Source: a virus (Duplodnaviria > Caudoviricetes). From it: 64,000 bases of DNA. How positions within the stretch are numbered: the first letter of the stretch is position 1; every line of letters begins with the position of its first letter. Below the pieces are notes generated by a model. That model had not been told where the DNA came from. It saw nothing but the letters and a program-made list of their open reading frames with translations, and ran no database searches. The DNA lies in IMG/VR virus record IMGVR_UViG_3300033068_000352, positions 1,191-65,190 of that record; one strand, given 5' to 3'. The translations under genes and the position numbers were made by a program. Positions 1-64,000 of this stretch are shown here, piece by piece.

Positions 1-1081
1 TGTGGCCCACATCCAGAATGGCGTTAGTCCAACCATCCTCGAACTTCTCCGTCAGCGGCCCCTTAGTGGAGCGCTGGAACTTCAGGTATGCCACAAGCCC
101 CGGCAGGGTAATGAAACCCTGATAATCGCCGTCATGGTCGAGAGCGTAGAAGTTGTCCGCTGCCGCGTTCTCCTGATAATCCTGCCAAATCTGGTCCTCA
201 TCGAAGAAACCGTCGTCAGCCAGCGCAACATCCGGCACCCACGTAGACGTGTAGACACCATTCGGACCCTTCACGTACTCGTAGTGCCCACCCTTGGGGG
301 CTGTGGTGCTAATAGCCTTGTTGGCCATTGTGCGCCACGAATTAGAGGTGTACCGACCCATCCAGTAGTCATCGTTCCATTCGAGCTTAGGCCCCATTGA
401 CACTTGACTGTCAGTTACCATCAGATAGTCACCGTCATCCAGAATCTGGAAGGTGTCCGGGTAGGAGCCGATCCACTTAAGGTTCAGGCGGTACAGCGCC
501 TTAGCCAGAATCTCATCCGTGGATGCGAACACGATGGAACCGTCCAGCAGACGCGCGATGGAAACGGGGGAGTGGTCCAGTCGGGACAGGTGCAGGGTGT
601 TGCCCGTTCGGTCGTCCAGCCATGCCACAGCCGCGTAGCCTGCGATCTTCTCCGTGCCCTCAACACCGAACTCCTCCAGTACAGCGGGGATCACCGCCGT
701 GTCAACATCGGCAAGCCCCTGCCCGCCCTTAAGGTCGAAACGAAGCTCCATGTCATTAGAGATATGACCGTTGTGAACCAGTGTGATGTGCTTCTGCACA
801 GACTGGACCGGGTGGTTGTTCTCGTTGAACTTCGGAAGCCCCTGAGTGGCGAACCGGTTGTGACCGATGACCGTATCCGCCTTGCGCGGCATCGTCTTCA
901 TCGAAAGCTGGCTGCCGGGAACCGGAGACTTGAACATCCCCGTCTTGCCCTCACGGGTGGCGAAAGCCCAGCCACTGGAATCAGTACCTCGAACCTCGCC
1001 GTAGGTCGCCAGCGCATTTGCCAGCGAACGACTATTGATCTTGCTGCCCTCAGACAGACTAAAACCCCAAATAGCACACAT
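1..1081 (-). CDS. Class II (Ntn) glutamine amidotransferase domain protein, runs off the left edge
   Basis: Absent from the ORF track because there is no stop in the window. Manual translation from ATG 1081 (GGAGG RBS): MCAIWGF...RGTDSSG...GHNRFATQG...NNHP...LVHNGHISND, with catalytic Cys2 and the class II motifs. Confidence 0.9.
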   Translation of the reverse strand, partial: MCAIWGFSLSEGSKINSRSLANALATYGEVRGTDSSGWAFATREGKTGMFKSPVPGSQLSMKTMPRKADTVIGHNRFATQGLPKFNENNHPVQSVQKHITLVHNGHISNDMELRFDLKGGQGLADVDTAVIPAVLEEFGVEGTEKIAGYAAVAWLDDRTGNTLHLSRLDHSPVSIARLLDGSIVFASTDEILAKALYRLNLKWIGSYPDTFQILDDGDYLMVTDSQVSMGPKLEWNDDYWMGRYTSNSWRTMANKAISTTAPKGGHYEYVKGPNGVYTSTWVPDVALADDGFFDEDQIWQDYQENAAADNFYALDHDGDYQGFITLPGLVAYLKFQRSTKGPLTEKFEDGWTNAILDVGH

Positions 1082-1203
1082 ATTATTACCTCCTATATTA
1101 AGCGGGACTTGGTTGCCCCTATTTGTTCGCAATGCGAAAGATTAGGTGGTGAGTTATACTCCCTGCTCACCATCAGGTTCGTGCCCTAGCGCCCCACCGT
1201 ACG

Positions 1204-1232
1204 AGTCTACACGGCTTACATGTTTTGGACAA
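1204..1232 (-). promoter_or_regulatory. SigA-type promoter upstream of the amidotransferase gene
   Basis: TTGTCC-N17-TAGACT on the minus strand, intergenic. Confidence 0.7.
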
Positions 1233-1248
1233 GGGGGCTAACTACAGA

Positions 1249-1398
1249 CTAATCCGCCATTGGCCGGGTGTCAACATTCCAGCGTTCGACCATGGTGTTT
1301 TTCAGACTCTCCTTGTCGGAAACTGCCGCCGTTTCATTGTCGTAAATTCCGTAGATATATCCATCTCCATTATTCGACTTAAGAACCCAGACCTGCAT
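1249..1398 (-). CDS. Hypothetical protein, 49 aa
   Basis: MQVWVLKSNNGDGYIYGIYDNE...; ATG overlaps the amidoligase stop (TGATG). Confidence 0.7.
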   Translation of the reverse strand: MQVWVLKSNNGDGYIYGIYDNETAAVSDKESLKNTMVERWNVDTRPMAD

Positions 1399-3047
1399 CA
1401 GATTTCACCAGCCACACCCACCAGCGAACCGGCGAGAACGTCGTTCTTGAAATCGTAGTTGATGCTCACGTTCTGCTCGATGATACCGTCAATGTGCGAC
1501 TGGTCGATAGTTGACATAAGAATGTCAACGCTCTCAGCGCCCTTGCGGATGAACAGGGACTGAAGATCATTGAAGCTCTTCACCTTGTTCCACTCGGAGG
1601 GCTTCACACCCGCCTTGGCCACGTTCACAAGCTCACGGCAGATGTGCGCCCACTTAATGAGGTACTCGTAGTCGTACACGGGTCCCATGGCGCGGAACTC
1701 CACCGTGCCGTGATCAGACAGCGCCTGAAGGTTCAGGGTCACGTACCGGTCGCCGGTGTAGAGGCTTTCCTTATCGAACAGCGTTCCTATGTCCTTCGAA
1801 AGCTCCTTGACGGACTTCACAATAGCCACATTGTCCTGAGCGGGGCGTGTACGGCAGTACTGGCGCTTAGTACGCTGGTAGCTAGCCTCAAGAAGAGGTT
1901 CGATAACAGAGTATCCGTACACCAGCGAGCCAATGTGCTTTACCGTCAAATCTGACGCGTCCACATGAACGTGAACACCAGCAGAGTTGTTCTGCGGCTG
2001 CTCGTTCACCTGAACCAGAAGCTTCTCCAGCCCCTTCGAATGGTAAGAATGCAGAATGGGCGACACGAACTCAGCAGTGTCCCCATAGCCATCACTGTCA
2101 CCATTGTTTGCACGGTACGTCATGCATTCTACGCACGAATCGTAGCTGGTGAAGTTAGGATTATTAATCCAGTGACCGTCTCCTGAGTTTTCGTCATCCT
2201 CAACCCAGATGCGGTCACGGTGGCGGTTCTCATCATCATGCGGAAGGTAGGCGCTACGCAAACTACCATCGCCCTTCTTACCCCAACCAGCGGGACGCTC
2301 GCAACCGCGAGCACCAGCAACCTCAACCTCAATGCCCCAGTTGCGGGAAGAAACAAGGCCGTGACCTGCAAGGGTGAACTTGTTAATGATGCGCTCATCC
2401 GTAGAACGCTCGGCAGCGATCCGCTTGTAGAACGCCACCACGTCCCCCTGACCGGAGCGAACAGGCTTTGACACTCGATTGTCAACCATGGCTCGGTCCT
2501 TCATCTGCTGGCGAATGGTGTTGACATAATTTCGCTTGAAAGTTCGTGCTGCCTCGGTGGCCTGTGCGATTGCGATGTGACCAACATAGCGCTCCTTACC
2601 ATGACCGTTAACTCGCACCTTCTTGAGGCCGTCAAGAGCGGACTCGAAGAAATGTCGGTCAGTGCGAAAACGGATCGCGCCCTTGACCACAAAAACTTCA
2701 ACCCACTTCGGAAGCGCTGCCTTCAAGGCGGACACTGCCTCAGCCACGCTAACCCCAGTCTCCTCGGTGGTGTAAATTTTGGTAACACGGATGCCATGGG
2801 GGGATGGGACGTTAACGTCATAATTGTAATCCCACTCTCCATCACCCTCAAGACTCACATACATGTAACGCCCGTACTGCCCAAAAGTGTTGGCGAAATT
2901 CTCAAAATTGCGATCAGTGTAGTATCCCAGCCACGTATTGATACAACTACGCATCGCCCTCTCCCATAACGTGGGAATAGCGCCATTGCGTCGAGCATAA
3001 TCCTCAATCAGGGCCTCAGTGAAGCTTTCACGAGTGTAAACTGTCAT
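1398..3047 (-). CDS. Putative amidoligase (COOH-NH2 ligase, glutamine-synthetase-like fold)
   Basis: Motifs WGIEVEV, AEFVSPIL, SAGVHVHV, RYVTLNLQAL..HGTVEFR. Start set at ATG 3047 (GAGGAGG RBS); the frame stays open to 3245. Confidence 0.88.
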   Translation of the reverse strand: MTVYTRESFTEALIEDYARRNGAIPTLWERAMRSCINTWLGYYTDRNFENFANTFGQYGRYMYVSLEGDGEWDYNYDVNVPSPHGIRVTKIYTTEETGVSVAEAVSALKAALPKWVEVFVVKGAIRFRTDRHFFESALDGLKKVRVNGHGKERYVGHIAIAQATEAARTFKRNYVNTIRQQMKDRAMVDNRVSKPVRSGQGDVVAFYKRIAAERSTDERIINKFTLAGHGLVSSRNWGIEVEVAGARGCERPAGWGKKGDGSLRSAYLPHDDENRHRDRIWVEDDENSGDGHWINNPNFTSYDSCVECMTYRANNGDSDGYGDTAEFVSPILHSYHSKGLEKLLVQVNEQPQNNSAGVHVHVDASDLTVKHIGSLVYGYSVIEPLLEASYQRTKRQYCRTRPAQDNVAIVKSVKELSKDIGTLFDKESLYTGDRYVTLNLQALSDHGTVEFRAMGPVYDYEYLIKWAHICRELVNVAKAGVKPSEWNKVKSFNDLQSLFIRKGAESVDILMSTIDQSHIDGIIEQNVSINYDFKNDVLAGSLVGVAGEI

Positions 3048-3231
3048 AACATCCTCCTCTACTGCTTGTGCCGGGAATACCGGTGTTGGATCAATCCAAT
3101 CAATGTTATCTATTGAAAATGTCATATTTTCTATACCATGCAAGGCTCTAATTGAAGCGCTGTAAACGTTAGTGAGGTGGCTAACCAGAGAAGTGTCGAG
3201 AGCCTCAGCGTCCCAGATTAGGTGACTAGTC

Positions 3232-3945
3232 TCAGGCATCTTCACCCTCGAAGATCACGCGATATTTGTCGGCCTGATTTGCCTGCTTGGTAAGGGCAGT
3301 GATACTTGCGCTGGAACTGCCAGACCACCAAATCCCGAACTGCTCAAGGCTCTTAACCCAAACGCGATTATCGATCTGGATGACCGCATTCTTCTTCGTC
3401 GGCAGCACAATCGGCTCTGGGATGTACTCCACCGTGGCACCCGGAATCTCCCGGATATTGTCAAGGTAGAAATTTCCAGCGGGAGACTTTACGTACTCAA
3501 TATCATGATACTGGTTAGTACTAATCTCGGCCTCAAAAGAAACCTTCACCCGCTTGGTCTTCGCAGGCTCATCCACCACAAGCTCAACGTTGTAATCCTC
3601 GATGCCGTTGGGGCTTCCCCACTTATTGACAAAATGCTTACCAGCATCAAACCATGTGTTGTTCACCACGAACTCCGAACCAATGGGGTGTAATGCCTTG
3701 GTCCGGTCACCGGAAGCCTTGTGGCTCACAACGCGAACCCTATCCCCTACTTTAAAATCCGGGATCAGTTCGACGTGACGGGCATGAATACCAAGACCAT
3801 AAGTTGCCTCATCCTTGACAACCTGATTGTTGGCACTGCCCCACGTCTTGGCAACCGTGAACACCTTCCCAATCGGGTATTGCGCCGCGTTGACCGCTTT
3901 CTGGGTGACCTTAACCCGGTCGCCCACCTTGAATGTGGTACTCAT
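3232..3945 (-). CDS. Protein with two KOW/SH3-like repeats and a C-terminal LPT..AVI module
   Basis: FKVGDRVKV and FKVGDRVRV repeats; strong RBS. Confidence 0.75.
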   Translation of the reverse strand: MSTTFKVGDRVKVTQKAVNAAQYPIGKVFTVAKTWGSANNQVVKDEATYGLGIHARHVELIPDFKVGDRVRVVSHKASGDRTKALHPIGSEFVVNNTWFDAGKHFVNKWGSPNGIEDYNVELVVDEPAKTKRVKVSFEAEISTNQYHDIEYVKSPAGNFYLDNIREIPGATVEYIPEPIVLPTKKNAVIQIDNRVWVKSLEQFGIWWSGSSSASITALTKQANQADKYRVIFEGEDA

Positions 3946-4092
3946 ATTTCCTCCTCTTAGAATCGATTGACACTAATAAATCAATTGGGAATAGTGTGCC
4001 AGAGTAAATTCAACAATCACTCACCATCAGCAACTCACTTGTTGTCAACTATTCTCAAACTTACAGCAGGCACCCGGCCCCTATCACGTATC

Positions 4093-4121
4093 ACTCTACA
4101 CGGGCTTTATGTTTCTTACTA
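4093..4121 (-). promoter_or_regulatory. Promoter resembling the one at 1204-1232
   Basis: Shares AAACAT..AAGCC(C)GTGTAGA.T..TACG; -10 TAGAGT. Confidence 0.55.
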
Positions 4122-4316
4122 GTATTTCGTTACCTGCAAGCCCAACTCATCAAAAGTATCGAGACTGAGATTTGTTGGGAAAACTTGCCCAGACTAGGCG
4201 TTTCGCAGGAGTGACCTGCGCCCTAGAAATCCGGAACTACCGGAACCAACTGGGACTTCTGCAAGCGGTACCCCCGAAAATCCGGTATCCCGGCATAATT
4301 AGATCGGACTTGCATT

Positions 4317-4392
4317 GTGCGCGGACAGGATTCGAACCTGTAACAACATTGGGTTTATTTCCCCAATCGCTTTTCCATTTGCGTACCGCACT
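4317..4392 (-). ncRNA. tRNA-like element with an aberrant 8-nt anticodon loop
   Basis: T arm ACAGG-TTCGAAT-CCTGT, D arm CGC-AAATGGAAAA-GCG, stem TTGGG/CCCAA with loop GAAATAAA, 6-bp acceptor stem. Confidence 0.7.
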
Positions 4393-4490
4393 ACCGAGTC
4401 GGAAAGATCAGCGCACCCCTGAACCCGTCTTTCCCCTACAGCGCCGCAACCTCGCGGCCTTGTTTCTTTACCCATCACCCCTGATGGAAA

Positions 4491-4616
4491 CTACCACAGT
4501 CGAGCATACGTCTGCCCATCCTTATGCACACCCATAACAGTATGGGCATTCTTGAACGCCGTCAGGTGCTTGGCCGAAACCCGGAACACACCGCTCTCCG
4601 TAATTACCGTGAACAT
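4491..4616 (-). CDS. Hypothetical protein, 41 aa
   Basis: MFTVITESGVFRVSAKHL...; directly follows the upstream stop. Confidence 0.6.
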   Translation of the reverse strand: MFTVITESGVFRVSAKHLTAFKNAHTVMGVHKDGQTYARLW

Positions 4617-4811
4617 TTAAATAGTCACCTTCCACATCTTCTCATAGTACTCACTAGCCTCCAGCGGGTCAACCCCATAAAAGGTAACCGGGTAGCGCTC
4701 CACTACATCCTTATTGCGGAAAACCTTCGCCACAACATTACCACGGGAGGCCAGCCTGTCAACACGCACAATCGACTCGATCTGGCGCTTATCACCCTCA
4801 CGCAGACTCAA
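4617..4811 (-). CDS. Hypothetical protein
   Basis: ORF track; overlapping start/stop chain. Confidence 0.7.
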   Translation of the reverse strand: MSLREGDKRQIESIVRVDRLASRGNVVAKVFRNKDVVERYPVTFYGVDPLEASEYYEKMWKVTI

Positions 4812-5110
4812 AAATTGTACCCCGCTTCCTCTAATAGTGCCTTAATGTTCTCCACAACATCCCCACCTTCTGGGGTGGACTTGTAAACATCGTAAATGCT
4901 GTCCAGCGTCACCTTCGGGGCGGGAGTCGAGGGTACTACCTCCAGTTCATCGAAAAAGAAGTAAAGACTATTTAATGTGTTGTCCCGCAAAACACTGGCT
5001 CCATCCTGATTAATGCCAGTCACAACACCCGTCTGCCCGTCAAAACGATGATAAGCCTGTTCGGCACTAGCAGTATTGATCCGGACCTTATCGCCCACGT
5101 TGACACTCAT
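4808..5110 (-). CDS. KOW/SH3-like domain protein
   Basis: VNVGDKVRI...GQTGVV motif. Confidence 0.7.
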   Translation of the reverse strand: MSVNVGDKVRINTASAEQAYHRFDGQTGVVTGINQDGASVLRDNTLNSLYFFFDELEVVPSTPAPKVTLDSIYDVYKSTPEGGDVVENIKALLEEAGYNF

Positions 5111-5478
5111 CGGTCAGCACCTTCATACAAAACGGTGAAACCGTTCTCATCGGCGCTCTCCTGAATCCGAGCATCGTCCCAAGTTGTAAAAGTGTTCTTC
5201 CGCGCCCATCTTCCGTCATTGCCACGGAAAACAACCCTCCGATTACCGCTATTGAATTGGATCACAGCCCCCGGCTTGGTGGGAATCTTAGGCTTAGCCG
5301 CTTCCCGCGACGACTCAACCTCCGCGATGTGCTCATTCAGGGCGTCACGCAGTTGCAGGACCTCACCCCACCTATATGCGGCAAAGGACCTATCTCCACC
5401 ATGATCCAACAGTACGTCATCACCATAGCTAGAAACCGAAGCCTGCCATGGTTCATCTGAAACAATTTGCTTATACAT
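5107..5478 (-). CDS. Hypothetical protein with a C-terminal IPT.PGAVI module
   Basis: C-terminus resembles those of 3232-3945 and 5970-6666. Confidence 0.75.
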   Translation of the reverse strand: MYKQIVSDEPWQASVSSYGDDVLLDHGGDRSFAAYRWGEVLQLRDALNEHIAEVESSREAAKPKIPTKPGAVIQFNSGNRRVVFRGNDGRWARKNTFTTWDDARIQESADENGFTVLYEGADR

Positions 5479-5480
5479 TC

Positions 5481-5606
5481 TTAACCTCCCGGTTCGATTC
5501 TTTTGAAAACCTTATCAGCAATCCACGTTATCAGCAAGGCTGACGGCACAATAAAAGCCGCCAGCCCCGCCAGAATCACGAAGACTGCAAGCAGCCAGTT
5601 CAACAT
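5481..5606 (-). CDS. Small membrane protein, 41 aa
   Basis: MLNWLLAVFVILAGLAAFIVPSALLITWIADKV...; TGATG overlap. Confidence 0.65.
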   Translation of the reverse strand: MLNWLLAVFVILAGLAAFIVPSALLITWIADKVFKRIEPGG

Positions 5607-5977
5607 CAGGCGTCGAACTTGCCGGACTCGATATCCGCCAACAGCTTCAACAGGACACGATTGACCGCCTTACTCGCCCTACTGACCCCTACCGTATCCT
5701 CAGCGGCGTAAACATCGTGAACCTTAGACTTGATTGCAGTTGCAACCTTATCCGCGTCCAGACGCTTTGACGCTGTAGTGTCAACTTCCTCGGGGATAAT
5801 AACCTCGACCTCCTTCAGGGCTACTGGAAGGCCATTCAGCATGAACATATTACCAGCGCCATACAACGTCTTCTGAAGGGTGCCGACATAATCCTTCAAT
5901 CGAACAATCTGGGTGTCACCAACAAACTTCACCGTGTCACCAACCTGAGGAACACGCTTACCCCCCGCCTTAAACAT
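5606..5977 (-). CDS. KOW/SH3-like domain protein
   Basis: Start MFKAGG at 5977; PQVGDTVKFVG motif. Confidence 0.7.
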   Translation of the reverse strand: MFKAGGKRVPQVGDTVKFVGDTQIVRLKDYVGTLQKTLYGAGNMFMLNGLPVALKEVEVIIPEEVDTTASKRLDADKVATAIKSKVHDVYAAEDTVGVSRASKAVNRVLLKLLADIESGKFDA

Positions 5978-6666
5978 TGACACCCTCCGAAAGGACAGTG
6001 AACTTGTAATTGGAAAGGAAAGCGTTGTCCACACTTGTTCCAGTGTAAGATGAACTCCACCTCTTCTCACTAGTGCGCGTCCACACATAGCCTACCTGAT
6101 CGGTGTCCACATGGACCACCGCACCAATACCTGTAGGAAGCGCCGGGGCAACAACCTCTAGCTTCCAGCCGTCCTGCTTGCGCAAGTAGTTCTCATCAGT
6201 AGCACCCTCGGGACGGATATTGAAGTAAGCGCTGCTTTCTTTATAAAACTCACCTACCAGCACCGACTCGCCCAGAGTCGCTTTGACCTTATCGCCAACC
6301 TTCACACTGTCCTCCAATTCAATCTCATTCTCAAAAACGAGCCTCCAGTTGCTGTTATTCTTGTCCGGCTTGTAGTGGTAACCATCTGTGAGCACTCTCG
6401 CAATAACACCCGGTCCAGTTGCGCTATAGGGGCCACGAATAACCTTGATCCGGTCACCCACCTTGAACTTGCGCTCAGGAGCCAGTTCCAAACGCTTAGA
6501 AAACACGCCCATTGGGTAGACCAGTTCCTCCGAGGTAAAGCCAGCACCAGACTTATAATCAGTGGCCTCATGCACTTCAGACACCGTGAACTCGTGCCCC
6601 CTTGCTCCAACTGCCATAATCCTCGATCAGACGAACCCTGTCGCCCACGTTAAAAGTCTTGATCAT
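5970..6666 (-). pseudogene. Three-repeat KOW/SH3-like protein split by a +1 frameshift in a G5 tract
   Basis: ATG 6666 (GAGGAG RBS) gives MIKTFNVGDRVRLIEDYGSWSK. Removing one base from the run at 6597-6601 joins it to GHEFTV... of ORF 5970-6617. Confidence 0.7.
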
Positions 6667-6680
6667 ATTCTCCTCTTCCT

Positions 6681-6803
6681 CTAATCTCGAACAACATCGC
6701 GGGGTGAATGATCTGGGTACACATGTTCCCAGCCGAACACTCCGAGCCTAACACGCGCTCCGCACTTTCCACAACGGCCAAATGTTTCTAACAGTTTTGT
6801 CAC
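6681..6803 (-). CDS. Small CxxC protein, 40 aa
   Basis: VTKLLETFGRCGKCGARV...WEH; GTGA overlap. Confidence 0.55.
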   Translation of the reverse strand: MTKLLETFGRCGKCGARVRLGVFGWEHVYPDHSPRDVVRD

Positions 6804-6925
6804 GCCCACACCTCCCGGTCACGCAATGTGAGCCCGCGTCCTTCGATGATAGCAGTAGCGTGACTGATTGTGCTAAAAAATTTTATCCCGCCGATCTGGA
6901 TAGGCTGATTCCAATTGTCCTTCAC
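6800..6925 (-). CDS. Hypothetical protein, 41 aa
   Basis: VKDNWNQPIQIGGIKFFST..., found manually. Confidence 0.5.
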   Translation of the reverse strand: MKDNWNQPIQIGGIKFFSTISHATAIIEGRGLTLRDREVWA

Positions 6926-6975
6926 GTACCACTTATCAGAACCTGACAGGTACGTAAGCTTACCCACGTAGTCCA

Positions 6976-7536
6976 TCAGACACCCCTAATCTCGGCAATA
7001 TAGTCAGTAAGCCACATCACATCTGTAACGTGACCACCGTCAGCCGTATACATCTTTGCGGCCTCCTCAAGTGCCTCGGCCTTGACCTCGCGCTCGTCGC
7101 GCAGCGGGCCGTCCGGGGCGGTGAGTCGCGAAGCCCAGTTGAGATACATCGGCTTGTAGGTGCTGCCCTCGTGGTCAAGCTGGGCGGGTGATGCGTTCTG
7201 CATCGCCTCGGCCAGCGCCTCGACGTTCACGACCGGCTTGCCCGCCTCACGGATGACGCCAGAGGCGAGGATCGCGTCGGCTTGCTGCTGGGTGTACCCG
7301 CGCAGGTATTCGGGTGCCGATTCCCACTTAGGGACGAATCCCGCGTAGTCCTTTGTCGCGTGCTCGTAGAGAACCCTCGCCAGCGCCTCCCGTTCGGCTT
7401 CGAGCTTCTGCGCGAGGGTGTCGGCCACGCCACGGTCGTAGCCAGTGCGTGCTCCTGACAGCCATGCCTGTATTCCCGGTGCAGCACCGGAGTCCCCCGG
7501 GTACGCGGCCTTAGCTGCCTCACTATGATCAGTCAT
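6976..7536 (-). CDS. Hypothetical protein with a GC-rich core
   Basis: ORF track; RBS; KAEALEEAA motif. Confidence 0.75.
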   Translation of the reverse strand: MTDHSEAAKAAYPGDSGAAPGIQAWLSGARTGYDRGVADTLAQKLEAEREALARVLYEHATKDYAGFVPKWESAPEYLRGYTQQQADAILASGVIREAGKPVVNVEALAEAMQNASPAQLDHEGSTYKPMYLNWASRLTAPDGPLRDEREVKAEALEEAAKMYTADGGHVTDVMWLTDYIAEIRGV

Positions 7537-7823
7537 CTAATCCTCCACAATCTCAGTAACAGCGCTCGTGCGCCTAAAAGTAACATCACCCTCGCCCAGC
7601 GGCTCCAATGTCAGAATCATCGAAATACCTTCAACAATAGCCCGATGTTCCAGAATGTGCAACCATTCCCCATCACGGCGCAAACGCCCCTCAGCGTCCT
7701 CACGCACGCGTCTAACGAACGCCCCTCAGCGTCCTCACGCACGCGTCTAACGAACGCCCAACCCTTATTCGGGGTAAAGTCCTTGAACTCGTACACACTG
7801 CCTGTAGTCGTTTTGACAATCAT
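7537..7823 (-). pseudogene. Hypothetical gene frameshifted by a 35-bp tandem duplication
   Basis: Removing one copy gives ...EDAEGRLRRDGEWLHILEH...LEPLGEGDVTFRRTSAVTEIVED*, ending next to the following start. Confidence 0.75.
7685..7759. repeat. 35-bp perfect tandem duplication
   Basis: CGCCCCTCAGCGTCCTCACGCACGCGTCTAACGAA twice, then CGCCC. Confidence 0.95.
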
Positions 7824-7826
7824 CTG

Positions 7827-8087
7827 TCAATCCTCCTCGTACTCTTCCTCATCGATCCAAAACCAAGCGTAATCATCCCCACTGTCAAGCTCCCACCGCT
7901 CAATCGCAGAGCAATCCGAATAGTCAGGCTTGACCTTGTTCTCAAACTCGAAAATAGACAAGCCCACCACCGCATCCAATACCACCTTTGCCTGCTCCAG
8001 CGTGTACCCGGACGGCAACTCCACCACATACGCCTTCATTGGCACTTGGGGAATATATACGACCCTAAGGTCTCCTACTGTAGTCAC
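7827..8087 (-). CDS. Hypothetical protein
   Basis: ORF track; YIPQVPMKAY motif; acidic tail. Confidence 0.75.
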   Translation of the reverse strand: MTTVGDLRVVYIPQVPMKAYVVELPSGYTLEQAKVVLDAVVGLSIFEFENKVKPDYSDCSAIERWELDSGDDYAWFWIDEEEYEED

Positions 8088-8398
8088 TATACCTCCTCAA
8101 TATTGGTAGCACCATACACGATACTCGCCGTAAGCTGCCCACGCTCCAGATCGCCCCAACCGTCAAGACCAGAAGCATCCGTCACGCCATTGACCAGAGC
8201 ATTATAGGCAAGGTGCTCCCAAATACCGGCCTCGTCCGTGATACCGGCGTAAATGCCGTCCGTGATACCGGCGTAAATGCCGTCCATGCGCCAACGCCGC
8301 TTGCCCTCATCAACGTACCAAAAAGGGTCAATCTCGTTCTCATCGTACTCAAAACTAACGCTCGTCGTCAGCGCGTAGTTCTTCACAATAGCCGTCAC
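8087..8398 (-). CDS. Hypothetical protein with an in-frame 8-aa duplication
   Basis: DGIYAGIT twice. Confidence 0.75.
   Translation of the reverse strand: MTAIVKNYALTTSVSFEYDENEIDPFWYVDEGKRRWRMDGIYAGITDGIYAGITDEAGIWEHLAYNALVNGVTDASGLDGWGDLERGQLTASIVYGATNIEEV
8233..8285. repeat. 24-bp perfect tandem duplication
   Basis: CGTCCGTGATACCGGCGTAAATGC twice, then CGTCC. Confidence 0.95.
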
Positions 8399-8514
8399 GG
8401 CTCCACCACATCCTCAAACTCGTAATCGTAGATATCGTTCGAATCGAACGCCTTGTCGATTGCCTCCTGCACGGTGTCCGCCTTCACGTACACGGTGAAC
8501 CTATAAATGCTCAT
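8395..8514 (-). CDS. Hypothetical protein, 39 aa
   Basis: MSIYRFTVYVKADTVQEAIDKAF..., found manually; GGAGG RBS. Confidence 0.6.
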   Translation of the reverse strand: MSIYRFTVYVKADTVQEAIDKAFDSNDIYDYEFEDVVEP

Positions 8515-8658
8515 CTAAGCCCTCCTTGCCATCGTAAATTCGTACCCCTTAGTATTTTCAGCTACGCCAATAGCGCACCCAATGTCATCGCCATCGAATA
8601 CGTTTTCAATTTGTCCTCGTGCTGTTCGGCTGTAAACTTCTATGTTCCACTTAGCCAT
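8515..8658 (-). CDS. Hypothetical protein, 47 aa
   Basis: MAKWNIEVYSRTARGQIENVFDGDD..., found manually. Confidence 0.6.
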   Translation of the reverse strand: MAKWNIEVYSRTARGQIENVFDGDDIGCAIGVAENTKGYEFTMARRA

Positions 8659-8754
8659 CTAGTCCTCCACCTCAATCTCACGCTCAAACCCGCAATTGCA
8701 CCACAGTACCGCACCCGACTGGCACAGTTCAACACCACAGTAAGGGCAGTTCAT
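8659..8754 (-). CDS. Micro zinc-ribbon protein, 31 aa
   Basis: MNCPYCGVELCQSGAVLWCNCGFERE. Confidence 0.6.
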   Translation of the reverse strand: MNCPYCGVELCQSGAVLWCNCGFEREIEVED

Positions 8755-9045
8755 CTAATCCTCCTCGATAATCGTGATTTCCCAGTCATCATCAAGATAC
8801 CAGTCATTCTCCCAAACATCATCCTTACCGGTAAAAAACTTAGGGTCACGACCATTCGGGATACGCTCCACGGAATAAATACGAGGGCCATGGCGGGAAT
8901 TCAGAAATGTACTTGACACAGTAATGTCAAAATCCCTCGGCCCATCCCAGTCTTCACGGAAATCCTCATCCGCGTGGAAATGCAACCTGTCGCCCGGCTC
9001 CAAGCGTGAAACATTGTTATACCCGATGTGCTTGTCCTTTATCAT
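8755..9045 (-). CDS. Hypothetical protein
   Basis: ORF track. Confidence 0.7.
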   Translation of the reverse strand: MIKDKHIGYNNVSRLEPGDRLHFHADEDFREDWDGPRDFDITVSSTFLNSRHGPRIYSVERIPNGRDPKFFTGKDDVWENDWYLDDDWEITIIEED

Positions 9046-9422
9046 AGCCTGCTCTCCGTCTCCTCCTGCACGAACGAACCGTCAACAGCCACCGTGATAA
9101 GCCCGGGCTCGAACCACGCCCAATGACACTTGAACGTCAACGGCTGGTCAGCGAAACCCATGTTGGATTGAGCGTACCGAACAGCGTACAACTGCTGAGC
9201 CGCATGGGTAAGGATAGTGCCGTACAGCTTGTCCGTGCCGTTGTTGTGCTCACGGGTGAACTGCGACGGGCTATCGGGTGCCGTGAACAATGCGGGCGGC
9301 TCGTAGTCCGCGATCTTCTGTCCCATGCCCAGAACAAGCAGCTTACCCCGGCTCAGCGCGAAAGGCCCCGGCACGAAACCCTGCTGGAAGAACTTCCTAA
9401 GCTCGGCAACCTCAACCGGCAT
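9042..9422 (-). CDS. Hypothetical protein
   Basis: ORF track. Confidence 0.7.
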   Translation of the reverse strand: MPVEVAELRKFFQQGFVPGPFALSRGKLLVLGMGQKIADYEPPALFTAPDSPSQFTREHNNGTDKLYGTILTHAAQQLYAVRYAQSNMGFADQPLTFKCHWAWFEPGLITVAVDGSFVQEETESRL

Positions 9423-9942
9423 TCTTGGCCTCCATCATCTTCTCACGCATCTGCGTCAAAAACGCAATCTCGTCATCTGCACTCAATTGCGAGTAAATAG
9501 CACCATCAGCACTGTAATTCGGGTACCCGCCCATATTAAAGGAAAGGACCTCGGGACCATCAAAACGCATACCCTGAGAATTAACCCAGAACGCAATCCT
9601 AATAGACGGGTTGAACCTGTCCGAAAGATCGAATTCATACTGAACCTCGTCAATCGTGGAATCCTCGAACCCCGAAAGGTACTCCTCCAAGGTCGTGTGG
9701 TCCTTCGTGCCCAGTGCCCTTTTCAGCAGCACCTTAGCCATGGGATTGCCGCTGTCCTTGATCGCGTAAGCGTTCTGAACCTCCAACTTCACAGCGTACC
9801 TCAGTTGCTCCAACTCCTCGAAAGCAGCCTGCCGGATACGCTCCTCCACAGTGGCGCGGGCGTCCCGCAAACGATCAGCGGCCCTCGAAACCTTGCCCAA
9901 AGCGATAGCCTGAGCCGGTGTAGGTCTAGCAGTCAATGTCAT
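9412..9942 (-). CDS. Hypothetical protein, possibly DNA-binding
   Basis: ORF track; helical, basic N-terminal half; first gene after the AT-rich gap. Confidence 0.7.
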   Translation of the reverse strand: MTLTARPTPAQAIALGKVSRAADRLRDARATVEERIRQAAFEELEQLRYAVKLEVQNAYAIKDSGNPMAKVLLKRALGTKDHTTLEEYLSGFEDSTIDEVQYEFDLSDRFNPSIRIAFWVNSQGMRFDGPEVLSFNMGGYPNYSADGAIYSQLSADDEIAFLTQMREKMMEAKNAG

Positions 9943-9989
9943 GCCCTTCTGTCATATTGTTTCTCATTCTTCCTACACCTTATCACACC

Positions 9990-10212
9990 AATGTCGTCGC
10001 AAAACGGCCCAAAATACCCCCAAAAACGAATTTTGGAACCGGTCAGAAAAAAGTTACCAGTGAATAGGCGGGAAAAATTTCTGATAGCTCTAATAGTGTC
10101 TAATACCTAAATGTTATACGTGTATATGACAATATAACTAAATAACGTTATATGTTTTAGTAAGGTAGGGGCTGAAAAAAATGTGGTCAAAAACCCCGGA
10201 AAATCAAGGTTC
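9990..10212. other. AT-rich intergenic region with helically phased A-tracts
   Basis: A/T tracts start at 10001, 10011, 10022 and 10031. Confidence 0.75.
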
Positions 10213-10413
10213 TCACTTTTCGGCCACCTCCACGAGAAAAACCCAGTTCTCATTCAGGAAATCCACAATCCCAGTAGCCCTAACTCGGTACTCCCTCACC
10301 AGCCCCGGATAGCCGGAGCACAGCGCGGTCCAGTCCGCCACGAACTGGTACGAACCCGAAGAGCGCCAGAACTCCTCCGCAAGGAACTCCACAGCACGAT
10401 CACGTTTCAGCAT
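10213..10413 (-). CDS. Hypothetical protein
   Basis: ORF track. Confidence 0.6.
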   Translation of the reverse strand: MLKRDRAVEFLAEEFWRSSGSYQFVADWTALCSGYPGLVREYRVRATGIVDFLNENWVFLVEVAEK

Positions 10414-10438
10414 TCACCACTCCAATCCATCGGGTCAA

Positions 10439-10636
10439 TCACACTGTTCTGCTACGCCAGATCACATTGCCCTCAGGGTCGGTCACCATGAACACAGGAG
10501 CATCCACCACGACCCGCGCAAGCACGCTGGCATGGTGCAGAGCACGAGCCTTAGCATCCCACCCCTCGAACTGCCTAACACTCTTAGCGGGAGTTGACAC
10601 AGAATTGTCAACCGCAGACCAGACCGTGTGCAGCAT
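10439..10636 (-). CDS. Hypothetical protein
   Basis: ORF track. Confidence 0.6.
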   Translation of the reverse strand: MLHTVWSAVDNSVSTPAKSVRQFEGWDAKARALHHASVLARVVVDAPVFMVTDPEGNVIWRSRTV

Positions 10637-10923
10637 CAGACCGGGATCACCTTCCAGCAGTAAACCCCACCATGATTGTGATCGGACTCAATGGCCTGAT
10701 TCACAAAATTCTGACACACCAGCTTATCCTGAGTTGGCTGTTTGGGGCAATCCGCGACGTAACGATGAGTTACAACATGCGAACACGGACCCATCGGGGT
10801 AAGGTCCCGTAGAAGATGCCGAGCCTCGCAATGGGGAGCATCCTCGGAATCCTCAAGAAGCCTCACGAACTCCTCGATATCCTGCTCAGTGATCGTTGAC
10901 CCTACAGTGTCAATAGTCGCCAT
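10636..10923 (-). CDS. Hypothetical Cys/His-containing protein
   Basis: Start MATID after a GGAGG RBS. Confidence 0.65.
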   Translation of the reverse strand: MATIDTVGSTITEQDIEEFVRLLEDSEDAPHCEARHLLRDLTPMGPCSHVVTHRYVADCPKQPTQDKLVCQNFVNQAIESDHNHGGVYCWKVIPV

Positions 10924-11095
10924 TGTGAGCCTCCAGAGCCTCGACAATCATACCGGCAGAACTCCGGTCACAGTACAGGATAATCCCACCCCGCTCCGAA
11001 TCTACCACGCCCACAACATCAGGGTAGATGAGCTTTCCGTAATGCTCAGGAACACCATCCGGCTCAACCTCGTTGATGTAGAACCTGCTATCCAT
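10910..11095 (-). CDS. Hypothetical protein
   Basis: Start MDSRFYINE after GGAGG. Confidence 0.65.
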   Translation of the reverse strand: MDSRFYINEVEPDGVPEHYGKLIYPDVVGVVDSERGGIILYCDRSSAGMIVEALEAHNGDY

Positions 11096-11303
11096 TCCTA
11101 GCCTCCATAATCTTAGACAACTTCGAATCCCACTCGTACTCCCCAATGCTGTACTCACTCTGCACCAGAGACAGCGCAAACTCAACTGCCTCCTCACGGG
11201 TCAAAGATCGAATCAGGGCCGCACGCAGATCACGACTTATCAATAACCCCACCCCACTTCTTGCAATCAATGCCCGCCGCAATGATGCGGACGTTATCGC
11301 CAA
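11088..11303 (-). CDS. Hypothetical protein
   Basis: ORF track; start uncertain. Confidence 0.5.
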   Translation of the reverse strand: MAITSASLRRALIARSGVGLLISRDLRAALIRSLTREEAVEFALSLVQSEYSIGEYEWDSKLSKIMEARNG

Positions 11304-11464
11304 CGTGGAACATACTTCCTCGCCTTCACCAACTTCGACTCAAGAAGTGCAAGATCGTAAACATCAGACTGGTACACCAGACCGAACTCTTCCGCAACCG
11401 CTATCTTGCGGCGCACAGCAATAATCTCGCGCTCCAAACGGAGATACCTACGACTTATTTTCAT
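11294..11464 (-). CDS. Hypothetical protein, 56 aa
   Basis: MKISRRYLRLEREII..., found manually; TGATG overlap. Confidence 0.6.
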   Translation of the reverse strand: MKISRRYLRLEREIIAVRRKIAVAEEFGLVYQSDVYDLALLESKLVKARKYVPRWR

Positions 11465-11655
11465 CAGAACTCCTCCACACCCTCATACCGGTAATCAGAA
11501 ATAGCAAGGCACTCCCGGTTCGAAAGCGCATTACCGTGACCCAACGAATGGCCCTTGCCAGTACCACCCCATGCCAAGGACTCATCCCAAGCAACCGGGG
11601 CAAGCTCCACATGGAACACGGACTGGTACAGCCGGACCTCATCCTTGAAACTCAT
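11464..11655 (-). CDS. Hypothetical protein
   Basis: Start MSFKD; ATGA overlap. Confidence 0.6.
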   Translation of the reverse strand: MSFKDEVRLYQSVFHVELAPVAWDESLAWGGTGKGHSLGHGNALSNRECLAISDYRYEGVEEF

Positions 11656-11793
11656 TCTGCCCTCCACTGCTCAACGGTGTACTCATCGGTCTGATACTGC
11701 TCGTTCAGGCTCCGAGCCACTGCTTCACAGTAAGCCTCAGAACCCGACTGGCACAACTGCCCGTGACACTTGACAACGTGAGTCACAACCGGC

Positions 11794-11994
11794 TTAGCCA
11801 CGTCGCGCGCCCTTGCGCTTACCCGCCTCGTAGACGGCGACACCAATAGCGAGAACAGTGAAGAACACACTGCCAATGCCTAATACGACCAGTAGTGCCT
11901 CCCAATAATCAGAGTGCCCAAGGAGAATGCCATAAGCAATAATTAGAAATATGCAAGCGAGGACACTAAAACCTTTTCCCACTAAACCCTCCAA
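11794..11994 (-). CDS. Two-TM membrane protein
   Basis: Two hydrophobic helices and a basic tail. Confidence 0.7.
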   Translation of the reverse strand: MEGLVGKGFSVLACIFLIIAYGILLGHSDYWEALLVVLGIGSVFFTVLAIGVAVYEAGKRKGARRG

Positions 11995-12578
11995 CCCATG
12001 GAGCGCTGGTGATTGCGGCGGGCGCGAAGGCGAATAGCCTCACCCCTAGCCTCATCCGTCCGTGTGGAATCGGAGCGCTTCTCGGTTGTCATTCGGAAAC
12101 CTCCCCGTCAATGACGCCATGCACAAGGTAGGCGTCAAGAATCTCATCCAAGAGCGCCGTAGCTGCCTCAAACGTCACATCATCCTCAAGCTCAATACGC
12201 AGTTCCATTGCAATACCCTTTCAACAGTGCCCAGAATCGAATCTAAGGCGTTTTGACGTGGCCTTATGGTCACAGTGCCCAACCGGGTCGCGAACCCGTT
12301 ACAGAGGCGTACAGCGCCCCATTGAGCTTTGACAACTGAATGTCAAATAGTCCAACCGTCCTCATTGGTTACAAGATAACCCAAGTCCTTGTTGTCATCC
12401 GCCCACTTCTCGGCGTCCAACTGCGAAATGAAACCGGCATAAGGGAAAGGCACACCTTGCGGACCGACAAAATATTTGAACTTCACACCAACCTCCTAGT
12501 AGTTACCCGAAACATACAGCCCCAGCGCGATACACGCAAGAGGGAACACGATACCCAGCAGAACCGCACGTGCAGTAC

Positions 12579-12854
12579 TCACCTGCTATCCCGCTCGACC
12601 CGAGAATGCCGAATTGCATCAATACCCGCGTAAATGCCCTGCAAGAATGTGTGAACCTCACGCAGGCCCCGCGCCGAACCAACATCAGCGTTACCCGTAG
12701 TCAGGCGGTAAGTCCCGTAAGCGCCCTGCAAATACAGGTCAGCGAACTTGACGTGACCCCCGTAAGCGATATCAGTAAGCCCCTCACGCTCAGCGGCAGA
12801 CTTCACAAGCTCCACATAGCGCTCAACCTCAGCGCGTGTCATCCGTTCAGTCAT
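12579..12854 (-). CDS. Hypothetical protein
   Basis: ORF track. Confidence 0.7.
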   Translation of the reverse strand: MTERMTRAEVERYVELVKSAAEREGLTDIAYGGHVKFADLYLQGAYGTYRLTTGNADVGSARGLREVHTFLQGIYAGIDAIRHSRVERDSR

Positions 12855-13413
12855 TTGTAGATCCCGTCCTTTCGAAACTGCACCTTACGTACCTTTTTCT
12901 GGGGACGTGGCACGCCCTCAGTATTCCAAGTGTGGCCCTCCACCCCCGCCAGCGGACAATTGATACGCTTGCACCTAGCGCAGTGCGCCTGAGTGTTAGC
13001 CATCAGAACCACCTAATCTCTCGACCGAAAGAGTTGGCGAAATTCATAGCGGCACGCAATGAACCGAACGCCGATGCATTGCCGTACTGATCCACCAGCG
13101 TAGCGCCGTTGACCGTAGTCACGATCACGAAAATTTTCAGGGTGTCTTGGTAAACGTCCATAATTGACCTTTCATTGTCAAAAACCAAAAAGCGGGCTAC
13201 GGGGTAAGTTTCAGTGATTCTTAGTCACGGTCACACCGTGCATTCACTTTCCCGTCATTACCTCATCACTAGGCCCACACACACAGTAGCGCTAATCCTT
13301 ACGGATCACAACCTCCGGAATGGGGATATGAATCCCCATAAGAACATCCCACTTCGTGTACACCCTCAAGGGTACGATACTAGACCTCATAGAACCGGTC
13401 ATCCTGCCCCATA

Positions 13414-14058
13414 TCAGCGCACAGCGAGCACGACAGGGAGGTATCCACCGTCGCACAGATTACAGACCAGCGTGGACGCCATAACCTCTTCGTACCATTT
13501 GATCGGCAAGGTTACCGGCTGGTCACAGTCACACGCAACCCGCACCGTCGTTTTCTTGCTGACCTTGGGCTTGTCCGGCTTCTTGAACGTCACCAGCACA
13601 GCCTCAAGAGCGGCCAGCGTGTCCGCGTACTCCACTTTCGCGTGCTCCTGCAAACCCGTAGTGCGGTGCCCGATCTTGTCATCCTCCACCACCACAAGGC
13701 CCATGGCCGTTGCCACGTCCCGGAACTTGCCGTTATGGAAACGGCCCTGACGCGAGGTGTCTTTCACCCCTGTAGCGTGAGCCAGCGCGTGCGCCGTCTC
13801 ATGGATGAGAGTAGACAGGACCTGCTCAGCACCCTTGTCGAAGCTCTGAGGGTTCATGGCGATTTCATGGCGGGCCGAACCCGTGTGCTCGCCAGCGGTG
13901 TCAGTCCACGAGTCCGCAAGGAACGTACCGTGAGCACCCTTGTGGGGCGCGATGATCACCGCAAGAGCGGCAGGCACGTTCGGGTTCAGCGACTGGATAA
14001 CACGCAGGGCGTCATCCAAAGCGGACTGAATCGTAGTGGTGGGGGTTGCGTTAGTCAT
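13414..14058 (-). CDS. SprT-like zinc metalloprotease domain protein
   Basis: TLIHETAH zincin motif, HNGKFRDVA, C-terminal CxC...CxxC. Confidence 0.85.
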   Translation of the reverse strand: MTNATPTTTIQSALDDALRVIQSLNPNVPAALAVIIAPHKGAHGTFLADSWTDTAGEHTGSARHEIAMNPQSFDKGAEQVLSTLIHETAHALAHATGVKDTSRQGRFHNGKFRDVATAMGLVVVEDDKIGHRTTGLQEHAKVEYADTLAALEAVLVTFKKPDKPKVSKKTTVRVACDCDQPVTLPIKWYEEVMASTLVCNLCDGGYLPVVLAVR

Positions 14059-14207
14059 TTCGCCACCGCCGCGATCATCTTACGGAACGTGGCCCCGGTA
14101 ATCTGCACGTCAGTCTCAAAAACGGTAACCCCGTCAGTGCTAACGATCTTCCATGCAAGGAGAACCGTGTCAGACTCGCCCACGTTCTCATAGTCATCCC
14201 AATCCAT
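14055..14207 (-). CDS. Hypothetical protein, 50 aa
   Basis: MDWDDYENVGESDTVLLAW..., found manually; ATGA overlap. Confidence 0.6.
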   Translation of the reverse strand: MDWDDYENVGESDTVLLAWKIVSTDGVTVFETDVQITGATFRKMIAAVAK

Positions 14208-14369
14208 GATTCCTTACCTTTCGTTTAGTGAGTGCAACTAAGACACCCATTGTCGCATGAGTGTCAAAGCAACGCCAACTAACGGGAGAGTTTCGTTTCA
14301 ACCTCACCCGAAACCGTGTCGCGGTAAAAGTAGTAACGAGCGCCCCAAGGCGTTTCGACTCTTGCTCTA

Positions 14370-14648
14370 CTACCGCTCCCGGACCGCCACCGGCTTGCCC
14401 TTAGCATCGAAGGTGATTACATACCACTCACCCTCAACCTCCACCCCACAAGACAGGTTGCCCATGGTCCGGCAATCCCACCCGGGGTCATCCTCTTGGA
14501 TAGGAGCGGGGCTTTCAGCCGGTGCAGGCTGAACCTCCACAACCGGGACGGGGGTCTCCGGTGTGAACGTGTCAACGATCACCGGTGCTGCACTTGCCAC
14601 GATCACGATAGCTGCAAAATGCAACCCCTTGAAACGCATTCTCATCAT
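14370..14648 (-). CDS. Membrane-anchored or secreted protein with a QEDDPGWDC..MGN..CG motif
   Basis: N-terminal hydrophobic helix, Pro-rich linker, AGGAG RBS. Confidence 0.75.
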   Translation of the reverse strand: MMRMRFKGLHFAAIVIVASAAPVIVDTFTPETPVPVVEVQPAPAESPAPIQEDDPGWDCRTMGNLSCGVEVEGEWYVITFDAKGKPVAVRER

Positions 14649-15329
14649 CCCATGCTCCTTTTGTCGTTTCACTGTCAATACGTCCCCTGTTGAGCTATGA
14701 CGCTCACACACGTTCTCACTGTGCAGGGGCGACACCCACAATAGGAGAACGAATCCCCGCTTACATGCGGCCTGTCAAAAACTCTCAGCGGTATCTAGCG
14801 GCCCCGCTTGTGTGGCGTTCCCTCGGACCCAGCCCACGTTGTGCGCGACTTCGATTCAGAAGCCCTTCCCAGCCGTGGGGGCCGATTGGTTCAATACTAT
14901 GCCCTCCACAAGGCCAGCGCCTAACATTTGTGTGGGTTATTTTGACGAATACCAGTATGCAGAATAGGTGAAGTTTTATCCACATCCTCGCGCTTTTCCC
15001 GACTTTCCCTCACATGTCCGAGGCCCCTCCCCTCCGGTGGTTACAATCGCCAGTACAACACAAGTATGGTCTTGACAAATAGCCGATTATGGTGTATTTC
15101 GCGGGCTAGGTTCCGATTCGAACGTATGTACTAGACTGTTCTGTCTGTCCTCCCTCATACCGGTATGACCGTGCTTGTATGGGATGTAGTGCATATGCCC
15201 TTTGGTGGTGCCCAGCATGTATATGCCCAGAAGGCACCATTTCGTTTCTAAGCGCCTTTCAGGGGCTAGGTAGGGGTAACGGGTCACTATGGGGGTATAG
15301 GGCCTTAGAGAGGCGTACAGGGCCGCAGA

Positions 15330-15950
15330 GTATGTAATGTTACATGTATGTGGAGTTTAGCAATTGTGTTCGATTTGGGATGAATGTTTGTCATGTTGTT
15401 TGCAGTGTTGAGTTTGTGTCATGTTTGAAGTGTTGAGTAAAGATCAAGTTATGAATGAGCAATGAGTTAACTGAAGGTTTTCTGAATGTTCGCTGAATAG
15501 TGAATATATGAGCAGTACTCAATACTGAGTGTTATATGTATGAAAGCTGAATGTTTGTTGAGAGTTGAATCAATGTATTGGTGTATGTATCATGTAGCTA
15601 ACCATTAATGTATGTTAATACAAGTGTTGTGTTAGTGGTGTGTTGAGTATTGTTCATGTATGAATCAATGTATGTGTGATCATCTATGTATGACTGTTGT
15701 ATCAATGATTGTATTGTTGTTGAGCATGAATCAATTGTTGAGTTTGTTATTGAATATGAATCATGTTTGAAGCTTTGGAAAGACTGTAAGTTTGCTGGGA
15801 AAAAGCTGAAAGAATTCGAGTTTTTGCGAGTTAACTTCATGTTTTTGGCCTCGGGGGTACTTGTGAAAAAGGGAACACTTGGTTTTCGCCCCCAGTTTTT
15901 TATTTTTTGCTGATTTTTGCCCATATGGGCGTTTGTAACATGATCGTAAC
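15330..15950. repeat. C-poor low-complexity non-coding tract at the strand switch
   Basis: Recurring TGTTGAG, TGAAT, GAATCAAT and TCATGT words; T-tracts at 15883-15918. Confidence 0.8.
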
Positions 15951-15994
15951 ATTGGATTGGCCGGAAACGTCGTTTTGAGGGGTAGATTGGAGTT

Positions 15995-16351
15995 ATGACA
16001 ACAACGAATCAGGTGCTACAGGAGGTAGCGAAGGAGCGGCTTCGGCAGCTTAAGAAGTGGGGCAAGCAGTCTCACCCGGACGGGACGGGCTCTTGGACTT
16101 ATCCACTGGATATTGGCCTTCAGGGTAATTTTAACGACTATACTGCCCTTGACCTTGCTAAGGAGTTCACCGATTATACCGATGACGTATTCTCCGGAGA
16201 GGAAGGTACTTGGCGCGATATCCTTCTGGAGGAGGTCTTCGAGGCGCTTGCGGAGTCGGACTACGACAAGCTGAAGACTGAGCTTGTGCAGGTCGCTGCG
16301 GTGGCTGCTGCGTGGGTTGAGGATATTGACAATCGAGTGTCAAATGGATAA
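15995..16351 (+). CDS. MazG-like nucleotide pyrophosphohydrolase
   Basis: WRDILLEEVFEALAE...LKTELVQVAAVAAAWVE; leaderless promoter TAGATT-N6-ATG. Confidence 0.8.
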   Translation: MTTTNQVLQEVAKERLRQLKKWGKQSHPDGTGSWTYPLDIGLQGNFNDYTALDLAKEFTDYTDDVFSGEEGTWRDILLEEVFEALAESDYDKLKTELVQVAAVAAAWVEDIDNRVSNG

Positions 16352-16735
16352 TTACATTGTGACTAGCAGGGGTTATCGTAAGGTTCCGCTGTGGTTTGCT
16401 AAGTTGTGGGTGTGGGCTGGCGGTTTTGGACTTAAGGGGCCTTCCGATGGATAGAGGCATTCAGGACGTGCCGATTGTGCATTTCGGCTCCCCGGTGGGC
16501 ACGCAGTACCGTGAGGACAAGGCGGCGGAGGCTCTGGTGAGCTTGAGAGCCGCTGGTTGGATTGAGAAGGAAGATTGATGGGTAAGGATATTTTTATTGC
16601 CGTGAAAACCAACTGGGGCAACATTGTGGCCGTTCTGGACCATGATGCTAAGCAGGGCTATTTCCAGCAGTACGGAGAATTTGACAGCATTAACGGTGCA
16701 ATGCGTATTGCTAAGATTTTGAACAAGGAGACTGT

Positions 16736-16918
16736 ATGACTATCAAGGATGAACTGGCTAAGCTGCACAACGACCTTGCGGAACTGTACCGGGGCAAGTC
16801 CACGGACATTTTGCAGATCAAGCGGTTGTGGTTGCAGATTGACCGTCTCGAAACTGAGTGGCAGAACGAGAGTGACTATATCGACTACATTCTGGATGAT
16901 ATGCCGGTGGTTGATTAA
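16736..16918 (+). CDS. Hypothetical coiled-coil protein
   Basis: ORF track; AGGAG RBS. Confidence 0.65.
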   Translation: MTIKDELAKLHNDLAELYRGKSTDILQIKRLWLQIDRLETEWQNESDYIDYILDDMPVVD

Positions 16919-17030
16919 TGATGCCATGGTGGTTTTGGCCTCTGCTGCTTGTCGGGTTTCTGACAGCGGCAGGTGCCGTGATTATATGTTTGGCAAAGAG
17001 GGACATGGGAGATAATAGGGAGGACATAGA

Positions 17031-17228
17031 ATGATGCGAATTGAGGATGATACGCGACAGCCCATCCACGGCAGGACAATTACTGCTGGTTTCGACGGGA
17101 TGTTGGACATTATCAACCATCAGAAGCTCAAGACGCATGACGTGGTGAAGGCGTTGAACAAGTTCATGTTTATCCATCCGGAGTATCGGGCTGAGATTAG
17201 CGCGATTGTGAGAAAGCTGGAAGCCTGA
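17031..17228 (+). CDS. Hypothetical protein
   Basis: ORF track; GGAGG RBS. Confidence 0.65.
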   Translation: MMRIEDDTRQPIHGRTITAGFDGMLDIINHQKLKTHDVVKALNKFMFIHPEYRAEISAIVRKLEA

Positions 17229-17461
17229 TGTATACAGAGGAATGCTCATGTTCTGCGGCTATCAAGTGCCGTAGGTATTACCAGTTGGTTCATTGGCGCA
17301 ATGACCACTTCCATGAGATGCCAACGCTGGTAGAACCATTGCAGATGCCTCCTCAAGGGGCAGTAGCTGAGACGCAGATTCATCCGGGCGAGTTCGGTTT
17401 CTATGAGGGCCATGTTATCGGTTTCCGCCCTAATGTGGATTCGGTGTTCGGGTGGGTGTGA
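17228..17461 (+). CDS. Hypothetical protein
   Basis: ORF track; TGATG overlap. Confidence 0.6.
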   Translation: MYTEECSCSAAIKCRRYYQLVHWRNDHFHEMPTLVEPLQMPPQGAVAETQIHPGEFGFYEGHVIGFRPNVDSVFGWV

Positions 17462-17585
17462 TCGTGTTGCCCGAGTTCGAGCCAAACTATGAGTATCAGG
17501 GGTTTTGCCTGTATTGCCGAAGGTGGCATACCGCTAGTAGAGTGTGGCGTCACCCGTATCGTACTCTTGATGGTAGACTGCTAGC

Positions 17586-17780
17586 ATGAACGGACTATTT
17601 GCAAGTATTCGCGGTTCCATCGTCGCTCAAGAGTTGAAGGTGGAGTTGTGGGACTATACTGATGACGGTGATCTTGTCTACCGCATTACCGTTAACGATG
17701 ATATCCGTTTCGTGGAGGCGCGCGTGGAGGATGATATTTGGAGCATTGTGGAGAAGGGCGTGAGAGCGTATGACGAGTAG
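17586..17780 (+). CDS. Hypothetical protein
   Basis: ORF track; TGGTAGACT-N6-ATG leaderless start. Confidence 0.7.
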   Translation: MNGLFASIRGSIVAQELKVELWDYTDDGDLVYRITVNDDIRFVEARVEDDIWSIVEKGVRAYDE

Positions 17781-18009
17781 GTATCCAAGGTTTCCCAAGA
17801 CTATTGCATTTTTGGAGTCGCAGGGTATTGACTATAAGGATGTAATGGAGTCTGACTTCGATATCCATGGATACACCGTTTTGGGTAAGCGCAGTGGAGG
17901 ATTTACCATGGCTGAGACTTATGGCCCAGTGAAGACTAAAATAGCATGGATAAGTAACGAACAGGCGGTGGACGCGATGAAGGCATACAGGGAGGACTTG
18001 TATGGCTAA
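17770..18009 (+). CDS. Hypothetical protein
   Basis: ORF track. Confidence 0.65.
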   Translation: MTSRYPRFPKTIAFLESQGIDYKDVMESDFDIHGYTVLGKRSGGFTMAETYGPVKTKIAWISNEQAVDAMKAYREDLYG

Positions 18010-18184
18010 GGGCAAGCAAGGGCTGTACGAGGCGATTCGGGATGTTACGGGCGAGAATGGTGAGTGGGATTTCATCCAGTCGCGTTTGACCCGAGACATG
18101 AGCGGTCCTACGCTTATTGTTAAGTATTTGAACGACGACGAGGAGTGGGAAGCCTATTTGGTGACTGCAGAGAGGGTTAATTGA
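18002..18184 (+). CDS. Hypothetical protein
   Basis: ORF track. Confidence 0.65.
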   Translation: MAKGKQGLYEAIRDVTGENGEWDFIQSRLTRDMSGPTLIVKYLNDDEEWEAYLVTAERVN

Positions 18185-18369
18185 TGGAAAGGAATATTCC
18201 TAATAGTGTTAGGTTTACTGTTATTCTTGACGGTGTTAAATATTCCGGGTACCGAGAGTTTAGTAGTGACGAATCTGGCATGTGGGAATGGTATAGCGAC
18301 CGGGCAATTGATACAACCCTAGAGGAAGTAAGAAAGAGTAGAGAGGGAATCGATGTTTATTCTGGTTGA
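18181..18369 (+). CDS. Hypothetical protein
   Basis: ORF track. Confidence 0.55.
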   Translation: MMERNIPNSVRFTVILDGVKYSGYREFSSDESGMWEWYSDRAIDTTLEEVRKSREGIDVYSG

Positions 18370-18514
18370 TCGGGATACTGGTGATCCGGCACGCAAGAAG
18401 GACGGCACTGTGTTCACGTACAGCGCCAAGTGGCTAGCGAAGCTGGGTAAGCGCTTCTACGAGCAGCGTGAGGATGTTGACGCGCGGTTTACTATTGAGG
18501 AGATTGGTAAGTGA
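18353..18514 (+). CDS. Hypothetical protein, 53 aa
   Basis: MFILVDRDTGDPARKKDGTVFTY..., found manually. Confidence 0.65.
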   Translation: MFILVDRDTGDPARKKDGTVFTYSAKWLAKLGKRFYEQREDVDARFTIEEIGK

Positions 18515-18852
18515 TGCAGGTTAGCGGAGAGTTCAAGTCTGGGAAGATCATCCCCGGTGCAAAGACTGTGCCCGGTGGAAATATCACATGGGACGGCGTT
18601 GACAGTGAAGTGTCAACGGAGCCTACGGACGAGGTGAAGAAGCGGTGGTTCTTCTGGACCAAGCTGGTAGCAGCAGGTCGTAAGCACAGCTACGCGGGCC
18701 TGCCCGAGGTCATCACGGTACGACTTGAGGATGACAACGGCGAGTTGAAGCCGGTGTACGATTACAGCGGGCGGAACGGCAAGGCGCGTGAGATTGCGCG
18801 GCGTCGGGCGAAGAACAAGGTGGCTAAGAATAGCCGAAAGGTAAATCGATAA
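18511..18852 (+). CDS. Hypothetical protein with a basic C-terminus
   Basis: ORF track; ends RRRAKNKVAKNSRKVNR. Confidence 0.7.
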   Translation: MMQVSGEFKSGKIIPGAKTVPGGNITWDGVDSEVSTEPTDEVKKRWFFWTKLVAAGRKHSYAGLPEVITVRLEDDNGELKPVYDYSGRNGKAREIARRRAKNKVAKNSRKVNR

Positions 18853-19034
18853 TGAGTTTTTTTAGTATTGAGTACATTGTGAAGGCACCGGATTTGAACA
18901 CGGCAACGGCCATGGCGCACGACAACGTGTATCTGGCCGAGATTGAGGTGGAGCAGGTGCGGGTGAAGGAAGTTGAGTCTAGCTCACGTATCCGTACGTT
19001 CAACGAGCCAGCGGAGAAGGCCCCGACCGACTAA
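18852..19034 (+). CDS. Hypothetical protein
   Basis: ORF track. Confidence 0.65.
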   Translation: MSFFSIEYIVKAPDLNTATAMAHDNVYLAEIEVEQVRVKEVESSSRIRTFNEPAEKAPTD

Positions 19035-19384
19035 TGTCGTGCATTAGGTTCGTGGGTGGCCCCGTCGGTAACGGCGGGCCACCTTTGCCTTTCTCTAGCC
19101 CAAAATCATCTATAGGCAAGTTTAGGCGACTGGTCGGTATGGCTCATTCAGCCGATTGGGAGATTAGGCAGGCGGCAGCAGGAAATCCCATGACTCCGGT
19201 TCGACAACTTATTTCACTTGCCAAGGATAAGGATATCCATGTAAGATCGTGGGTGGCTCGCAACCCAGAATGTCCTGAAGCAGTTTTGAGATACATGAGA
19301 GATAATGACAGCGAAATGTCAATACGAGAGTTTGCTAAATACGAGTTGCAGCGTCGCCAAGATGTGATAGACTCTAAAGAATAA
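19034..19384 (+). CDS. Leucine-rich-variant (LRV)/HEAT-like repeat protein
   Basis: Repeats WEIRQAAAGNPMTP and IHVRSWVARNPECP. Confidence 0.75.
   Translation: MSCIRFVGGPVGNGGPPLPFSSPKSSIGKFRRLVGMAHSADWEIRQAAAGNPMTPVRQLISLAKDKDIHVRSWVARNPECPEAVLRYMRDNDSEMSIREFAKYELQRRQDVIDSKE
19365..19373 (+). promoter_or_regulatory. Extended -10 promoter for tRNA-Trp/Met
   Basis: TGATAGACT in the context GATGTGATAG, the same context as 19767-19776. Confidence 0.55.
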
Positions 19385-19443
19385 ACACCTTGTCCTCTGG
19401 CTTGGATCGTCGGTAGGCCACCAACATCACGGCAAGGTTTTCT

Positions 19444-19515
19444 AGGCACTTAGCTCAACGGTAGAGCAGCAGTCTCCAAAACTGTAGGTCGGGAGTTCAA
19501 ATCTCTCAGTGTCTG
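19444..19515 (+). tRNA. trnW: tRNA-Trp(CCA)
   Basis: Full cloverleaf; loop CT-CCA-AA; T loop TTCAAAT. Confidence 0.92.
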
Positions 19516-19531
19516 CGCACCAATCAAACAA

Positions 19532-19604
19532 TGCGGGGTAGACCAACGGTAAGTCGCTAGCCTCATAAGCTAGGCATTTGCAGGTTCGATTCCTGTCCCC
19601 GCAA
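19532..19604 (+). tRNA. tRNA with CAT anticodon (elongator Met or Ile2)
   Basis: Cloverleaf; CTAGC-CTCATAA-GCTAG; lacks the initiator GGG/CCC stem. Confidence 0.9.
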
Positions 19605-19723
19605 CGCAACACAAAACAGTTATGGCGTCTGGTCAACTAAAACGCCCACAGGGATTGCCGACCCAACGGCATATGCGCTAGCCGCATAATAAAGTTAGAG
19701 CCTCATTCTTAGCCAGAAATACG

Positions 19724-19758
19724 GGTCGCACCCATTGGCAGGATGGGGCCTTCTTTTT
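19724..19758 (+). terminator. Probable intrinsic terminator after tRNA-Met
   Basis: CCCAT/ATGGG hairpin followed by TTCTTTTT. Confidence 0.55.
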
Positions 19759-19770
19759 GTCGTTTCGATG

Positions 19771-19779
19771 TGATAGGAT
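19771..19779 (+). promoter_or_regulatory. Extended -10 promoter for a leaderless leader peptide
   Basis: TGATAGGAT, then 6 nt, then ATG 19786. Confidence 0.7.
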
Positions 19780-19785
19780 TTAAGA

Positions 19786-19839
19786 ATGATCAAGTTTACG
19801 CAAAATCACCCGCAGCCCTTCGCGGAGGCGGTTCTTTAG
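19786..19839 (+). CDS. Putative attenuator leader peptide MIKFTQNHPQPFAEAVL
   Basis: Leaderless start; CAA AAT CAC CCG CAG CCC run; stop 28 nt before the terminator. Confidence 0.65.
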   Translation: MIKFTQNHPQPFAEAVL

Positions 19840-19866
19840 CGTATCAAGAACTTGTGACGAATAACT

Positions 19867-19903
19867 CGCCTCTTACTGTTTTCACAGTACGGGGCGTTTT
19901 TTT
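19867..19903 (+). terminator. Intrinsic terminator (attenuator) before tRNA-Asn
   Basis: CGCCTC/GGGGCG plus TACTG/CAGTA stems, then T7. Confidence 0.85.
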
Positions 19904-19917
19904 ATTTTACAACTCAA

Positions 19918-19988
19918 TCTCCATAGGTGTAAAGGCTGCATGTGTCGCTGTTAACGACTTGGACGTGGATCGTTACCACGATGGAGAG
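19918..19988 (+). tRNA. trnN: tRNA-Asn(GTT) with a non-canonical T loop
   Basis: TCTCCAT/ATGGAGA acceptor, G73, loop CT-GTT-AA, T arm CGTGG-ATCGTTA-CCACG. Confidence 0.85.
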
Positions 19989-20021
19989 CAAGGTTCGATT
20001 TTTGTGTGATAGCATTCAAGT

Positions 20022-20408
20022 ATGACATTATCAGGACAGGCGAAGCGAGATTATCAGAATAAGTGGCTACAGGAAAGAAGGAAGGCATGGATTGATTCTA
20101 GGGGTGGGAAATGTGAAAAGTGTGGTTCTCAAGAATCATTAGAGGTGGACCACATCGACCCTAAAACAAAACTAATGAATCCACGATCAATTTGGAGCAG
20201 AAATAAGGAAATCCGAGATGCGGAACTGGCCAAATGTCAGGTACTATGTAGCGAATGTCACATAGAGAAAAGCAAGCTGGATGCCTTTGTTCCCATTGAG
20301 CATGGAACATATAAGGGTTCTAGGCGTTGCAATTGTCAAGAATGCAGAAAGACCATTGCACCGTATTGGCGAGAATATAGAAAGAATAAGCAGTCCCGAT
20401 TAGCGTAA
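20022..20408 (+). CDS. HNH endonuclease inside the tRNA cluster
   Basis: CEKC...LEVDHIDP...CQVLCSECH; own TGATAGCAT-N6-ATG promoter. Confidence 0.88.
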   Translation: MTLSGQAKRDYQNKWLQERRKAWIDSRGGKCEKCGSQESLEVDHIDPKTKLMNPRSIWSRNKEIRDAELAKCQVLCSECHIEKSKLDAFVPIEHGTYKGSRRCNCQECRKTIAPYWREYRKNKQSRLA

Positions 20409-20464
20409 TGGCAGCACGACTGGCTCTGAACCAGTTAGCGGAGGATCGTCCCCTCTGTCGGGAG
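20394..20464 (+). tRNA. trnQ: tRNA-Gln(CTG) with a non-canonical T loop
   Basis: TCCCGAT/GTCGGGA acceptor; ACTGG-CTCTGAA-CCAGT; T loop ATCGTCC. Confidence 0.85.
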
Positions 20465-20479
20465 CGAACAACTGAATAA

Positions 20480-20552
20480 CCGAGCGTAGGCCAGCGGCTA
20501 GGCCACCTATTTTGGAAATAGGGGATCGGAGGTTCGAGTCCTCCCGTTTGGA
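20480..20552 (+). tRNA. trnP: tRNA-Pro(TGG)
   Basis: CCTAT-TTTGGAA-ATAGG; canonical T arm. Confidence 0.9.
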
Positions 20553-20554
20553 CT

Positions 20555-20630
20555 GCGGCCATGGCAGAATGGTAATTGCCTCCGATTGTGGATCGGATGT
20601 ACGTGGGTTTGATTCCCACTGGTCGCCCCA
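20555..20630 (+). tRNA. trnH: tRNA-His(GTG), CCA encoded
   Basis: TCCGA-TTGTGGA-TCGGA; C73 then CCA; T loop TTTGATT. Confidence 0.9.
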
Positions 20631-20648
20631 CGTAGTAGACTTGTAAAC

Positions 20649-21188
20649 ATGAGTAAAACTTTGGCAAAGCTGAGCGGTGAGTCCGTTGAGGAGCGCAGTG
20701 CCATGGACGAGCGCATCCTGTCGCATGCCCGCAAGTCTATCAGCGAGATTGCACAACTGACCGGCCTTGAACCGGGGGAGACTGCTGAGAGGCTTTCCAG
20801 ACTCTTCGAGGACCGAGGATGGCGCACTGAGCGTCAAGACGAGCGCCTGATGCTGATCGAGCTTGGCGACCTGATTACCGATGCACGCACGCGTTTGAAA
20901 AATGTCAGCGACGAGGACTATGCCGGTGTGGCTAAGATTGTGCTCGGCGCGATGCAGCAGATGGCTGACCGGTGGGACAAGCGCCGTCAGCTTGTGGAGA
21001 ACGACATTGAGAAGATTACCCTCGCCAATGCGCGTCTTTTCGGCAGGGCTTTCGATGCGGCCCTTCAGCATTTGACTGACGGCCTGAAGCAATTGCACCC
21101 GGAGATTACCGATGAGGAGATTGATACCCTCACCGACGCGGGGTTGGGCATGGCGAAGATCGTTATTGATGAGAAGGTAATCCTCTAA
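20649..21188 (+). CDS. Probable terminase small subunit
   Basis: N-terminal HTH-like segment, helical; directly upstream of the large subunit. Confidence 0.65.
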   Translation: MSKTLAKLSGESVEERSAMDERILSHARKSISEIAQLTGLEPGETAERLSRLFEDRGWRTERQDERLMLIELGDLITDARTRLKNVSDEDYAGVAKIVLGAMQQMADRWDKRRQLVENDIEKITLANARLFGRAFDAALQHLTDGLKQLHPEITDEEIDTLTDAGLGMAKIVIDEKVIL

Positions 21189-21189
21189 T

Positions 21190-22842
21190 ATGAGCGATTA
21201 CATCTCCAACGTCATCGACGGGGCGATGGCACTGCGCCATAAGCGAAAGAGGCTGAAGCAATACGAGCACGACCCGGCTTTGTGGGCATGGGAGTATCTT
21301 GGTTTGCAGTTGTGGTCCCAGCAGAAGGAGATTGCTGTCTCCGTGCGCGACAACCGTGCTACGGCGGTGGCGGCGGGCCATGGTGTGGGTAAGACCTACG
21401 TGGCAGCGATCATCTGCGCTTGGTGGGTTGACACGCACCCAGTCCGGGAAACTTTTATCGCTTCTACTGCGCCCTCTAAGGATCAGGTTGATCTTCTGTG
21501 GGATAACATCCGCACAGTCCATGCTATTGCTTCACAGCGTTTTGAGGACGGATATATTGACCACCCCTTGCCGGGTTACATCACAGGTGACAACCAGTGG
21601 AAGATGAAGGACGGAACGCGTATCGGTCAAGGCCGAAAGCCTCCAGACAACAAGGCTGATGTTGCGTTTCAGGGTCGTCACGCTAAATACCTTCTAGCTA
21701 TCGGTGATGAGGCTGTTGGCATCCCTGCTGGCTTCTTGGACGCCTTGAACAATATCGCCACCTCTGAATACAACCGTCGATTGCTTTTGGCAAACCCTAC
21801 AGACCCGTCTTGCGAGATGGCTAAGCATTGGGAGAGGGCAAAGAACGGTTGGAAAAATAAAGACGGTACTGCCATTGAGGCGTGGAACTTGATGCATATC
21901 AGTGTCATGGACTCCCCAGCCATTACCAACGAAGAAGGTTTCGACATGGAGAATGCTTCTGCGCTCTCCGGTTGGGATTATGTCAACGAGCGTAAGGCTG
22001 AATGGGGCGAGGACGACCCTCGCTATATCTCCCGTGTACTGGGGCAGTGGGCTTGGGAGTCAGGTAATATGGTGTTCTCTGAGGAGGACATTGCTACGGC
22101 CAAGAACACTTGTGTCATCCCAGACGATCTGGCACCTGTAAGGTTCGGTATCGACGTGGCGCGCTCGCCCAAGGGTGACTTCACTGTCGTTTACCGCTGT
22201 CAGGAGGGGGACGTATGGTTCACCGATGGTGAGACTGGTCATCCGACTGAGCCTGCTGGTTGGCGTGGAGAGCATGTACGCAGGGTGGATCGATGGAAGG
22301 GTGCCCCGCTTACCGGTAGCAATCCTGACAACATGGGTTCCGACTATCGCATTGATGCTCTTGCTAATGAGTGGGGAGCCACGGTGCTGAACATCGACGC
22401 GGCTGGTGGTTATGGTCAGGGAGTGAAAGATGGTCTTGTAGAGATTGACAACCCGCAGTACATCAGCGTAGAGGTGTGGGGCGGTTCCCCGGATGTTGAT
22501 AGGCGCGTCTATACCAACGCCCGTTCGTTTAACTTTTTCGAACTGAAACGCAAGATGCACAACCACCTTCTGGATATCGACCCCGGAGATGCCGACCTAA
22601 TCGAGGAGTACCGTGGCATCATGTTCGAGCACGATAGTGCTGCTCGCATTAAGATCGAATCGAAGGATGACATGAAGAAGGCCGGTAAGAAGTCTCCTGA
22701 CCATGCGGATGCAACGTGGTATGCGTGCATGGATATCAGCCATCTTTTTGCACCCGTCAAGCCGGGAGATGTTGTCGGGTGGGATCAGGATGAGGGAATT
22801 GATGAGTATTCCGGGTTCTACCAGATGAATTTCGGGTGGTAG
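21190..22842 (+). CDS. terL: Terminase large subunit
   Basis: Walker A AGHGVGKT, Walker B AIGDEA, nuclease motifs FGIDVAR and KSPDHADA. Confidence 0.95.
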   Translation: MSDYISNVIDGAMALRHKRKRLKQYEHDPALWAWEYLGLQLWSQQKEIAVSVRDNRATAVAAGHGVGKTYVAAIICAWWVDTHPVRETFIASTAPSKDQVDLLWDNIRTVHAIASQRFEDGYIDHPLPGYITGDNQWKMKDGTRIGQGRKPPDNKADVAFQGRHAKYLLAIGDEAVGIPAGFLDALNNIATSEYNRRLLLANPTDPSCEMAKHWERAKNGWKNKDGTAIEAWNLMHISVMDSPAITNEEGFDMENASALSGWDYVNERKAEWGEDDPRYISRVLGQWAWESGNMVFSEEDIATAKNTCVIPDDLAPVRFGIDVARSPKGDFTVVYRCQEGDVWFTDGETGHPTEPAGWRGEHVRRVDRWKGAPLTGSNPDNMGSDYRIDALANEWGATVLNIDAAGGYGQGVKDGLVEIDNPQYISVEVWGGSPDVDRRVYTNARSFNFFELKRKMHNHLLDIDPGDADLIEEYRGIMFEHDSAARIKIESKDDMKKAGKKSPDHADATWYACMDISHLFAPVKPGDVVGWDQDEGIDEYSGFYQMNFGW

Positions 22843-22898
22843 TCAGTCAATTTTATATCTAAAACGATATAAAAAGTGAATAATGCTAGAATTGACCT

Positions 22899-24416
22899 AT
22901 GACAAGGCTTGCTGGCTACCAGACTAGAGACGCGCGCTCTAACTCTCTAGAAGAGTTCATTACCCAGAGCGACATTATGATGGAGAGCTACGCCGATGCG
23001 GCAGCTTCTCTATTGAGCCTACGTGCAGAGGATGTTGGCTGGATTCCGTTAAACCGTCTTGACAAGGAAGACGGTTTTGAACTGGAGGCGTTGCAGGAGA
23101 TTGCTCAGCATGCAGAGCTTCAAGCGACTGGCAATCCGCTGCTGAAGCGGGGCTTCACTCTGCGACGGGACAATGTGTTCGGTCGGGGCGTCTCTTTCGA
23201 GGGTAAGATTCCGCCACGGTTCAAAGAGATTCTGGAGGACCCTGACAACTACGAAGTGCTTTTCAGCGAGGGTGCTTTTGAGCGCAATGAGAGGTCAGCG
23301 TTCATCTGCGGCAACCTGTTGATGTGCTACGACACCGAGGACAACACTTTCTTCCCTATCGCATTTGACGAGGTTTCCAACTTCGCCTCCGACCCTAACC
23401 AGAAGTCCAAAGTACATTACTACGAGCGTAGCTACGTCAAGATCGACCCAGTGACCAACAGGCCGCAGTCAGAGCCAACAGTTGAGTGGTACCCGGTTCT
23501 GGAGCGCTGGGAGAAGCGTGGCACCAAGCCGCTACTTACCACTATCGCCAACCACCCGGTCATTGGCACCAAATTGATTATCGACTTCAAGGTCAACACG
23601 GTCAACGGCCACGTCTGGGGAGTTCCGGACTGCCTTCCAGCTATGCCGTATGCTTGGGCTCACGCCGAGTACATCCGTGATGCTTCCAAGGTACTAAAAG
23701 CTCTGGCCACGATTATCTGGAAGGTTGTAGCCAAGTCCAAGGCTAATACCCTGAACGCTGCTGCTAAGATCGCAAAGCCTAAGCAGATGGCCTCTACCGC
23801 CGCTATGACTGAGGGCACCGATCTGGTGTCTATGCCTAAGGCTGGTCAGGTGGATATGAAGGACGGCTTCTCTATTCTCGCCTATGTGGCGTCCGCTCTG
23901 GAGGTGTCTGCGGTGGCGCTGTCGTCCGATAGTGGAGCGTCCAGCGGTTCCAACGGCGCAGAGGTTACGCTGGACGGCCCTAGCGCCAATGCGGCCCGTG
24001 CTCGTCAGAACTTGTGGACCTCTTTCTACAAGCGCATCTACCGTGCTGTCGGCGTAAAGGACATTACCGTACAGTGGCCTAAGATTCAGGAGGAGCCGGT
24101 GTACCGTCAGGTGCAGGGCTTCCAGATCGGTTTCGCCTATGGTGGTCTTCATCAGGACGAGTACCGCGCCGCCGTGCTGGAGGCACTGGATATCACACCA
24201 CTGCACGTTGGCGTGCCGGAGCCTAGCCCATTCACAACGGCTGCAATCTACAGCATGGAGGCTGAGAAGCTGAATGCCGAGAAGGCCCAGCAGGACGCTG
24301 CCGCTAGGGCCGCTGGCAATGTTCAGGGCCAAGGCGTGAGCAAGCCCGCTGGTGCCGCTCTGGGGTCAGACAATACGAACCGGGACGCTTCAAGAACTCC
24401 GGGTACGGGTAGCTAA
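22899..24416 (+). CDS. Portal protein
   Basis: Position and size; WGVPD..PA..YA..H motif. Confidence 0.88.
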   Translation: MTRLAGYQTRDARSNSLEEFITQSDIMMESYADAAASLLSLRAEDVGWIPLNRLDKEDGFELEALQEIAQHAELQATGNPLLKRGFTLRRDNVFGRGVSFEGKIPPRFKEILEDPDNYEVLFSEGAFERNERSAFICGNLLMCYDTEDNTFFPIAFDEVSNFASDPNQKSKVHYYERSYVKIDPVTNRPQSEPTVEWYPVLERWEKRGTKPLLTTIANHPVIGTKLIIDFKVNTVNGHVWGVPDCLPAMPYAWAHAEYIRDASKVLKALATIIWKVVAKSKANTLNAAAKIAKPKQMASTAAMTEGTDLVSMPKAGQVDMKDGFSILAYVASALEVSAVALSSDSGASSGSNGAEVTLDGPSANAARARQNLWTSFYKRIYRAVGVKDITVQWPKIQEEPVYRQVQGFQIGFAYGGLHQDEYRAAVLEALDITPLHVGVPEPSPFTTAAIYSMEAEKLNAEKAQQDAAARAAGNVQGQGVSKPAGAALGSDNTNRDASRTPGTGS

Positions 24417-24454
24417 CACTGGTATTGCCAATCAAATATGGTAGTATTAGATCA

Positions 24455-25411
24455 ATGAGTAATGTTCGGTTTCACGAGTCTGGGTCTTTGGTCGCGGCCA
24501 AGGCCGACTCTGGCGTGTTCCCCATCCGGATCATCACTGAGGGCAAGGGGTCTTCTGCCACCTATCGGGCTGACGTTCTGAAGACCTACGCCGAGGCGTT
24601 CAACAACTCCCCCAGCTACATGAACCACCCGCTTGATCTGAACAAGCCGTGGGAGCGCGACGTTACCACCATTGCGGGCAAGATCGTTTCCGAGGTGCGC
24701 TACGAGGAGAAGAACGGCGTGGCCGGACTTTATGCGGACCTTGAGGTGGACGACCGCTGGGTCAGCTTCGTGGAGAAGTACTCAGATGTTGTGGGCCTTT
24801 CCGTTTACATCGAGGGCAGTTCGAAAGAGGAGAACGGCGAAGTTTTCGCTGAGAGCTTCAACGGTTCAGACCCGTACAAGTCTGTAGATTTCGTGGTCGC
24901 TGCTGGACGTGGTGGCCGCGTGGAACGAGCAATGGAGTCGTTCCGAGCTATTGAATCTTCCGTGGGGAAACCTGACGGTAAGCCGGACAATAATTCGTTG
25001 TCGGGAACAGAAAAGGGAAAAATGGATAAGGAAACACTCGACGCGATTAATGCCGCTGTCGCAGAGGCCCTTAAGCCGGTTTCAACTTTTATTGCCGAGT
25101 TCAACACTGATAAGGACGCCAAGCTTCAGGCTAACGTCGATCAGGCTGCTGTTGATGCTCAGGTCGCTGAGCGCCTTTCCGCGTATAAGGAGAAGGAGAA
25201 GCTGATTGAGTCGGCTGGCCTGTTCCCGTCGCAGATTGAGGCGATCAAGGCTGAGGCTCTGAAGGGTGCAGATGTTGCGCCTTTGATCGAGTCGGCTAAG
25301 AAGGTTGTTGACGAGGCTAAGGATGCTTCCAATGTAAATGGTGAAACTCTCCGTATCGGTGAGTCCGCCAAGGATGAAGACTGGTCGATGCCCGGAGTGA
25401 GGTTCAACTAA
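24455..25411 (+). CDS. Capsid maturation protease fused to a scaffold domain
   Basis: YMNH, GLS and SVDFVVAAGRGG motifs; Ala/Glu/Lys-rich helical C-terminus. Confidence 0.88.
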   Translation: MSNVRFHESGSLVAAKADSGVFPIRIITEGKGSSATYRADVLKTYAEAFNNSPSYMNHPLDLNKPWERDVTTIAGKIVSEVRYEEKNGVAGLYADLEVDDRWVSFVEKYSDVVGLSVYIEGSSKEENGEVFAESFNGSDPYKSVDFVVAAGRGGRVERAMESFRAIESSVGKPDGKPDNNSLSGTEKGKMDKETLDAINAAVAEALKPVSTFIAEFNTDKDAKLQANVDQAAVDAQVAERLSAYKEKEKLIESAGLFPSQIEAIKAEALKGADVAPLIESAKKVVDEAKDASNVNGETLRIGESAKDEDWSMPGVRFN

Positions 25412-25848
25412 TGGCTCTTAATATGATTCACAAGTACACCAAGACTGAGGTTTGGCCTGTAGTCTCCGGCGTCGTTTCGGGTGATGCTGTCACCTCTATC
25501 AATGGCCAGCCCGGAGTTGCGCTTACTTCTCGCGGTGACGCGGTTAAGAGCTTTACTGTTGGCCCGTACACGATCAGCGGTATTCCTTCCGGTGGTGTTG
25601 GCAACAACACGGCTGAGGCTACTGTGGCTATCGACGGCGCGTTCGCGTTTGATGTTACTGGCGTTACCGCTGCTACCCCGAAGAATACGATTGTGTATTC
25701 CGAGGGCGCTGCCGGTGCTGATGTGACTTCGCTTACGCTTACTGCCAGCACCAACCTCCCGTTCGGTAAAATCGACCGTGTTATCGGTGAGACTGGGGTT
25801 ACTCAGGCTTCCGTGTGGCTTGGCGACTTTACCGGGGATGCGACCTAA
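25411..25848 (+). CDS. Capsid decoration/cement protein
   Basis: Between protease and capsid; Gly/Val/Thr-rich beta protein. Confidence 0.7.
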   Translation: MALNMIHKYTKTEVWPVVSGVVSGDAVTSINGQPGVALTSRGDAVKSFTVGPYTISGIPSGGVGNNTAEATVAIDGAFAFDVTGVTAATPKNTIVYSEGAAGADVTSLTLTASTNLPFGKIDRVIGETGVTQASVWLGDFTGDAT

Positions 25849-25857
25849 GGATAAATT

Positions 25858-27021
25858 ATGACTGATGTAATTGAGTACAAGGACAAGTTCACGCTTGATG
25901 GTCGGCTTAAGCCCGGTCCCAGCGTGTCCAAGGCCAAGGTCGCTAAGGTGCGTGAGCTTTATACCAAGGGTATTATGGGCGACCGTATTGCCGAGGCTAC
26001 CTTCATGGAGACGATCACCACGAGTGACGCGATCTTCAACGCTGCTTACTTCACGAACTTGCAGGTTCTCCCGCAGTTCGATGCGGCTCCCCGTAACTGG
26101 TCCGTTGTTGCTGGCGTTCGCGAGCTTCCCGACTTCAAGCCTGCTGTCCTCCGTGGCATCTTTGGCGAGTGGGAGAACTTGCAGCGCGAGGGCACGGTAA
26201 CCGGTGTCGGCTACAACAACCCTGAAGGCGTTCTGCCTGTCGTCGCTGAGGGTGCTCCGTACCCGTACGCGGTGCTGGGCGAGTCTGAGGCGGCTTACGG
26301 CCAGCTTCTGAAGCGCGGTTTCAAGGTCGGCTGGACTTGGGAGGCGCGTATCAATGATCGCGGCACCGAGTTCTTCTCACAGGTTCCCGGCCAGATGCTG
26401 GATGCGGCTCTGGAGACTGAGGATTGGTCCGTCTGGACTGCCCTCATTCAGGGTACTCAGGCTTCCAGCCAGCTTGCCGGTGGTACGACCTACACGGGTG
26501 CTGTTGTTCTGCCCAACGCGACTATCTCGCGGGACGCGCTTGTTGAGGCGATCTACGAGCTTAGCCAGCGCGAGGTTAACGGTCGCAAGGTTCAGGTCAC
26601 TGGTGGGTACAATCTCATCGTTCCGACCGGAACTGGTGACGCGGTTCGCTTCCTGTTGAACCAGCAGTTGTTCGAGGTTACCGATGGTAGCTTCCAGCTT
26701 ACTGCCAGCTTCTTGCAGGACGGCGTTGCGGCTACGACCGTGGTTGAGTCCGAGTATGTGACGGGTACCAACTGGTACTTGCTGCCCAAGCCGGGTGCGG
26801 TTCGCCGTCCAGTGCTGGAGCTTGGTCGCCTGCGTGGAAACACCTCGCCTGAGCTTCGCGTCAACAACGTTACCGGCAACTACGCTGGTGGCGGTGCGGT
26901 TTCGCCGTTCGAGGGTTCGTTCGATAACGATACGATTGATCTTCGGATCAGATACCCTCTTGCTGGAATCCTCTGGGATGACACCTATGTAGTTTGGTCT
27001 CAGGGCGATAATATCGCATAG
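25858..27021 (+). CDS. Major capsid protein (HK97 fold)
   Basis: Position, size, strongly biased codons, PELR...FDNDTIDLRIR. Confidence 0.92.
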   Translation: MTDVIEYKDKFTLDGRLKPGPSVSKAKVAKVRELYTKGIMGDRIAEATFMETITTSDAIFNAAYFTNLQVLPQFDAAPRNWSVVAGVRELPDFKPAVLRGIFGEWENLQREGTVTGVGYNNPEGVLPVVAEGAPYPYAVLGESEAAYGQLLKRGFKVGWTWEARINDRGTEFFSQVPGQMLDAALETEDWSVWTALIQGTQASSQLAGGTTYTGAVVLPNATISRDALVEAIYELSQREVNGRKVQVTGGYNLIVPTGTGDAVRFLLNQQLFEVTDGSFQLTASFLQDGVAATTVVESEYVTGTNWYLLPKPGAVRRPVLELGRLRGNTSPELRVNNVTGNYAGGGAVSPFEGSFDNDTIDLRIRYPLAGILWDDTYVVWSQGDNIA

Positions 27022-27034
27022 GTTTTCGTCTAGT

Positions 27035-27081
27035 ACGACAACGTAAGACATGCCCCATCGGAAGCGGTGGGGTTTTGTCGT
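27035..27081 (+). terminator. Terminator after the capsid gene
   Basis: GCCCCATC/GGTGGGGT hairpin with a T run, flanked by ACGACAA/TTGTCGT. Confidence 0.75.
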
Positions 27082-27103
27082 TTCCATGTGCTAATGTGGA
27101 AAC

Positions 27104-27718
27104 ATGAATAAACAAACATGCAAGTTTTCAGAGTGTGACAATAAGGTACGCATAGGTGGTTATTGTACGAGGCATTACAAGGAAGAAGCTGACGCTGGCA
27201 CTGTTAACGCAAAAAGGTGCAAATGTGGACGCTGGGCTATCGTTGGTCCCAACTGTGAAGCGTGCTATAACAGACTAAGACGCAAGGGCGATTTTGGATA
27301 TGAAATTTGCGTTGGCCCGGAGTGCGAAAAACCCGGTACACTAGCTCTAGGGCTTTGCAGCGCTCACTATAAGCAGAAACTTAAGGGCTGGGAGTTGAGG
27401 CCTTTGCGATTCCAGAGAGACGCATCGGAGTGGTCAGAGTGGACACTTACTAATCAGGGGTATTTGATTAGGGAGCGTCGTCAGGGGGCAAAGGTTCTTC
27501 GGCAGTTGCAACATAGATTCATCATGGAGGAAAAACTTGGTCGCCCCTTGTCCGACAAGGAAACGGTTCATCACCGAAACGGTATTCGTGATGACAATAG
27601 GGTTGAAAACTTAGAGCTATGGTCCGGAAGGCATCCCAAAGGTGCAAGAGTGGAGGATCAATTAGATTGGGCTATTGAAATTCTTTCACTTTACCGCCCT
27701 GAACTTCTGGTAAACTAG
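27104..27718 (+). CDS. Free-standing HNH homing endonuclease
   Basis: HRFIME...ETVHHRNGIRDDNRVENLELW; Cys-rich N-terminus; own leaderless promoter. Confidence 0.92.
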   Translation: MNKQTCKFSECDNKVRIGGYCTRHYKEEADAGTVNAKRCKCGRWAIVGPNCEACYNRLRRKGDFGYEICVGPECEKPGTLALGLCSAHYKQKLKGWELRPLRFQRDASEWSEWTLTNQGYLIRERRQGAKVLRQLQHRFIMEEKLGRPLSDKETVHHRNGIRDDNRVENLELWSGRHPKGARVEDQLDWAIEILSLYRPELLVN

Positions 27719-27758
27719 AAGAGTTATATAACACTAAACTAACGTTAGGACAAAAACT

Positions 27759-28010
27759 ATGGCCATTAAGGCTAAGCCGGTAACGATTACGCAGGCCGGA
27801 ACTAATCCACAGCCCAGTTATGATCCCGAGCCTCTTGTCGTCATCGGCACCTTCCCCGGTGCTGCGGTTGCCCCCGCTACTACGGCAAACTTCGGTACAG
27901 TGAAGAAGGTTGCAACTCAGGCCGACTTCGCTGGCGCTGATATCACCGCCCTGAAGGTAGAGCTTAACGCTTGGCTTGCCAAGATGAAGACTGCTAATAT
28001 TCAGGCTTAA
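27759..28010 (+). CDS. Small virion protein (head-fibre-like)
   Basis: ATTANFGTVKKVATQAD...LNAWLAKMK motif; position. Confidence 0.6.
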   Translation: MAIKAKPVTITQAGTNPQPSYDPEPLVVIGTFPGAAVAPATTANFGTVKKVATQADFAGADITALKVELNAWLAKMKTANIQA

Positions 28011-28158
28011 AGATACTAAATAGTATGGCCCTTGGTTCTCGGATCAGGGGCAATACTTGTGTGATAAGATTGAAATTACAAGGGACCTCCTCTCCCCTCA
28101 GGACTTGGCTGTTGAGGAATACTCCAGCCAAGTCCGCCTCCTAGTGTAAACTGGACTT

Positions 28159-28605
28159 ATGGCTGAAAATAAGGGCGTATACCCACTTGACCCGTTGACA
28201 CTTGTTGGTCAATTTCGACTCGCATCTGGCGACGTTATCAGCGTGCCCTTTGACCCGGTGCAGGCCGGTTTCCAGAACTACACTTACTGGTCGGACGATG
28301 AGATTGCCCAGTTCATTGTCCTTGGCGGCACTAGCCAGAATCGTGCTATCGGTTATGCGTGGCTTCAGGCTTCTGCTGGGGCTGCACTGGCGTCAAAGAC
28401 CGTCAAGGATTACGACCTTCAGGTTGACCTCACTAAGCGCTCAGAGGATTTGCGCAAGACCGCACAGTTCTATTTTGATCTGGCTGAGGGTGAGGATGTG
28501 ATTGCTGGCCTCGATGATGCTTTCGAAATCGTCAACACTGGAACTGACCGTGAACTCTGGACCGGAGTTGAAGGATTCCCATACTGGCCCGGATTGCGCG
28601 GATGA
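28159..28605 (+). CDS. Head-to-tail adaptor
   Basis: GQFRLASGD...WSDDEIAQF motif; synteny. Confidence 0.75.
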   Translation: MAENKGVYPLDPLTLVGQFRLASGDVISVPFDPVQAGFQNYTYWSDDEIAQFIVLGGTSQNRAIGYAWLQASAGAALASKTVKDYDLQVDLTKRSEDLRKTAQFYFDLAEGEDVIAGLDDAFEIVNTGTDRELWTGVEGFPYWPGLRG

Positions 28606-29048
28606 TAGACTTCGACACTGGGTGGGCGCAGGAAGTAGCTGACGTTTCCGGTCTTCCGGAGTACCAGAACGCACAGATTCAGATTCTGGATCAGACTCTG
28701 GTGGTTCGCACCGGCAACCCTCTAGACGGTTACAGCTACGACACTTCAGCCGCCCTTAAGTGGGAGGGGCAGGCTCGTGTGGCCTCTACTCGTTCTGAGG
28801 TGGGTGCCGGTGGCACTACTTCTACTAACCCTACCGGCGTCAAGGCGCTTCGAGTGCAAATTCCCTACGACAAGGATTTTATGCGCGTCAAGCGTGGTTG
28901 GAGCATCCGGGTCACCGATGGTGGAAGGAACAGGCGTCTGGAGGACTACTTGTTTATGGTGGAGTCGGATGTTAACTCCTCACAGGTCGCAAGCCTTACC
29001 TTCGCGTGCTCTGTCGATGTTGAGTCCATCCCGAACTGGTCGAGCTAA
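28602..29048 (+). CDS. Head-to-tail stopper
   Basis: Synteny; WEGQARV motif. Confidence 0.65.
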   Translation: MIDFDTGWAQEVADVSGLPEYQNAQIQILDQTLVVRTGNPLDGYSYDTSAALKWEGQARVASTRSEVGAGGTTSTNPTGVKALRVQIPYDKDFMRVKRGWSIRVTDGGRNRRLEDYLFMVESDVNSSQVASLTFACSVDVESIPNWSS

Positions 29049-29461
29049 TGGCAGCAGGAGCAAAGTGGGTTATGGGTTCTCCCCAGCAGTTTATCAGTAC
29101 CCCCTCTCGACAAGTTGGAAAGCTACGAGTTCGCCTATTTAGGCGCATGGAAAATGTTATTGATCAGGCCGTTCAAGATGCGCGCAATTTCACCGCAACA
29201 CGCCCTTCGGCTAAATCCGGAAAGCGGGGACGTGTAGATACTGGCTTAATGATGGATTCTATTGTCGGCAAGGTGTGGCAGGATAACGAAGAAAACATCA
29301 TAGGGGAGCTTGGCTTCTTGGATGTTCAGGAGTTCTACTTCTTTCTTCAGACCGATGAGGGTTTCCAGCATTGGCGCAGTGGTGAGTTCATCGAGCCTAC
29401 GTTCGCCTTAAGGGATGCCGCAGTAATTGCGTTTGACAAACTATTAAGGAGTAGAGTGTAA
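29048..29461 (+). CDS. Neck/tail completion protein
   Basis: RVDTGLMMDSI motif; synteny. Confidence 0.65.
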   Translation: MAAGAKWVMGSPQQFISTPSRQVGKLRVRLFRRMENVIDQAVQDARNFTATRPSAKSGKRGRVDTGLMMDSIVGKVWQDNEENIIGELGFLDVQEFYFFLQTDEGFQHWRSGEFIEPTFALRDAAVIAFDKLLRSRV

Positions 29462-29925
29462 TGGCTGGTGGTATTGATCTTTTTGACATTCAAGAGTCAA
29501 TCAAGGAATACATAGCAGATTCCTTCCCGCTTATTAACGTAGACAGCGGGGCCGTACCCACTGCTGAGTCCCTTCCTTTCGTGGATGGAATTCTGGAGCC
29601 GTACATTATCGTCCGCTTTTCCGACATGATGCCACCGTCTGGTGGACAAACTTTTGGCGGTCCAGTTTATGATGAATACTACTCATATGTAGATGCACTT
29701 TGTGTTGGACCTACAGACACAGATGCCCGACAGCTTGCTAGTTTTGTAAATTCCTTCATGCTGGGCAAAGACTTTTATAATGCAGGAACGATTAAGAAAA
29801 ACTTCGGCGGTGGACAGTTTGCCATTGCCGCTGAAGCTGGGCGTCAGCCCATTGCTTTTATCGCTGTGGCTTCCTTTCGTTTCCCTGTGAACGTATCAGA
29901 CATTGGCGCAGGCTCTCGTCTATAG
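29461..29925 (+). CDS. Tail terminator
   Basis: Synteny; PYIIVRF motif. Confidence 0.65.
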   Translation: MAGGIDLFDIQESIKEYIADSFPLINVDSGAVPTAESLPFVDGILEPYIIVRFSDMMPPSGGQTFGGPVYDEYYSYVDALCVGPTDTDARQLASFVNSFMLGKDFYNAGTIKKNFGGGQFAIAAEAGRQPIAFIAVASFRFPVNVSDIGAGSRL

Positions 29926-29968
29926 TATATTTCTGAGATTTTGTCAATCATCTGATAGAATTATAGTT

Positions 29969-30217
29969 ATGAGTGATAACGAAGATTCTCCGTATGTTTC
30001 CCTGCGAAACACTATTTCCGGGATCGCGCAGGAGTATACGGCGGAGCAGGCCCAGCAGTGGCTGAACCACCCTATCTTCGGGGCGCACTTGGAGATTGTT
30101 CGGACCAATAAGCCAGAGGTTCTTTCTGAACCACACGACAAGGCTGCTGATGGCACTAAGATTCCCGTTGAGGAAAACGCCAAAGCACCTTCTAACGCTA
30201 AGGACGCCACCAAGTAA
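29969..30217 (+). CDS. Hypothetical protein preceding the tail tube genes
   Basis: Start MSDNE; TGATAGAAT-N7-ATG. Confidence 0.7.
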   Translation: MSDNEDSPYVSLRNTISGIAQEYTAEQAQQWLNHPIFGAHLEIVRTNKPEVLSEPHDKAADGTKIPVEENAKAPSNAKDATK

Positions 30218-30762
30218 TGGGAACTACTCGACTTCCACGCCCGAATCAGACGTGGGCACTAGCGCTTGATTCAGCATTTGCTAATCCAGCCGCTCCTACC
30301 ACCACTGAGCTTAATGATCGCCGCTTTGTCCACCTTATCTCTTGTGGTCTAACCGAGGATAACACATCATTGGAGTTGGGCGACTCCGAGACTGACGACA
30401 CGCTCACGTTCTGCTCCATCGGTTCTGAGACTACCCCAACTAGTTTCAACCCCACGGCTACTCTTACGTGGCTTAAGGATGCCAATACGGGTGGTTCTGG
30501 CTCGACCGTAGACCTTACGTCGCTATTCAATAAGATCGAGGCAATGCTTGGTTCTCCCGACATTCCCTACATCCTTATCAGTCGTACCGGACCTAACCCG
30601 TCACAGGATATCAACTTCGCTGTCGGCCATGTTATTAAGATGGCATCGTTCAATACTGACTACCCGCAGCTTGTGCTCGAAAATAATTCACCTATTCGTG
30701 GTTCCAACGAGCTTGTCTACAATGGCAAGATCGTTAACTGGAACTACACGATTGCTAGCTAA
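30217..30762 (+). CDS. Major tail protein paralogue 1
   Basis: FANPAAPTTTELN...ISC motif, shared with the next gene. Confidence 0.75.
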   Translation: MGTTRLPRPNQTWALALDSAFANPAAPTTTELNDRRFVHLISCGLTEDNTSLELGDSETDDTLTFCSIGSETTPTSFNPTATLTWLKDANTGGSGSTVDLTSLFNKIEAMLGSPDIPYILISRTGPNPSQDINFAVGHVIKMASFNTDYPQLVLENNSPIRGSNELVYNGKIVNWNYTIAS

Positions 30763-30772
30763 GGACTGACTC

Positions 30773-31597
30773 ATGGCAGATACTAAAATTTTCGCAGATG
30801 GCTATGGCCTCTCTGTATGGTTCGGTCTTCCTAACTATGCAGCCAATCCGGCCAAGCCCACTGTTGCCGAGCTTAATGCCACCGTCAACGTAACGGCAAG
30901 TGTTTCGTGGGACAACTTCTCTTTCGGTGCCAATGCTTCGACTCAGACTTCTGATCCCGCTTTTATCGATGTTGGGAATACGCAGACTCGCGGTTTGGCG
31001 CAGTTCGGCGGGACTATCTCGTTCCTCTACCCGGCTACTTATGTACCGGATGCTACCAATGCGAACTACAACACCTTTGCAGCACTTCGCACTCCCCGCA
31101 CGCTCGGTTATATTATTATTCGCGCCGATGGTAAGAAGACCACTTCCAGTGTTGGCGACGCTAACAAGGTTGCCGTTGCCAATGACTTCATCTCTATCTA
31201 CAAGGTTCTTTCGGACGGATGGGCCGATGTTAACACTGGTGATATTTCATTCAAGTACACCATCACCTTCCAGCCTCAGGGCTCTCTCTGGGTGAACGCC
31301 ATCGTGGCAACTTCTGTTACGGTAGTTACGCCGGTCGCCATCGGTACTCCGGCTTATACTGTTGGTGGCAAGACCCCGTTGGGTACGTATCTGACCGGTC
31401 GCCAGCTTGCGGCAGTATCCAACATTTGGAATGGTTATCCGGGACGCTTTACGTGGTCGTCTTCTGACGCTACGATTGCCAGCGTAGACAAGAATGGTGT
31501 TGTTACTGGAGTTTCTGTCGGCGGGCCGGTTGATATTATTGCAACTGATCCAGTCTCTGGTGTGGCTTCTACTGCACTGGCTGTAACTATCGCATAA
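30773..31597 (+). CDS. Major tail protein paralogue 2 with a C-terminal Ig-like domain
   Basis: AANPAKPTVAELN; C-terminal TWSSSDATIASVDKNGVVTGV. Confidence 0.82.
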   Translation: MADTKIFADGYGLSVWFGLPNYAANPAKPTVAELNATVNVTASVSWDNFSFGANASTQTSDPAFIDVGNTQTRGLAQFGGTISFLYPATYVPDATNANYNTFAALRTPRTLGYIIIRADGKKTTSSVGDANKVAVANDFISIYKVLSDGWADVNTGDISFKYTITFQPQGSLWVNAIVATSVTVVTPVAIGTPAYTVGGKTPLGTYLTGRQLAAVSNIWNGYPGRFTWSSSDATIASVDKNGVVTGVSVGGPVDIIATDPVSGVASTALAVTIA

Positions 31598-31617
31598 CTT
31601 CCGACAAGGAATAAAAC

Positions 31618-31649
31618 AAAGGACCCGTCCCGGCTGGGGTGGGTCCTTT
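31618..31649 (+). terminator. Terminator after the tail tube genes
   Basis: AAAGGACCC/GGGTCCTTT inverted repeat. Confidence 0.75.
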
Positions 31650-31706
31650 GCATTGTGCTAGACTAGACTTAGTGAGATTGGCTCACTGAAAATCCTGCCA
31701 AGGGGT

Positions 31707-31973
31707 ATGATGAATGCTTTAGATATGTTGATCGGCTCGCGGGTCAAATGGACTCACGACAAGATCAAGACAATTGCACAAATCCAGCCACGCCATATTG
31801 GCAGGATCGCGCAATTTGAGTACTTTGCGGATGAGGATGACAGCAATTATGATTCTATTATCGTCATGGGTGTTTTAGACTCTATTGTTGGAAGTGCTGT
31901 AGTTGTGGCAGATGCGGACTACTATTGGGGTAGGATCGCCAACTTTATTATTTGGAGAAGTGAATTAGCGTGA
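31707..31973 (+). CDS. Hypothetical protein
   Basis: ORF track. Confidence 0.6.
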   Translation: MMNALDMLIGSRVKWTHDKIKTIAQIQPRHIGRIAQFEYFADEDDSNYDSIIVMGVLDSIVGSAVVVADADYYWGRIANFIIWRSELA

Positions 31974-32524
31974 ACGAAGATATGCTTGCTGAGGGTACAT
32001 GGGATTTGGGCGAAGTACTGGCAGAGCGCGCTCAGCCGGTAGACACGGTTACTATCTATCTTGATGAATTGGCATCTTTTACTAAGGCAGGGCTAATGAA
32101 GGCCAAGCCTAAGGGAGAGAAGGATATCTTGGCATGGCAGATCGCTATGGACGAGGTTGATGCTATTCTTGAGGAGAAGAAGTATGTCATTCACCTAACC
32201 GCCATTCCTTCCCGTATGCGCGAGGATATTCATACTAAGGCAATGGTAGAAAAGCCTATCAGACCTACTGGTCTTTTCGGTCAGGACGAGCCTGAGAATG
32301 CTGTTGCACGCCAGAAGATCGAGAACAACCTTATCTGGCATGCACAGATCACCAACGTGGTCAACCCTAGGGGGCTGTCCCGCAAGAATTGGACACTGGA
32401 AGAGATTGCAGCGTTCTCGGATTCCCTTCCTACTGCTGTTCAGACCGCAGTGGATGAGGCGATTAAGGGCCTCACTGTCGCTGCCGAAGAGTTCACCGTC
32501 AAGTCGAAGAACGCGGATTTTTAA
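31970..32524 (+). CDS. Tail assembly chaperone
   Basis: Upstream of the tape measure; ends at G GAT TTT TAA. Confidence 0.8.
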   Translation: MNEDMLAEGTWDLGEVLAERAQPVDTVTIYLDELASFTKAGLMKAKPKGEKDILAWQIAMDEVDAILEEKKYVIHLTAIPSRMREDIHTKAMVEKPIRPTGLFGQDEPENAVARQKIENNLIWHAQITNVVNPRGLSRKNWTLEEIAAFSDSLPTAVQTAVDEAIKGLTVAAEEFTVKSKNADF

Positions 32525-33039
32525 TTGACCTTTTGACAACATGGGATTACCAGAAGGTCTATATGTCGTCCCTGAGGGCTGCTGATAATTACAAGCAGCG
32601 GCCCACTTCCATGATCCTGCATGACCCCTACGCTCTGCACCGCAAATGGTGGGACGAGGATTGGGTTCCTGTTCCGGGTGTTGATGATGCGTGGACTGAT
32701 TGGGATTATCTGCTTGCAGAAGTCTATCAACTTATTGGAGACTATACTGATGATAAAACTGGACAGTGGATGCCATTTGATCAGTCGGGTGACGTTTATT
32801 GGGACGTTAAAAGTATCTTCTCGGGCTCAGCCGCAGCAATAGAAAAATACGAGAAGAATCGTACAGAGCTTGAGCCGGGAGAGTCGCTTTATACCGTACC
32901 TATTTTCAAGGGCGAGAAGCCTACATTGCGCACATGGATGGAAGATGTTGCCAATGAGCGTGCCGATCTTCGCCCCGTAGAGGCAATCAATGCCCGTCCG
33001 CCTACCCCTGCTGAGCTTGCCGCCATGAACGGTAAATGA
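32518..33039 (+). CDS. Tail assembly chaperone, -1 frameshift extension
   Basis: The -1 frame is open across GGATTTTT (F-L-I-D-L-L-T-T-W...). Confidence 0.75.
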   Translation, partial: FLIDLLTTWDYQKVYMSSLRAADNYKQRPTSMILHDPYALHRKWWDEDWVPVPGVDDAWTDWDYLLAEVYQLIGDYTDDKTGQWMPFDQSGDVYWDVKSIFSGSAAAIEKYEKNRTELEPGESLYTVPIFKGEKPTLRTWMEDVANERADLRPVEAINARPPTPAELAAMNGK

Positions 33040-33108
33040 GAATTATTCTGGTAAACTTGGTATAGGTGCGTATCATAATGGATGATGCGCCAACAAGCAA
33101 GGGCTAGA

Positions 33109-36100
33109 ATGGCAGACGACGAGAAGTTCAGGGTAAGTCTTACCTTTGATACTAACGACGCTGAGGGCAATGTTATACGCCTCCAGAACCTTCTCGCCAA
33201 GCTGGTGCTGGCGACTCAAGGCGAAGATGCCGCCCTCAAAAATCTCCAGAACTCTCTTAACAGGTATGTCCAGACCGCCACTGGGGCCGCTGCCGCAACG
33301 GACAAGAACGCCAAGGCCGCTGATCGTCTAGCACAGTCTGATAATCTTGTTGCCCGCGCCGCCGCTGGACAGGCTTCTGCTGTAGAGCAGCTTGGCCGAG
33401 CACAGGGTCAGGCTATCGAAATGAACAAGCGTTTCGATGAGCAGAATCGCAAGAATGCCAACAGTACTCGCAATGTTGGCTATGAGCTTCTTGTCGTCGG
33501 CGGAATCATTACCACGGTTGGACAAAAACTTCTCGGGTTTGCCAAATTGGCGCTGGGTGCCGGTATCGAGTATGAAAGGGCCTTCGCCAATGTAGTCCGT
33601 ACCGCCAGTGATGGCAGTATTTCCATTGATAGACTGCGGTCAAGCCTCATCGAGCTTACTACGCAGATTCCGGAGTCCTTTGCTAATATTACTGAGATTG
33701 CCTCACTTGGTGGTCAGTTGGGCATCGCCGGAACTGGCATTAAAGACTTCACCTCCGTTGTCGCACGTCTTACGGCTACTACCGACCTCACTGCTGAGGC
33801 TGCTGGCACCGCACTGGGGCGTTTTCAGGCCCTCCTCGGCCTGCCGTCAGACAAGTTCGAGAACCTTGCATCCGCTATTCTTAAGGTCGGTGTCAACTCT
33901 GTTGCTACAGAGTCTCAGATCGTTGCCATCTCCACTCAGATTTCCTCGATGGCGGACTTCGCTGGCTTTACTGCCGATCAGGTAGTAGGACTTGCTGGCG
34001 CGCTTGCCTCCGTGGGGGCTGCTCCAGAGCTTTCTCGTGGTACTATTACTCGCACATTCGCTCTTATTTCTAAGGCTATTGCTAGTGGCTCCGAGAAGCT
34101 AGATGAGTTTGCTCGCATCTCGGGTGTTAGTAGCGAGGATTTTGCAGCGGCATTCGGTACTGCAAGGTTTGCTGGAGTGTTCCAGAGCTTCTTGGCTAAT
34201 CTTGGCAAGATGCAGGACGAGGGCAAGAACACCGTTATCACCCTGAATAGTCTTGGAATTACTTCTGTACGTGATGTGCCACTACTCCTGCGATTGGCTG
34301 GCGCTACTGATACAGTGACAAAGACTTTTGCGGATGCTGCAAGCGGCTTCCGTGACGCTACAGAGCTAAATAAGCAGTACGGAATCATTGCTTCCACTAC
34401 GGCATCACGTATTCAGCTTCTTGTGAATAACGTGCAGAACTTCCTTGCAACTATTGGTGGTTCAGCAACTGGTCCTCTCTCCGACTTCGTGGATATCCTT
34501 TCTGAGGCTGTAAAGGCGTTGACGGCGTTTTTGAGTACTGATGCTGGGCAGCATGTGGCCTTTATCGGGTTGGCGGTTAGCGCCCTTGTGGGAGTGCTAT
34601 TTACGCTGGTTGGCGCTGTAACCTTTGCTGCTGGAACCTTCTTGCTGTTGAGGAACGCTGCTGACGCATTGGGCTTCTCATCTACGGCGCTGGGTGCTAA
34701 AATGAATTTGTCTACTTTGAGCCTGACTACTATGAGCACTGCTGCGCGGGGGGCACTTGCAGCTTTGAACCCACTTCTTATCGCGGTCACCGCTATCAGC
34801 CTCGTACTGGGCCACACTGATGATATTCAGAGTTTTGCTCAGGGTCTTTACGGAATTGATTCTAGCGCTAGTGCTGCTGATAAGCGCTTGAACAGCTTGC
34901 AGAGTACTGTCAAGGCTTTTGATGTGAATAAGCTGGTAAAGGATGCAGCCCTCCCGTTCTTGAATCCAATAGGATTTACTACTGATCAGAAGAGCCTTGC
35001 TGACCTCAAGAATATTGGCAAAGAGATGGCTAACATTGTTTCTTTGAACCGATCTGTAGGTGCTGCTGCTGGATTCGGTGATTTTGCCAAGGTCGATGAA
35101 TCTATTGCCGCCTTGGTCAAGTCCGGCAACATCGTAGAAGCTCGTAAGCGGTTCGATGAATTGAAGGCTACTGCGGATAAGCTTGGCGTGAACAAAGACA
35201 TTTTCAACGCTGCTTTCCCTGATGCAATAAATAGTTTTAAGGGGCTTTCGGCGGAGACTGAGGCAGCCGCCCAGAAGCAGTATGATTTTGCAGAGAGCGA
35301 GGATGCTGCTGCTGCTGCAACGGAGGCGCTGGCAACTAAACTTCTTGTCACCCCTGAAGCCCTGAAATCTTTGGGAGATGCTCTCGTAAAGGGCTCTTCA
35401 TCCTTCTTCAGCTTTGGTGATATTATAAATGACCTTGCTTCTAGACAGGAAGAATTGGCGCGACAGACTGCTGTTGATTCTGGAGACTCAGCAGATAACT
35501 GGAAGGAATATTCTGATAGTTCTATTACCAGTCTAGATAACTTCGCTGCCGGTCTTCAGGGGCAGGTCGATGCGCAAAAAGCATGGGCAGACAATCTAAG
35601 AATTTTGGCAGCGCGTGGTGCAACTGGTTTTGTGACCGAGCTTGCCAAGCTTGGTCCCGCTGGTGCTGGGGTGGCAGCACAGGCAGTAGACGCTACGACA
35701 GAACAGTTGAACCAGTTGGAAATTAATTCGCAGTTGGCTGGCTTCCTGTCTTCTCAGGCATTTGCTGATGCGTTCACCGCTGGTACGCCTGACCTTATTG
35801 CTGCATACAAACTTGGTGGCGTTGAAGCTGTTAGGGGACTCATTGCAGAGCAGGTCAATGGCGCACCGGGCGCTGTAAGCCAGATGGTGTCTGCTTATAA
35901 TAAGCAACTTGCACAGAACAAGCTCAAGATTTATGCCAATACCCAGCCAGCTACCGATGCCGTCAACGCCTTTCTTAATAATGTTGCAAACTCTGGTGCA
36001 AGTCCGTTTATCGGCGCGGGAGCGGGCGCTGGCTCGGGTGGAAATGTTATGCGTTACGCCGCTGCGGGTGGTCTTATGCGTGGCCCCGGAACGGGCACCT

Positions 36101-36408
36101 CGGATTCTATCAGAGCTCGACTCTCTGATGGTGAGTATGTGATCCGGGCGGCATCCGTACGTCGTTATGGCACTGGGCTTTTTGATCAACTGAATCGGGG
36201 TGTTGCTAAATTTGCTTCCGGTGGTCAGGTCGGTGCCGCACCACGAACTCCTTCTGCCGTCCCACAGCTACAGCTTTCTCCAAGGGATCGCATGGCCCTT
36301 CGTGGCTCCTCAGGAAACCAGACCATCCAGCTTGTGGTAGATGGCAGGGTTCTAGCTTCAGTTGTCAATAACGAGAATGCAAACAACCAGTTTACAGGAG
36401 CGAGCTAA
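33109..36408 (+). CDS. Tape measure protein
   Basis: About 1100 aa, Ala-rich helical, hydrophobic centre, C-terminal GPGTGTSDSI.ARLSDGEYV. Confidence 0.95.
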   Translation: MADDEKFRVSLTFDTNDAEGNVIRLQNLLAKLVLATQGEDAALKNLQNSLNRYVQTATGAAAATDKNAKAADRLAQSDNLVARAAAGQASAVEQLGRAQGQAIEMNKRFDEQNRKNANSTRNVGYELLVVGGIITTVGQKLLGFAKLALGAGIEYERAFANVVRTASDGSISIDRLRSSLIELTTQIPESFANITEIASLGGQLGIAGTGIKDFTSVVARLTATTDLTAEAAGTALGRFQALLGLPSDKFENLASAILKVGVNSVATESQIVAISTQISSMADFAGFTADQVVGLAGALASVGAAPELSRGTITRTFALISKAIASGSEKLDEFARISGVSSEDFAAAFGTARFAGVFQSFLANLGKMQDEGKNTVITLNSLGITSVRDVPLLLRLAGATDTVTKTFADAASGFRDATELNKQYGIIASTTASRIQLLVNNVQNFLATIGGSATGPLSDFVDILSEAVKALTAFLSTDAGQHVAFIGLAVSALVGVLFTLVGAVTFAAGTFLLLRNAADALGFSSTALGAKMNLSTLSLTTMSTAARGALAALNPLLIAVTAISLVLGHTDDIQSFAQGLYGIDSSASAADKRLNSLQSTVKAFDVNKLVKDAALPFLNPIGFTTDQKSLADLKNIGKEMANIVSLNRSVGAAAGFGDFAKVDESIAALVKSGNIVEARKRFDELKATADKLGVNKDIFNAAFPDAINSFKGLSAETEAAAQKQYDFAESEDAAAAATEALATKLLVTPEALKSLGDALVKGSSSFFSFGDIINDLASRQEELARQTAVDSGDSADNWKEYSDSSITSLDNFAAGLQGQVDAQKAWADNLRILAARGATGFVTELAKLGPAGAGVAAQAVDATTEQLNQLEINSQLAGFLSSQAFADAFTAGTPDLIAAYKLGGVEAVRGLIAEQVNGAPGAVSQMVSAYNKQLAQNKLKIYANTQPATDAVNAFLNNVANSGASPFIGAGAGAGSGGNVMRYAAAGGLMRGPGTGTSDSIRARLSDGEYVIRAASVRRYGTGLFDQLNRGVAKFASGGQVGAAPRTPSAVPQLQLSPRDRMALRGSSGNQTIQLVVDGRVLASVVNNENANNQFTGAS

Positions 36409-37370
36409 TGAGCGGTACCATGATCTTCGGGACGCTGTACGATAAGAACATCCCCGGCACCAGCGCCACTACAACAAACGCCAAGATGAGCATCGTGTCG
36501 GCTCCTGATCCGGGTATGACAGCGGCTTCTGTAGGTTACACCCAGACGCTTGAGTTTGAGAATTCTGGTGCTGATGTGGTGGAGAATGCCGCCAAGCGCC
36601 GAGTTTATTCGATGGACTGGAACTTGCGAGAATCTTCCGGGGCTACCGGTCTGGACCTGATTCGTGGCTACCACCAGAAGCTCTACGGACCCGGACTGAT
36701 CTACTTCGCAGACCCGATGAATTACTCTACTAACCTCCTGTCTCCACAGTGGGCCAACCCAGCGCTTGTCGAGCAGGGGTGGAAGACTATAGGCCCTACT
36801 CCCATTGGCTATACGAATTACTCCGGGGGCGGGACGAACCAGCCTCGCAGGATCGCAAACTTCGAGTATGCTGGTAGTGCGAATTTCGTCCCCACCACGG
36901 CGAACTCTATCATGGTGCTCCCCATCCATCCGGACAATACATTATGGGTGGGTTTTCGTGCTCTTGCAGCAGGCGGTGGCGTGGTACGCGTGAGGCCGAT
37001 ATTGCAGAGCGGGGCCTATGATACGGTAGTTGACCTTACCCTACTAAGTCCCGCCTCTTCCACAAAGCTTAATTCCTCGTTCTCTGGAGCGACATATAAG
37101 GCTGTTGAGATTTACCTGAGCCGCACGACTGGGACACTGACTTCCACTATGGATATCTACAGCGCTATAGCCCAGCAGTGGCCTACCGGCTACACGCCCG
37201 TCCTCACAGGAAACTGGGTTCCGGGTGCTGGAGCAAATGGCTGCAAGTTCGCCTCGGATGCTATTGTCGAATCCTACGTGTTCGCAGATGCTTCTTATGG
37301 GGTCCGCCACTACAAGGGTATGAGCATTGACCTTGTGGAAACTGGTCCTTGGGCGCGCACCGGCACCTGA
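36408..37370 (+). CDS. Minor tail protein (distal-tail-like)
   Basis: First gene after the tape measure. Confidence 0.75.
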   Translation: MSGTMIFGTLYDKNIPGTSATTTNAKMSIVSAPDPGMTAASVGYTQTLEFENSGADVVENAAKRRVYSMDWNLRESSGATGLDLIRGYHQKLYGPGLIYFADPMNYSTNLLSPQWANPALVEQGWKTIGPTPIGYTNYSGGGTNQPRRIANFEYAGSANFVPTTANSIMVLPIHPDNTLWVGFRALAAGGGVVRVRPILQSGAYDTVVDLTLLSPASSTKLNSSFSGATYKAVEIYLSRTTGTLTSTMDIYSAIAQQWPTGYTPVLTGNWVPGAGANGCKFASDAIVESYVFADASYGVRHYKGMSIDLVETGPWARTGT

Positions 37371-37401
37371 TATACTGGATAAGTTGAGGAAGGCTCATTA
37401 A

Positions 37402-39717
37402 ATGACTGCATCACTTATTCTTACCGGCTCGGGCACGGTTGGAGAAATTCAAACATGGAGTGTTACGGAGGAGATTACCCCCGTTTCTGTGGGAGACTCT
37501 AGCGGTAGTACCGGTAGCGTCTCGATCACCGTTGCTCAGGGTGAAGACTCTGAGTTTGTTGTAGACAACCTCTCAACCTTCACCGAGTCTGCGCTGGGCA
37601 GCATCTCCGGCAAGGTGGGGCAGTTGTCCTCTAGCGGTGCCACAGAGGCAACCGACACCTCTCTCCCATTGCAGTTGACCACTCCGATCAGCACACTGGC
37701 TCGGGACGTGGATGCACAACTAGTAGCTGATGTTTACGCTTACGACTTGGAGGCTGGTGTCGAAGACCTTCCATTCACCCCGTTCGGAAGCAATTACTCT
37801 CGTATCCGACTGACTCACAACTCTGACGGTTCAACCACCTACATCTACCAGAGTTCTGCCACAGAACTGTCCATCACTAATATCGTAAACGGGGTGGCGA
37901 CAACATACCTTACAGGCATTACCGGCTCTGATCTTATTGTGCGGGGGTTCGTATCAGACTCTTCCTTGAACTACTATGTGGCGACTCAGGTAAGCTCTGT
38001 CCCTAAGATTTTCAAGATAAGCTCTATTGGCGCGCTGATCACTTCTGTGGGGGCCTCGGGTACGGGTAATGGGCAGTACGGTGCATGGGATTTGAATGCT
38101 GTGAATGCCATCGCCATTGATGACACTTTCACCTATCTTCTTGTGGCGGACACTGCCAATAACAGGGTGCAGACTTTGTTGACCTCAACTTTAGCTTATT
38201 CGTCGCAGTTCGCGGTGCTGTCCCCGCTTGTACTGACAAGCGCCAACAACTACGTGTACGTTATGAGGTACGCTACTGACAATAGCGCGATACGGGTGTT
38301 TACGCTGGCTGGCACCAGTACCGGCAACGCAACCATCAGCGGTATTCAGTCGTTGGCGGGTTTCGTTCCCATTGCTCTAGAAATCTCTAAGAATTCTACC
38401 AGTATCACCGAGTATCGCAAACTCATCATCGTCGGGCGCGGGACCGGAGTCGGGTATATCGGGGCCACCATGACGGGGAATTTTTCCAGAATTGTTCCTG
38501 ATAATCTTTTGAATTTGCAGCCCGTGGTCGATGCGAATAAATTCCTTGTAGTCAATACCCCTCTCTATGACGGTTCGCTTGGTTCAACCTATCTTCGGAC
38601 GATCACCGACCCTACAACTAACGATTCTGGCGCTGTCAAGAAATTCATTTCGGACGCCACAACTATAGCTGGACTGCTTTCGTATTATCTCGCTTTGGGG
38701 AAGGTCAACAGATTCAAGTATTCTGCCAGTCAGAATCCTAAGATTACAGCTATTCCGTGGTCTGGATCACTGTGGACCAAAATCAAGGACCTTCTTTCCG
38801 CTTACGAGATTGAGCTTGCGGTGGTGGACAACGTTCCTACCGTGCGCGATATCGGGATTAACGTGATGACTCTGGATAATGTCCTCGCCGGGACAGCTAA
38901 TCTTACTCTTGACTCTAGGGCGTCAGCAACGGAATTGAACATCAAGTCTTATGATAATTCATCTGCCCTGTTCAGCGCCTATGACGCCAGAATCGCGCAA
39001 GGCTCTTTCAGTGTAGGAGTGGGAACTGTCTCTACGTACACCCTTGTGACTGATTCCTACACGCTGTACCCTCTCTCTTTTGATTACTACGTCGAAGATT
39101 CTGCGGGCATAATGGTGACCCTTCCGACCTTTGGTGCCGCTGGTGGTGATCTTACCGCATATGTCACAAGAGACAACCCGAAGGCTATCAACTTGATCTT
39201 CACGGGGCCTTCTAGTGTGATTGCGGGGACAACCGCGCCCTACTCCCTCACCGTCAACAAGAGTCCGTATCTGATTATCAAAGCCTATGGTCTGTATACC
39301 AGCCCCGTTCAGTACACCCTTCCAACCGGAGGTGACCCGGAAAAAACTGGAAGCAAGAACACGAAGGACATTGACAACATCTTCATCAACAATGTCTCTC
39401 GAATGTACGATGCAGCCAATAGGTTCTCGGCAGATGCGGCAGGGTCTAAAGCTACTCTGGAATTCTCATTGCCCACCTCAGAGGTTTCCAAGTTCGGGTT
39501 GTCCATTGGCTCTCTAGTCTCAATGAAGGAAGCTGTCTACCGGATCACCAGCGCCACCATTGGAAAGTCTAAAACTGATTTCAGTGCAGACAACTATACG
39601 ACCACTGGGGCGTTCGATGCCAACGTCTCGGGCAAAACTACCGGGGATTTCGACACCTTCTGGTCCGGTAATGACACTCAGGACGTGAAGATCAAACCAT
39701 TACGACCTATTGCATAA
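37402..39717 (+). CDS. Minor tail protein with an internal NHL/beta-propeller-like segment
   Basis: GQYG...AIAIDD..YLLVADTANNRVQ motif. Confidence 0.75.
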   Translation: MTASLILTGSGTVGEIQTWSVTEEITPVSVGDSSGSTGSVSITVAQGEDSEFVVDNLSTFTESALGSISGKVGQLSSSGATEATDTSLPLQLTTPISTLARDVDAQLVADVYAYDLEAGVEDLPFTPFGSNYSRIRLTHNSDGSTTYIYQSSATELSITNIVNGVATTYLTGITGSDLIVRGFVSDSSLNYYVATQVSSVPKIFKISSIGALITSVGASGTGNGQYGAWDLNAVNAIAIDDTFTYLLVADTANNRVQTLLTSTLAYSSQFAVLSPLVLTSANNYVYVMRYATDNSAIRVFTLAGTSTGNATISGIQSLAGFVPIALEISKNSTSITEYRKLIIVGRGTGVGYIGATMTGNFSRIVPDNLLNLQPVVDANKFLVVNTPLYDGSLGSTYLRTITDPTTNDSGAVKKFISDATTIAGLLSYYLALGKVNRFKYSASQNPKITAIPWSGSLWTKIKDLLSAYEIELAVVDNVPTVRDIGINVMTLDNVLAGTANLTLDSRASATELNIKSYDNSSALFSAYDARIAQGSFSVGVGTVSTYTLVTDSYTLYPLSFDYYVEDSAGIMVTLPTFGAAGGDLTAYVTRDNPKAINLIFTGPSSVIAGTTAPYSLTVNKSPYLIIKAYGLYTSPVQYTLPTGGDPEKTGSKNTKDIDNIFINNVSRMYDAANRFSADAAGSKATLEFSLPTSEVSKFGLSIGSLVSMKEAVYRITSATIGKSKTDFSADNYTTTGAFDANVSGKTTGDFDTFWSGNDTQDVKIKPLRPIA

Positions 39718-39731
39718 GGTAGACTAGTAAA

Positions 39732-39836
39732 GTGAGTATTAATAACGTTAAGTCGAACGCCCCGGCCAACATGCAGGACTGGGTGCGCGAAGTGGAAGAG
39801 CTTTTGCGGGCCTTCCAAGAAAGTCAGGCTAAATAA
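39732..39836 (+). CDS. Small protein, 34 aa
   Basis: TAGACT-N6-GTG; stop overlaps the next ATG. Confidence 0.55.
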   Translation: MSINNVKSNAPANMQDWVREVEELLRAFQESQAK

Positions 39837-40501
39837 TGGCAACAACTACTGGCGATAACATCTTCTATCGTACAAGCTCTACAGCCGCAGCGCTTGAGGC
39901 TGAGTCTGCCACGCAGGCAGGGTCGATTCAGGTAGCCTTAAACAATAGGGCTCAGAAGAATTACAGGTGGGCAAACGCCATAGTCAAGAGCGCGCAGACC
40001 GGGATGGCCATTAATGATACGGGCTATGTTGTCACTGAGAATATCACTTACCGTTATAATGGGTCCGTCTGGGACGCGTGGGATTCGGGCTGGATCACTT
40101 CCATTAATGCCCCCACTAACTTAACTGTAGGTACCGGAGGTTCTGCTACTAGCGTGCAGCGCTATAAGTATATTAGTGGCAAGATTTATTTCGATTACAC
40201 CTTCGTATTGGGCACTACCGGTGCTTCTGTTGGGGTCGCACCTAGCCTGAACTTACCCATTTACTTGATGATGCGTTCAGGAGGCGTCGAGTCGCTGGGG
40301 ATGGAAACGGGTGTCATCTATGACCTGTCAGCCGCTTCGACTGTCGGCTATACCAAGCACTTGCTCCTCACCAGCAATACGGTAAGAATCTCCTACAACA
40401 CTGCAACGACTTGGGCAATCACTAATATCACGGCCACGGCACCTATAACTTTCGCTTCTGGTGATGTGATTGCCGGTGCGTTCTGGGCGGACCCCGCTTA
40501 A
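39836..40501 (+). CDS. Minor tail or receptor-binding protein
   Basis: Position; Thr/Gly-rich beta C-terminus. Confidence 0.7.
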   Translation: MATTTGDNIFYRTSSTAAALEAESATQAGSIQVALNNRAQKNYRWANAIVKSAQTGMAINDTGYVVTENITYRYNGSVWDAWDSGWITSINAPTNLTVGTGGSATSVQRYKYISGKIYFDYTFVLGTTGASVGVAPSLNLPIYLMMRSGGVESLGMETGVIYDLSAASTVGYTKHLLLTSNTVRISYNTATTWAITNITATAPITFASGDVIAGAFWADPA

Positions 40502-41256
40502 TGCGTAGGCCAATCGACAGGCCGGTTGAGGTCACGGGAGACACTGCAACCCATGCACGGTACGGTGTAAAAAATGCTAATGATTATGCGCTACCGAACG
40601 GTGCTCATTGGATTGCGCCCATTAATGGATACGCATATCCGTACACCTCTGACACTGGTGGGTATAGCACTCGCTTCGTAGTAGATGGAGCTACAATCTA
40701 TCTTCAGCATGGGACTTATGCTGGTCGTCCTTCCGGTTGGATCACTGAGGGAAATATTCTTGGGACCGTGGGACGCTCGGGAACGGCATGGCTAGGGTAT
40801 CACCTGCATGTGTGGGTAGAGCCTGATACTGGCGGTCGCCTGTCCTTCGAAGAGTGGCTTGGCAAACTGGGTTATCGTCAAGTGTACTTATATGACATTG
40901 CTCCCACGACCGTAACATCAACTGCCGGGGGTGGTGGAAAGCCCATTCCCCTAGAGAAAAGGAAGAAAGACATGTCAACTCTTTATGTAAAGGCTAGTAC
41001 CGGTGACAAGAAGGGCGGCCTCAATAGCATCTGGGCTCTCGCTGGTGATGCTGGAACGCCATGTGCAGCAAACTGGTATGAATTTACCCGTAACCCTGCT
41101 GACGGTGGCACCAACGACAAGGGAAAACGGATGACCGATGGGAAGGGTCTGGGTATTTTCCTTACTGACGCTGAATGGGATAGCCTCAAGAAGTCCTATA
41201 CCACACCGGTGCCCATTACCCTGTCTGCTGAAACCATTCAGGCCCTGAAGGCGTAA
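40501..41256 (+). CDS. Endolysin, M23 peptidase type
   Basis: H...ND motif, YLQH, G.VGRSG.A.GYHLH. Confidence 0.82.
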   Translation: MRRPIDRPVEVTGDTATHARYGVKNANDYALPNGAHWIAPINGYAYPYTSDTGGYSTRFVVDGATIYLQHGTYAGRPSGWITEGNILGTVGRSGTAWLGYHLHVWVEPDTGGRLSFEEWLGKLGYRQVYLYDIAPTTVTSTAGGGGKPIPLEKRKKDMSTLYVKASTGDKKGGLNSIWALAGDAGTPCAANWYEFTRNPADGGTNDKGKRMTDGKGLGIFLTDAEWDSLKKSYTTPVPITLSAETIQALKA

Positions 41257-41726
41257 TGAAGAAGTTCCTCGCTAAGCTTCGTGAGCCTATCGTCACTGAC
41301 CGCAGCGTAGACCTGCTAGCCAGTCTGGCGTGGGCTTGCTTCGCTTGGTGGGGGCTCGCTTCCGTGCTCGTCGGGATACCCAGTATTTCCAGCGAATCTA
41401 CCCCCCTCTATGAGGCAATCTGGGGTGGGTGGATCGGGGTAACCTCTCTGATCGCATCGCTTTCGGCTTTCTCAACCTTCTTCCACTTCAAGCGGATAAC
41501 CCGTGCGTTCAAGAAGAAGGCCGAACGCCTAGCGACATTACTCATGTTGGTTGGTGTAGTTGTTTACCCATCCGTTATTATTACTAAAGCATTCTATGAC
41601 CCTAATTACGTCGCAGTTGCGGGAATCGCCGTGTTTTACACGCTTCTCCCCATTTGGCGAGCGCTGCATTTAAGCAGTCGTATCCGAACCTTGAAAGAAT
41701 TGGCCCCTAACAATGATGCTGGTTGA
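41256..41726 (+). CDS. Four-TM membrane protein (holin-like)
   Basis: Four hydrophobic helices; follows the endolysin. Confidence 0.7.
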   Translation: MKKFLAKLREPIVTDRSVDLLASLAWACFAWWGLASVLVGIPSISSESTPLYEAIWGGWIGVTSLIASLSAFSTFFHFKRITRAFKKKAERLATLLMLVGVVVYPSVIITKAFYDPNYVAVAGIAVFYTLLPIWRALHLSSRIRTLKELAPNNDAG

Positions 41727-42141
41727 GGTAGCAGAAGACACTACGAACTATATCACCCTGCTTGGCGGTCCCGTTATCACCGGGGCCATCCTGATCGTAG
41801 TAGCCATCATACAGTCGATTCGCGCTAAGCGCAGCAATACCGACGTGGTTGATGTTAGCAAGAGAGAAGCCACTGTGCATGAGTTTGACGTTATGCGGCA
41901 GGGCTTCTTAGACTCTATTGCTGAACTAAGGAAAGCTCGGGAAGAGGATAAGGAAGAATTCAATACCAAGCTTGCCGAGATGGAACAGCGGTTGAATGCA
42001 CAGGGCGAGCAGATCAGCACCATGCAGGATGAGCGTGGCGAAATGCTAGATCATATGAGCAGCCTTGAAGGAATGATCCCGGTACCACCCGGTGCCCCAA
42101 AGCGCCCTCAGTGGCGCTACACCGGCCTTACGCGGCTTTAA
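41713..42141 (+). CDS. Membrane-anchored coiled-coil lysis accessory protein
   Basis: One TM helix, a coiled coil and a Pro-rich end. Confidence 0.65.
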   Translation: MMLVEVAEDTTNYITLLGGPVITGAILIVVAIIQSIRAKRSNTDVVDVSKREATVHEFDVMRQGFLDSIAELRKAREEDKEEFNTKLAEMEQRLNAQGEQISTMQDERGEMLDHMSSLEGMIPVPPGAPKRPQWRYTGLTRL

Positions 42142-42167
42142 ATTTATACTTAGTACAGTTAGATCAA

Positions 42168-42205
42168 AGGCCCCAGAAAACGTCTTAGATGACGATCTGG
42201 GGCCT
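42168..42205. terminator. Bidirectional terminator at the convergence of the two arms
   Basis: AGGCCCCAGA/TCTGGGGCCT inverted repeat. Confidence 0.8.
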
Positions 42206-42218
42206 ATTGAACACGGTC

Positions 42219-42980
42219 CTACAGTTGACGGAAGTCGGCTCGCGCAATAGACTTGCCCGACTTAAACCACTTGCCACAGTCAGGGTTCAAGCAACGGTAG
42301 CGCTGATAGCTGGAAGTACCCGTGTGAGCCAGCCCGCGCTTCTCGTACTCCAGCGAGCCGCAGGACGGGCAACCCTCAACGTCAGGGTCGAACAAGTTAA
42401 GGTTCGGGTGGTTACGAATCCACGGCAGTAGTGCATCGTAAATGTCAACCAGAAGATCAACATCCTGAATGTTGTACTTCTTCATGATGGCCCAAGCCTT
42501 AGGGTCACCATTCATGCAGGCAATCCAGAGTTCGTGCCCGCCCGTGGACTTCTTCTGCCCGATACCCAAAAGCTGAGCCACGTAATCCAGCTTGTTACTG
42601 AGGAGTCGGAACTGACTCTTGGCCGCAACCATCAGGTCGATTTCCTTGGTGGGGCTAGGGGGTGTCATCCCCGCTTCGAGGAATTCTCGGTTTGCGTGCT
42701 TGGTGTCGAACCCGGCACCGTTCCATGAAACGATAGCGTCTGCCTCGTTCATGTTATCCCACAGCGACTGCACCATGGCTTCCTTGCCATCATGGTAGGT
42801 GGACTTGAAAATCTTCTTCTTCTCACCCGCCCAGCGCCATGCGTAAGAGAGCATGTAGGGCTGCTCCAGAACCTGATTGATAGAGTGATCCTGCTGGAAT
42901 AGCCCCCAACTGTGAACTACAGCAGGTGCCATCTCAATATCCCAAAACCCCAAGCGTAAAGTCATTTTCCCTCTTTCCAA
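42219..42980 (-). CDS. RNase H-like (DEDD) 3'-5' exonuclease with a C-terminal zinc ribbon
   Basis: WDIE, WNG.GFD, YNIQDV, CPSCG...C.NPDC. Confidence 0.85.
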   Translation of the reverse strand: MERGKMTLRLGFWDIEMAPAVVHSWGLFQQDHSINQVLEQPYMLSYAWRWAGEKKKIFKSTYHDGKEAMVQSLWDNMNEADAIVSWNGAGFDTKHANREFLEAGMTPPSPTKEIDLMVAAKSQFRLLSNKLDYVAQLLGIGQKKSTGGHELWIACMNGDPKAWAIMKKYNIQDVDLLVDIYDALLPWIRNHPNLNLFDPDVEGCPSCGSLEYEKRGLAHTGTSSYQRYRCLNPDCGKWFKSGKSIARADFRQL

Positions 42981-43594
42981 CCTCGTAAGTAGCTTATCAT
43001 ATTGTTAAGAATTTCAGTCGAATCATTGACCATGCCTAAGGCGTTATTGCAAAGGCTACAAAGAATTCCGCGCACACAGTCAGGGCATCCGGAACCATCT
43101 TCGTGATGAGAATGGTCGTGGTCAACGTGCCAACCTCGCGTCCCCGGCTCGGTTCTTTTGCATATCGCACACCGACCGTCCTGACGTTCAAGCATTCTCT
43201 CAAAATCTTCTACGCTTATGCCGTATCTTCGCAAAAGTTGAGCCTTTCTGCGAATCTCTGGGGCGCGAATATGCCTAGCAATACTCATCTTCTGAGTACA
43301 TTCGATGCAGGCTATTTGCAGACCATCAGCAGTAGCGTTTCCTTTGTAGAATAGACTGGGGTCCACCCAGTGTGCCGCATAAATGCAATACTTGTGTCCA
43401 TCTTCGTTTCTTTCCAGTGTGGCGTTAGCTACTCGGACAAATCGTATTTTACGGGGCTGTCCGCCATTTTTGACGTGCCTGTAATGAGGATCACAGTGGC
43501 CATCAGCCACTACAGTCCGAATGCATGATTCTCCATCAATAATAGCCTTGCACTGCTTGATCTGTTTTCCTCTTTCACTCTCCATAGCCCCCAT
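42962..43594 (-). CDS. Endonuclease VII-type nuclease
   Basis: RYGISVEDFERMLERQDGRCAIC...HVDHDH...VRGILCSLCN. Confidence 0.9.
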   Translation of the reverse strand: MGAMESERGKQIKQCKAIIDGESCIRTVVADGHCDPHYRHVKNGGQPRKIRFVRVANATLERNEDGHKYCIYAAHWVDPSLFYKGNATADGLQIACIECTQKMSIARHIRAPEIRRKAQLLRRYGISVEDFERMLERQDGRCAICKRTEPGTRGWHVDHDHSHHEDGSGCPDCVRGILCSLCNNALGMVNDSTEILNNMISYLRGWKEGK

Positions 43595-43651
43595 GTAAAT
43601 AGTCTAGCACGGCGTGTCGTACTGATCGTTCTTGGTGTAAACTGGAAATCT

Positions 43652-43741
43652 ATGAATAACGAAACTAACACAGATTCTGTCGGTGGTTACTGCGTAATGA
43701 CCGATCCCATGGACGACCTTCAGTGTGAAAGTTGCCAGTAA
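43652..43741 (+). CDS. 29-aa acidic micro-protein ending CESCQ
   Basis: MNNETNTDSVGGYCVMTDPMDDLQCESCQ; TAAACT -10 box 8 nt upstream. Confidence 0.65.
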   Translation: MNNETNTDSVGGYCVMTDPMDDLQCESCQ

Positions 43742-43776
43742 AAACCTGCTAAACTTATAGTAGGGAAGGAAACCTA

Positions 43777-44007
43777 ATGTTTACTATCGAATTTTGGAAG
43801 GCCGCTGGTGAGCGTGCTGTCTGGACGTTTGCCCAGTCCGCAATCGCAACCATCGGTGTCGGTTCTATCGGCTTCGGAGATGTTAACTGGATCGCTGTCG
43901 CATCAGTCGGTGGCGTTGCTGCTGTTATCTCGGTGCTCAAGTCGATCATCGTCAACGGTGTGACTGGCGATGGCCCTTCGATCACCAAGGCGGAAACGCT
44001 AGCCTAA
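43777..44007 (+). CDS. r1t-type holin
   Basis: FWKAAGERAVWTFAQ motif; two TM helices. Confidence 0.85.
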   Translation: MFTIEFWKAAGERAVWTFAQSAIATIGVGSIGFGDVNWIAVASVGGVAAVISVLKSIIVNGVTGDGPSITKAETLA

Positions 44008-44126
44008 TCTTTCTACTCTAACCCAAGTGCTTAATAGCCCAAGTGTTACAATAGAAAGGTAGGTGAACAATCTAACAGAATTGCCCTCGCGAATCCTGTC
44101 GTGTATAGTACAGGCCGGGGGCTCTT

Positions 44127-44594
44127 CTATGCCCGGAAGTATTTCCTGATCGTCGGCAAGTGATACTTGTCCCTCAGATGCCCGAGCGCGTGAACAATCG
44201 TATCGTTAGCATCCCGACCGTCATCATGGTTAGTACCCTGACCGCTCTGCCACAGTCCATGGTCTTTCAGAATCTGATCGTCCACAGTTTTCTCCGCCCG
44301 CAACCGCCAATAAATAGGTGCTGGGGATAGTGCCATCAGAATGCCCTCGATTGGTACTCCAGTTAGGTCAGGAAGGAACCGAAACACTTCTCCGGGGTTC
44401 AGTACGAAACGCTCTGCCACGACCGTATCGAGCGTTGACATTTTATTGTCAACGGAGCGGCACCAGTCAAGGAAGCCCTCAGCGCCTCCCTGAACCTCCC
44501 ACGCCTTCAGCAAGCGGTAGGCGGTGGTCGGGCCATAGAAGCCCAAGCTGACCCCGGTTGTTTCTCCGAAGTCAAAGGACCACAGGTTAGTCAA
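44127..44594 (-). CDS. RuvC-like Holliday junction resolvase
   Basis: WSFDFGETTG, VVAERF, DANDTIVHAL. Confidence 0.7.
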   Translation of the reverse strand: MTNLWSFDFGETTGVSLGFYGPTTAYRLLKAWEVQGGAEGFLDWCRSVDNKMSTLDTVVAERFVLNPGEVFRFLPDLTGVPIEGILMALSPAPIYWRLRAEKTVDDQILKDHGLWQSGQGTNHDDGRDANDTIVHALGHLRDKYHLPTIRKYFRA

Positions 44595-44779
44595 TCCGCC
44601 GCCTCTACTCGAAAACTGGTTCCACAATCTGGACAATAGTAATCATCACAGCAACCCTCAGAGCAACCTCCATCACTCAGCGCATTCGGATGCGAGTAGT
44701 GCTTTCCTTGCTCAATCACAATACCGGGGAAACATTCAATGCGTTCCATTGGAAACTTCTTTCTTGAACCTATCGTCAA
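44591..44779 (-). CDS. Small zinc-binding protein
   Basis: CSEGCCDDYYCPDCG. Confidence 0.65.
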   Translation of the reverse strand: MTIGSRKKFPMERIECFPGIVIEQGKHYSHPNALSDGGCSEGCCDDYYCPDCGTSFRVEAAD

Positions 44780-45788
44780 ACTGAGGATTTTCCTCTAAAT
44801 ACGTGAGAAGTGCGAAGGAATGCCAAGCCACAGCCGCAAGGTGATGACTGTTAAGCTCTTCATCAATCTCCTCCCCGTCCCACCACTGAGTGGCATGACG
44901 CATCATGGCAGCATATGACTTGGAAAATTCGTACCCCTTGCGCCATTGATTGTCATCGTATTTCAAGGCCCCAGCGCCGTAGTGCTCGGCTAGCTTGGTC
45001 AGCGCGCCAACAGGGATCAGATCAAACCGGGCCTGCTTGACGCCCTTCTCTGCGCCCGTAGAAGAAACTGAGCGAACCTCACCGCTAAACTTGGGAGCCT
45101 CACGCGTGGCACTAATGGAGCCAAATCCATCATCGACACCCGGCTTGGACTCTGGAATTTTACCCCCCTCCCACGCTTCTCGATTGATCCAAATGCCACG
45201 CTTTACAATCTTAGGGGAATTCTTCGCCAGATAATCAGTAAGCGTTACGATAGACGCCCACTCTTTCCACCGAAAAAGCCGAGTAAGTCCAGTCTTGTAA
45301 CGGTTGTACGGCTGGTTAAAAAGAATCTGAGTCCACTGCGGATCGTAGTCGCCCTTGATATCAGGCTTGTCATCGATCAGGATATCACCGCGCACGGCAG
45401 TCTTGTCCTTGGTAATCACCACGCGATCACCCCAGCCCTTACCGATAACCTCCTCAGCCCATGTGATTTTATCACTGGCACACGTAGGGTTTGTATTCCA
45501 CGGTGAGGATACGAGGGTAACCGTATGACCATCGGCCAGCATCTCGTTTAGTGCTTCGATTGCACCATCAATAGGTTCTAGTTCTGAATAGAAACCGGGA
45601 ATGTCCATAATATCATTGATGATTCCCGACTCTTCTGGAGTACACCCACCATGCAAGTTGAAGCCAACACGATCAGGCTTGCGCTTGATGTTGGCGCTGA
45701 GAGCCTTGTACCACTCATCGTCAAGATAGCTGTCAAAGTTTGCCGACCAGTCTGCTACTGTATCGTCCATATCCACTAGGATGTGCAT
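44736..45788 (-). CDS. HAD 5'(3')-deoxyribonucleotidase fused to a dATP/dGTP diphosphohydrolase-like (DUF5664) domain
   Basis: N-terminal LVDMDDTVAD...LIDDK; C-terminal RFDLIP...GALKYDDNQWRKG...HLAAVAW. Confidence 0.85.
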   Translation of the reverse strand: MHILVDMDDTVADWSANFDSYLDDEWYKALSANIKRKPDRVGFNLHGGCTPEESGIINDIMDIPGFYSELEPIDGAIEALNEMLADGHTVTLVSSPWNTNPTCASDKITWAEEVIGKGWGDRVVITKDKTAVRGDILIDDKPDIKGDYDPQWTQILFNQPYNRYKTGLTRLFRWKEWASIVTLTDYLAKNSPKIVKRGIWINREAWEGGKIPESKPGVDDGFGSISATREAPKFSGEVRSVSSTGAEKGVKQARFDLIPVGALTKLAEHYGAGALKYDDNQWRKGYEFSKSYAAMMRHATQWWDGEEIDEELNSHHLAAVAWHSFALLTYLEENPQFDDRFKKEVSNGTH

Positions 45789-45985
45789 CAGTCATCCAAC
45801 CAATCCTGAAGCGCCTTGGAGATGTTCTGCGTTACCAACGGGAAGATATCATCATACTGCAGATCATCATCCTCAGGTGAATAATTCTCGTCAACGAACT
45901 CCACAAAATCCATGAACTCCAGATCGCGTTCCAAATACTCTACTGTGTAGGCATCCGCAATCTCTTGTGCTAATTCCTTATCCAT
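45788..45985 (-). CDS. Acidic hypothetical protein
   Basis: ORF track. Confidence 0.65.
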   Translation of the reverse strand: MDKELAQEIADAYTVEYLERDLEFMDFVEFVDENYSPEDDDLQYDDIFPLVTQNISKALQDWLDD

Positions 45986-46358
45986 TATTTTCCTCTTCTT
46001 CCTTGATAAACTTCTTCAACTGCGTAGCATTCACTAGACCGATAGTGGCACTATGGCGTCCATATTTGAACGCACCGTCATGCCACACCGCATCGATCTT
46101 CTGCTTGCGTTCACGGTTAACACCCTGAATCCAGTGGTTAACTACCGTCTTCTCCCCGTGCTGCTCACCAGCCCTAGAACCCGTCTTATAGACCTTAGGC
46201 GGCTCATAGAACTTGCTCTGGCCCACTTTGACCTCCCAGCCGTTAGCCTCAGCCAGCTTCACCATATCGCGCGTTGACTTCGAAGTATCAACTACGTTGA
46301 TCTGATGCCCCGGCTCGATGATCTTCACATCTAGATCTTCATTATTCACCAGTATCAA
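45978..46358 (-). CDS. Hypothetical protein
   Basis: ORF track. Confidence 0.7.
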   Translation of the reverse strand: MILVNNEDLDVKIIEPGHQINVVDTSKSTRDMVKLAEANGWEVKVGQSKFYEPPKVYKTGSRAGEQHGEKTVVNHWIQGVNRERKQKIDAVWHDGAFKYGRHSATIGLVNATQLKKFIKEEEENNG

Positions 46359-46797
46359 CTTCCTCCTCCAGTGATTGGAAAATCGGAACCTTGCTGCTGT
46401 GGTTCAGTCCCAGATTCTTACTCAAATTCCTGTACCGCTCTTTCAGCGGGTCTACGGGTTTGATGCCCATCTTCGCCAGCATACTGTCCACCGTTGACGC
46501 TCGAATGTCAATAAGCCCCGGAGTCAGAACCCACTCGATAGCCGCCAGCAGCGCCTCCTCGTTAGCGGGGTCGGGCACGTAGGCATGGTCGCACAGGAAC
46601 GGGCTTTCCTCCCTGATGCACAGTACCCTCGTGGACATATCCGGAGTCAACCGGAGCGGACCTTCAGCGTCCTGACCGAAAGCCCGCTGGGGGACAACCA
46701 GAAAGTCGAAGTCCAGCTTCTGTTTCGCTGCGACAACAAGCTCCCGGTCATCCCCCGTTAAAGGCCATGGGTGGATGTAGAGACTACGTGGTTCCAT
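46342..46797 (-). CDS. Hypothetical protein
   Basis: ORF track. Confidence 0.7.
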   Translation of the reverse strand: MEPRSLYIHPWPLTGDDRELVVAAKQKLDFDFLVVPQRAFGQDAEGPLRLTPDMSTRVLCIREESPFLCDHAYVPDPANEEALLAAIEWVLTPGLIDIRASTVDSMLAKMGIKPVDPLKERYRNLSKNLGLNHSSKVPIFQSLEEEVDTGE

Positions 46798-46988
46798 TAT
46801 GGATTCCTATCGATAACATCAACAGAATACCCGAATAAAACGCCCAGTCGAGCAAAGAGCATTGCGGGATTCCTATGATAATAATGCATCACTGGCCCGG
46901 AATGATATTTGTTACCACGTTTCCACCAACAGACTTGATAGCGCGCATGAACTCGACGCTCTCTGCCGTTGTGTTCGTAGATTGTCAT
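46797..46988 (-). CDS. Hypothetical protein
   Basis: ORF track. Confidence 0.6.
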   Translation of the reverse strand: MTIYEHNGRERRVHARYQVCWWKRGNKYHSGPVMHYYHRNPAMLFARLGVLFGYSVDVIDRNP

Positions 46989-46994
46989 ATCGGA

Positions 46995-47183
46995 CTAATC
47001 CCAAATAGAAATCTGTGCATCATTGGGGATAACTACATAGTTGGTGATCTTCACCAGCGTAGTGTTCCCTTGATATTTCACATCCTCCACCAGAAACCGC
47101 TCACCCTCATACTCGATAGTGGCACCACGATTAGATACTGTCAGCCCTCGTGCGCTGATAGTTCGTTCGAACTTGTTATTCAT
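46995..47183 (-). CDS. Hypothetical protein
   Basis: ORF track. Confidence 0.6.
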   Translation of the reverse strand: MNNKFERTISARGLTVSNRGATIEYEGERFLVEDVKYQGNTTLVKITNYVVIPNDAQISIWD

Positions 47184-47334
47184 TTACTCGCTCCCCAGTG
47201 TTGATGTAATCCCAGTCGATATAGTCATAGCCATCCCAGTTGTCTACACCTTGCACCTCTAATTCCAGAAGTTTGCGGCTATCAAACTTAAGCGATTCAT
47301 ACTCTCGGACAGATATTGAAATACGGTCATCCAT
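47176..47334 (-). CDS. Hypothetical protein
   Basis: Start MDDRIS; GVDNWDGY motif. Confidence 0.65.
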   Translation of the reverse strand: MDDRISISVREYESLKFDSRKLLELEVQGVDNWDGYDYIDWDYINTGERVNE

Positions 47335-47338
47335 TTCA

Positions 47339-48652
47339 TCAAGCAAGACTAGCCTCCTCAGCCTCAATGTCCACAGCCTCAGCATCCAGCATGGCAGTCT
47401 CGTGACCGAGGAAGATCGGAGACTTCGCCTTCAACAGGTACACGCCCTGAGGCCCATCGTATCGCACTACGACACCTTCGTCAACGGTCTTTATGTTAGA
47501 CAAGCGTACAGGTGTATCAGTGAAACTGCCAGCCTCGTTGTCCGACCAGTCATCATAGAACCGGCTGTCGATGAAGCTATCAACCACAAAATCCTCGTGA
47601 CGGACGCGAGTAAACTCGGGCACATGCTTCAGCCCAGTCTCGAATGCGAACTCCTTAACCTGATTCCAACTGAGGTCAACCGTGCGGCCCGCCTCAGTGA
47701 CTACAGCAACGCGGTAGATGTAAAGCTCACTCTGCCCCGGCTCCAGATCATACGTGTAATCCTTCTGGATCGGGGTCTGATCGCTCGTCCACCCGACAAG
47801 CTCACCGTAGACGATGAAGTTGTCCGGGATAAGGTCATGCAGCTTCTTGCCCCACTCGCTCCACAGGTCGGTCAGGTAGAAGTGGTTCTTACCCTCCTCC
47901 AGTTCACCGTCGATGGACTTGACCACCATCCGTGAACCCGCCACCAACTGCGTCTGCTTATCAGCGACACGAACACCCAGCTTGCGTGCGATCTTCTCCA
48001 GCCACGTCAAATCCTGAGTGACCGGAACCTTGCCCCAACGCCCGGAGGTACCATGCAGCTTCTGAGTAATGATCACTTCTGCATCAGAGGGAATCTTGTC
48101 CGAGTTGCGCCAGTAGTTGTCCGTGTCGATGTGGACAGGGAACACCTTCAGGTCAACCCGCTTGATCTTCGCGGACGGGCCACGGTTCACACCGGGTTCC
48201 TTGAGTACATACTTGCGGCAAATCTCATGGTCACCGATCTTGTCAAAGGTGTCACCCGGAGCAGGGTGAAAACCAGCCCAATCCTTGACGGGAACGAGTT
48301 CGTAGAGATAATTGAGCGCACTCAGCGGAATGAAGAACGCATTGCTCGCGTGCCCACGGAAACGCAGAGCCTTCACCCTACGATTGTCCTCGAAGTAACC
48401 CTTCTCATTCGGGTCAGCGTTGCGGTCGGTGTGACGATGAAGATTATTCATCTTTGCGAATTCCTCAGACAACTGAGTCTCAGCAGGGAAGAACAGACCG
48501 ATATCGCCCACCTTCACGGACTTGTCCACGATGGCCTGAAGCCCGAAGACGCTCAACCCTTGCACATTGTCGCAATTCTCCAACTCGCGCAGAGCCTTAA
48601 CCTCCACGACGACTGCCGCGTAATTCTCGTTGATCGGTTTATCTAGCTTCAA
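47339..48652 (-). CDS. RNA ligase (Rnl2-like) with an N-terminal OB-like domain
   Basis: TQKLHGTS, VYGEL, DEGVVVR, LKAKS ligase motifs. Confidence 0.9.
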   Translation of the reverse strand: MKLDKPINENYAAVVVEVKALRELENCDNVQGLSVFGLQAIVDKSVKVGDIGLFFPAETQLSEEFAKMNNLHRHTDRNADPNEKGYFEDNRRVKALRFRGHASNAFFIPLSALNYLYELVPVKDWAGFHPAPGDTFDKIGDHEICRKYVLKEPGVNRGPSAKIKRVDLKVFPVHIDTDNYWRNSDKIPSDAEVIITQKLHGTSGRWGKVPVTQDLTWLEKIARKLGVRVADKQTQLVAGSRMVVKSIDGELEEGKNHFYLTDLWSEWGKKLHDLIPDNFIVYGELVGWTSDQTPIQKDYTYDLEPGQSELYIYRVAVVTEAGRTVDLSWNQVKEFAFETGLKHVPEFTRVRHEDFVVDSFIDSRFYDDWSDNEAGSFTDTPVRLSNIKTVDEGVVVRYDGPQGVYLLKAKSPIFLGHETAMLDAEAVDIEAEEASLA

Positions 48653-48819
48653 TCTTCCGCCTCCTCAATCCAATAGTTCCCGCTGTCGCGCACGGTGATT
48701 ACCTTGTCTGGCTCATCTTCAATCTGAAGCTCCATATAGTTGCCACCGATTTCATTCACTGTAGCATAAAAAGTTACCTTGACGCGAGTTCCTTCTTCGA
48801 CATTTCCATCAATGTTCAC
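48649..48819 (-). CDS. Hypothetical protein, 56 aa
   Basis: VNIDGNVEEGTRVKVTF..., found manually. Confidence 0.55.
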   Translation of the reverse strand: MNIDGNVEEGTRVKVTFYATVNEIGGNYMELQIEDEPDKVITVRDSGNYWIEEAED

Positions 48820-49006
48820 TTATAATCTCTTTCATGCTATAGGACGGTCCACCAGTCTGCATGAACAAACGCCAAGAGTCAACACCCAACACTCCACCCG
48901 GCTTCAGAACCTCAGGACGGCTCACCTTCTGGGTGGCGATATGGAACGCCTCATCCCAATTGTCTGCAAGAATCTCAATTTCCAGACGATACAAATGCTT
49001 ACTCAT
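48809..49006 (-). CDS. Hypothetical protein
   Basis: ORF track. Confidence 0.65.
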   Translation of the reverse strand: MSKHLYRLEIEILADNWDEAFHIATQKVSRPEVLKPGGVLGVDSWRLFMQTGGPSYSMKEIISEH

Positions 49007-49116
49007 ACTTCTCCTCCAACTTATTAAACCTCTTCAGCAGCTTCTTCGCGCTGATCTTCTTGCCCAGCTTCGCCTTGTTCTGGAACCAGTACCGCAGTTC
49101 CCACAGGATTTGCTCC

Positions 49117-49863
49117 CTATCCACGATCCATCATCCTCCACTCAGTCTCGTAAATTCCATGCAGCATCTTATTGATACCAGTCACGTCAGGTTCGTCGGG
49201 TAACGTAGACAGGTTAATATCTGCCCGCAGATTCTTCTCCAGCTTATACGACCAATCGAGCATTTCCTGCTTGTCAATCTCACCGTTACGAATCTGCAAC
49301 AATTCATTGACGTTCTGAGGAATCATGGGGAGGCTAATCCTCTGAGTATTCATAACCTCGATGCCCTGAATTCCCAACCGTAGCATATGATACGCGAACT
49401 TGGTATCGTAACCGTGCTTATGCACAAGCTCAGGGCGGTTGGTCTTCTTATTGCGAGTGCCCAGCAGTGCATTGCGCTGGGAAATCATATACCCAAGGAA
49501 ACGCTCACCGACCTGCTTAGATAGAAACATCCTCTTATTCATCAGCAGGTTCAATCCACTGGCCGTAAGCACCTCGTACTTGTCCTCCTGCCCGAACAGA
49601 ACGGTAAGCACTGTAGGGTTTCCCTTGGCTGCGAGCGCCGCCCATTTACGCAGAGGATACAGAACCGTGTCGTGATCCACCGCAGTAGAGCGTGTACCCT
49701 TGACGGCAGACTTGCGCTCCTGAGTGTCCATGTGCAGGATACCAGTGACATACTCTTTAGGCTCCACGAACACGCCCATGAAATCGCTGTCAGAATCGAC
49801 AGTGTTGGTGCCGTGAGCGCGAGAACCGTACTCCATCTTTAGGATTATTCTTTCGTCACTCAA
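49117..49863 (-). CDS. Pol-beta-superfamily nucleotidyltransferase
   Basis: GSRAHGTNTVDSDSDFMG, KGNP..L..L, YDTKFAYH.LRL. Confidence 0.88.
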   Translation of the reverse strand: MSDERIILKMEYGSRAHGTNTVDSDSDFMGVFVEPKEYVTGILHMDTQERKSAVKGTRSTAVDHDTVLYPLRKWAALAAKGNPTVLTVLFGQEDKYEVLTASGLNLLMNKRMFLSKQVGERFLGYMISQRNALLGTRNKKTNRPELVHKHGYDTKFAYHMLRLGIQGIEVMNTQRISLPMIPQNVNELLQIRNGEIDKQEMLDWSYKLEKNLRADINLSTLPDEPDVTGINKMLHGIYETEWRMMDRG

Positions 49864-50024
49864 CCCATTCCTCCACTTTCTCCGGGTAAAACTGCATCAT
49901 CCAGTCAACGAAACCGTCAGCCTCTTGGCCCATTTCATCTTTTAACCAATCGACACATGCCGTCAAGTCCCAGTCGGATTCGGACAGTAGCGTGTGATAA
50001 AGGCTATCGAAAACTCTAGGCGTG

Positions 50025-50255
50025 TTAATCATTCTTTGTCACCGTATAGCCCTTCCCTCGCATGAATTCTGCCACAATCTCCAACTCGACGTTATGTTCA
50101 ATCTCCATCATCTTCTGTATAGTGTCACGCATAACCTCTTGAATGTCAAGGTTAAACTTATAGCCCGATACGTCTACGTTCCAACGGAATTTTGGCTTTA
50201 CCGGTTCCAGCGAAACCCAACCCTCATCATCCTTAAAAAGAAACTTAGAAGTCAC
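50025..50255 (-). CDS. Hypothetical protein
   Basis: ORF track. Confidence 0.6.
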   Translation of the reverse strand: MTSKFLFKDDEGWVSLEPVKPKFRWNVDVSGYKFNLDIQEVMRDTIQKMMEIEHNVELEIVAEFMRGKGYTVTKND

Positions 50256-51147
50256 CCGGGGCCACCTGTAGACACTTCAAACCCTTAGCCCGCCACATGT
50301 TCACAACCCGGTCACGGTCATCCAGAATGAAATCCACGTTGTACCGGCCAGCAATGTGCTTCTCAAACAATTCGTTCTTCACGATGGCATCATTGCGAGT
50401 GTCGCCAGCCGAACGCATGTACAGCGCCTCATAAAAGTTGAACCTATTGGCATGTAGCCACTTATCTGTAGCCTCTCGGTAGGCATCATCACGGCCAGAG
50501 AGCACAATCACATCAGCGTTCTCCGACTGCGCCCACCAGAAAGACAGACGACCCAGAACCTCATCGAAACGGTCAAGGTGATACTTCGTGTCATCGTAGG
50601 GACCGCGCCTATCGTCCATGTGCGCCAACGTGCCATCGATATCCACGATGATGCAGTGCGGTAGCCCCGGCGTGTAAACGTAAGGCTCAAACGCCGTTGA
50701 CGCTTTAGCGTCAATAGTGGGGATAGGCGGCATCTTGCCGTTGGGGGTGTAGCGGTCGAAAAATGACTTGATTACCTTGTAACCGACACGGCGATCACGC
50801 CCAAGATCACGAGTGACGGCATCCTCGTAGGTGATCGGGAAGTCCTTGAACTCCACCTCCGCACCAAACTCAGCCGCCAGCTTCAATGTCTTCTTCACAT
50901 AGCTCGCCGCAAGGTTAGTGTTATCAAGCACCACGTCTTTACCGGCCTTCAGTAAAGCCCGCAGGCTTGCATCCTGCACCTTCGTGACAGCAAGCTCATC
51001 GACACCCCAATACTTGCCGAACAACTGGTAACGGATATCATCACGGTTGACCCGCGCACGAGTCTCCGGAGACTCAGAAACCCACAGTAGGGCGTCGGTT
51101 GTCTTACCGGAGGCCGGAATGCCGCGCTGAATTCTAAGCTTACTCAT
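50245..51147 (-). CDS. pseT: Polynucleotide 5'-kinase/3'-phosphatase (T4 PseT-like)
   Basis: GIPASGKTT and NRDDIR kinase motifs; DIDGT and DDR phosphatase motifs; 300 aa. Confidence 0.93.
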   Translation of the reverse strand: MSKLRIQRGIPASGKTTDALLWVSESPETRARVNRDDIRYQLFGKYWGVDELAVTKVQDASLRALLKAGKDVVLDNTNLAASYVKKTLKLAAEFGAEVEFKDFPITYEDAVTRDLGRDRRVGYKVIKSFFDRYTPNGKMPPIPTIDAKASTAFEPYVYTPGLPHCIIVDIDGTLAHMDDRRGPYDDTKYHLDRFDEVLGRLSFWWAQSENADVIVLSGRDDAYREATDKWLHANRFNFYEALYMRSAGDTRNDAIVKNELFEKHIAGRYNVDFILDDRDRVVNMWRAKGLKCLQVAPGDF

Positions 51148-51293
51148 CTTTACTCCTCTTATCCAGTGCAACTGCCAACAAACCGGCACCCAGCGAGACA
51201 ATTGCTGCACGAACTTCATCTGTCGCAATATATGCGATCAGAAATATCACTGCAACAAACAGCAGAAAGCCCTCTGCGATCCACCGAAGAATC

Positions 51294-51476
51294 TTACTCA
51301 TGTACTTCTCTCCCCTCAACGAATGTCATAGTCTGCACGCTATCATCCTTCGATAGTGCAATGCTAGCCTCAGCCTCCATCAACATCCACATATCTGTGG
51401 TACTGGGAAGTCGGCCAAACTCTTTTTTGAATGCTAGCACAAGTTCCGTCCAGCGCTTCTCATTGTACTTGTCCAT
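51294..51476 (-). CDS. Hypothetical protein
   Basis: Start MDKYNE. Confidence 0.6.
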   Translation of the reverse strand: MDKYNEKRWTELVLAFKKEFGRLPSTTDMWMLMEAEASIALSKDDSVQTMTFVEGREVHE

Positions 51477-51994
51477 TACTGCTCCATCACCCACTTCTCG
51501 AATGCCGGGTTACACAGAACTGCTGGGGAGCGCTTGGCCCGCATCAACTCTACAGCCTCAGCACCAGTCGAAACCTCACCAGACAGTAGGAGAGCTTTAG
51601 CAACCGCCAGTGATGAACGGTTAAGCCCAGCCCGACAATGAACTAGCACACGGCCAGAATCCCGGCACAGGTTAATCCACTGCGCGAGAAGATCGACCTG
51701 CTCGAACGTCTGATCGATAGAGTCATTCATGCTGACCACGACATTAGACCGGAGGCTGTGCTTCACGTCATAGCTCTTACGAGCATACACGTTCACTACA
51801 TGCTTGAATGTATCGGGAAGCAGTAGCCCAGTCTCAACGCCACCCTGCCAAAGATTGGGAGCCACTTCGGTGATGAATGGCATATCCAGCGCGATATCAC
51901 CGTGCATTGTGACGCCAGTGATGCGCAAGGTGAATGGATTGCGCGGATTCCCTCCCTGTGCCTTCAAATCAAATGCTGTCGGATCGCTGTTCAT
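51476..51994 (-). CDS. Cys-based dual-specificity phosphatase
   Basis: VLVHCRAGLNRS (HCx5R). Confidence 0.9.
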   Translation of the reverse strand: MNSDPTAFDLKAQGGNPRNPFTLRITGVTMHGDIALDMPFITEVAPNLWQGGVETGLLLPDTFKHVVNVYARKSYDVKHSLRSNVVVSMNDSIDQTFEQVDLLAQWINLCRDSGRVLVHCRAGLNRSSLAVAKALLLSGEVSTGAEAVELMRAKRSPAVLCNPAFEKWVMEQ

Positions 51995-52347
51995 ATTGCC
52001 TCTTCCTCTAAAGCCTTGCGTTTACGTTCGAAATATCTCATAGCCCTAAGCTCATGGTTCTTCTTCAAAGTCATGGGGGTAAGATGTGCTGGTCGCCAGC
52101 AGTCCCTATTCACACAACTATGATCAAGTGTAGGCTTATCCTCCGGAATGTCAAGTGGTTCCTTCCGAAGAGTCAAATCATCATTCAACCATACATATGT
52201 GATACGGTGCCCCTGCCGCCACTGCCCACGATACCAGAATCTCCGGTAGCCTCGACAGTCCGGCTTGGAGGTAAGAGCCTCGTAGCATCCGTCCGGGTGG
52301 CCGAAGTACAGCTTAGAGATTAGCCTAGCATGTTCCTTCTCATTCAT
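51991..52347 (-). CDS. HNH endonuclease-like protein
   Basis: GHRITY...TLDHSCVNRDCWRPAHL. Confidence 0.8.
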   Translation of the reverse strand: MNEKEHARLISKLYFGHPDGCYEALTSKPDCRGYRRFWYRGQWRQGHRITYVWLNDDLTLRKEPLDIPEDKPTLDHSCVNRDCWRPAHLTPMTLKKNHELRAMRYFERKRKALEEEAI

Positions 52348-54724
52348 CCTTCACCACCGCGATCATCTTGCCCGTAGTCCCGCCGCCATACTCACGCAAG
52401 CGGCCCTGAGCAATCAGCGAGCCAATCATCTGCTCCATACGAACTCCCTCAACATGCTTGAACTTACGAAGCAACCGCTCACGCTTAGCCTCATGGAACG
52501 GCAGGCCATCAAGGAACGCCTCAATCTCATCCGTAGCCCGCTGCCAATCACTCGCCACAATCTGGCGGGCAACAATAGCAAGACTGGAGGTCCACTCCTC
52601 AGCGGCCTTCAGGGCCAGCAAGATATCCCGCACCTCGATCACCGTGCGCCCCTCACTGAGCACCAGCATGGAAGCAGCCTTGCGGATCATAACACCCATA
52701 CGCACAAGGGCAGGCTGAAGAATCTCAAAGTTCGGATCACGCTCGAACATCTTATTCAACTGCCACTTAGCATCCTGAATACGCTTTGACGCCATAGTGT
52801 CAATCCTCACAGGGGTCGTAAGCTCTCCCGTGTCCTCCTGTACGAACCTACGTGCCACAGAAAGCTCACAAGCCCCCTGACGGCTGTACGGATCAAATCC
52901 AAGGCGAACCTCATCGCCCTCTGAATCCTCTTCCGCCATCGATTCATAGGAAACCTCACGCGGCCACCCCAGAGCCCAGATAAAGCGCGCAAGAAAACCG
53001 GACAAGAACAAATCACGGTTGAGCAAAGCTATCATGGCATCAGGAGTTGCCTGCAAGTGCATGACAAAATGTGTACGAGCTCCCTTAGCTCCAGTGCCAT
53101 CCTTGTCACTGGTGCGAAGCTGCGCCGAAACCCAGCCATCGTAGTAGTCCGCCAAATCTTCTAGCAATCCGCTAGACCAGTCGGCACCAATCCATGTCTT
53201 CATCGCCCCATGGGCCTCATCCCTATTGAAGAACGAAAGCTGATCGTCGCGTTCCAGAAGCTTCTTAGTCAACGCCGAAGGTGACGGGTTACCACCGATG
53301 TTGAACCCCGGATCGTTCAGGAACAATTCCTTAAGGTACATCATCATCAGTTTACGCTCGGCGGACTTGCCCGAGGTTGTTTCACCGAGGATCATCCCGA
53401 AGCTATTCAGGCCCTCCCGACCGTTCTTACGAGGGATGAAGCCCAAAGTGGATGCCCAGCACGATAGCACCGTCCATGCGTTCATGGTAGTGTACGGCGT
53501 GTTCTGCCGGGTAACACGGGTAGCCGCGTGCGCCACATAACGATCGATCATGGTGACCTCATGCTCAATAGACTTGCGCTCGGCGTCAGTCAAAAGAACT
53601 ACGTTAGTGGAGGTGAAACCATCCTCATCCTCGGTGGGGCCAGTGATCCCCTCACCTTTCTCATAGGACATATCAGCACGAATCTTGGCAATCTGCTCAC
53701 GAAGGTAGCTAATACCCCAGTCGCGTGCATACACCTGTGTAGCAGGCGCAGACCACACGAGACTCGCCACTACGTCATCATCGTCCAGTCCGTCAGCAAT
53801 ACAAGCCCGGATCAGTTTGAAGTACCCAGTCTTCCCCTTAGGCTCAGCCATAAGAAGGTCAACCAGCTTAATACTGGCAGCATCTACTGATTCTCCGTAG
53901 GGCGGCAGTGAGGAAATATCATCATCAGCCTCACCGGCCTTGCGAATTGCTCCGAAGATTGCATCCTGAAGCTCTTTCTTAAGCTCGGGAGAATCGTAGG
54001 GTGGTTTCACCCAGCGCCGCCATAGCTCATCAAAGGCCCAATCTACTCCCGTGTGCCCTTCAGCGGCCAAACGGACCAGACGGTAGGTGATCCCAATAAC
54101 TTCTTGGTGCCCGAAGTCACTCATGGGCAGGTTGTCAATGATTCCGCGTACAGTCTCAGTAGGCTCGCCTAGCGGGATAGACGCGAACCAGTCATCAACG
54201 TCGCCCGTGAACCCAGTATGAACCTGACCGTCAGAAGCCAAGTCCAGCAACCAACTTGGGGGCGCAGCCAGGGCGTCCCGGTTATCAGGGGAGTCGCCCC
54301 AGAAAACTACGTAGCTACTGCCGCTCTTGCGGTCGATGCCCTCCATGCGCCGGTACCGGTTCTGCGGTGCGAGGAACGGAGAGTCGGCAAGATCATACAG
54401 GTAGTGCCTGCCCTTGCCGGAGCGTGAAGGATATGAGAATGTCTCAGGAATAGGCAAGAAGCCCAAAGAATCGTAACCGGACTTATCCTCGTCCACGTCC
54501 ACATCGAGCACAACCAGTTCACTAGCACCCGTGTGGATTCCAACCTCAGCGGTGGGAAAGTCCACAGAGAACCACGTAGCCAACCGCTCAGGGTCAGTGG
54601 TCGCGTCCCGGTGCCCGTTCTCGAACACGTCTTTCTGGTAGTAGGGCTGCTTGGTTTCACCGTTCACGGGGAAGCAGTAGAAGCCCAGTGCCGCCAGCTT
54701 CAAAGCTTTCTCAGTGTTTGTCAT
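52340..54724 (-). CDS. Bifunctional primase-polymerase fused to a helicase-like NTPase domain
   Basis: CFPV...VGIHTG..LVVLDVD...GRHYLY; C-terminal GETTSGKS and RDEAHG. Confidence 0.88.
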   Translation of the reverse strand: MTNTEKALKLAALGFYCFPVNGETKQPYYQKDVFENGHRDATTDPERLATWFSVDFPTAEVGIHTGASELVVLDVDVDEDKSGYDSLGFLPIPETFSYPSRSGKGRHYLYDLADSPFLAPQNRYRRMEGIDRKSGSSYVVFWGDSPDNRDALAAPPSWLLDLASDGQVHTGFTGDVDDWFASIPLGEPTETVRGIIDNLPMSDFGHQEVIGITYRLVRLAAEGHTGVDWAFDELWRRWVKPPYDSPELKKELQDAIFGAIRKAGEADDDISSLPPYGESVDAASIKLVDLLMAEPKGKTGYFKLIRACIADGLDDDDVVASLVWSAPATQVYARDWGISYLREQIAKIRADMSYEKGEGITGPTEDEDGFTSTNVVLLTDAERKSIEHEVTMIDRYVAHAATRVTRQNTPYTTMNAWTVLSCWASTLGFIPRKNGREGLNSFGMILGETTSGKSAERKLMMMYLKELFLNDPGFNIGGNPSPSALTKKLLERDDQLSFFNRDEAHGAMKTWIGADWSSGLLEDLADYYDGWVSAQLRTSDKDGTGAKGARTHFVMHLQATPDAMIALLNRDLFLSGFLARFIWALGWPREVSYESMAEEDSEGDEVRLGFDPYSRQGACELSVARRFVQEDTGELTTPVRIDTMASKRIQDAKWQLNKMFERDPNFEILQPALVRMGVMIRKAASMLVLSEGRTVIEVRDILLALKAAEEWTSSLAIVARQIVASDWQRATDEIEAFLDGLPFHEAKRERLLRKFKHVEGVRMEQMIGSLIAQGRLREYGGGTTGKMIAVVKDE

Positions 54725-54798
54725 AAAACCATACTCCCCTTAGTGTTGAACTACCAGTTTACATCTTCACATCGGTTGCGTATGTTCTGTCCTTGTTG

Positions 54799-54873
54799 TC
54801 GCGCCCGTCAGACTCGAACTGACACTGTACCGATTTTGAGTCGGTTGCCTCCTGCCATTTGGGCTAGAGCGCG
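54799..54873 (-). tRNA. trnL: tRNA-Leu(CAA) with a short variable loop
   Basis: CGCGCTC/GGGCGCG acceptor; ACCGA-CTCAAAA-TCGGT; 5-nt variable region; A73. Confidence 0.88.
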
Positions 54874-54998
54874 GTTAGAAGGTTCCTATTACGGTAGTAA
54901 CCTACAAGCGCACGCCAGTTTTTGTTTACCAATCACGGTGGTCCGGTCTTAATCCAACTCCATGCATGGTCCTCTCGGGGAACTGAAACCCGAAGTTG

Positions 54999-55400
54999 TT
55001 ACTGCTTGCCAACCTCAAGGTCGAACTCAGGGATCAAGTTCTCAGGCTTGAGGATCACGCGAGTGTGATACACCGACACGTCAATAGGCTCCTCCTGAAT
55101 GATTGCCACGGAGTCCTGATCGCCCATAATGAACACGTTCTTACGGTACTCATTCTCAGCATACTTGCAGGTCACATCCACGCGGTTGTCGCTGGGATAC
55201 TCGAACGAGCACCGGCCCTCCGCATAGAAGATAATGTTGCCACTAATACCATTGATGCCCACGATGGTGCGCTGGACCTCGAACTGCTCAGCCGCAGTTA
55301 CAATGTTCCGGTCGGCCACGTCTGCATCACTACTACAGGAAGCCAGTAGCGGAATGGCAACCAGCGCCAGCGCCGCAAGTGCGATAAACTTCTTCTTCAT
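54999..55400 (-). CDS. Lipoprotein
   Basis: Signal peptide with lipobox LAS-C; SSDADVA...GRCS. Confidence 0.8.
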   Translation of the reverse strand: MKKKFIALAALALVAIPLLASCSSDADVADRNIVTAAEQFEVQRTIVGINGISGNIIFYAEGRCSFEYPSDNRVDVTCKYAENEYRKNVFIMGDQDSVAIIQEEPIDVSVYHTRVILKPENLIPEFDLEVGKQ

Positions 55401-55488
55401 ATTTCCTCCTCTAAAGTCAAAAGTGAGAGCTATTTCAGATGCTCACGAACTGACCTACCGTTAAAGCACAGAGGCAAAATTATGCTTG

Positions 55489-55899
55489 TTACGAACCGAA
55501 CCCGCCACCAGCGTCACCCGGAGTGAAGCCGTCACTGGAGGCAGCGCCACCAGTAGACTCCAGAACGGTGATCGTACCGAAGCGCAGGCCGATGGCCTTC
55601 TCGGTCACACCGTCCTTCTGGTACTCACGGACCTCCTGCTTGGCATCCTCGATACGAACCTTGTCGCCCTTGCTGATGGACTTGAGGGCGTTGGCGTACT
55701 CACCAGCAGCACTATACGTGTACCACGTAGTGCCGGTCTTGATGAACTCGCCGTCCTTCTTGTAGCCCTCATTAATGGGGACCGCAATTTCCAGCACACC
55801 GCTGGAGCCGTCCTTGTCGTACTTGGGCGTGCGTGCCTCCGAAGCCGCCCAGCCTACAACGGTGGTGGTCGCCCCTACATAGTTTTCTGCGTTACTCAT
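55489..55899 (-). CDS. ssb: Single-stranded DNA-binding protein
   Basis: OB-fold pattern TTWY....G.YA.AL..I.KGD.V; acidic Gly-rich tail. Confidence 0.82.
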   Translation of the reverse strand: MSNAENYVGATTTVVGWAASEARTPKYDKDGSSGVLEIAVPINEGYKKDGEFIKTGTTWYTYSAAGEYANALKSISKGDKVRIEDAKQEVREYQKDGVTEKAIGLRFGTITVLESTGGAASSDGFTPGDAGGGFGS

Positions 55900-55914
55900 A
55901 TTCCTTCTTCCCCT

Positions 55915-56106
55915 TTACTTAATAGCCTTGACGCCAACAATACCAGAACCTGCCACCAGCGCAAGCCAGAACGTGTTCCAGAAGTTAATGCCCTTGTCCA
56001 CAATGTCCGTTACATTCCAAACGATCATGTTGACCTCCAGCACGAACAGTGCCGCTCCAACTGCGATACCCAACAGCACCAGCAGAACGATCCCTACAGT
56101 CTTCAT
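55915..56106 (-). CDS. Two-TM membrane protein
   Basis: Two hydrophobic helices. Confidence 0.7.
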   Translation of the reverse strand: MKTVGIVLLVLLGIAVGAALFVLEVNMIVWNVTDIVDKGINFWNTFWLALVAGSGIVGVKAIK

Positions 56107-56117
56107 TTCTTCTCCTC

Positions 56118-56318
56118 TTAAAACTTCTTCAGTGATACGTCAAAGCCAGTGATATGCTCACTGTCCAATACTACATCAAACCCCTGACTCAACCAGACTC
56201 TGGCCTGAACCAGATCACCGGTCTTGCGCCGGGTCTGCGGGTCTTCGTTCACCCAGTCAATGGCCCATGTTGTTTTACCAGTGGCGGCGCGTCCAGTAGT
56301 AATGATAAGCTCAGCCAT
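56118..56318 (-). pseudogene. Truncated P-loop kinase resembling the PNK N-terminus
   Basis: GRAATGKTTWA and GFDVVLD with the internal segment missing; 66 aa. Confidence 0.6.
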
Positions 56319-56625
56319 TCTTCTTACCAGCCTTCTTGACCGGGCCAGTCAAGCGCTCCAGCGCATCCTTACCGGGAATAACAGCAGCAGCAGCCAGCAG
56401 ATCATCTTTTAGCTTGTCACGCCCCAGCTTCTGAGTGTAGCCCAGATTCCAAGCAGTGTACTTAACCTCACCATCTGGATACCGCTCGGTCAGATCAAAC
56501 ACAGACCTGACAGCTTCGAGCACTCTACTTAGTTCCTTATCGCGTGTAAGCTGAACTTCCTGCCACTTCTGATAATACTCATCACGCTTTTGAGCCACCT
56601 TGGCATGATTCTTATTGCTAATCAT
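56311..56625 (-). CDS. Hypothetical protein
   Basis: ORF track. Confidence 0.65.
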   Translation of the reverse strand: MISNKNHAKVAQKRDEYYQKWQEVQLTRDKELSRVLEAVRSVFDLTERYPDGEVKYTAWNLGYTQKLGRDKLKDDLLAAAAVIPGKDALERLTGPVKKAGKKNG

Positions 56626-57317
56626 TTGTCCTCCTCTTTCAACTTCAGCGGCCAGTCGCCGTTCACGACAGCCTTAGGATCAGTCCTACGGAAATAAGCC
56701 TGCAACCCTGCCGCCTGCTCTTTGGCCCATGACTTCTGAAGCTCATGCAGCTTGTCAAGTCTCAATGTCTTGATATACGGGTCCTCCAGCAGCCTGTAGA
56801 TCAGCTTACCAGACACCACAGCATCCGCCTCGGCATCATGCGCAGCACCGTCGAACTCGATACCATAAGTAGCAGCTTGTGCAACCAGTGTACGCTTGCC
56901 CTTACGGTACGGGTCAATGCGCTTGTCGATGATATACCCGTCGATCACCATATCTGGAATCACTGGCGTGAAACCGTAACGCACAGCCTCATAGTACAGC
57001 AGCGTCAGGTCGTAAGCAAGGTTGAATCCGGCTACCGGAACATTGAACTGGTTGCACCACTCGATAACCCCGATGATATCTCGGATAGCTTCTTCAGGCT
57101 TAGCCGCCTTGACCACATCCTTGTCATAAACGCCATGCACAGCGCTAGCACCCTCAGGAATCGGGATACCCGGATTCACCAACCAAGACTTCGGCCACGT
57201 CAACTCGCCATTAGGCGACACTCGGCCCATGAACGAGGTAACGATTCTATCCTCGTGAACATCAACACCGGTTGTTTCCAAGTCGAATACGACAATAGTA
57301 TCAAGCACCAAACCCAC
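56622..57317 (-). CDS. DnaQ-like 3'-5' exonuclease
   Basis: VFDLETTG, GFNLAYD, AHDAEADA. Confidence 0.92.
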   Translation of the reverse strand: MGLVLDTIVVFDLETTGVDVHEDRIVTSFMGRVSPNGELTWPKSWLVNPGIPIPEGASAVHGVYDKDVVKAAKPEEAIRDIIGVIEWCNQFNVPVAGFNLAYDLTLLYYEAVRYGFTPVIPDMVIDGYIIDKRIDPYRKGKRTLVAQAATYGIEFDGAAHDAEADAVVSGKLIYRLLEDPYIKTLRLDKLHELQKSWAKEQAAGLQAYFRRTDPKAVVNGDWPLKLKEEDK

Positions 57318-58161
57318 CCACCTTAGCTTCTCTCTTCTTCTCTTTAGACTTGCGAGCGGCTTGCGCCTTCAACACTGCACGATAGCCCAAGAACTCTTGG
57401 AACCATTCGTCAGTATCCGTGACCTCGATCAGATCATGCTTTCCTTCAGACTTCTTGTTCCCGAACTCATCGAACTCGGGTGCCCTCAGATGAATGAGCA
57501 AAACCCTGTCGAACTGTGGTACCGGCAACTCCTCCCACGCACCGTCTGCAAGTTTGTGCATGAGAACATCAGCATTAATCAGTGCAGAAATCTGCATGTG
57601 ATGACCGGGCCAAGTGTTCTTCGAAGTCTTCAGGTCGATGAACGCAACGAAGCTTTCACCGGTCACCTTGTGGGTGAAACGCCACAAGCCGTCAGCCGTA
57701 CCAGCGTACTCATGTGTGAGACTCCACATTGTGAACTCCGAAAGGATAGGTTCGATATCCCACTCCTCGTTCAGCTTACGCCACTCCTCGACCATGAGCA
57801 ACTGTTCGTCGTCAAGCTCGGGGATCATCCAGCTACCAGTGTGCTCGGCCTCAACATAGTCGTGAACTCCGGTACCGACAAAAGCGCGGGTGTCCCGCTG
57901 GTCACGCCAACGGTACTTCGCCACATTAATCCCACGCTCCACACTCATTGACAAAAGTTTGTCAACATTGCGTACTGCCCAGTCAACCGTCAAGTTCACC
58001 GCCCATTGGATGAGCGCTGATTTGTCTTCCAGCTTCAGCACAGTAGTCACTGAGGGGGCGAGAAGCGGCTTGCCTTCAGCGTCCGTTCTGAACGGATGCT
58101 TGTATTGCCTGCCTTTGCCCTCACCCTCCCCGGTGTACTGGCTTAGCTCTGGCCGACTCAC
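57301..58161 (-). CDS. PD-(D/E)xK (Cas4-like) exonuclease
   Basis: PSVTTVL, GTGVH, E...YAGTADG, DLKTS, QISA. Confidence 0.88.
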   Translation of the reverse strand: MSRPELSQYTGEGEGKGRQYKHPFRTDAEGKPLLAPSVTTVLKLEDKSALIQWAVNLTVDWAVRNVDKLLSMSVERGINVAKYRWRDQRDTRAFVGTGVHDYVEAEHTGSWMIPELDDEQLLMVEEWRKLNEEWDIEPILSEFTMWSLTHEYAGTADGLWRFTHKVTGESFVAFIDLKTSKNTWPGHHMQISALINADVLMHKLADGAWEELPVPQFDRVLLIHLRAPEFDEFGNKKSEGKHDLIEVTDTDEWFQEFLGYRAVLKAQAARKSKEKKREAKVGGFGA

Positions 58162-58838
58162 GCGGGAAGCTGGCCCTTCTCAATAGCATCAAGAACCTTT
58201 TGCAGATCAGTCGGGTTGGAGAACCACGTCTTACGCGGCTTGCCACTAATCTCATCACCCAGTGCGTTCACAACCTCGAAGTCATAAACATTAGATGCCT
58301 CAACCTTAGCAGCGATCTGCGTCTGAAGTTCGGCAGCGCTGGACTCCTTCTTGATCTGCGCCTCGGTCTTCTTGGCCGCAGGCTTCTCCTCAGGCACACC
58401 GTCCTTGGCCGCATCCTCCACCGACTGCTCGGTGATCAGGAACGTGCGAAGCAGGGCGTTCTTCAGGGCATTAGTCGAAGCAATGTTCGAAGCAACAGCC
58501 GTACCGATAGCAAGACCATCACCCACACCGCCCACAGTAACGTTGGAACCGTCAATGGATGAGATGATAGTGTAACTACCCTCGATGACAATAGCCACTG
58601 TCAAACGATTGTTGTTGTTGATCACCTCATGGCGGATAACGTGCTCATTGGGGATAATCACCAGCTTCTCAGCCACGAACTGGCGCTTAGTCTCAGCACT
58701 CGCATCAACTGCCGTAATGTAGGGCTTGCCACCCATATTGCCGGGAAGCGTACCGTTCTTATCGACGCTCATCTTGCCCAGAATGCTCTGAATTGCGGTG
58801 ATAACCGCAGGAACCTTAGGCTCTGTTGCCTCTGTCAT
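58158..58838 (-). CDS. ERF-family single-strand annealing protein
   Basis: G.GDG...A...ASTNALKNALLRTFLI; adjacent to the exonuclease. Confidence 0.75.
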   Translation of the reverse strand: MTEATEPKVPAVITAIQSILGKMSVDKNGTLPGNMGGKPYITAVDASAETKRQFVAEKLVIIPNEHVIRHEVINNNNRLTVAIVIEGSYTIISSIDGSNVTVGGVGDGLAIGTAVASNIASTNALKNALLRTFLITEQSVEDAAKDGVPEEKPAAKKTEAQIKKESSAAELQTQIAAKVEASNVYDFEVVNALGDEISGKPRKTWFSNPTDLQKVLDAIEKGQLPA

Positions 58839-58851
58839 ATTCTTCTCCTCT

Positions 58852-59547
58852 TTACTTGCTGCTCAATGCAATCATCTTACCATCATAAAAAACCCTCTGA
58901 CCGGCCACCATCCACGACCCTATAGGAGCGGCAGACTTCATCCGCGCTAAGCACTCTACAACAAGTGGACAGCCTCCACACAGTCGCTTGGCATCCTCGT
59001 TTGACATTTCAGTGTCACTGAAATAGTCTTCCGGGTGCGGTTCGCACTTCGGTCGGCCCCTGTCGTCAACCGCGTAGTTCACGGCGTCCTGAGCCTTGCC
59101 CTCTTCTGGGGTTGTGATCAAATATGCTAACGGATTCTTCTTGATATCTGTATTCCCCAGTGTTGCCCGATAGTCCTCAACGGGAATGCCCAGACGCTTA
59201 GCGGCTCTGCGCTCGCGTGCTAGTTGTGACTCCCGTTCATTGATTCTATCACGAGTATGCCGGGAGAGTGAGGACTTGTAAGCCTTGGCCTTCTCTGCTT
59301 TACATATAAGACAGCGCCGCTCTGTATAGCCTACCGCGTTGACATAATCACGGTATGATCCCTCAACAAACTTGTGACCAGCCGCGCACTCTGTATTCTT
59401 GGTGTTCGGTGGCCTTCCCTTCTTCTCCAGAGCATCCAGAACCCACGGGTCAATCTCGTAGGTGCCTACCACACTCTTCTTGTCGGAAACTTTGGACCAA
59501 TAACTAGTCTCCATCTTCTCGCTGACAATATTGTTTCGTTTAGTCAT
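58852..59547 (-). CDS. WhiB-like regulator with an N-terminal zinc finger
   Basis: C.AGH..C..C N-terminus; C-terminal C...PEDYF...AKRLCGGCPL..EC. Confidence 0.65.
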   Translation of the reverse strand: MTKRNNIVSEKMETSYWSKVSDKKSVVGTYEIDPWVLDALEKKGRPPNTKNTECAAGHKFVEGSYRDYVNAVGYTERRCLICKAEKAKAYKSSLSRHTRDRINERESQLARERRAAKRLGIPVEDYRATLGNTDIKKNPLAYLITTPEEGKAQDAVNYAVDDRGRPKCEPHPEDYFSDTEMSNEDAKRLCGGCPLVVECLARMKSAAPIGSWMVAGQRVFYDGKMIALSSK

Positions 59548-60143
59548 AGGCGAATGTTCCTAGCGAACACGGCAACTGACAGCATCTTGCTCATAAAAAC
59601 GTAGGAGAGAGGGATAATCACCGCCATGAAGGTTCCAGCCCATAGTTCCGGATTGCCAAAGTTGTACTCATGGTACTTGATCGTATGGAATGCGCTGGAA
59701 ACCACTGTCACGGAGGAGAAGAACACGGTGAGGTACCACCACGGCTTGGCCTCCTTCTCGGCGTTCTCGTAGGGCCGCGAACCGATCATCAGGTAGCCCA
59801 TCAGAAACCCAAGGATGGCAATCTCGATAGCAGCGAAAGCTCCTACCCGCATCCAGTCAACGGCAACCCCCATCAAACCCGCAACATCGATAGTGGCATT
59901 TGCTGTGAGAATAGCGCCACCGATGAAAGCTACCAATGTAAGACCAATAAGAACCCAGAGCGTGGGCTTCTGGTCCACTTGAACCAGTTCTACACGCTTC
60001 GACTCCTGCTTCAGGAAGCGGTCAATCTTCTCCTGCTCTAGCTTAGCCTCAGCTTCCTGCCTCGCACTGCTGGCCTGAATCTGCAAGCGCTCCACATTGG
60101 TCTTGCGACCGGCGCGCTTCTTCTCGATAGTTGCTACTGTCAT
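59544..60143 (-). CDS. Multi-pass membrane protein
   Basis: Four TM helices after a basic helical N-terminus. Confidence 0.75.
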   Translation of the reverse strand: MTVATIEKKRAGRKTNVERLQIQASSARQEAEAKLEQEKIDRFLKQESKRVELVQVDQKPTLWVLIGLTLVAFIGGAILTANATIDVAGLMGVAVDWMRVGAFAAIEIAILGFLMGYLMIGSRPYENAEKEAKPWWYLTVFFSSVTVVSSAFHTIKYHEYNFGNPELWAGTFMAVIIPLSYVFMSKMLSVAVFARNIRL

Positions 60144-60361
60144 TCTGTCTCCTCAATGCTGGACTTGCCGACCTCATAAAACGTTATACTGTAGTCCGTC
60201 CATGTGTCAACGTTATCTTTATTCGGCCTGCCTTGAATCTTAATTAGATGGTCAAGCTCAGCAGAAGCTTCATCCTCGGACCACCAGACGGATACAACCT
60301 CATTCCAAATGGTGTCATATTCTCCGCTAACCCCCTCAATGGCCCATATTCGGTTATCCAT
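60140..60361 (-). CDS. Hypothetical protein
   Basis: ORF track. Confidence 0.65.
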   Translation of the reverse strand: MDNRIWAIEGVSGEYDTIWNEVVSVWWSEDEASAELDHLIKIQGRPNKDNVDTWTDYSITFYEVGKSSIEETE

Positions 60362-61925
60362 TTCTTTTCCTCACTTTCGCTCTGCGGTTCGCTTGAATCT
60401 CACGATCAATCAATGTCACGAACTGCGGTTCATCGATGGTACCACGCGCAATGATCCATGCAACACGCACGATCTTGGACGCCTGACCACGACGAATCGT
60501 GCGGGCCTTCGACTGCTTGCCTTCCACCATGGAATCATCCGATGATACGTACAACATATTATGCGCCACTCTTTGGAGTCCATCTGTTCCAGTGCCAACA
60601 GCCTTAATCACTGCAACCATATACTTGTACCGCCCGTTCAGGAAGTCAGCCTTATCCTCGTTGCGCTTCTTGCGTGGAATCTTACCATGCCATGAGCGTG
60701 CCACCTCACCACCGTATCTCTTGTTGATGCGGTAGGTAAGAACATCGGCGAACTGCTGGCTGTCCGTGTAGATCAGCGCCTCCTCGCCCTCGAAGAACCC
60801 CTCAAGCACTGCGAACAAGCCGTTCTCAGGGTCATCAATCTTAGCAGAAAGGCAGTCCAGATCGAATGACACTTTAATGTCAATCTCCCCATCTTCCTTC
60901 TCGATATATTCCACTTCAGGCATACCCAATGTGGCTTGGCGCTGACGAATCCTCTTGGTGATCGGGAACTTCACAACCATAGGGTTGTCTTCGATCCACG
61001 CCACCATCTTAGCCTCAAGCTCATCATACACGCGACGCTGCTCCGGATAAAGGTCTACGAAGAAAGTCTCCGGAATAACCTCGATATCGAAGTCTGCTTT
61101 GATGTGGATGTAGCATGGTAAACTCGAAACGAATGCTCCCGGGTCCCGCTCGCCGATGACCTCAATATTGCCGGTCTTGAACGGGGAGTACTTAGTCTCA
61201 GCCCACTTACTGCGCCACACTGCTGCACTCGCGTCGATTTTAGTCGGCCAAATCCATAGCGTAACCGGGTGCGCACCGCCGAAACCGTTGCCCTCGAACG
61301 TGCCGCTGGCCCCAATCCGCTTCATGCGTGCCTTTGGGTTGCCTTTGCCACCATTCAGACCACCGCCACGGAGGGTCTTGAACGTCACGCTGTCAAGACT
61401 CTGGGCACGATGGACCTCATCGAAAATGATAATATCCACAGTCACATCCCAAACATCCGTGCGGACCTTCTTGTAAACGTCTTCCCAAACTTTGGTCTTC
61501 TGATTGAACTTTTTCTTGGGTGTCTTGTCCCGGTTGAACTGCTGCACCTTTTCCCAGCCCATGCGGCAGAACATCTCATGGCCCACGAAGTAGACGCCCG
61601 GTGCGCCCCACTGTAATGCTGCTAGTGCCTTCTTGCCTGACACCGTACTGTCAATCTGGTAGAACGGGATAGAAATCTGCTGCTGCTGGTGGGTGCCCTT
61701 CCAGCCTTCGGAATACTCTGCAAGTTCGCCGTAGTTCTTACCCAGCGTCTGCAAGGGGGCTACTACCAGAACCTGCTTAGCTTTGGACTCCTCCACGTAG
61801 GTCAGAGCCAGAAGCGTCTTGCCGGTGCCTGTGTCCGCCGCAAGCAGTACCCCGCCCGAGGTGTCAGCAAGCATCTCATCCACTGCTGCACGCTGGATCG
61901 GATCAAGCTGGAAAGGTTCAAGCAT
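60354..61925 (-). CDS. SF2 DNA helicase
   Basis: DTGTGKT, IFDEVH, SGT, GTGTDGLQ, QSKARTIRRGQ. Confidence 0.92.
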   Translation of the reverse strand: MLEPFQLDPIQRAAVDEMLADTSGGVLLAADTGTGKTLLALTYVEESKAKQVLVVAPLQTLGKNYGELAEYSEGWKGTHQQQQISIPFYQIDSTVSGKKALAALQWGAPGVYFVGHEMFCRMGWEKVQQFNRDKTPKKKFNQKTKVWEDVYKKVRTDVWDVTVDIIIFDEVHRAQSLDSVTFKTLRGGGLNGGKGNPKARMKRIGASGTFEGNGFGGAHPVTLWIWPTKIDASAAVWRSKWAETKYSPFKTGNIEVIGERDPGAFVSSLPCYIHIKADFDIEVIPETFFVDLYPEQRRVYDELEAKMVAWIEDNPMVVKFPITKRIRQRQATLGMPEVEYIEKEDGEIDIKVSFDLDCLSAKIDDPENGLFAVLEGFFEGEEALIYTDSQQFADVLTYRINKRYGGEVARSWHGKIPRKKRNEDKADFLNGRYKYMVAVIKAVGTGTDGLQRVAHNMLYVSSDDSMVEGKQSKARTIRRGQASKIVRVAWIIARGTIDEPQFVTLIDREIQANRRAKVRKRNG

Positions 61926-62188
61926 GGAACTTACTCCAATGGTTAATGAAGTGCATTAAATTTTCTGAATCACTACCAACGTGTCGCCAAGGGCACAGAG
62001 AACAATGCACGGAACCTTCGCTTAGTTTTATGGGAATGTAATCTTCAGTCAAGAGAACGCCTTAGTCTTATGGTCTTCGCATGTAAAAACGAACTCCAAA
62101 CCCTTGTCGGATTCATCGGTAACCAGAACGGAAGCTTGTCGCCAGCAGAATTCACAGTCCACATAGTTCAAGTCAATAAATCCTCGCA

Positions 62189-62377
62189 TCAGTAGCGGCT
62201 CCTTGTCATGTAAGGATCAAGTTCCACAATCGTAGCGTTGATATCGTAATCGAAGTCTTCATAGATGAGAGCGTGAGCTAGCTGTGCATCATGGTCATCC
62301 TCGTAAGGACCATAAGCCGTAACGTGTCCGTCCTCATCCACGGCAACAATGACTCGCAGTTTTTCTTCATCCATCAT
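62189..62377 (-). CDS. Hypothetical protein
   Basis: ORF track. Confidence 0.6.
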   Translation of the reverse strand: MMDEEKLRVIVAVDEDGHVTAYGPYEDDHDAQLAHALIYEDFDYDINATIVELDPYMTRSRY

Positions 62378-62765
62378 TTCTCCTTAAAAAGTAAATCCCA
62401 GACTTCGATTTCCCGCCAAAAATTTTAGTGCCAATTTGCAACGCGCGGAATTTCAGAATACCGGATCAAATTCTGTATCGTCTCTTCGGCTTCATCTTCA
62501 CCAACCACCCGCTCAACGTTAGCACGTTTACCACTAGCATCTTGAATTCGCAAGAATATGCCCTTAGCCTGCAAAGTCTTCCCAGATTTCCTTAAGACGG
62601 CGGTGCAGAAGATTCTCATTGAAACGCTCATAATAGCCTTGAGGGGCGCACTCACTAACAATGTCGTCCACTAATTTCATAGCCTTCTTAAAGCCTTCAT
62701 CGTAAGTCTGTTGTGTTGCATCATACTCACCGGGCCTACCGCTATACGCCTGTCGGGCGAATGAA

Positions 62766-63053
62766 CTAGCCATTATCCCTCGGTTCAAGCGCAGTTGCCT
62801 CAGTAATGGCGGTGCGCGTCGGGCAAGGCCCATAGGTGCGGCAGACCGGGCACCCACTCGCGTCCCTGTCGCCGTAGCTACGGGCGGGCATCGACATAAT
62901 CGGGTGCTGCACGAGCACGGCGTTACGGATGTCCTCGAGCCAGCGGTCGAACTCGCCCTCGTGCTCGGTGCGCGAATCCATGAACTTCGGAGCGCCTTTC
63001 ACGAAGCAGTCGCGAATTTGCTTGGTCGTTGGCGTGTACGGCGTGAGCGTCAT
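62766..63053 (-). CDS. Hypothetical GC-rich protein with C..C....PCPT
   Basis: ORF track; YTPTT..IR..F and EFDRWL motifs. Confidence 0.75.
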   Translation of the reverse strand: MTLTPYTPTTKQIRDCFVKGAPKFMDSRTEHEGEFDRWLEDIRNAVLVQHPIMSMPARSYGDRDASGCPVCRTYGPCPTRTAITEATALEPRDNG

Positions 63054-63083
63054 TCTTCGACCCCTTCCGGACGATCCTGAGAT

Positions 63084-63659
63084 TCACGCACGGTGCAGCC
63101 CAAACCCCTGAAGACGGCCCCAGATGAACATCAGCCCGCCGAGGAGCACCGTAAGGCCAGCAGAAATAGGTGCCATGGGGTTAATCTCCGTAGCAGTATA
63201 CGCAAGCTCAGGCTCCGTTGACACCGGAACGTCAACCGGAGGCGTCACCACCGGTGGGACAACAACTGGAGGGACCACACACGCGGCAGTGTTGATCACA
63301 TGGTAAGCCACATTATCACCACCGGGGATTAAGTCCTCCTGCGGATTATTCGGCCCCACCAGAACCCCGCCAGCGATCAGCGCATCCGTAATAGGACCAG
63401 AATTGTAGATATCGATCTGGTAAGCAGAACCACACTCCAGAGTCGAATCCAGCGCCGTCAGGTCTGGAACAGTAATACCCAGAGAGGCGTGATAGGTTTG
63501 CGGAACAGCCCAAACGTCCATCGGGTCAGATACATTCCATGCCACAATCGTATACGGCTCAACAACCACGGCATTCGCCGCACCAGCACCACCGAACACT
63601 GCCACACCCAGAAGCGCCGCCCCCGCACACGCCCCAATAATCAGTCCTGCTCTACTCAT
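63084..63659 (-). CDS. Secreted cell-surface protein with an LAxT-type sorting signal
   Basis: Signal peptide ending ANA; CVVPPVVVPPVV linker; ELAYTA, a TM helix and a basic tail. Confidence 0.75.
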   Translation of the reverse strand: MSRAGLIIGACAGAALLGVAVFGGAGAANAVVVEPYTIVAWNVSDPMDVWAVPQTYHASLGITVPDLTALDSTLECGSAYQIDIYNSGPITDALIAGGVLVGPNNPQEDLIPGGDNVAYHVINTAACVVPPVVVPPVVTPPVDVPVSTEPELAYTATEINPMAPISAGLTVLLGGLMFIWGRLQGFGLHRA

Positions 63660-63778
63660 CTTCATACCCCTCAATCTCATTGGAATAACCACCCTTGGAT
63701 CGCCAAAAATCGTTCTCATCCTTCAGGTCGGAAACAACCTGTGCGCCCTCGGCTTCACTGAACCGTAGGAAGTTCTTA

Positions 63779-63964
63779 CTACTCGTCGTACCAAACACTG
63801 TCTGCATGTGACTCCCAGCCCCTTTCGTATGCTCGATCTGCGGCCATATTTAGACCCGCGATAAGTGCTTCGTGATGATTGTTTACCGACTGGTCGTAAG
63901 TCGCCAGAAAACCCTCAGTGTAATCGTCCCATACCTGAGGATCGTTTATCTGGATCACAACCAC
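63779..63964 (-). CDS. Hypothetical protein
   Basis: ORF track. Confidence 0.6.
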   Translation of the reverse strand: MVVIQINDPQVWDDYTEGFLATYDQSVNNHHEALIAGLNMAADRAYERGWESHADSVWYDE

Positions 63965-64000
63965 TCCACCATCCTCGTCACGGCATCATTGTCCTCGAAG

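Follow-up and report, generated by a model that had tools for sequence, protein, structure and literature searches.

A gene module pairing an amidoligase with a class II glutamine amidotransferase (GAT-II) is widespread in phages and has long been noted. Computational descriptions date from 2009 (Iyer, Abhiman, Burroughs & Aravind, Mol Biosyst), and, as cited through PMC10580990 and PMC3890496, cover the pair in phiEco32, LUZ24, Marvin and Arthrobacter phages. According to PMC10580990, the 2009 authors predicted cell wall modification, and superinfection exclusion is also among the views given there. 'Secondary metabolites' were suggested for the Marvin pair, as quoted in the same paper, and nitrogen metabolism for the pair of a Planctomycetes phage (PMC10945688). 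The published roles are computational or speculative and come without enzymology, and the literature searched yielded no biochemical study of any module member. Thus, the transfer of glutamine-derived ammonia to an ATP-activated carboxylate, which the initial annotation of the present locus took as established, is not so for the module, and the cell wall option offered there repeats the 2009 prediction.

Two described arrangements are closest to the locus reported here. In cassettes of the phiEco32/LUZ24/PaP3 type, an Amidoligase_2 gene is followed directly by a Cys2 GAT-II gene, as here, and both sets of genes sit in the early region, immediately before the gene for the replicative helicase/primase. 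LUZ24 also encodes a COOH-NH2 ligase (gp16), a RimK-like ATP-grasp protein (gp21) and a γ-glutamyl cyclotransferase (gp22), whereas a screen of our contig found no GGACT, COOH-NH2_lig or RimK-like ATP-grasp gene. Wheelbite (Laroyevirus), an Arthrobacter phage distantly related to this actinophage (capsid and primase about 30% identical), carries the same two families as gp93 and gp94, ligase then amidotransferase, on one strand and without extra cassette enzymes. Mycobacteriophage Marvin is cited as another minimal pair.

The window, a stretch of 64,000 nucleotides from the viral record IMGVR_UViG_3300033068_000352, begins inside such a pair. Three open reading frames had been proposed here, encoding a ligase, a 49-aa product and a Cys2 amidotransferase, and all three exist on the minus strand. 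The features are as follows.

1..1081, minus: class II (Ntn) glutamine amidotransferase, residues 1-360 of 406 (P0069)
1..161, minus: in-window portion of the amidotransferase C-terminal domain (from 40 homologues)
1089..1094, minus: Shine-Dalgarno sequence AGGAGG, 7 nt upstream of the amidotransferase ATG (1081)
1398..1249, minus: 49-aa ORF, its ATG overlapping the ligase stop (TGATG)
3239..1398, minus: amidoligase, 613 aa (P0001; PF12224 and AlphaFold model)
1401..1415, minus: ligase C-terminal tail, ...V-A-G-E-I-COOH (homologue comparison)
1692..2339, minus: ligase catalytic motifs (40-sequence alignment)
2112..2240, minus: subfamily-specific ligase insert, between GDGSL and EFVSP (alignment)
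Ligase residues 1-158: variable, modeled poorly
Ligase residues 160-250: small α/β domain, modeled confidently, plus a long helix
Ligase residues 297-577: glutamine synthetase (GS)-like carboxylate-amine ligase core
Ligase residues 578-613: helical extension, then the tail
Amidotransferase residues 1-235, 240-305 and 307-406: Ntn domain, disordered linker and conserved C-terminal domain

The upstream gene encodes a GS-fold carboxylate-amine ligase. Its longest frame opens with GTG (3245..1398), but homologues support the ATG at 3239 (MPETSH..., 613 aa), which we prefer because the relatives too open with MP. The product matches Pfam PF12224, Amidoligase_2 (E 5.4e-13; 49.8 bits against a cut-off of 22), and two PHROG amidoligase families (1e-21 and 1e-19), while phmmer detected no sequence similarity to any PDB chain. 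The core of the AlphaFold model (m7ffcd8b26d1d, pLDDT 90+) places the protein in the predicted GS/GCS/YbdK/Dop fold, and VIA-align matched it to YbdK-like 1tt4 (Z 10.9, rmsd 3.6, 195 aligned), Dop 9cku (Z 9.7), GS 8pvg (Z 9.6), glutamate-cysteine ligase (GCL) 2gwc (Z 9.2) and PafA 4bjr (Z 8.2). With YbdK/GCS2, GS, GCL and PafA/Dop it shares the core fold (Z 8-11) and acidic/His/Arg motifs; unlike GS it lacks the N-terminal β-grasp domain, and it adds an N-terminal domain, an insert and a tail of its own. An alignment of 40 sequences with a mean column identity of 24% contains the motifs WGIEVE (301-306), GDGSL (323-327), AEFVSP (389-394), GVHVHV (421-426), RY..N (498-503) and TVEFR (512-516), within which E304, E306, D324, E390, H423, H425, R498, E514 and R516 are invariant. 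Because the fold is common to both, these residues are likely the counterparts of those that bind metal and ATP in GS.

The amidotransferase gene leaves the window, and a list of closed open reading frames would therefore omit it, as the ORF track did. Read leftward, it runs 139 nt beyond the edge and stops at contig base 1051, such that the whole gene (L001 2271..1051) encodes 406 aa, the last 46 of them at L001 1051-1190. The AGGAGG site fixes the start at 1081 and makes the cysteine residue 2. Pfam matches were PF13522 (3.1e-21) and PF13537 (2e-10), and GATase_6 and GATase_7 far outscored GATase_4, the YafJ/EgtC type. In the predicted structure (m3e3b4559470c, pLDDT 87), the Ntn domain superposed on the GlmS glutaminase domain 1xff (Z 25.9, rmsd 2.3, 212 aligned, 30% identity; Foldseek 1e-14). 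GlmS was nearest (27-30% identity), then PurF and AsnB, with EgtC farther (17% identity, Z 20.6). The N-terminal cysteine and the Arg/Asn-Gly/Asp glutamine site are those of GlmS, PurF and AsnB: C2, R31, R76, N104, G105 and D127 align with GlmS C1, R26, R73, N98, G99 and D123, and all six are invariant or nearly so in 40 homologues. Thus, Pfam and the predicted folds bear out both enzyme identities, and the catalytic residues are intact in both families.

The pair is known, but here it occurs in a new, domain-decorated actinophage "long" subfamily, whose ligases (67 long homologues) are extended at the N terminus, contain a His/Cys insert and finish in a conserved Glu-Val/Ile tail. The insert bears H334, H340 and C369-x2-C372; H340 is nearly invariant, the CxxC occurs in most long homologues, and larger inserts gain C-x(4-6)-H. 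It is probably a small lid beside the active site, and its residue pattern suggests that it binds metal. The last two residues are E-[VI] in most long homologues (GGEI, GGEV, TEV, AEV, LEV; one ends GQI), and the model is of low confidence at this tail. The amidotransferase C-terminal domain (pLDDT about 90) has the pattern FY..DHDGDY ... WVN.F.D.G ... SWV ... IRDG, conserved in 40 homologues, and its sole fold match is ERH-like and weak (Z 4.7). A search of 1.84 billion representatives placed it solely on amidotransferases of this kind and in stand-alone pieces of 131-162 aa. LUZ24 gp19 has a C-terminal extension too (280 aa), but the two are not homologous. The Wheelbite proteins (337 and 295 aa; about 25-27% identity to this pair across the cores) lack the His/Cys insert, the E-[VI] tail and the amidotransferase C-terminal domain.

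Linkage of the two genes is strict. The ligase and amidotransferase genes neighbor each other and share one orientation at every one of 10 related loci despite 33-48% identity, although one or two genes intervene in L007 and L012, and in Wheelbite and LUZ24 the ligase likewise adjoins a co-oriented amidotransferase. The neighbors kept beside the pair are small genes of unknown function and a helicase. The best matches of both proteins all lie on phage-sized contigs, with no close cellular homologue among them. Moreover, when a LUZ24-like phage was evolved on biofilm, both of two lines gained missense changes in both genes (PMC11450229).

We propose, with a probability of roughly 0.45, that the pair specifies an amidoligase of two subunits that depends on glutamine and is produced early in infection. 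Once its methionine is removed, the N-terminal cysteine of the Ntn subunit would hydrolyze L-glutamine through a γ-glutamyl thioester and free ammonia, as in GlmS, PurF and AsnB. The separately encoded GS-fold subunit would use ATP and metal ions to turn a carboxylate into an acyl-phosphate, which ammonia would attack to give a carboxamide. The target would most likely be a carboxyl of the Glu type within a larger molecule (peptide, protein or cell wall stem peptide) and not a tRNA-bound amino acid, because the characterized enzymes of the fold all activate the glutamate γ-carboxyl and a futile cycle would result if free glutamate were amidated. The insert, the Glu-Val/Ile tail and the amidotransferase C-terminal domain might dock the subunits or choose the target. 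We infer the complex, the transferred ammonia and the substrate class from the intact catalytic residues, the nearness of the amidotransferase to ammonia-channeling glutaminase domains, the adjacency in 10 of 10 loci, the paired biofilm mutations and the GS-type fold. Moreover, GlmS, PurF and AsnB carry a fused synthase domain that is absent here, and the extra C-terminal domain occupies its position. The intervening genes in L007 and L012 count against the proposal, as does, weakly, a search for a GATase-amidoligase fusion protein that found none. We know of no characterized separate GS-fold synthase that works with a class II amidotransferase. MurT/GatD is a two-subunit enzyme for glutamine-dependent amidation of cell wall glutamate (PMC3267633), but MurT has a Mur-ligase fold and GatD is a class I triad amidotransferase, making that enzyme analogous and not homologous.

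Alternatively, though we think it somewhat unlikely, the pair could be a ligase and a hydrolase, acting as writer and eraser or in a two-step biosynthesis. Here, the GS-fold enzyme would join the γ-carboxyl of glutamate, either the free amino acid or a terminal residue of a peptide, to a target amine, like PafA, γ-glutamylcysteine ligase and the γ-glutamyl-polyamine synthetases, and the Ntn protein would cleave a γ-glutamyl amide bond without supplying ammonia, as EgtC does after EgtA and Dop does opposite PafA. EgtA/EgtC of mycobacterial ergothioneine synthesis does combine, in actinobacteria, a GS-fold ligase and a class II Ntn amidohydrolase that stands alone, but EgtC strips glutamate where our proposed subunit would supply ammonia. 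The characterized fold-search relatives all activate the Glu γ-carboxyl, and their amines are mostly larger than ammonia (GCL, Dop/PafA, γ-glutamylmethylamide synthetase, 1-naphthylamine GS). The glutamine-site residues also fit the γ-glutamyl part of larger amides and so do not separate a glutaminase from a γ-glutamyl amidohydrolase. The structural match to EgtC is strong, the fuller LUZ24 cassette suggests γ-glutamyl peptide chemistry, and the Pfam text for PF12224 names a 'glutamine amidotransferase-like thiol peptidase' as partner and AIG2 cyclotransferase as an alternative. By sequence and profile, however, the Ntn domain is clearly nearer GlmS, PurF and AsnB than EgtC, this phage lacks the GGACT and COOH-NH2_lig genes, and strict 1:1 linkage fits a heteromeric enzyme as well. 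Improbably, the pair might instead make or recycle a soluble amide (a γ-glutamyl amine or an amidated cofactor or metabolite) and thereby tune host nitrogen/glutamine metabolism or detoxify a host compound. Actinobacterial GS-like enzymes do γ-glutamylate polyamines, and the suggestions for Marvin and the Planctomycetes phage are of this kind, but they lack enzymology, the best matches of the two proteins include no close cellular homologue, and the large lineage-specific noncatalytic domains and putative metal-binding insert look more like macromolecule recognition.

Two further roles are more doubtful still. Tailoring of a modified thymine or other phage DNA base seems very unlikely. Lee et al. 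2021 (PMC8989533) did report such genes beside 5-HMUDK and aGPT-Pplase on contigs of viruses, and a role of this kind has been proposed for amidoligase/amidotransferase genes that lie within thymidine hypermodification clusters. This phage also has a protein in which an NT5C deoxynucleotidase is fused to a dATP/dGTP diphosphohydrolase N-domain and which may change the nucleotide pools. However, the whole contig has no thymidylate-synthase-type hydroxymethylase and no PurZ match, none of 30 screened neighbors or larger genes is a pathway kinase or pyrophosphorylase, and the conserved neighbors are the small genes and the helicase noted above; Tet_JBP also gave no match in the whole contig, but the search control was likewise silent. 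The initial annotation offered tRNA transamidation as an alternative, in which the pair would replace GatCAB and turn Glu-tRNAGln or Asp-tRNAAsn on phage tRNAs into Gln-tRNAGln or Asn-tRNAAsn; we now find this scarcely credible. ARAGORN and Rfam identified tRNAs for Trp, Met, Gln(CUG), Pro, His and Leu(CAA); thus, the claimed tRNA-Gln with U1-A72 is present, but the claimed tRNA-Asn is absent. U1-A72 is an ordinary feature of bacterial tRNA-Gln. The three tRNA-bearing relatives examined all carry tRNA-Gln and/or tRNA-Asn, and this phage has tRNA/RNA repair genes (PNKP, RNA ligase, RlaP), but actinophages without the pair, such as L5 and D29, commonly carry tRNAs for Gln, Asn and Trp. Moreover, at E <= 0.1 Pfam gives the ligase PF12224 alone and neither a GatB/GatE nor a YqeY domain, none of the 21 PDB chains with Z >= 5 is GatB/GatE, and the glutaminase is of the Ntn and not the GatA or GatD type. 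Distribution largely refutes the idea: the proposed co-occurrence with tRNAs fails in at least five essentially complete relatives, Wheelbite and four uncultured phages (G002, G004, G006 and G007; 97-100% complete), which have the pair and zero tRNA genes, and the module occurs also in Pseudomonas, Vibrio, Bacillus and Porphyromonas phages.

The 49-aa ORF between the enzymes is real as an ORF but probably not a module component. It had no match in Pfam, PHROG or PADLOC and no counterpart by tblastn in related loci. L004 holds a 42-aa ORF at the equivalent place, linked to it solely by a 7-residue similarity, and the ligase-to-amidotransferase gap in relatives ranges from 52 to 1441 nt.

The ligase and amidotransferase of the initial annotation are both genuine members of their families. 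All three ORFs that it named at the left end of the window, a GS-fold ligase, a 49-aa ORF and a Cys2 class II amidotransferase, are present on the minus strand. The ligase scored 49.8 bits for Amidoligase_2 (PF12224), whose cut-off is 22 (E, 5.4e-13). It also matched PHROG amidoligase families (best, 1e-21), and a search of the whole contig for Amidoligase_2 found a single copy. Homologues begin with MP, which makes the ATG at 3239, giving 613 aa, a likelier start than the GTG at 3245. The structural model was confident over residues 160 to 250 and 270 to 590. When the core (residues 297 to 577) was compared by VIA-align, the best matches were YbdK-like 1tt4 (Z, 10.9), Dop (9.7), glutamine synthetase (9.6), plant glutamate-cysteine ligase (9.2) and PafA (8.2), after which the scores dropped to unrelated proteins at a Z of about 5; a phmmer search of the ligase against PDB sequences returned only noise. 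The motifs WGIEVE, GDGSL, EFVSP, GVHVHV and TVEFR were invariant in an alignment with a mean column identity of 24%, as were E304, E306, E390, H423, H425, E514 and R516 among 40 homologues. Judging from the fold, these conserved residues may be equivalent to the metal and ATP ligands of glutamine synthetase.

The amidotransferase begins at 1081 as MCAIWGF, with its ATG 7 nt after AGGAGG. The catalytic Cys follows the initiator Met, and the M1-C2 pair is nearly invariant among homologues. The protein matched PF13522 (3.1e-21) and PF13537 (2e-10), and its model (pLDDT, 87) superposed on the GlmS glutaminase domain (1xff) over 212 residues with a Z of 25.9, an rmsd of 2.3 Å and 30% identity. Foldseek likewise recovered the Ntn alpha-beta-beta-alpha fold (E, 1e-14), and PurF, GFAT, AsnB and EgtC ranked behind GlmS as structural matches. 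By alignment, C2, R31, R76, N104, G105 and D127 correspond to GlmS C1, R26, R73, N98, G99 and D123, and the glutamine-binding and oxyanion residues were invariant or nearly so in 40 homologues. Loss of catalytic residues had been raised as a way in which the assignment could fail, and instead they are present in alignments of both enzymes. Given the confident models, the fold matches and the invariant motifs, both enzymes are predicted to be catalytically competent.

The start of the amidotransferase varies among related loci. In three of them (L008 at 11334, L012 at 12209, and L010) the codon preceding the catalytic Cys is ATC. L008 and L012 have no in-frame ATG, GTG or TTG upstream of it, and L010 encodes a nine-residue leader, MSRKQGRLI, ahead of the Cys (11637 to 11663). 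These arrangements suggest either initiation at ATC or a PurF-like propeptide. In a further relative, L005, the gene starts with TTG, and the public gene call begins too late and drops the Cys.

The source contig is an IMG/VR phage of 65,190 bp rated 100% complete, and the window covers its bases 1191 to 65190. Its capsid and primase/polymerase are approximately 30 to 35% identical to proteins of Microbacterium, Arthrobacter (Laroyevirus), Clavibacter and Streptomyces phages, and it encodes a WhiB-domain protein; we conclude that it is an uncultured actinophage. A DNA megablast of window positions 1 to 3945 against 50,697 phage records gave no match, and thus the phage appears to be without a close sequenced relative. 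Structural genes occupy the plus strand at roughly 18 to 42 kb and all remaining genes are on the minus strand, such that on the circular map the pair sits within a single long leftward early/replication arm. Reading past the left edge, as had been proposed, showed that the amidotransferase extends a further 139 nt to a total of 406 aa and is followed up to the contig end by just four small ORFs, three of which recur 3' of the pair in its nearest relative. These downstream ORFs (59 to 790 of the full contig) include two small paralogues with a common WLKKHDAEIR and a 94-aa protein with CxxC pairs, and their order is kept in L004 at 50 to 62% identity. Upstream of the ligase (3232 to 6617, minus strand) lie proteins of 237, 123 and 215 aa with a common C-terminal module of about 60 aa that ends in (F/Y)xV(L/I)xEG, and several of these carry repeated SH3/KOW-like (F/K)VGD(R/K)V motifs. 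Of these, the gene for the 237-aa protein overlaps the start of the ligase gene; L004, L005 and L008 also have a family member immediately ahead of the ligase. Beyond them, G+C peaks at 0.65 between 7001 and 7500, compared with about 0.51 nearby, which coincides with a 186-aa ORF (6976 to 7536) that matched no family.

Linkage of the two enzymes is strict. In all 10 related loci counted (L004, L005 and L007 to L014) the ligase is followed by the amidotransferase on the same strand, with a gap of 52 to 1441 nt, and in seven of them a ResIII/SNF2 helicase comes a few kb after the pair, as it does here once the contig is circularized. Within IMG/VR, an alignment-based scan found nine loci and a single-protein scan found no relatives. 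Metagenomes yielded 67 long ligase homologues (500 to 756 aa) and more than 250 amidotransferase homologues, many on phage-sized contigs of 55 to 65 kb. The ATG of the 49-aa ORF overlaps the ligase stop codon, and the ORF was considered as a conserved third component; it had no conserved counterpart in the related loci, and we therefore do not count it in the module. Between the module genes, there were no terminator-like sites, and promoter-like sites were near background. PADLOC matched none of four proteins submitted, and a search among longer proteins for a fused GATase-amidoligase gave one 738-aa match without ligase similarity, a weak negative.

Pairs of this kind are known from marine and actinobacterial phages and from those of Pseudomonas, Escherichia, Vibrio, Bacillus and Porphyromonas, and they have been reported in OM43, Pseudoalteromonas, Poseidoniales and Planctomycetes viruses. 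The original description is said to be that of Iyer et al. in 2009. A later account gives the original proposal as a cell-wall modification that prevents superinfection (PMC10580990). A literature search found no enzymology for any member of the module. In a LUZ24-like phage, two independently evolved lines each acquired missense changes in both genes (PMC11450229), an indirect hint of function.

The arrangement typical of phiEco32/LUZ24-type phages, adjacent and co-oriented Amidoligase_2 and GAT-II genes in the early region, was found in the window. LUZ24, PaP3 and UFV-P2 carry the pair within a larger cassette, which in LUZ24 has the pair in the same order and runs gp16 (COOH-NH2 ligase), gp18 (amidoligase), gp19 (amidotransferase), gp21 (RimK-like) and gp22 (gamma-glutamyl cyclotransferase) and is followed by a primase/helicase. 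In the present phage, gamma-glutamyl cyclotransferase (GGACT) gave no match with a valid control, COOH-NH2_lig (PF14395) gave no match in a search whose control was also silent, and no ATP-grasp domain was found among 34 proteins scanned against Pfam. Thus, the module looks like a minimal two-gene form of the cassette. Arthrobacter phage Wheelbite also has an annotated pair, gp93/gp94, at the genome end in the same order, but its proteins are short (337 and 295 aa) and approximately 25% identical to those here, and four additions set the long-form subfamily apart. The module is a decorated member of a known phage system.

The long-form ligase has a variable N terminus followed by a small domain and a long helix (residues 160 to 250), both confidently modeled. 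Between GDGSL and EFVSP, an insert carries H334, H340 and C369-x2-C372; in relatives it is longer, with an extra Cys and His, and it probably forms a small lid that binds metal. The ligase of most members terminates with Glu-Val or Glu-Ile (window 1401 to 1415; GGEI, GGEV, TEV or AEV). In the closest relatives Gly-Gly comes before this end, and the segment ahead of it is highly variable; one relative among L004 to L012 has GQI, with Gln for Glu. The amidotransferase bears an extra C-terminal domain of approximately 100 aa that is conserved, well modeled and found only on such amidotransferases or as separate pieces of 131 to 162 aa. We claim no fold for either accessory domain, as the best matches were weak: ERH-like for the amidotransferase domain (Z, 4.7) and aminotransferase small-domain-like for that of the ligase (Z, about 5). 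ESM Atlas gave no feature matches for the amidotransferase domain or ligase residues 150 to 290, and every structural match had a TM below 0.45. A simple correlation between tail and amidotransferase domain was rejected, since P0025/P0115 and P0063/P0096, presumed same-contig partners matched only by equal-size longest contigs, have the domain without the tail. The C-terminal extension of LUZ24 gp19 is unrelated to the domain here; thus, the cores are common to phage lineages and the appendages are lineage specific. Such appendages would fit docking or target-selection modules.

We favor a glutamine-dependent amidoligase, with a probability of roughly 0.45, because the Ntn domain clearly lies nearer to GlmS, PurF and AsnB, because the extra domain is located where class II enzymes bear their synthase domain, and because the two genes are linked strictly 1:1. 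Somewhat unlikely, but the main rival, is a GS-fold ligase paired with an Ntn gamma-glutamyl amidohydrolase, as in EgtA/EgtC or PafA/Dop: every characterized GS-fold enzyme activates the gamma-carboxyl of glutamate, and the Ntn domain matches EgtC well in structure (Z, 20.6), even if that domain is nearer the amidotransferases. The residues of the glutamine site fit both readings alike and cannot separate them. It is quite improbable that the long form is a protein-directed, PafA/Dop-like enzyme that amidates or ligates the gamma-carboxyl of a Glu at or near a protein C terminus using glutamine nitrogen. The His/Cys insert and the amidotransferase C-domain would then pick out a protein of host or phage early in the infection, and the G-E-(V/I)-COOH tail of the ligase would serve as a self-substrate, as a pseudosubstrate gate or, like the C-tail of GlmS, as a coupler of the two active sites.

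The pair might alternatively serve DNA hypermodification, as thymidine hypermodification clusters (Lee et al. 2018, 2021) can include both families (PMC8989533). In such clusters, a dUMP hydroxymethylase or TET/JBP enzyme is linked to 5-HMUDK and aGPT-Pplase. The contig, however, has no thymidylate-synthase-type hydroxymethylase (PF00303, with a valid control) and no PurZ, and its annotated genes, which include no kinase or Pplase of that pathway, perform ordinary replication, recombination and RNA-repair functions. Tet_JBP gave no match on the contig either, in a search whose control was silent.

Other genes of the phage deserve mention. An NT5C-type 5'-deoxynucleotidase is fused to a dATP/dGTP diphosphohydrolase N-terminal domain (44736 to 45788, minus strand; PF18909, 4.6e-29), L010 has a copy of the PF18909 part that is 71% identical, and the fusion may reshape the nucleotide pool. 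A SprT-like metalloprotease-domain protein (13414 to 14058) and a 231-aa WhiB protein (58852 to 59547) are encoded on the minus strand, and the latter has its domain at the C terminus, after about 160 unassigned residues.

While the enzyme identities of the initial annotation stood, its alternative of tRNA transamidation did not. Six tRNA genes were identified in the phage (Trp, Met, Gln-CUG, Pro, His and Leu-CAA), and the tRNA-Asn that had been claimed is not among them; the gene beside tRNA-Pro has the anticodon GUG and is tRNA-His. U1 of tRNA-Gln does pair with A72 as stated, and U1-A72 is a standard feature of bacterial tRNA-Gln. At a Pfam E of ≤0.1, the ligase matched PF12224 alone, with no GatB/GatE or YqeY domain, and the absence of GatB/GatE chains from its listed fold matches counts for little. 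The glutaminase is a class II Ntn enzyme, rather than GatA (amidase signature) or GatD (asparaginase type). The strongest counterargument is distribution, as the proposed co-occurrence with tRNA-Asn or tRNA-Gln breaks down in five essentially complete genomes, Wheelbite and four relatives (G002, G004, G006 and G007; 97 to 100% complete), that carry the pair and zero tRNA genes. Other relatives do have tRNAs: Asn and Trp in G001, 14 including Asn and Gln in G003, and seven including Gln in G005. We conclude that the pair is independent of phage tRNAs and that it is extremely improbable that it replaces GatCAB-type tRNA-dependent transamidation.

The amidoligase and GAT-II pair is among the most widespread phage enzyme modules of unsolved substrate. 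One solved member would allow thousands of phage genes to be annotated and might reveal a new phage way of modifying host envelope or proteins. The window argues away tRNA transamidation and does not solve the substrate question, nor is it a better test case for it than many other instances of the pair, but it does define an actinophage subfamily that is compact, with two genes and clearly marked accessory domains. With no other cassette enzymes to complicate matters, this form is a reasonable choice for biochemistry, and the conserved ligase tail and the private amidotransferase domain are handles for mutagenesis.

The tRNA-Leu(CAA) gene is isolated from the main tRNA cluster (54798 to 54873, minus strand) and adjoins the primase gene. 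The tRNA set apart in this way is instead tRNA-Gln(CUG) in two relatives (G003, 57546 to 57617; G005, 16445 to 16518), where it lies approximately 5 to 6 kb downstream of the amidoligase. The window also encodes a complete RNA-repair set (47339 to 51994, minus strand):

47339 to 48652, minus strand, RNA ligase
49117 to 49863, minus strand, RlaP nucleotidyltransferase
50245 to 51228, minus strand, polynucleotide kinase-phosphatase
51476 to 51994, minus strand, dual-specificity phosphatase

Together with the six tRNA genes, the RNA-repair set suggests a countermeasure to host anticodon nucleases.

Follow-up and report, generated by a model that had tools for sequence, protein, structure and literature searches.

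Transcription attenuators of the enterobacterial type (trpL, hisL, leuL and pheL, and the multivalent thrL and ilvL) carry a short leader open reading frame (ORF) that is rich in the codons being sensed. In trp-type attenuators the leader RNA is built from four segments that engage in mutually exclusive pairings (1:2, 2:3 and 3:4), and a ribosome that has arrived at the leader stop codon masks segment 2. T-box riboswitches, which control aminoacyl-tRNA synthetase and amino-acid genes, operate without a ribosome by binding an uncharged tRNA through one specifier codon. The reasons for which phages carry tRNA genes, and the timing of their expression, are debated; the ideas put forward are that these genes compensate for codon usage, that they replace host tRNAs which have been degraded, and that they help to evade anticodon nucleases.

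The locus described here lies ahead of tRNA genes in a phage genome, and we consider it likely, judging from sequence, that it is a ribosome-mediated leader-peptide transcription attenuator. It shares with the enterobacterial attenuators a codon-rich leader ORF, alternative RNA pairings and an intrinsic terminator placed just before the genes that would be regulated; as in the thr and ilv attenuators, several amino acids would be sensed together. It differs from them in its cargo, which consists of phage tRNA genes rather than biosynthetic genes, and in a leader that is predicted to be leaderless (no Shine-Dalgarno sequence, start site at the ATG) and that matches no leader family in Rfam. As in T-box riboswitches, the state of specific tRNAs would be coupled to terminator read-through by way of an antiterminator, yet the coupling would here be ribosome-based, and no T-box match was found at positions 19000-21000.

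The closest leaderless precedent is the group of mycobacterial polycysteine small ORFs (sORFs) reported by Canestrari et al. (10.1101/834739). There, a leaderless sORF opens a polycistronic transcript, and ribosome stalling at its codons for one amino acid reshapes the downstream RNA, much as would happen at the present locus. The mycobacterial sORFs are cellular, respond to a single amino acid and affect how the following gene is translated, whereas the elements considered here are viral, would respond to 3-10 amino acids and have an intrinsic terminator and a tRNA cargo. Unmasking of the ribosome-binding site of a downstream protein gene, as in the Cys ribulon, does not describe this locus, where the downstream genes are tRNAs and a terminator takes the place of the competing structure. 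A full-text search of a limited collection returned no paper on leader-peptide attenuation of tRNA genes, phage or cellular.

Genome and relatives

The window, by which is meant the whole stretch of 64,000 nucleotides that was analysed, covers nearly all of a 65,190-base IMG/VR virus record that is rated complete, and has a G+C content of about 52%. Among cultured phages the closest large terminase (TerL) is that of Pseudanabaena phage Pan2 (54%), followed by those of Microbacterium phages (37%); prophage terminases in genome contigs (Actinomadura, Nonomuraea, Deinococcus and others) are all distant, at 32% or less. Close TerL relatives are few, even with the terminase queried against 5.8 billion proteins. 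They include the Logan contigs L162 and L163 (74% identity to the window), the IMG/VR genome L001 (52%), P0002 (82%; Logan SRR28640811) and P0004 (63%; GCA_015689235.1), the last having 1.5 kb without called genes upstream of the small terminase gene (TerS). No RNA run was found to contain the stretch, and three runs matched through contigs alone yielded just the probable source contig and unrelated tRNA fragments.

The comparison of leaders covers three lineages and four leaders, namely those of the window and L162 and two in L001, termed L001a and L001b. Elsewhere among the relatives, tRNA genes are absent in the available sequence of L164, L165/L166 and L168-L171, the called genes of L183 and L184, on inspection, leave no space for a tRNA block, and the Pan2 record has no annotated tRNA in its final 7 kb. 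Microbacterium phage RunningBrook has four tRNAs and no convincing leader with a terminator. The contig of L233 (TerL 62% to L001) begins within a tRNA array, and the leader position falls off the contig. An exact-pattern scan of IMG/VR with the conserved 20-mer returned a single unrelated coding match, in L167 (which is without tRNAs).

Promoter and leader ORF

The features of the locus are collected in Table 1. The extended -10 promoter, a 6-nt spacer (ttaaga) and the ATG at 19786, all claimed in the initial annotation, can be read directly from the sequence. Another five long genes, at 22899, 24455, 27104, 29969 and (minus strand) 43594, are headed by the same layout (TGNTANNNT, 6-7 nt, ATG); they include the gene that follows the terminase as well as three genes for endonucleases. 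That the layout is common to HNH genes, as also claimed, is borne out by the gene behind the promoter at 20007 and by the HNH_3 endonuclease gene at 27104. Since the layout recurs at five other long genes, leaderless first genes appear to be normal in this phage; its other genes have good Shine-Dalgarno sites. Layout and conservation in L162 together suggest that the transcript opens with a short ORF whose start is usable. An 88-aa ORF at 19743-20009 and ORFs on the minus strand were rejected, as they span the promoter, the terminator and the tRNA and are not conserved in L162. The other tRNA genes of the window are not preceded by a leader ORF: the Trp/Met promoter has no ATG after it, and the tRNA-Leu gene at 54798 has no leader.

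Table 1. Features of the putative attenuator region in the window, and of the two leaders and tRNA blocks in L001
Feature	Position	Strand	Remarks
Terminator-like hairpin and T-run	19731..19758	+	Ends the upstream tRNA-Trp/tRNA-Met unit
Extended -10 promoter TGATAGGAT	19771..19779	+	Start site predicted at the A of ATG 19786
Leader ORF, 17 codons and TAG (19837-19839)	19786..19839	+	Predicted leaderless; encodes MIKFTQNHPQPFAEAVL
Control codons CAA AAT CAC CCG CAG CCC	19801..19818	+	Gln Asn His Pro Gln Pro
Segment 1:2 hairpin (CCGC..CC / GG..GCGG)	19810..19831	+	Would tie up segment 2 without a ribosome; possible pause hairpin
Segment 2 GGAGGCGGTT	19824..19833	+	Antiterminator 5′ strand, within codons 13-16
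Segment 3 AACTCGCCTCT	19863..19873	+	Partner is segment 2 (antiterminator) or 19891-19896 (terminator)
Intrinsic terminator	19867..19903	+	Stem 19867-19896, 12-pair interrupted, -16.6 kcal/mol, then TTTTTTTATTTT (T7)
tRNA-Asn(GTT)-like gene	19918..19989	+	Found by ARAGORN with relaxed threshold (-ps) alone; possibly decaying
Inserted cassette: promoter TGATAGCAT at 20007, leaderless HNH gene 20022-20408	20007..20408	+	Pfam HNH
tRNA-Gln(CTG), tRNA-Pro(TGG), tRNA-His(GTG)	20394..20630	+	
L001 leader a: TGGTACGAT, 6 nt, ATG	L001:914		Peptide MTTMYALHFAPELDPGA, 17 codons
L001a block after terminator			tRNAs Ala, Met, Pro, His, Asp, Glu, Thr, Glu, Tyr, Phe, three Leu
L001 leader b: TGCTACGAT, 7 nt, ATG	L001:3774		Peptide MFMIISTSKRGGQSVTAIGLR, 21 codons
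L001b block after terminator			tRNAs Ser, Ser, Lys, Gly, Gly, Thr, Thr, Arg, Gln, Lys, Ile, Cys, Arg

The module formed by the upstream terminator-like hairpin and the promoter recurs at 27050-27097, there ahead of the HNH_3 gene. Such a repeated cassette would suit a different reading, in which promoter, sORF and terminator form a stand-alone unit whose product is a small RNA or a micropeptide with a role of its own and which has no part in controlling the tRNAs, the match between codons and tRNAs being due to coincidence and shared ancestry. The unit is indeed self-contained, its terminator is strong, and attenuator RNAs can act in trans, as is reported for rnTrpL (PMC6614838). We think this reading improbable, as no phage-type promoter is found between the terminator and the tRNA, which would leave the tRNA without a promoter of its own, and as the comparisons with L162 and L001 given below also speak against it.

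Control codons

According to the initial annotation, the six consecutive control codons encode exactly the four amino acids of the downstream tRNAs. This stands for the codons themselves and for tRNA-Gln, tRNA-Pro and tRNA-His, and less firmly for tRNA-Asn, the gene for which is sub-threshold. The accompanying chance estimate of about 2e-5, derived as (10/61)^6, proved too low, as 11 runs of at least six N/Q/H/P codons occur in the six frames of the window (shuffle mean 1.8). Within the 953 ATG ORFs of 8-40 codons in the window such a run occurs once, in this leader.

The composition of the leaders was assessed with a binomial test in which the non-start codons are scored against the amino acids of the downstream block, with the phage's own protein composition as background. 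The window leader matches its own block at 6 of 16 codons (P=0.022, modest taken alone) and the L162 leader at 7 of 16 (P=0.0028). Clustered codons for the amino acids that would be sensed are thus present as the QNHPQP run, and own-block matches are significant where cross-block matches are not. A match counted by anticodon wobble is weaker than one counted by amino acid (P=0.11 in the window, with 4 of 16 codons, 0.019 in L162, 0.018 in L001a and 0.003 in L001b), and the CAA control codon is unreadable by tRNA-Gln(CUG) under standard wobble.

That the match is better for amino acids than for codons would also fit a translation-dependent switch without amino-acid specificity, which senses ribosome loading or movement (general capacity, or host shut-off) and in which the choice of codons is secondary. 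We regard such a switch as unlikely, in that the run in the window and L162 is tight, comprises 3-4 amino acids and tracks the presence or absence of tRNA-His; the L001 leaders, which bear on it from both sides, are discussed below.

Terminator, antiterminator and ribosome-masked folding

All parts of the four-segment layout that had been likened to trp and his attenuators were found, i.e. the 1:2 hairpin, the pairing of 19824-33 with 19863-73 and the T7 terminator. Segments 2 and 3 pair through 10 pairs and one bulge, and the duplex of segment 2 with the terminator arm has a predicted energy of -14.1 kcal/mol. The leader fold is more stable than all of 200 shuffles (z = -3.3). The complementarity between the upstream RNA and the terminator arm was reached by 88, 9, 7 and 205 of 2000 dinucleotide shuffles for the window, L162, L001a and L001b, respectively. 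A terminator is located between the leader ORF and the tRNAs in all four, the U-run of L001a being poor. A weak sigma-70-like match (TTCACA-16-TATTTT, 19881-19908) inside the window terminator is unlike the phage's own promoters and is a doubtful promoter candidate.

For footprint folding, transcripts were ended just before the 3′ arm of the terminator and positions A-15 to A+12 were masked for each A-site codon. In the window leader without a ribosome, the 1:2 structure occupies GGAGGCGGUU and the 5′ arm of the terminator is unpaired. With codons 1-9 in the A-site (codon 10 being weaker), GGAGGCGGUU pairs with AAC-U-CGCCUCU and takes six bases of the lower terminator stem, and once the A-site has reached codon 11, and from there up to the stop codon, segment 2 is masked and the terminator arm is free again; stalls at codons 10-11 would already mask part of segment 2. 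Folding under footprint constraints, which had been proposed as a check, thus reproduces the logic of an attenuator, with the antiterminator at codons up to about 9 and the terminator at the stop codon.

The masked folds of L162 are like those of the window, with a longer antiterminator (16 pairs), but in L162 the antiterminator forms without a ribosome too. The antiterminator of L001a (CCUAGUCGG/CCGACUAGG) shares positions with the stop codon, is free with the ribosome at codons 1-13 and is lost from codon 15. The logic of L001b is ambiguous, there being a second copy of the terminator 3′ arm within the ORF. With that exception, masked folds, shuffles and one compensatory pair (see below) point in silico to an antiterminator that depends on the position of the ribosome. 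Equilibrium folding of the full-length window leader shows no switch and keeps the terminator at nearly all ribosome positions; the model therefore requires a kinetic, co-transcriptional decision, as in trp.

Co-variation of leader and tRNA set in L162

In L162/L163 the block consists of tRNA-Asn, tRNA-Gln and tRNA-Pro, which stand head to tail directly before the small terminase gene, with 4 nt between tRNA-Asn and tRNA-Gln in L162 and with neither tRNA-His nor an HNH gene. The upstream order in L162 is TGATAGGAT, 7 nt, ATG, a 17-codon ORF (MFSLTQNQPQPNVGAVA) closed by TAG, and then a terminator that has a T-run. The promoter stretch GATGTGATAGGAT is identical in the window and L162 (13/13), and also kept are the ATG, the core ACGCAAAATCA[C/G]CCGCAGCCC (20/21 nt), GCGGTT, the TAG and the length of the ORF. 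All indels between the two lie outside the ORF, and the flanks have diverged.

The control codons are identical at 17 of 18 nt, and the sole change replaces CAC (His) in the window with CAG (Gln) in L162, which reads QNQPQPN. A relative that lacks tRNA-His thus has Gln in place of the His codon, the kind of joint change in control codons and tRNA set that the initial annotation had asked for in related phages. This is a single event, the chance of which is about 0.06 by our own arithmetic.

At the protein level, codons 2-4, 12-14 and 17 differ between the window and L162. A compensatory change is seen in the antiterminator, where A41:U86 of the window corresponds to G41:C84 of L162 and the encoded amino acid changes from Glu to Gly. 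As this base change in segment 2 is matched by its pairing partner yet alters the amino acid, this part of the ORF appears to be constrained as RNA and not as peptide. The peptide is unconserved beyond the control codons, whereas the ORF length and the pairing segments of the RNA are kept, which is not what would be expected of a self-contained unit making a micropeptide.

Two leaders in L001

In L001, over 20 tRNA genes lie ahead of the terminase. A search for the promoter-plus-ATG rule in the first 6.2 kb of L001 returned exactly two sORFs; behind each lies a terminator and, after that, a tRNA block (Table 1). The two leaders are mutually unrelated in sequence. In leader a, 15 of the 16 non-start codons fall within the set of its own block and all ten amino acids of the block are used (10/10; P=3.6e-4), and in leader b the same holds for 15 of 20 codons, the set being Ser/Lys/Gly/Thr/Arg/Gln/Ile/Cys (P=2.4e-3). 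Scored against each other's block, the leaders give P=0.98-0.99. The matching of leader codons to tRNAs, noted initially for the window, thus extends to L001, where two unrelated leaderless sORFs each fit their own block and not the other. This also stands against a stand-alone unit whose codons match the tRNAs by coincidence and shared ancestry.

For a switch that senses ribosome movement in general, the L001 leaders argue in two directions. The 17 codons of leader a specify 11 different amino acids, and its antiterminator stays free over codons 1-13, as in a broad sensor, whereas the specificity of both leaders for their own blocks favors the sensing of particular amino acids.

Downstream tRNA genes and the HNH cassette

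The tRNA-Asn-like gene of the window (19918-19989) gives a complete cloverleaf, although its T-loop (AUCGUUA) is odd and its D-stem weak, and it has no Rfam match at E<=1. Over 19000-21000, an Rfam cmscan at E<=1 gave no match to a leader family or T-box and returned tRNAs, Plastid-ycf2 matches on the strand opposite two of the tRNAs, and a PreQ1 match inside the HNH gene that is due to chance; at the gathering score, the whole window gave tRNAs only. In the inserted cassette the TGATAGCAT promoter lies 6 nt ahead of the HNH ATG, and the 3′ end of the HNH gene overlaps tRNA-Gln by 15 nt. The stretch that holds the HNH promoter (20005-20025) is 86% identical to 19769-19789 and represents a near-duplicate of it.

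From its sequence, the predicted promoter at 20007 can drive the Gln, Pro and His tRNAs independently and so bypass control by the attenuator. The initial annotation had raised this bypass as a caveat, which holds and can be sharpened: the only gene that the putative attenuator directly precedes is an apparently degenerate tRNA-Asn, and part of the circuit would be bypassed in this phage.

The element could accordingly be viewed as a relic that was functional in an ancestor, probably still is in L162, and has become uncoupled in the window through insertion of the HNH gene and because tRNA-Asn has decayed. Consistent with such a history are the sub-threshold score of tRNA-Asn and the position of the HNH cassette, which with its own promoter parts the attenuator from the Gln, Pro and His genes, whereas the block of L162 is uninterrupted. 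We hold this to be an unlikely reading, since the promoter, the ORF, segments 2 and 3 and the terminator remain intact, and the HNH gene and three tRNAs would still gain transcription from read-through. An intact leader core, with its near identity to L162, argues for continued selection and use.

Proposed mechanism

In the attenuation model, transcription would start at the A of ATG 19786 and the 17-codon ORF would be translated as a leaderless mRNA. A ribosome that reaches the stop codon would cover segment 2, allowing the terminator at 19867-19903 to form and the transcript to end before the tRNAs. If no ribosome is loaded, segment 2 would be held in the 1:2 hairpin and the terminator would likewise form. 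A ribosome that lingers at the Gln/Asn/His/Pro codons, with the A-site up to codon 9 or 10, would leave segment 2 free to pair with segment 3; this pairing would block the lower terminator stem, so that RNA polymerase could continue into tRNA-Asn and beyond.

The quantity sensed would be the speed of decoding at codons for the amino acids of the downstream tRNAs, and the phage probably makes more tRNA when ribosomes decode the codons of the block slowly. As the product would relieve the signal, the supply of phage tRNA would be driven by demand and self-limiting. The trigger could be loss of host tRNAs, defence nucleases or simply high demand.

Implications for phage tRNA operons

The arrangement may extend beyond these lineages. 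We are evenly divided on the proposal that leader peptides spelling out the amino acids of the tRNAs behind them are a common means of gating phage tRNA operons. Such leaders would constitute an unpublished class of tRNA-supply sensors, turned on by depletion of host tRNAs (through host shut-off or tRNA-cleaving defence nucleases, for instance) and off once decoding recovers; the leaderless version with 3-4 amino acids would be its minimal form, and the leader would evolve with the gain and loss of tRNAs.

If the attenuation model is true, classical attenuation would be extended to non-coding cargo and to leaderless mRNAs, and in L001 a leader would also gate a GOLLD RNA. The pairing of leader and block would supply a simple rule by which regulators of tRNA blocks could be annotated in metagenomic phages, and the control codons would offer a direct, mutable handle for testing ideas on why phages carry tRNAs. 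Phages would, in that case, regulate their tRNA supply by demand, reading the speed of decoding at the very codons that their cargo serves.

Promoters and predicted starts of the tRNA units

A terminator and promoter module, in which a hairpin is followed by TTTTGTCGTTTCNATGTGNTA, is present in the window as two near-copies, the second of which stands at the head of the leaderless gene (27104) for an HNH_3 endonuclease. The small-terminase-like gene (ATG 20649) likewise looks leaderless, with a -10-like TAGACT located 7 nt 5′ of its ATG in the region that comes straight after tRNA-His. A leader ORF is absent from the tRNA-Trp/tRNA-Met unit of the window; here the promoter-like sequence lies within the 3′ end of the LRV/HEAT-repeat gene and is followed by no ATG, an untranslated leader of 65 nt alone separating it from the two tRNA genes. 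In two relatives, L162 (tRNA-Met) and L233 (tRNA-Glu), an extended -10 is positioned 6-8 nt before the mature tRNA 5′ end, a spacing from which the transcripts would be predicted to start at or adjoining the first tRNA base.

Features of the tRNA regions
Feature	Coordinates	Remarks
Module, first copy	window 19731-19779
Module, second copy	window 27050-27097
Promoter-like TGATAGACT and tRNA-Trp/tRNA-Met unit	window 19364-19605
HNH endonuclease cassette	window 19990-20408	own promoter; between tRNA-Asn-like gene and tRNA-Gln
T-arm-like AAGGTTCGATT	window 19990-20000
TAGACT region	window 20631-20651
Extended -10 TGGTAGCAT	L162:2838-2853	before tRNA-Met
Extended -10 TGGTAGGCT	L233:95-114	before tRNA-Glu
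GOLLD RNA	L001:1941-2363	Rfam RF02032, 186.8 bits
Embedded tRNA	L001:2009-2075	within GOLLD RNA
Stretch upstream of L001 array	L232:645-1290	~650 nt

Inserted and possibly inserted elements, and GOLLD RNA

The tRNA pair parted by the HNH cassette in the window is separated by only 4 nt in L162. The cassette's stop overlaps tRNA-Gln by 15 nt, and the T-arm-like sequence is immediately 5′ of its promoter. Several terminase relatives (P0007, P0021, P0032, P0034, P0074, P0086 and P0115) are ~890-900 aa long rather than ~545, and matches to Pfam PF05204 and PF14528 in some of them suggest an element inserted in the terminase gene.

Upstream of the tRNA array of the relative L001, the stretch in L232 between a structural gene and tRNA-Asn is without a convincing ORF, and its portion shared with L001 matched no Rfam family at gathering score. 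The tRNA block behind leader a of L001 contains a GOLLD RNA, itself with an embedded tRNA; if the attenuator works, this RNA would also be under its gate.
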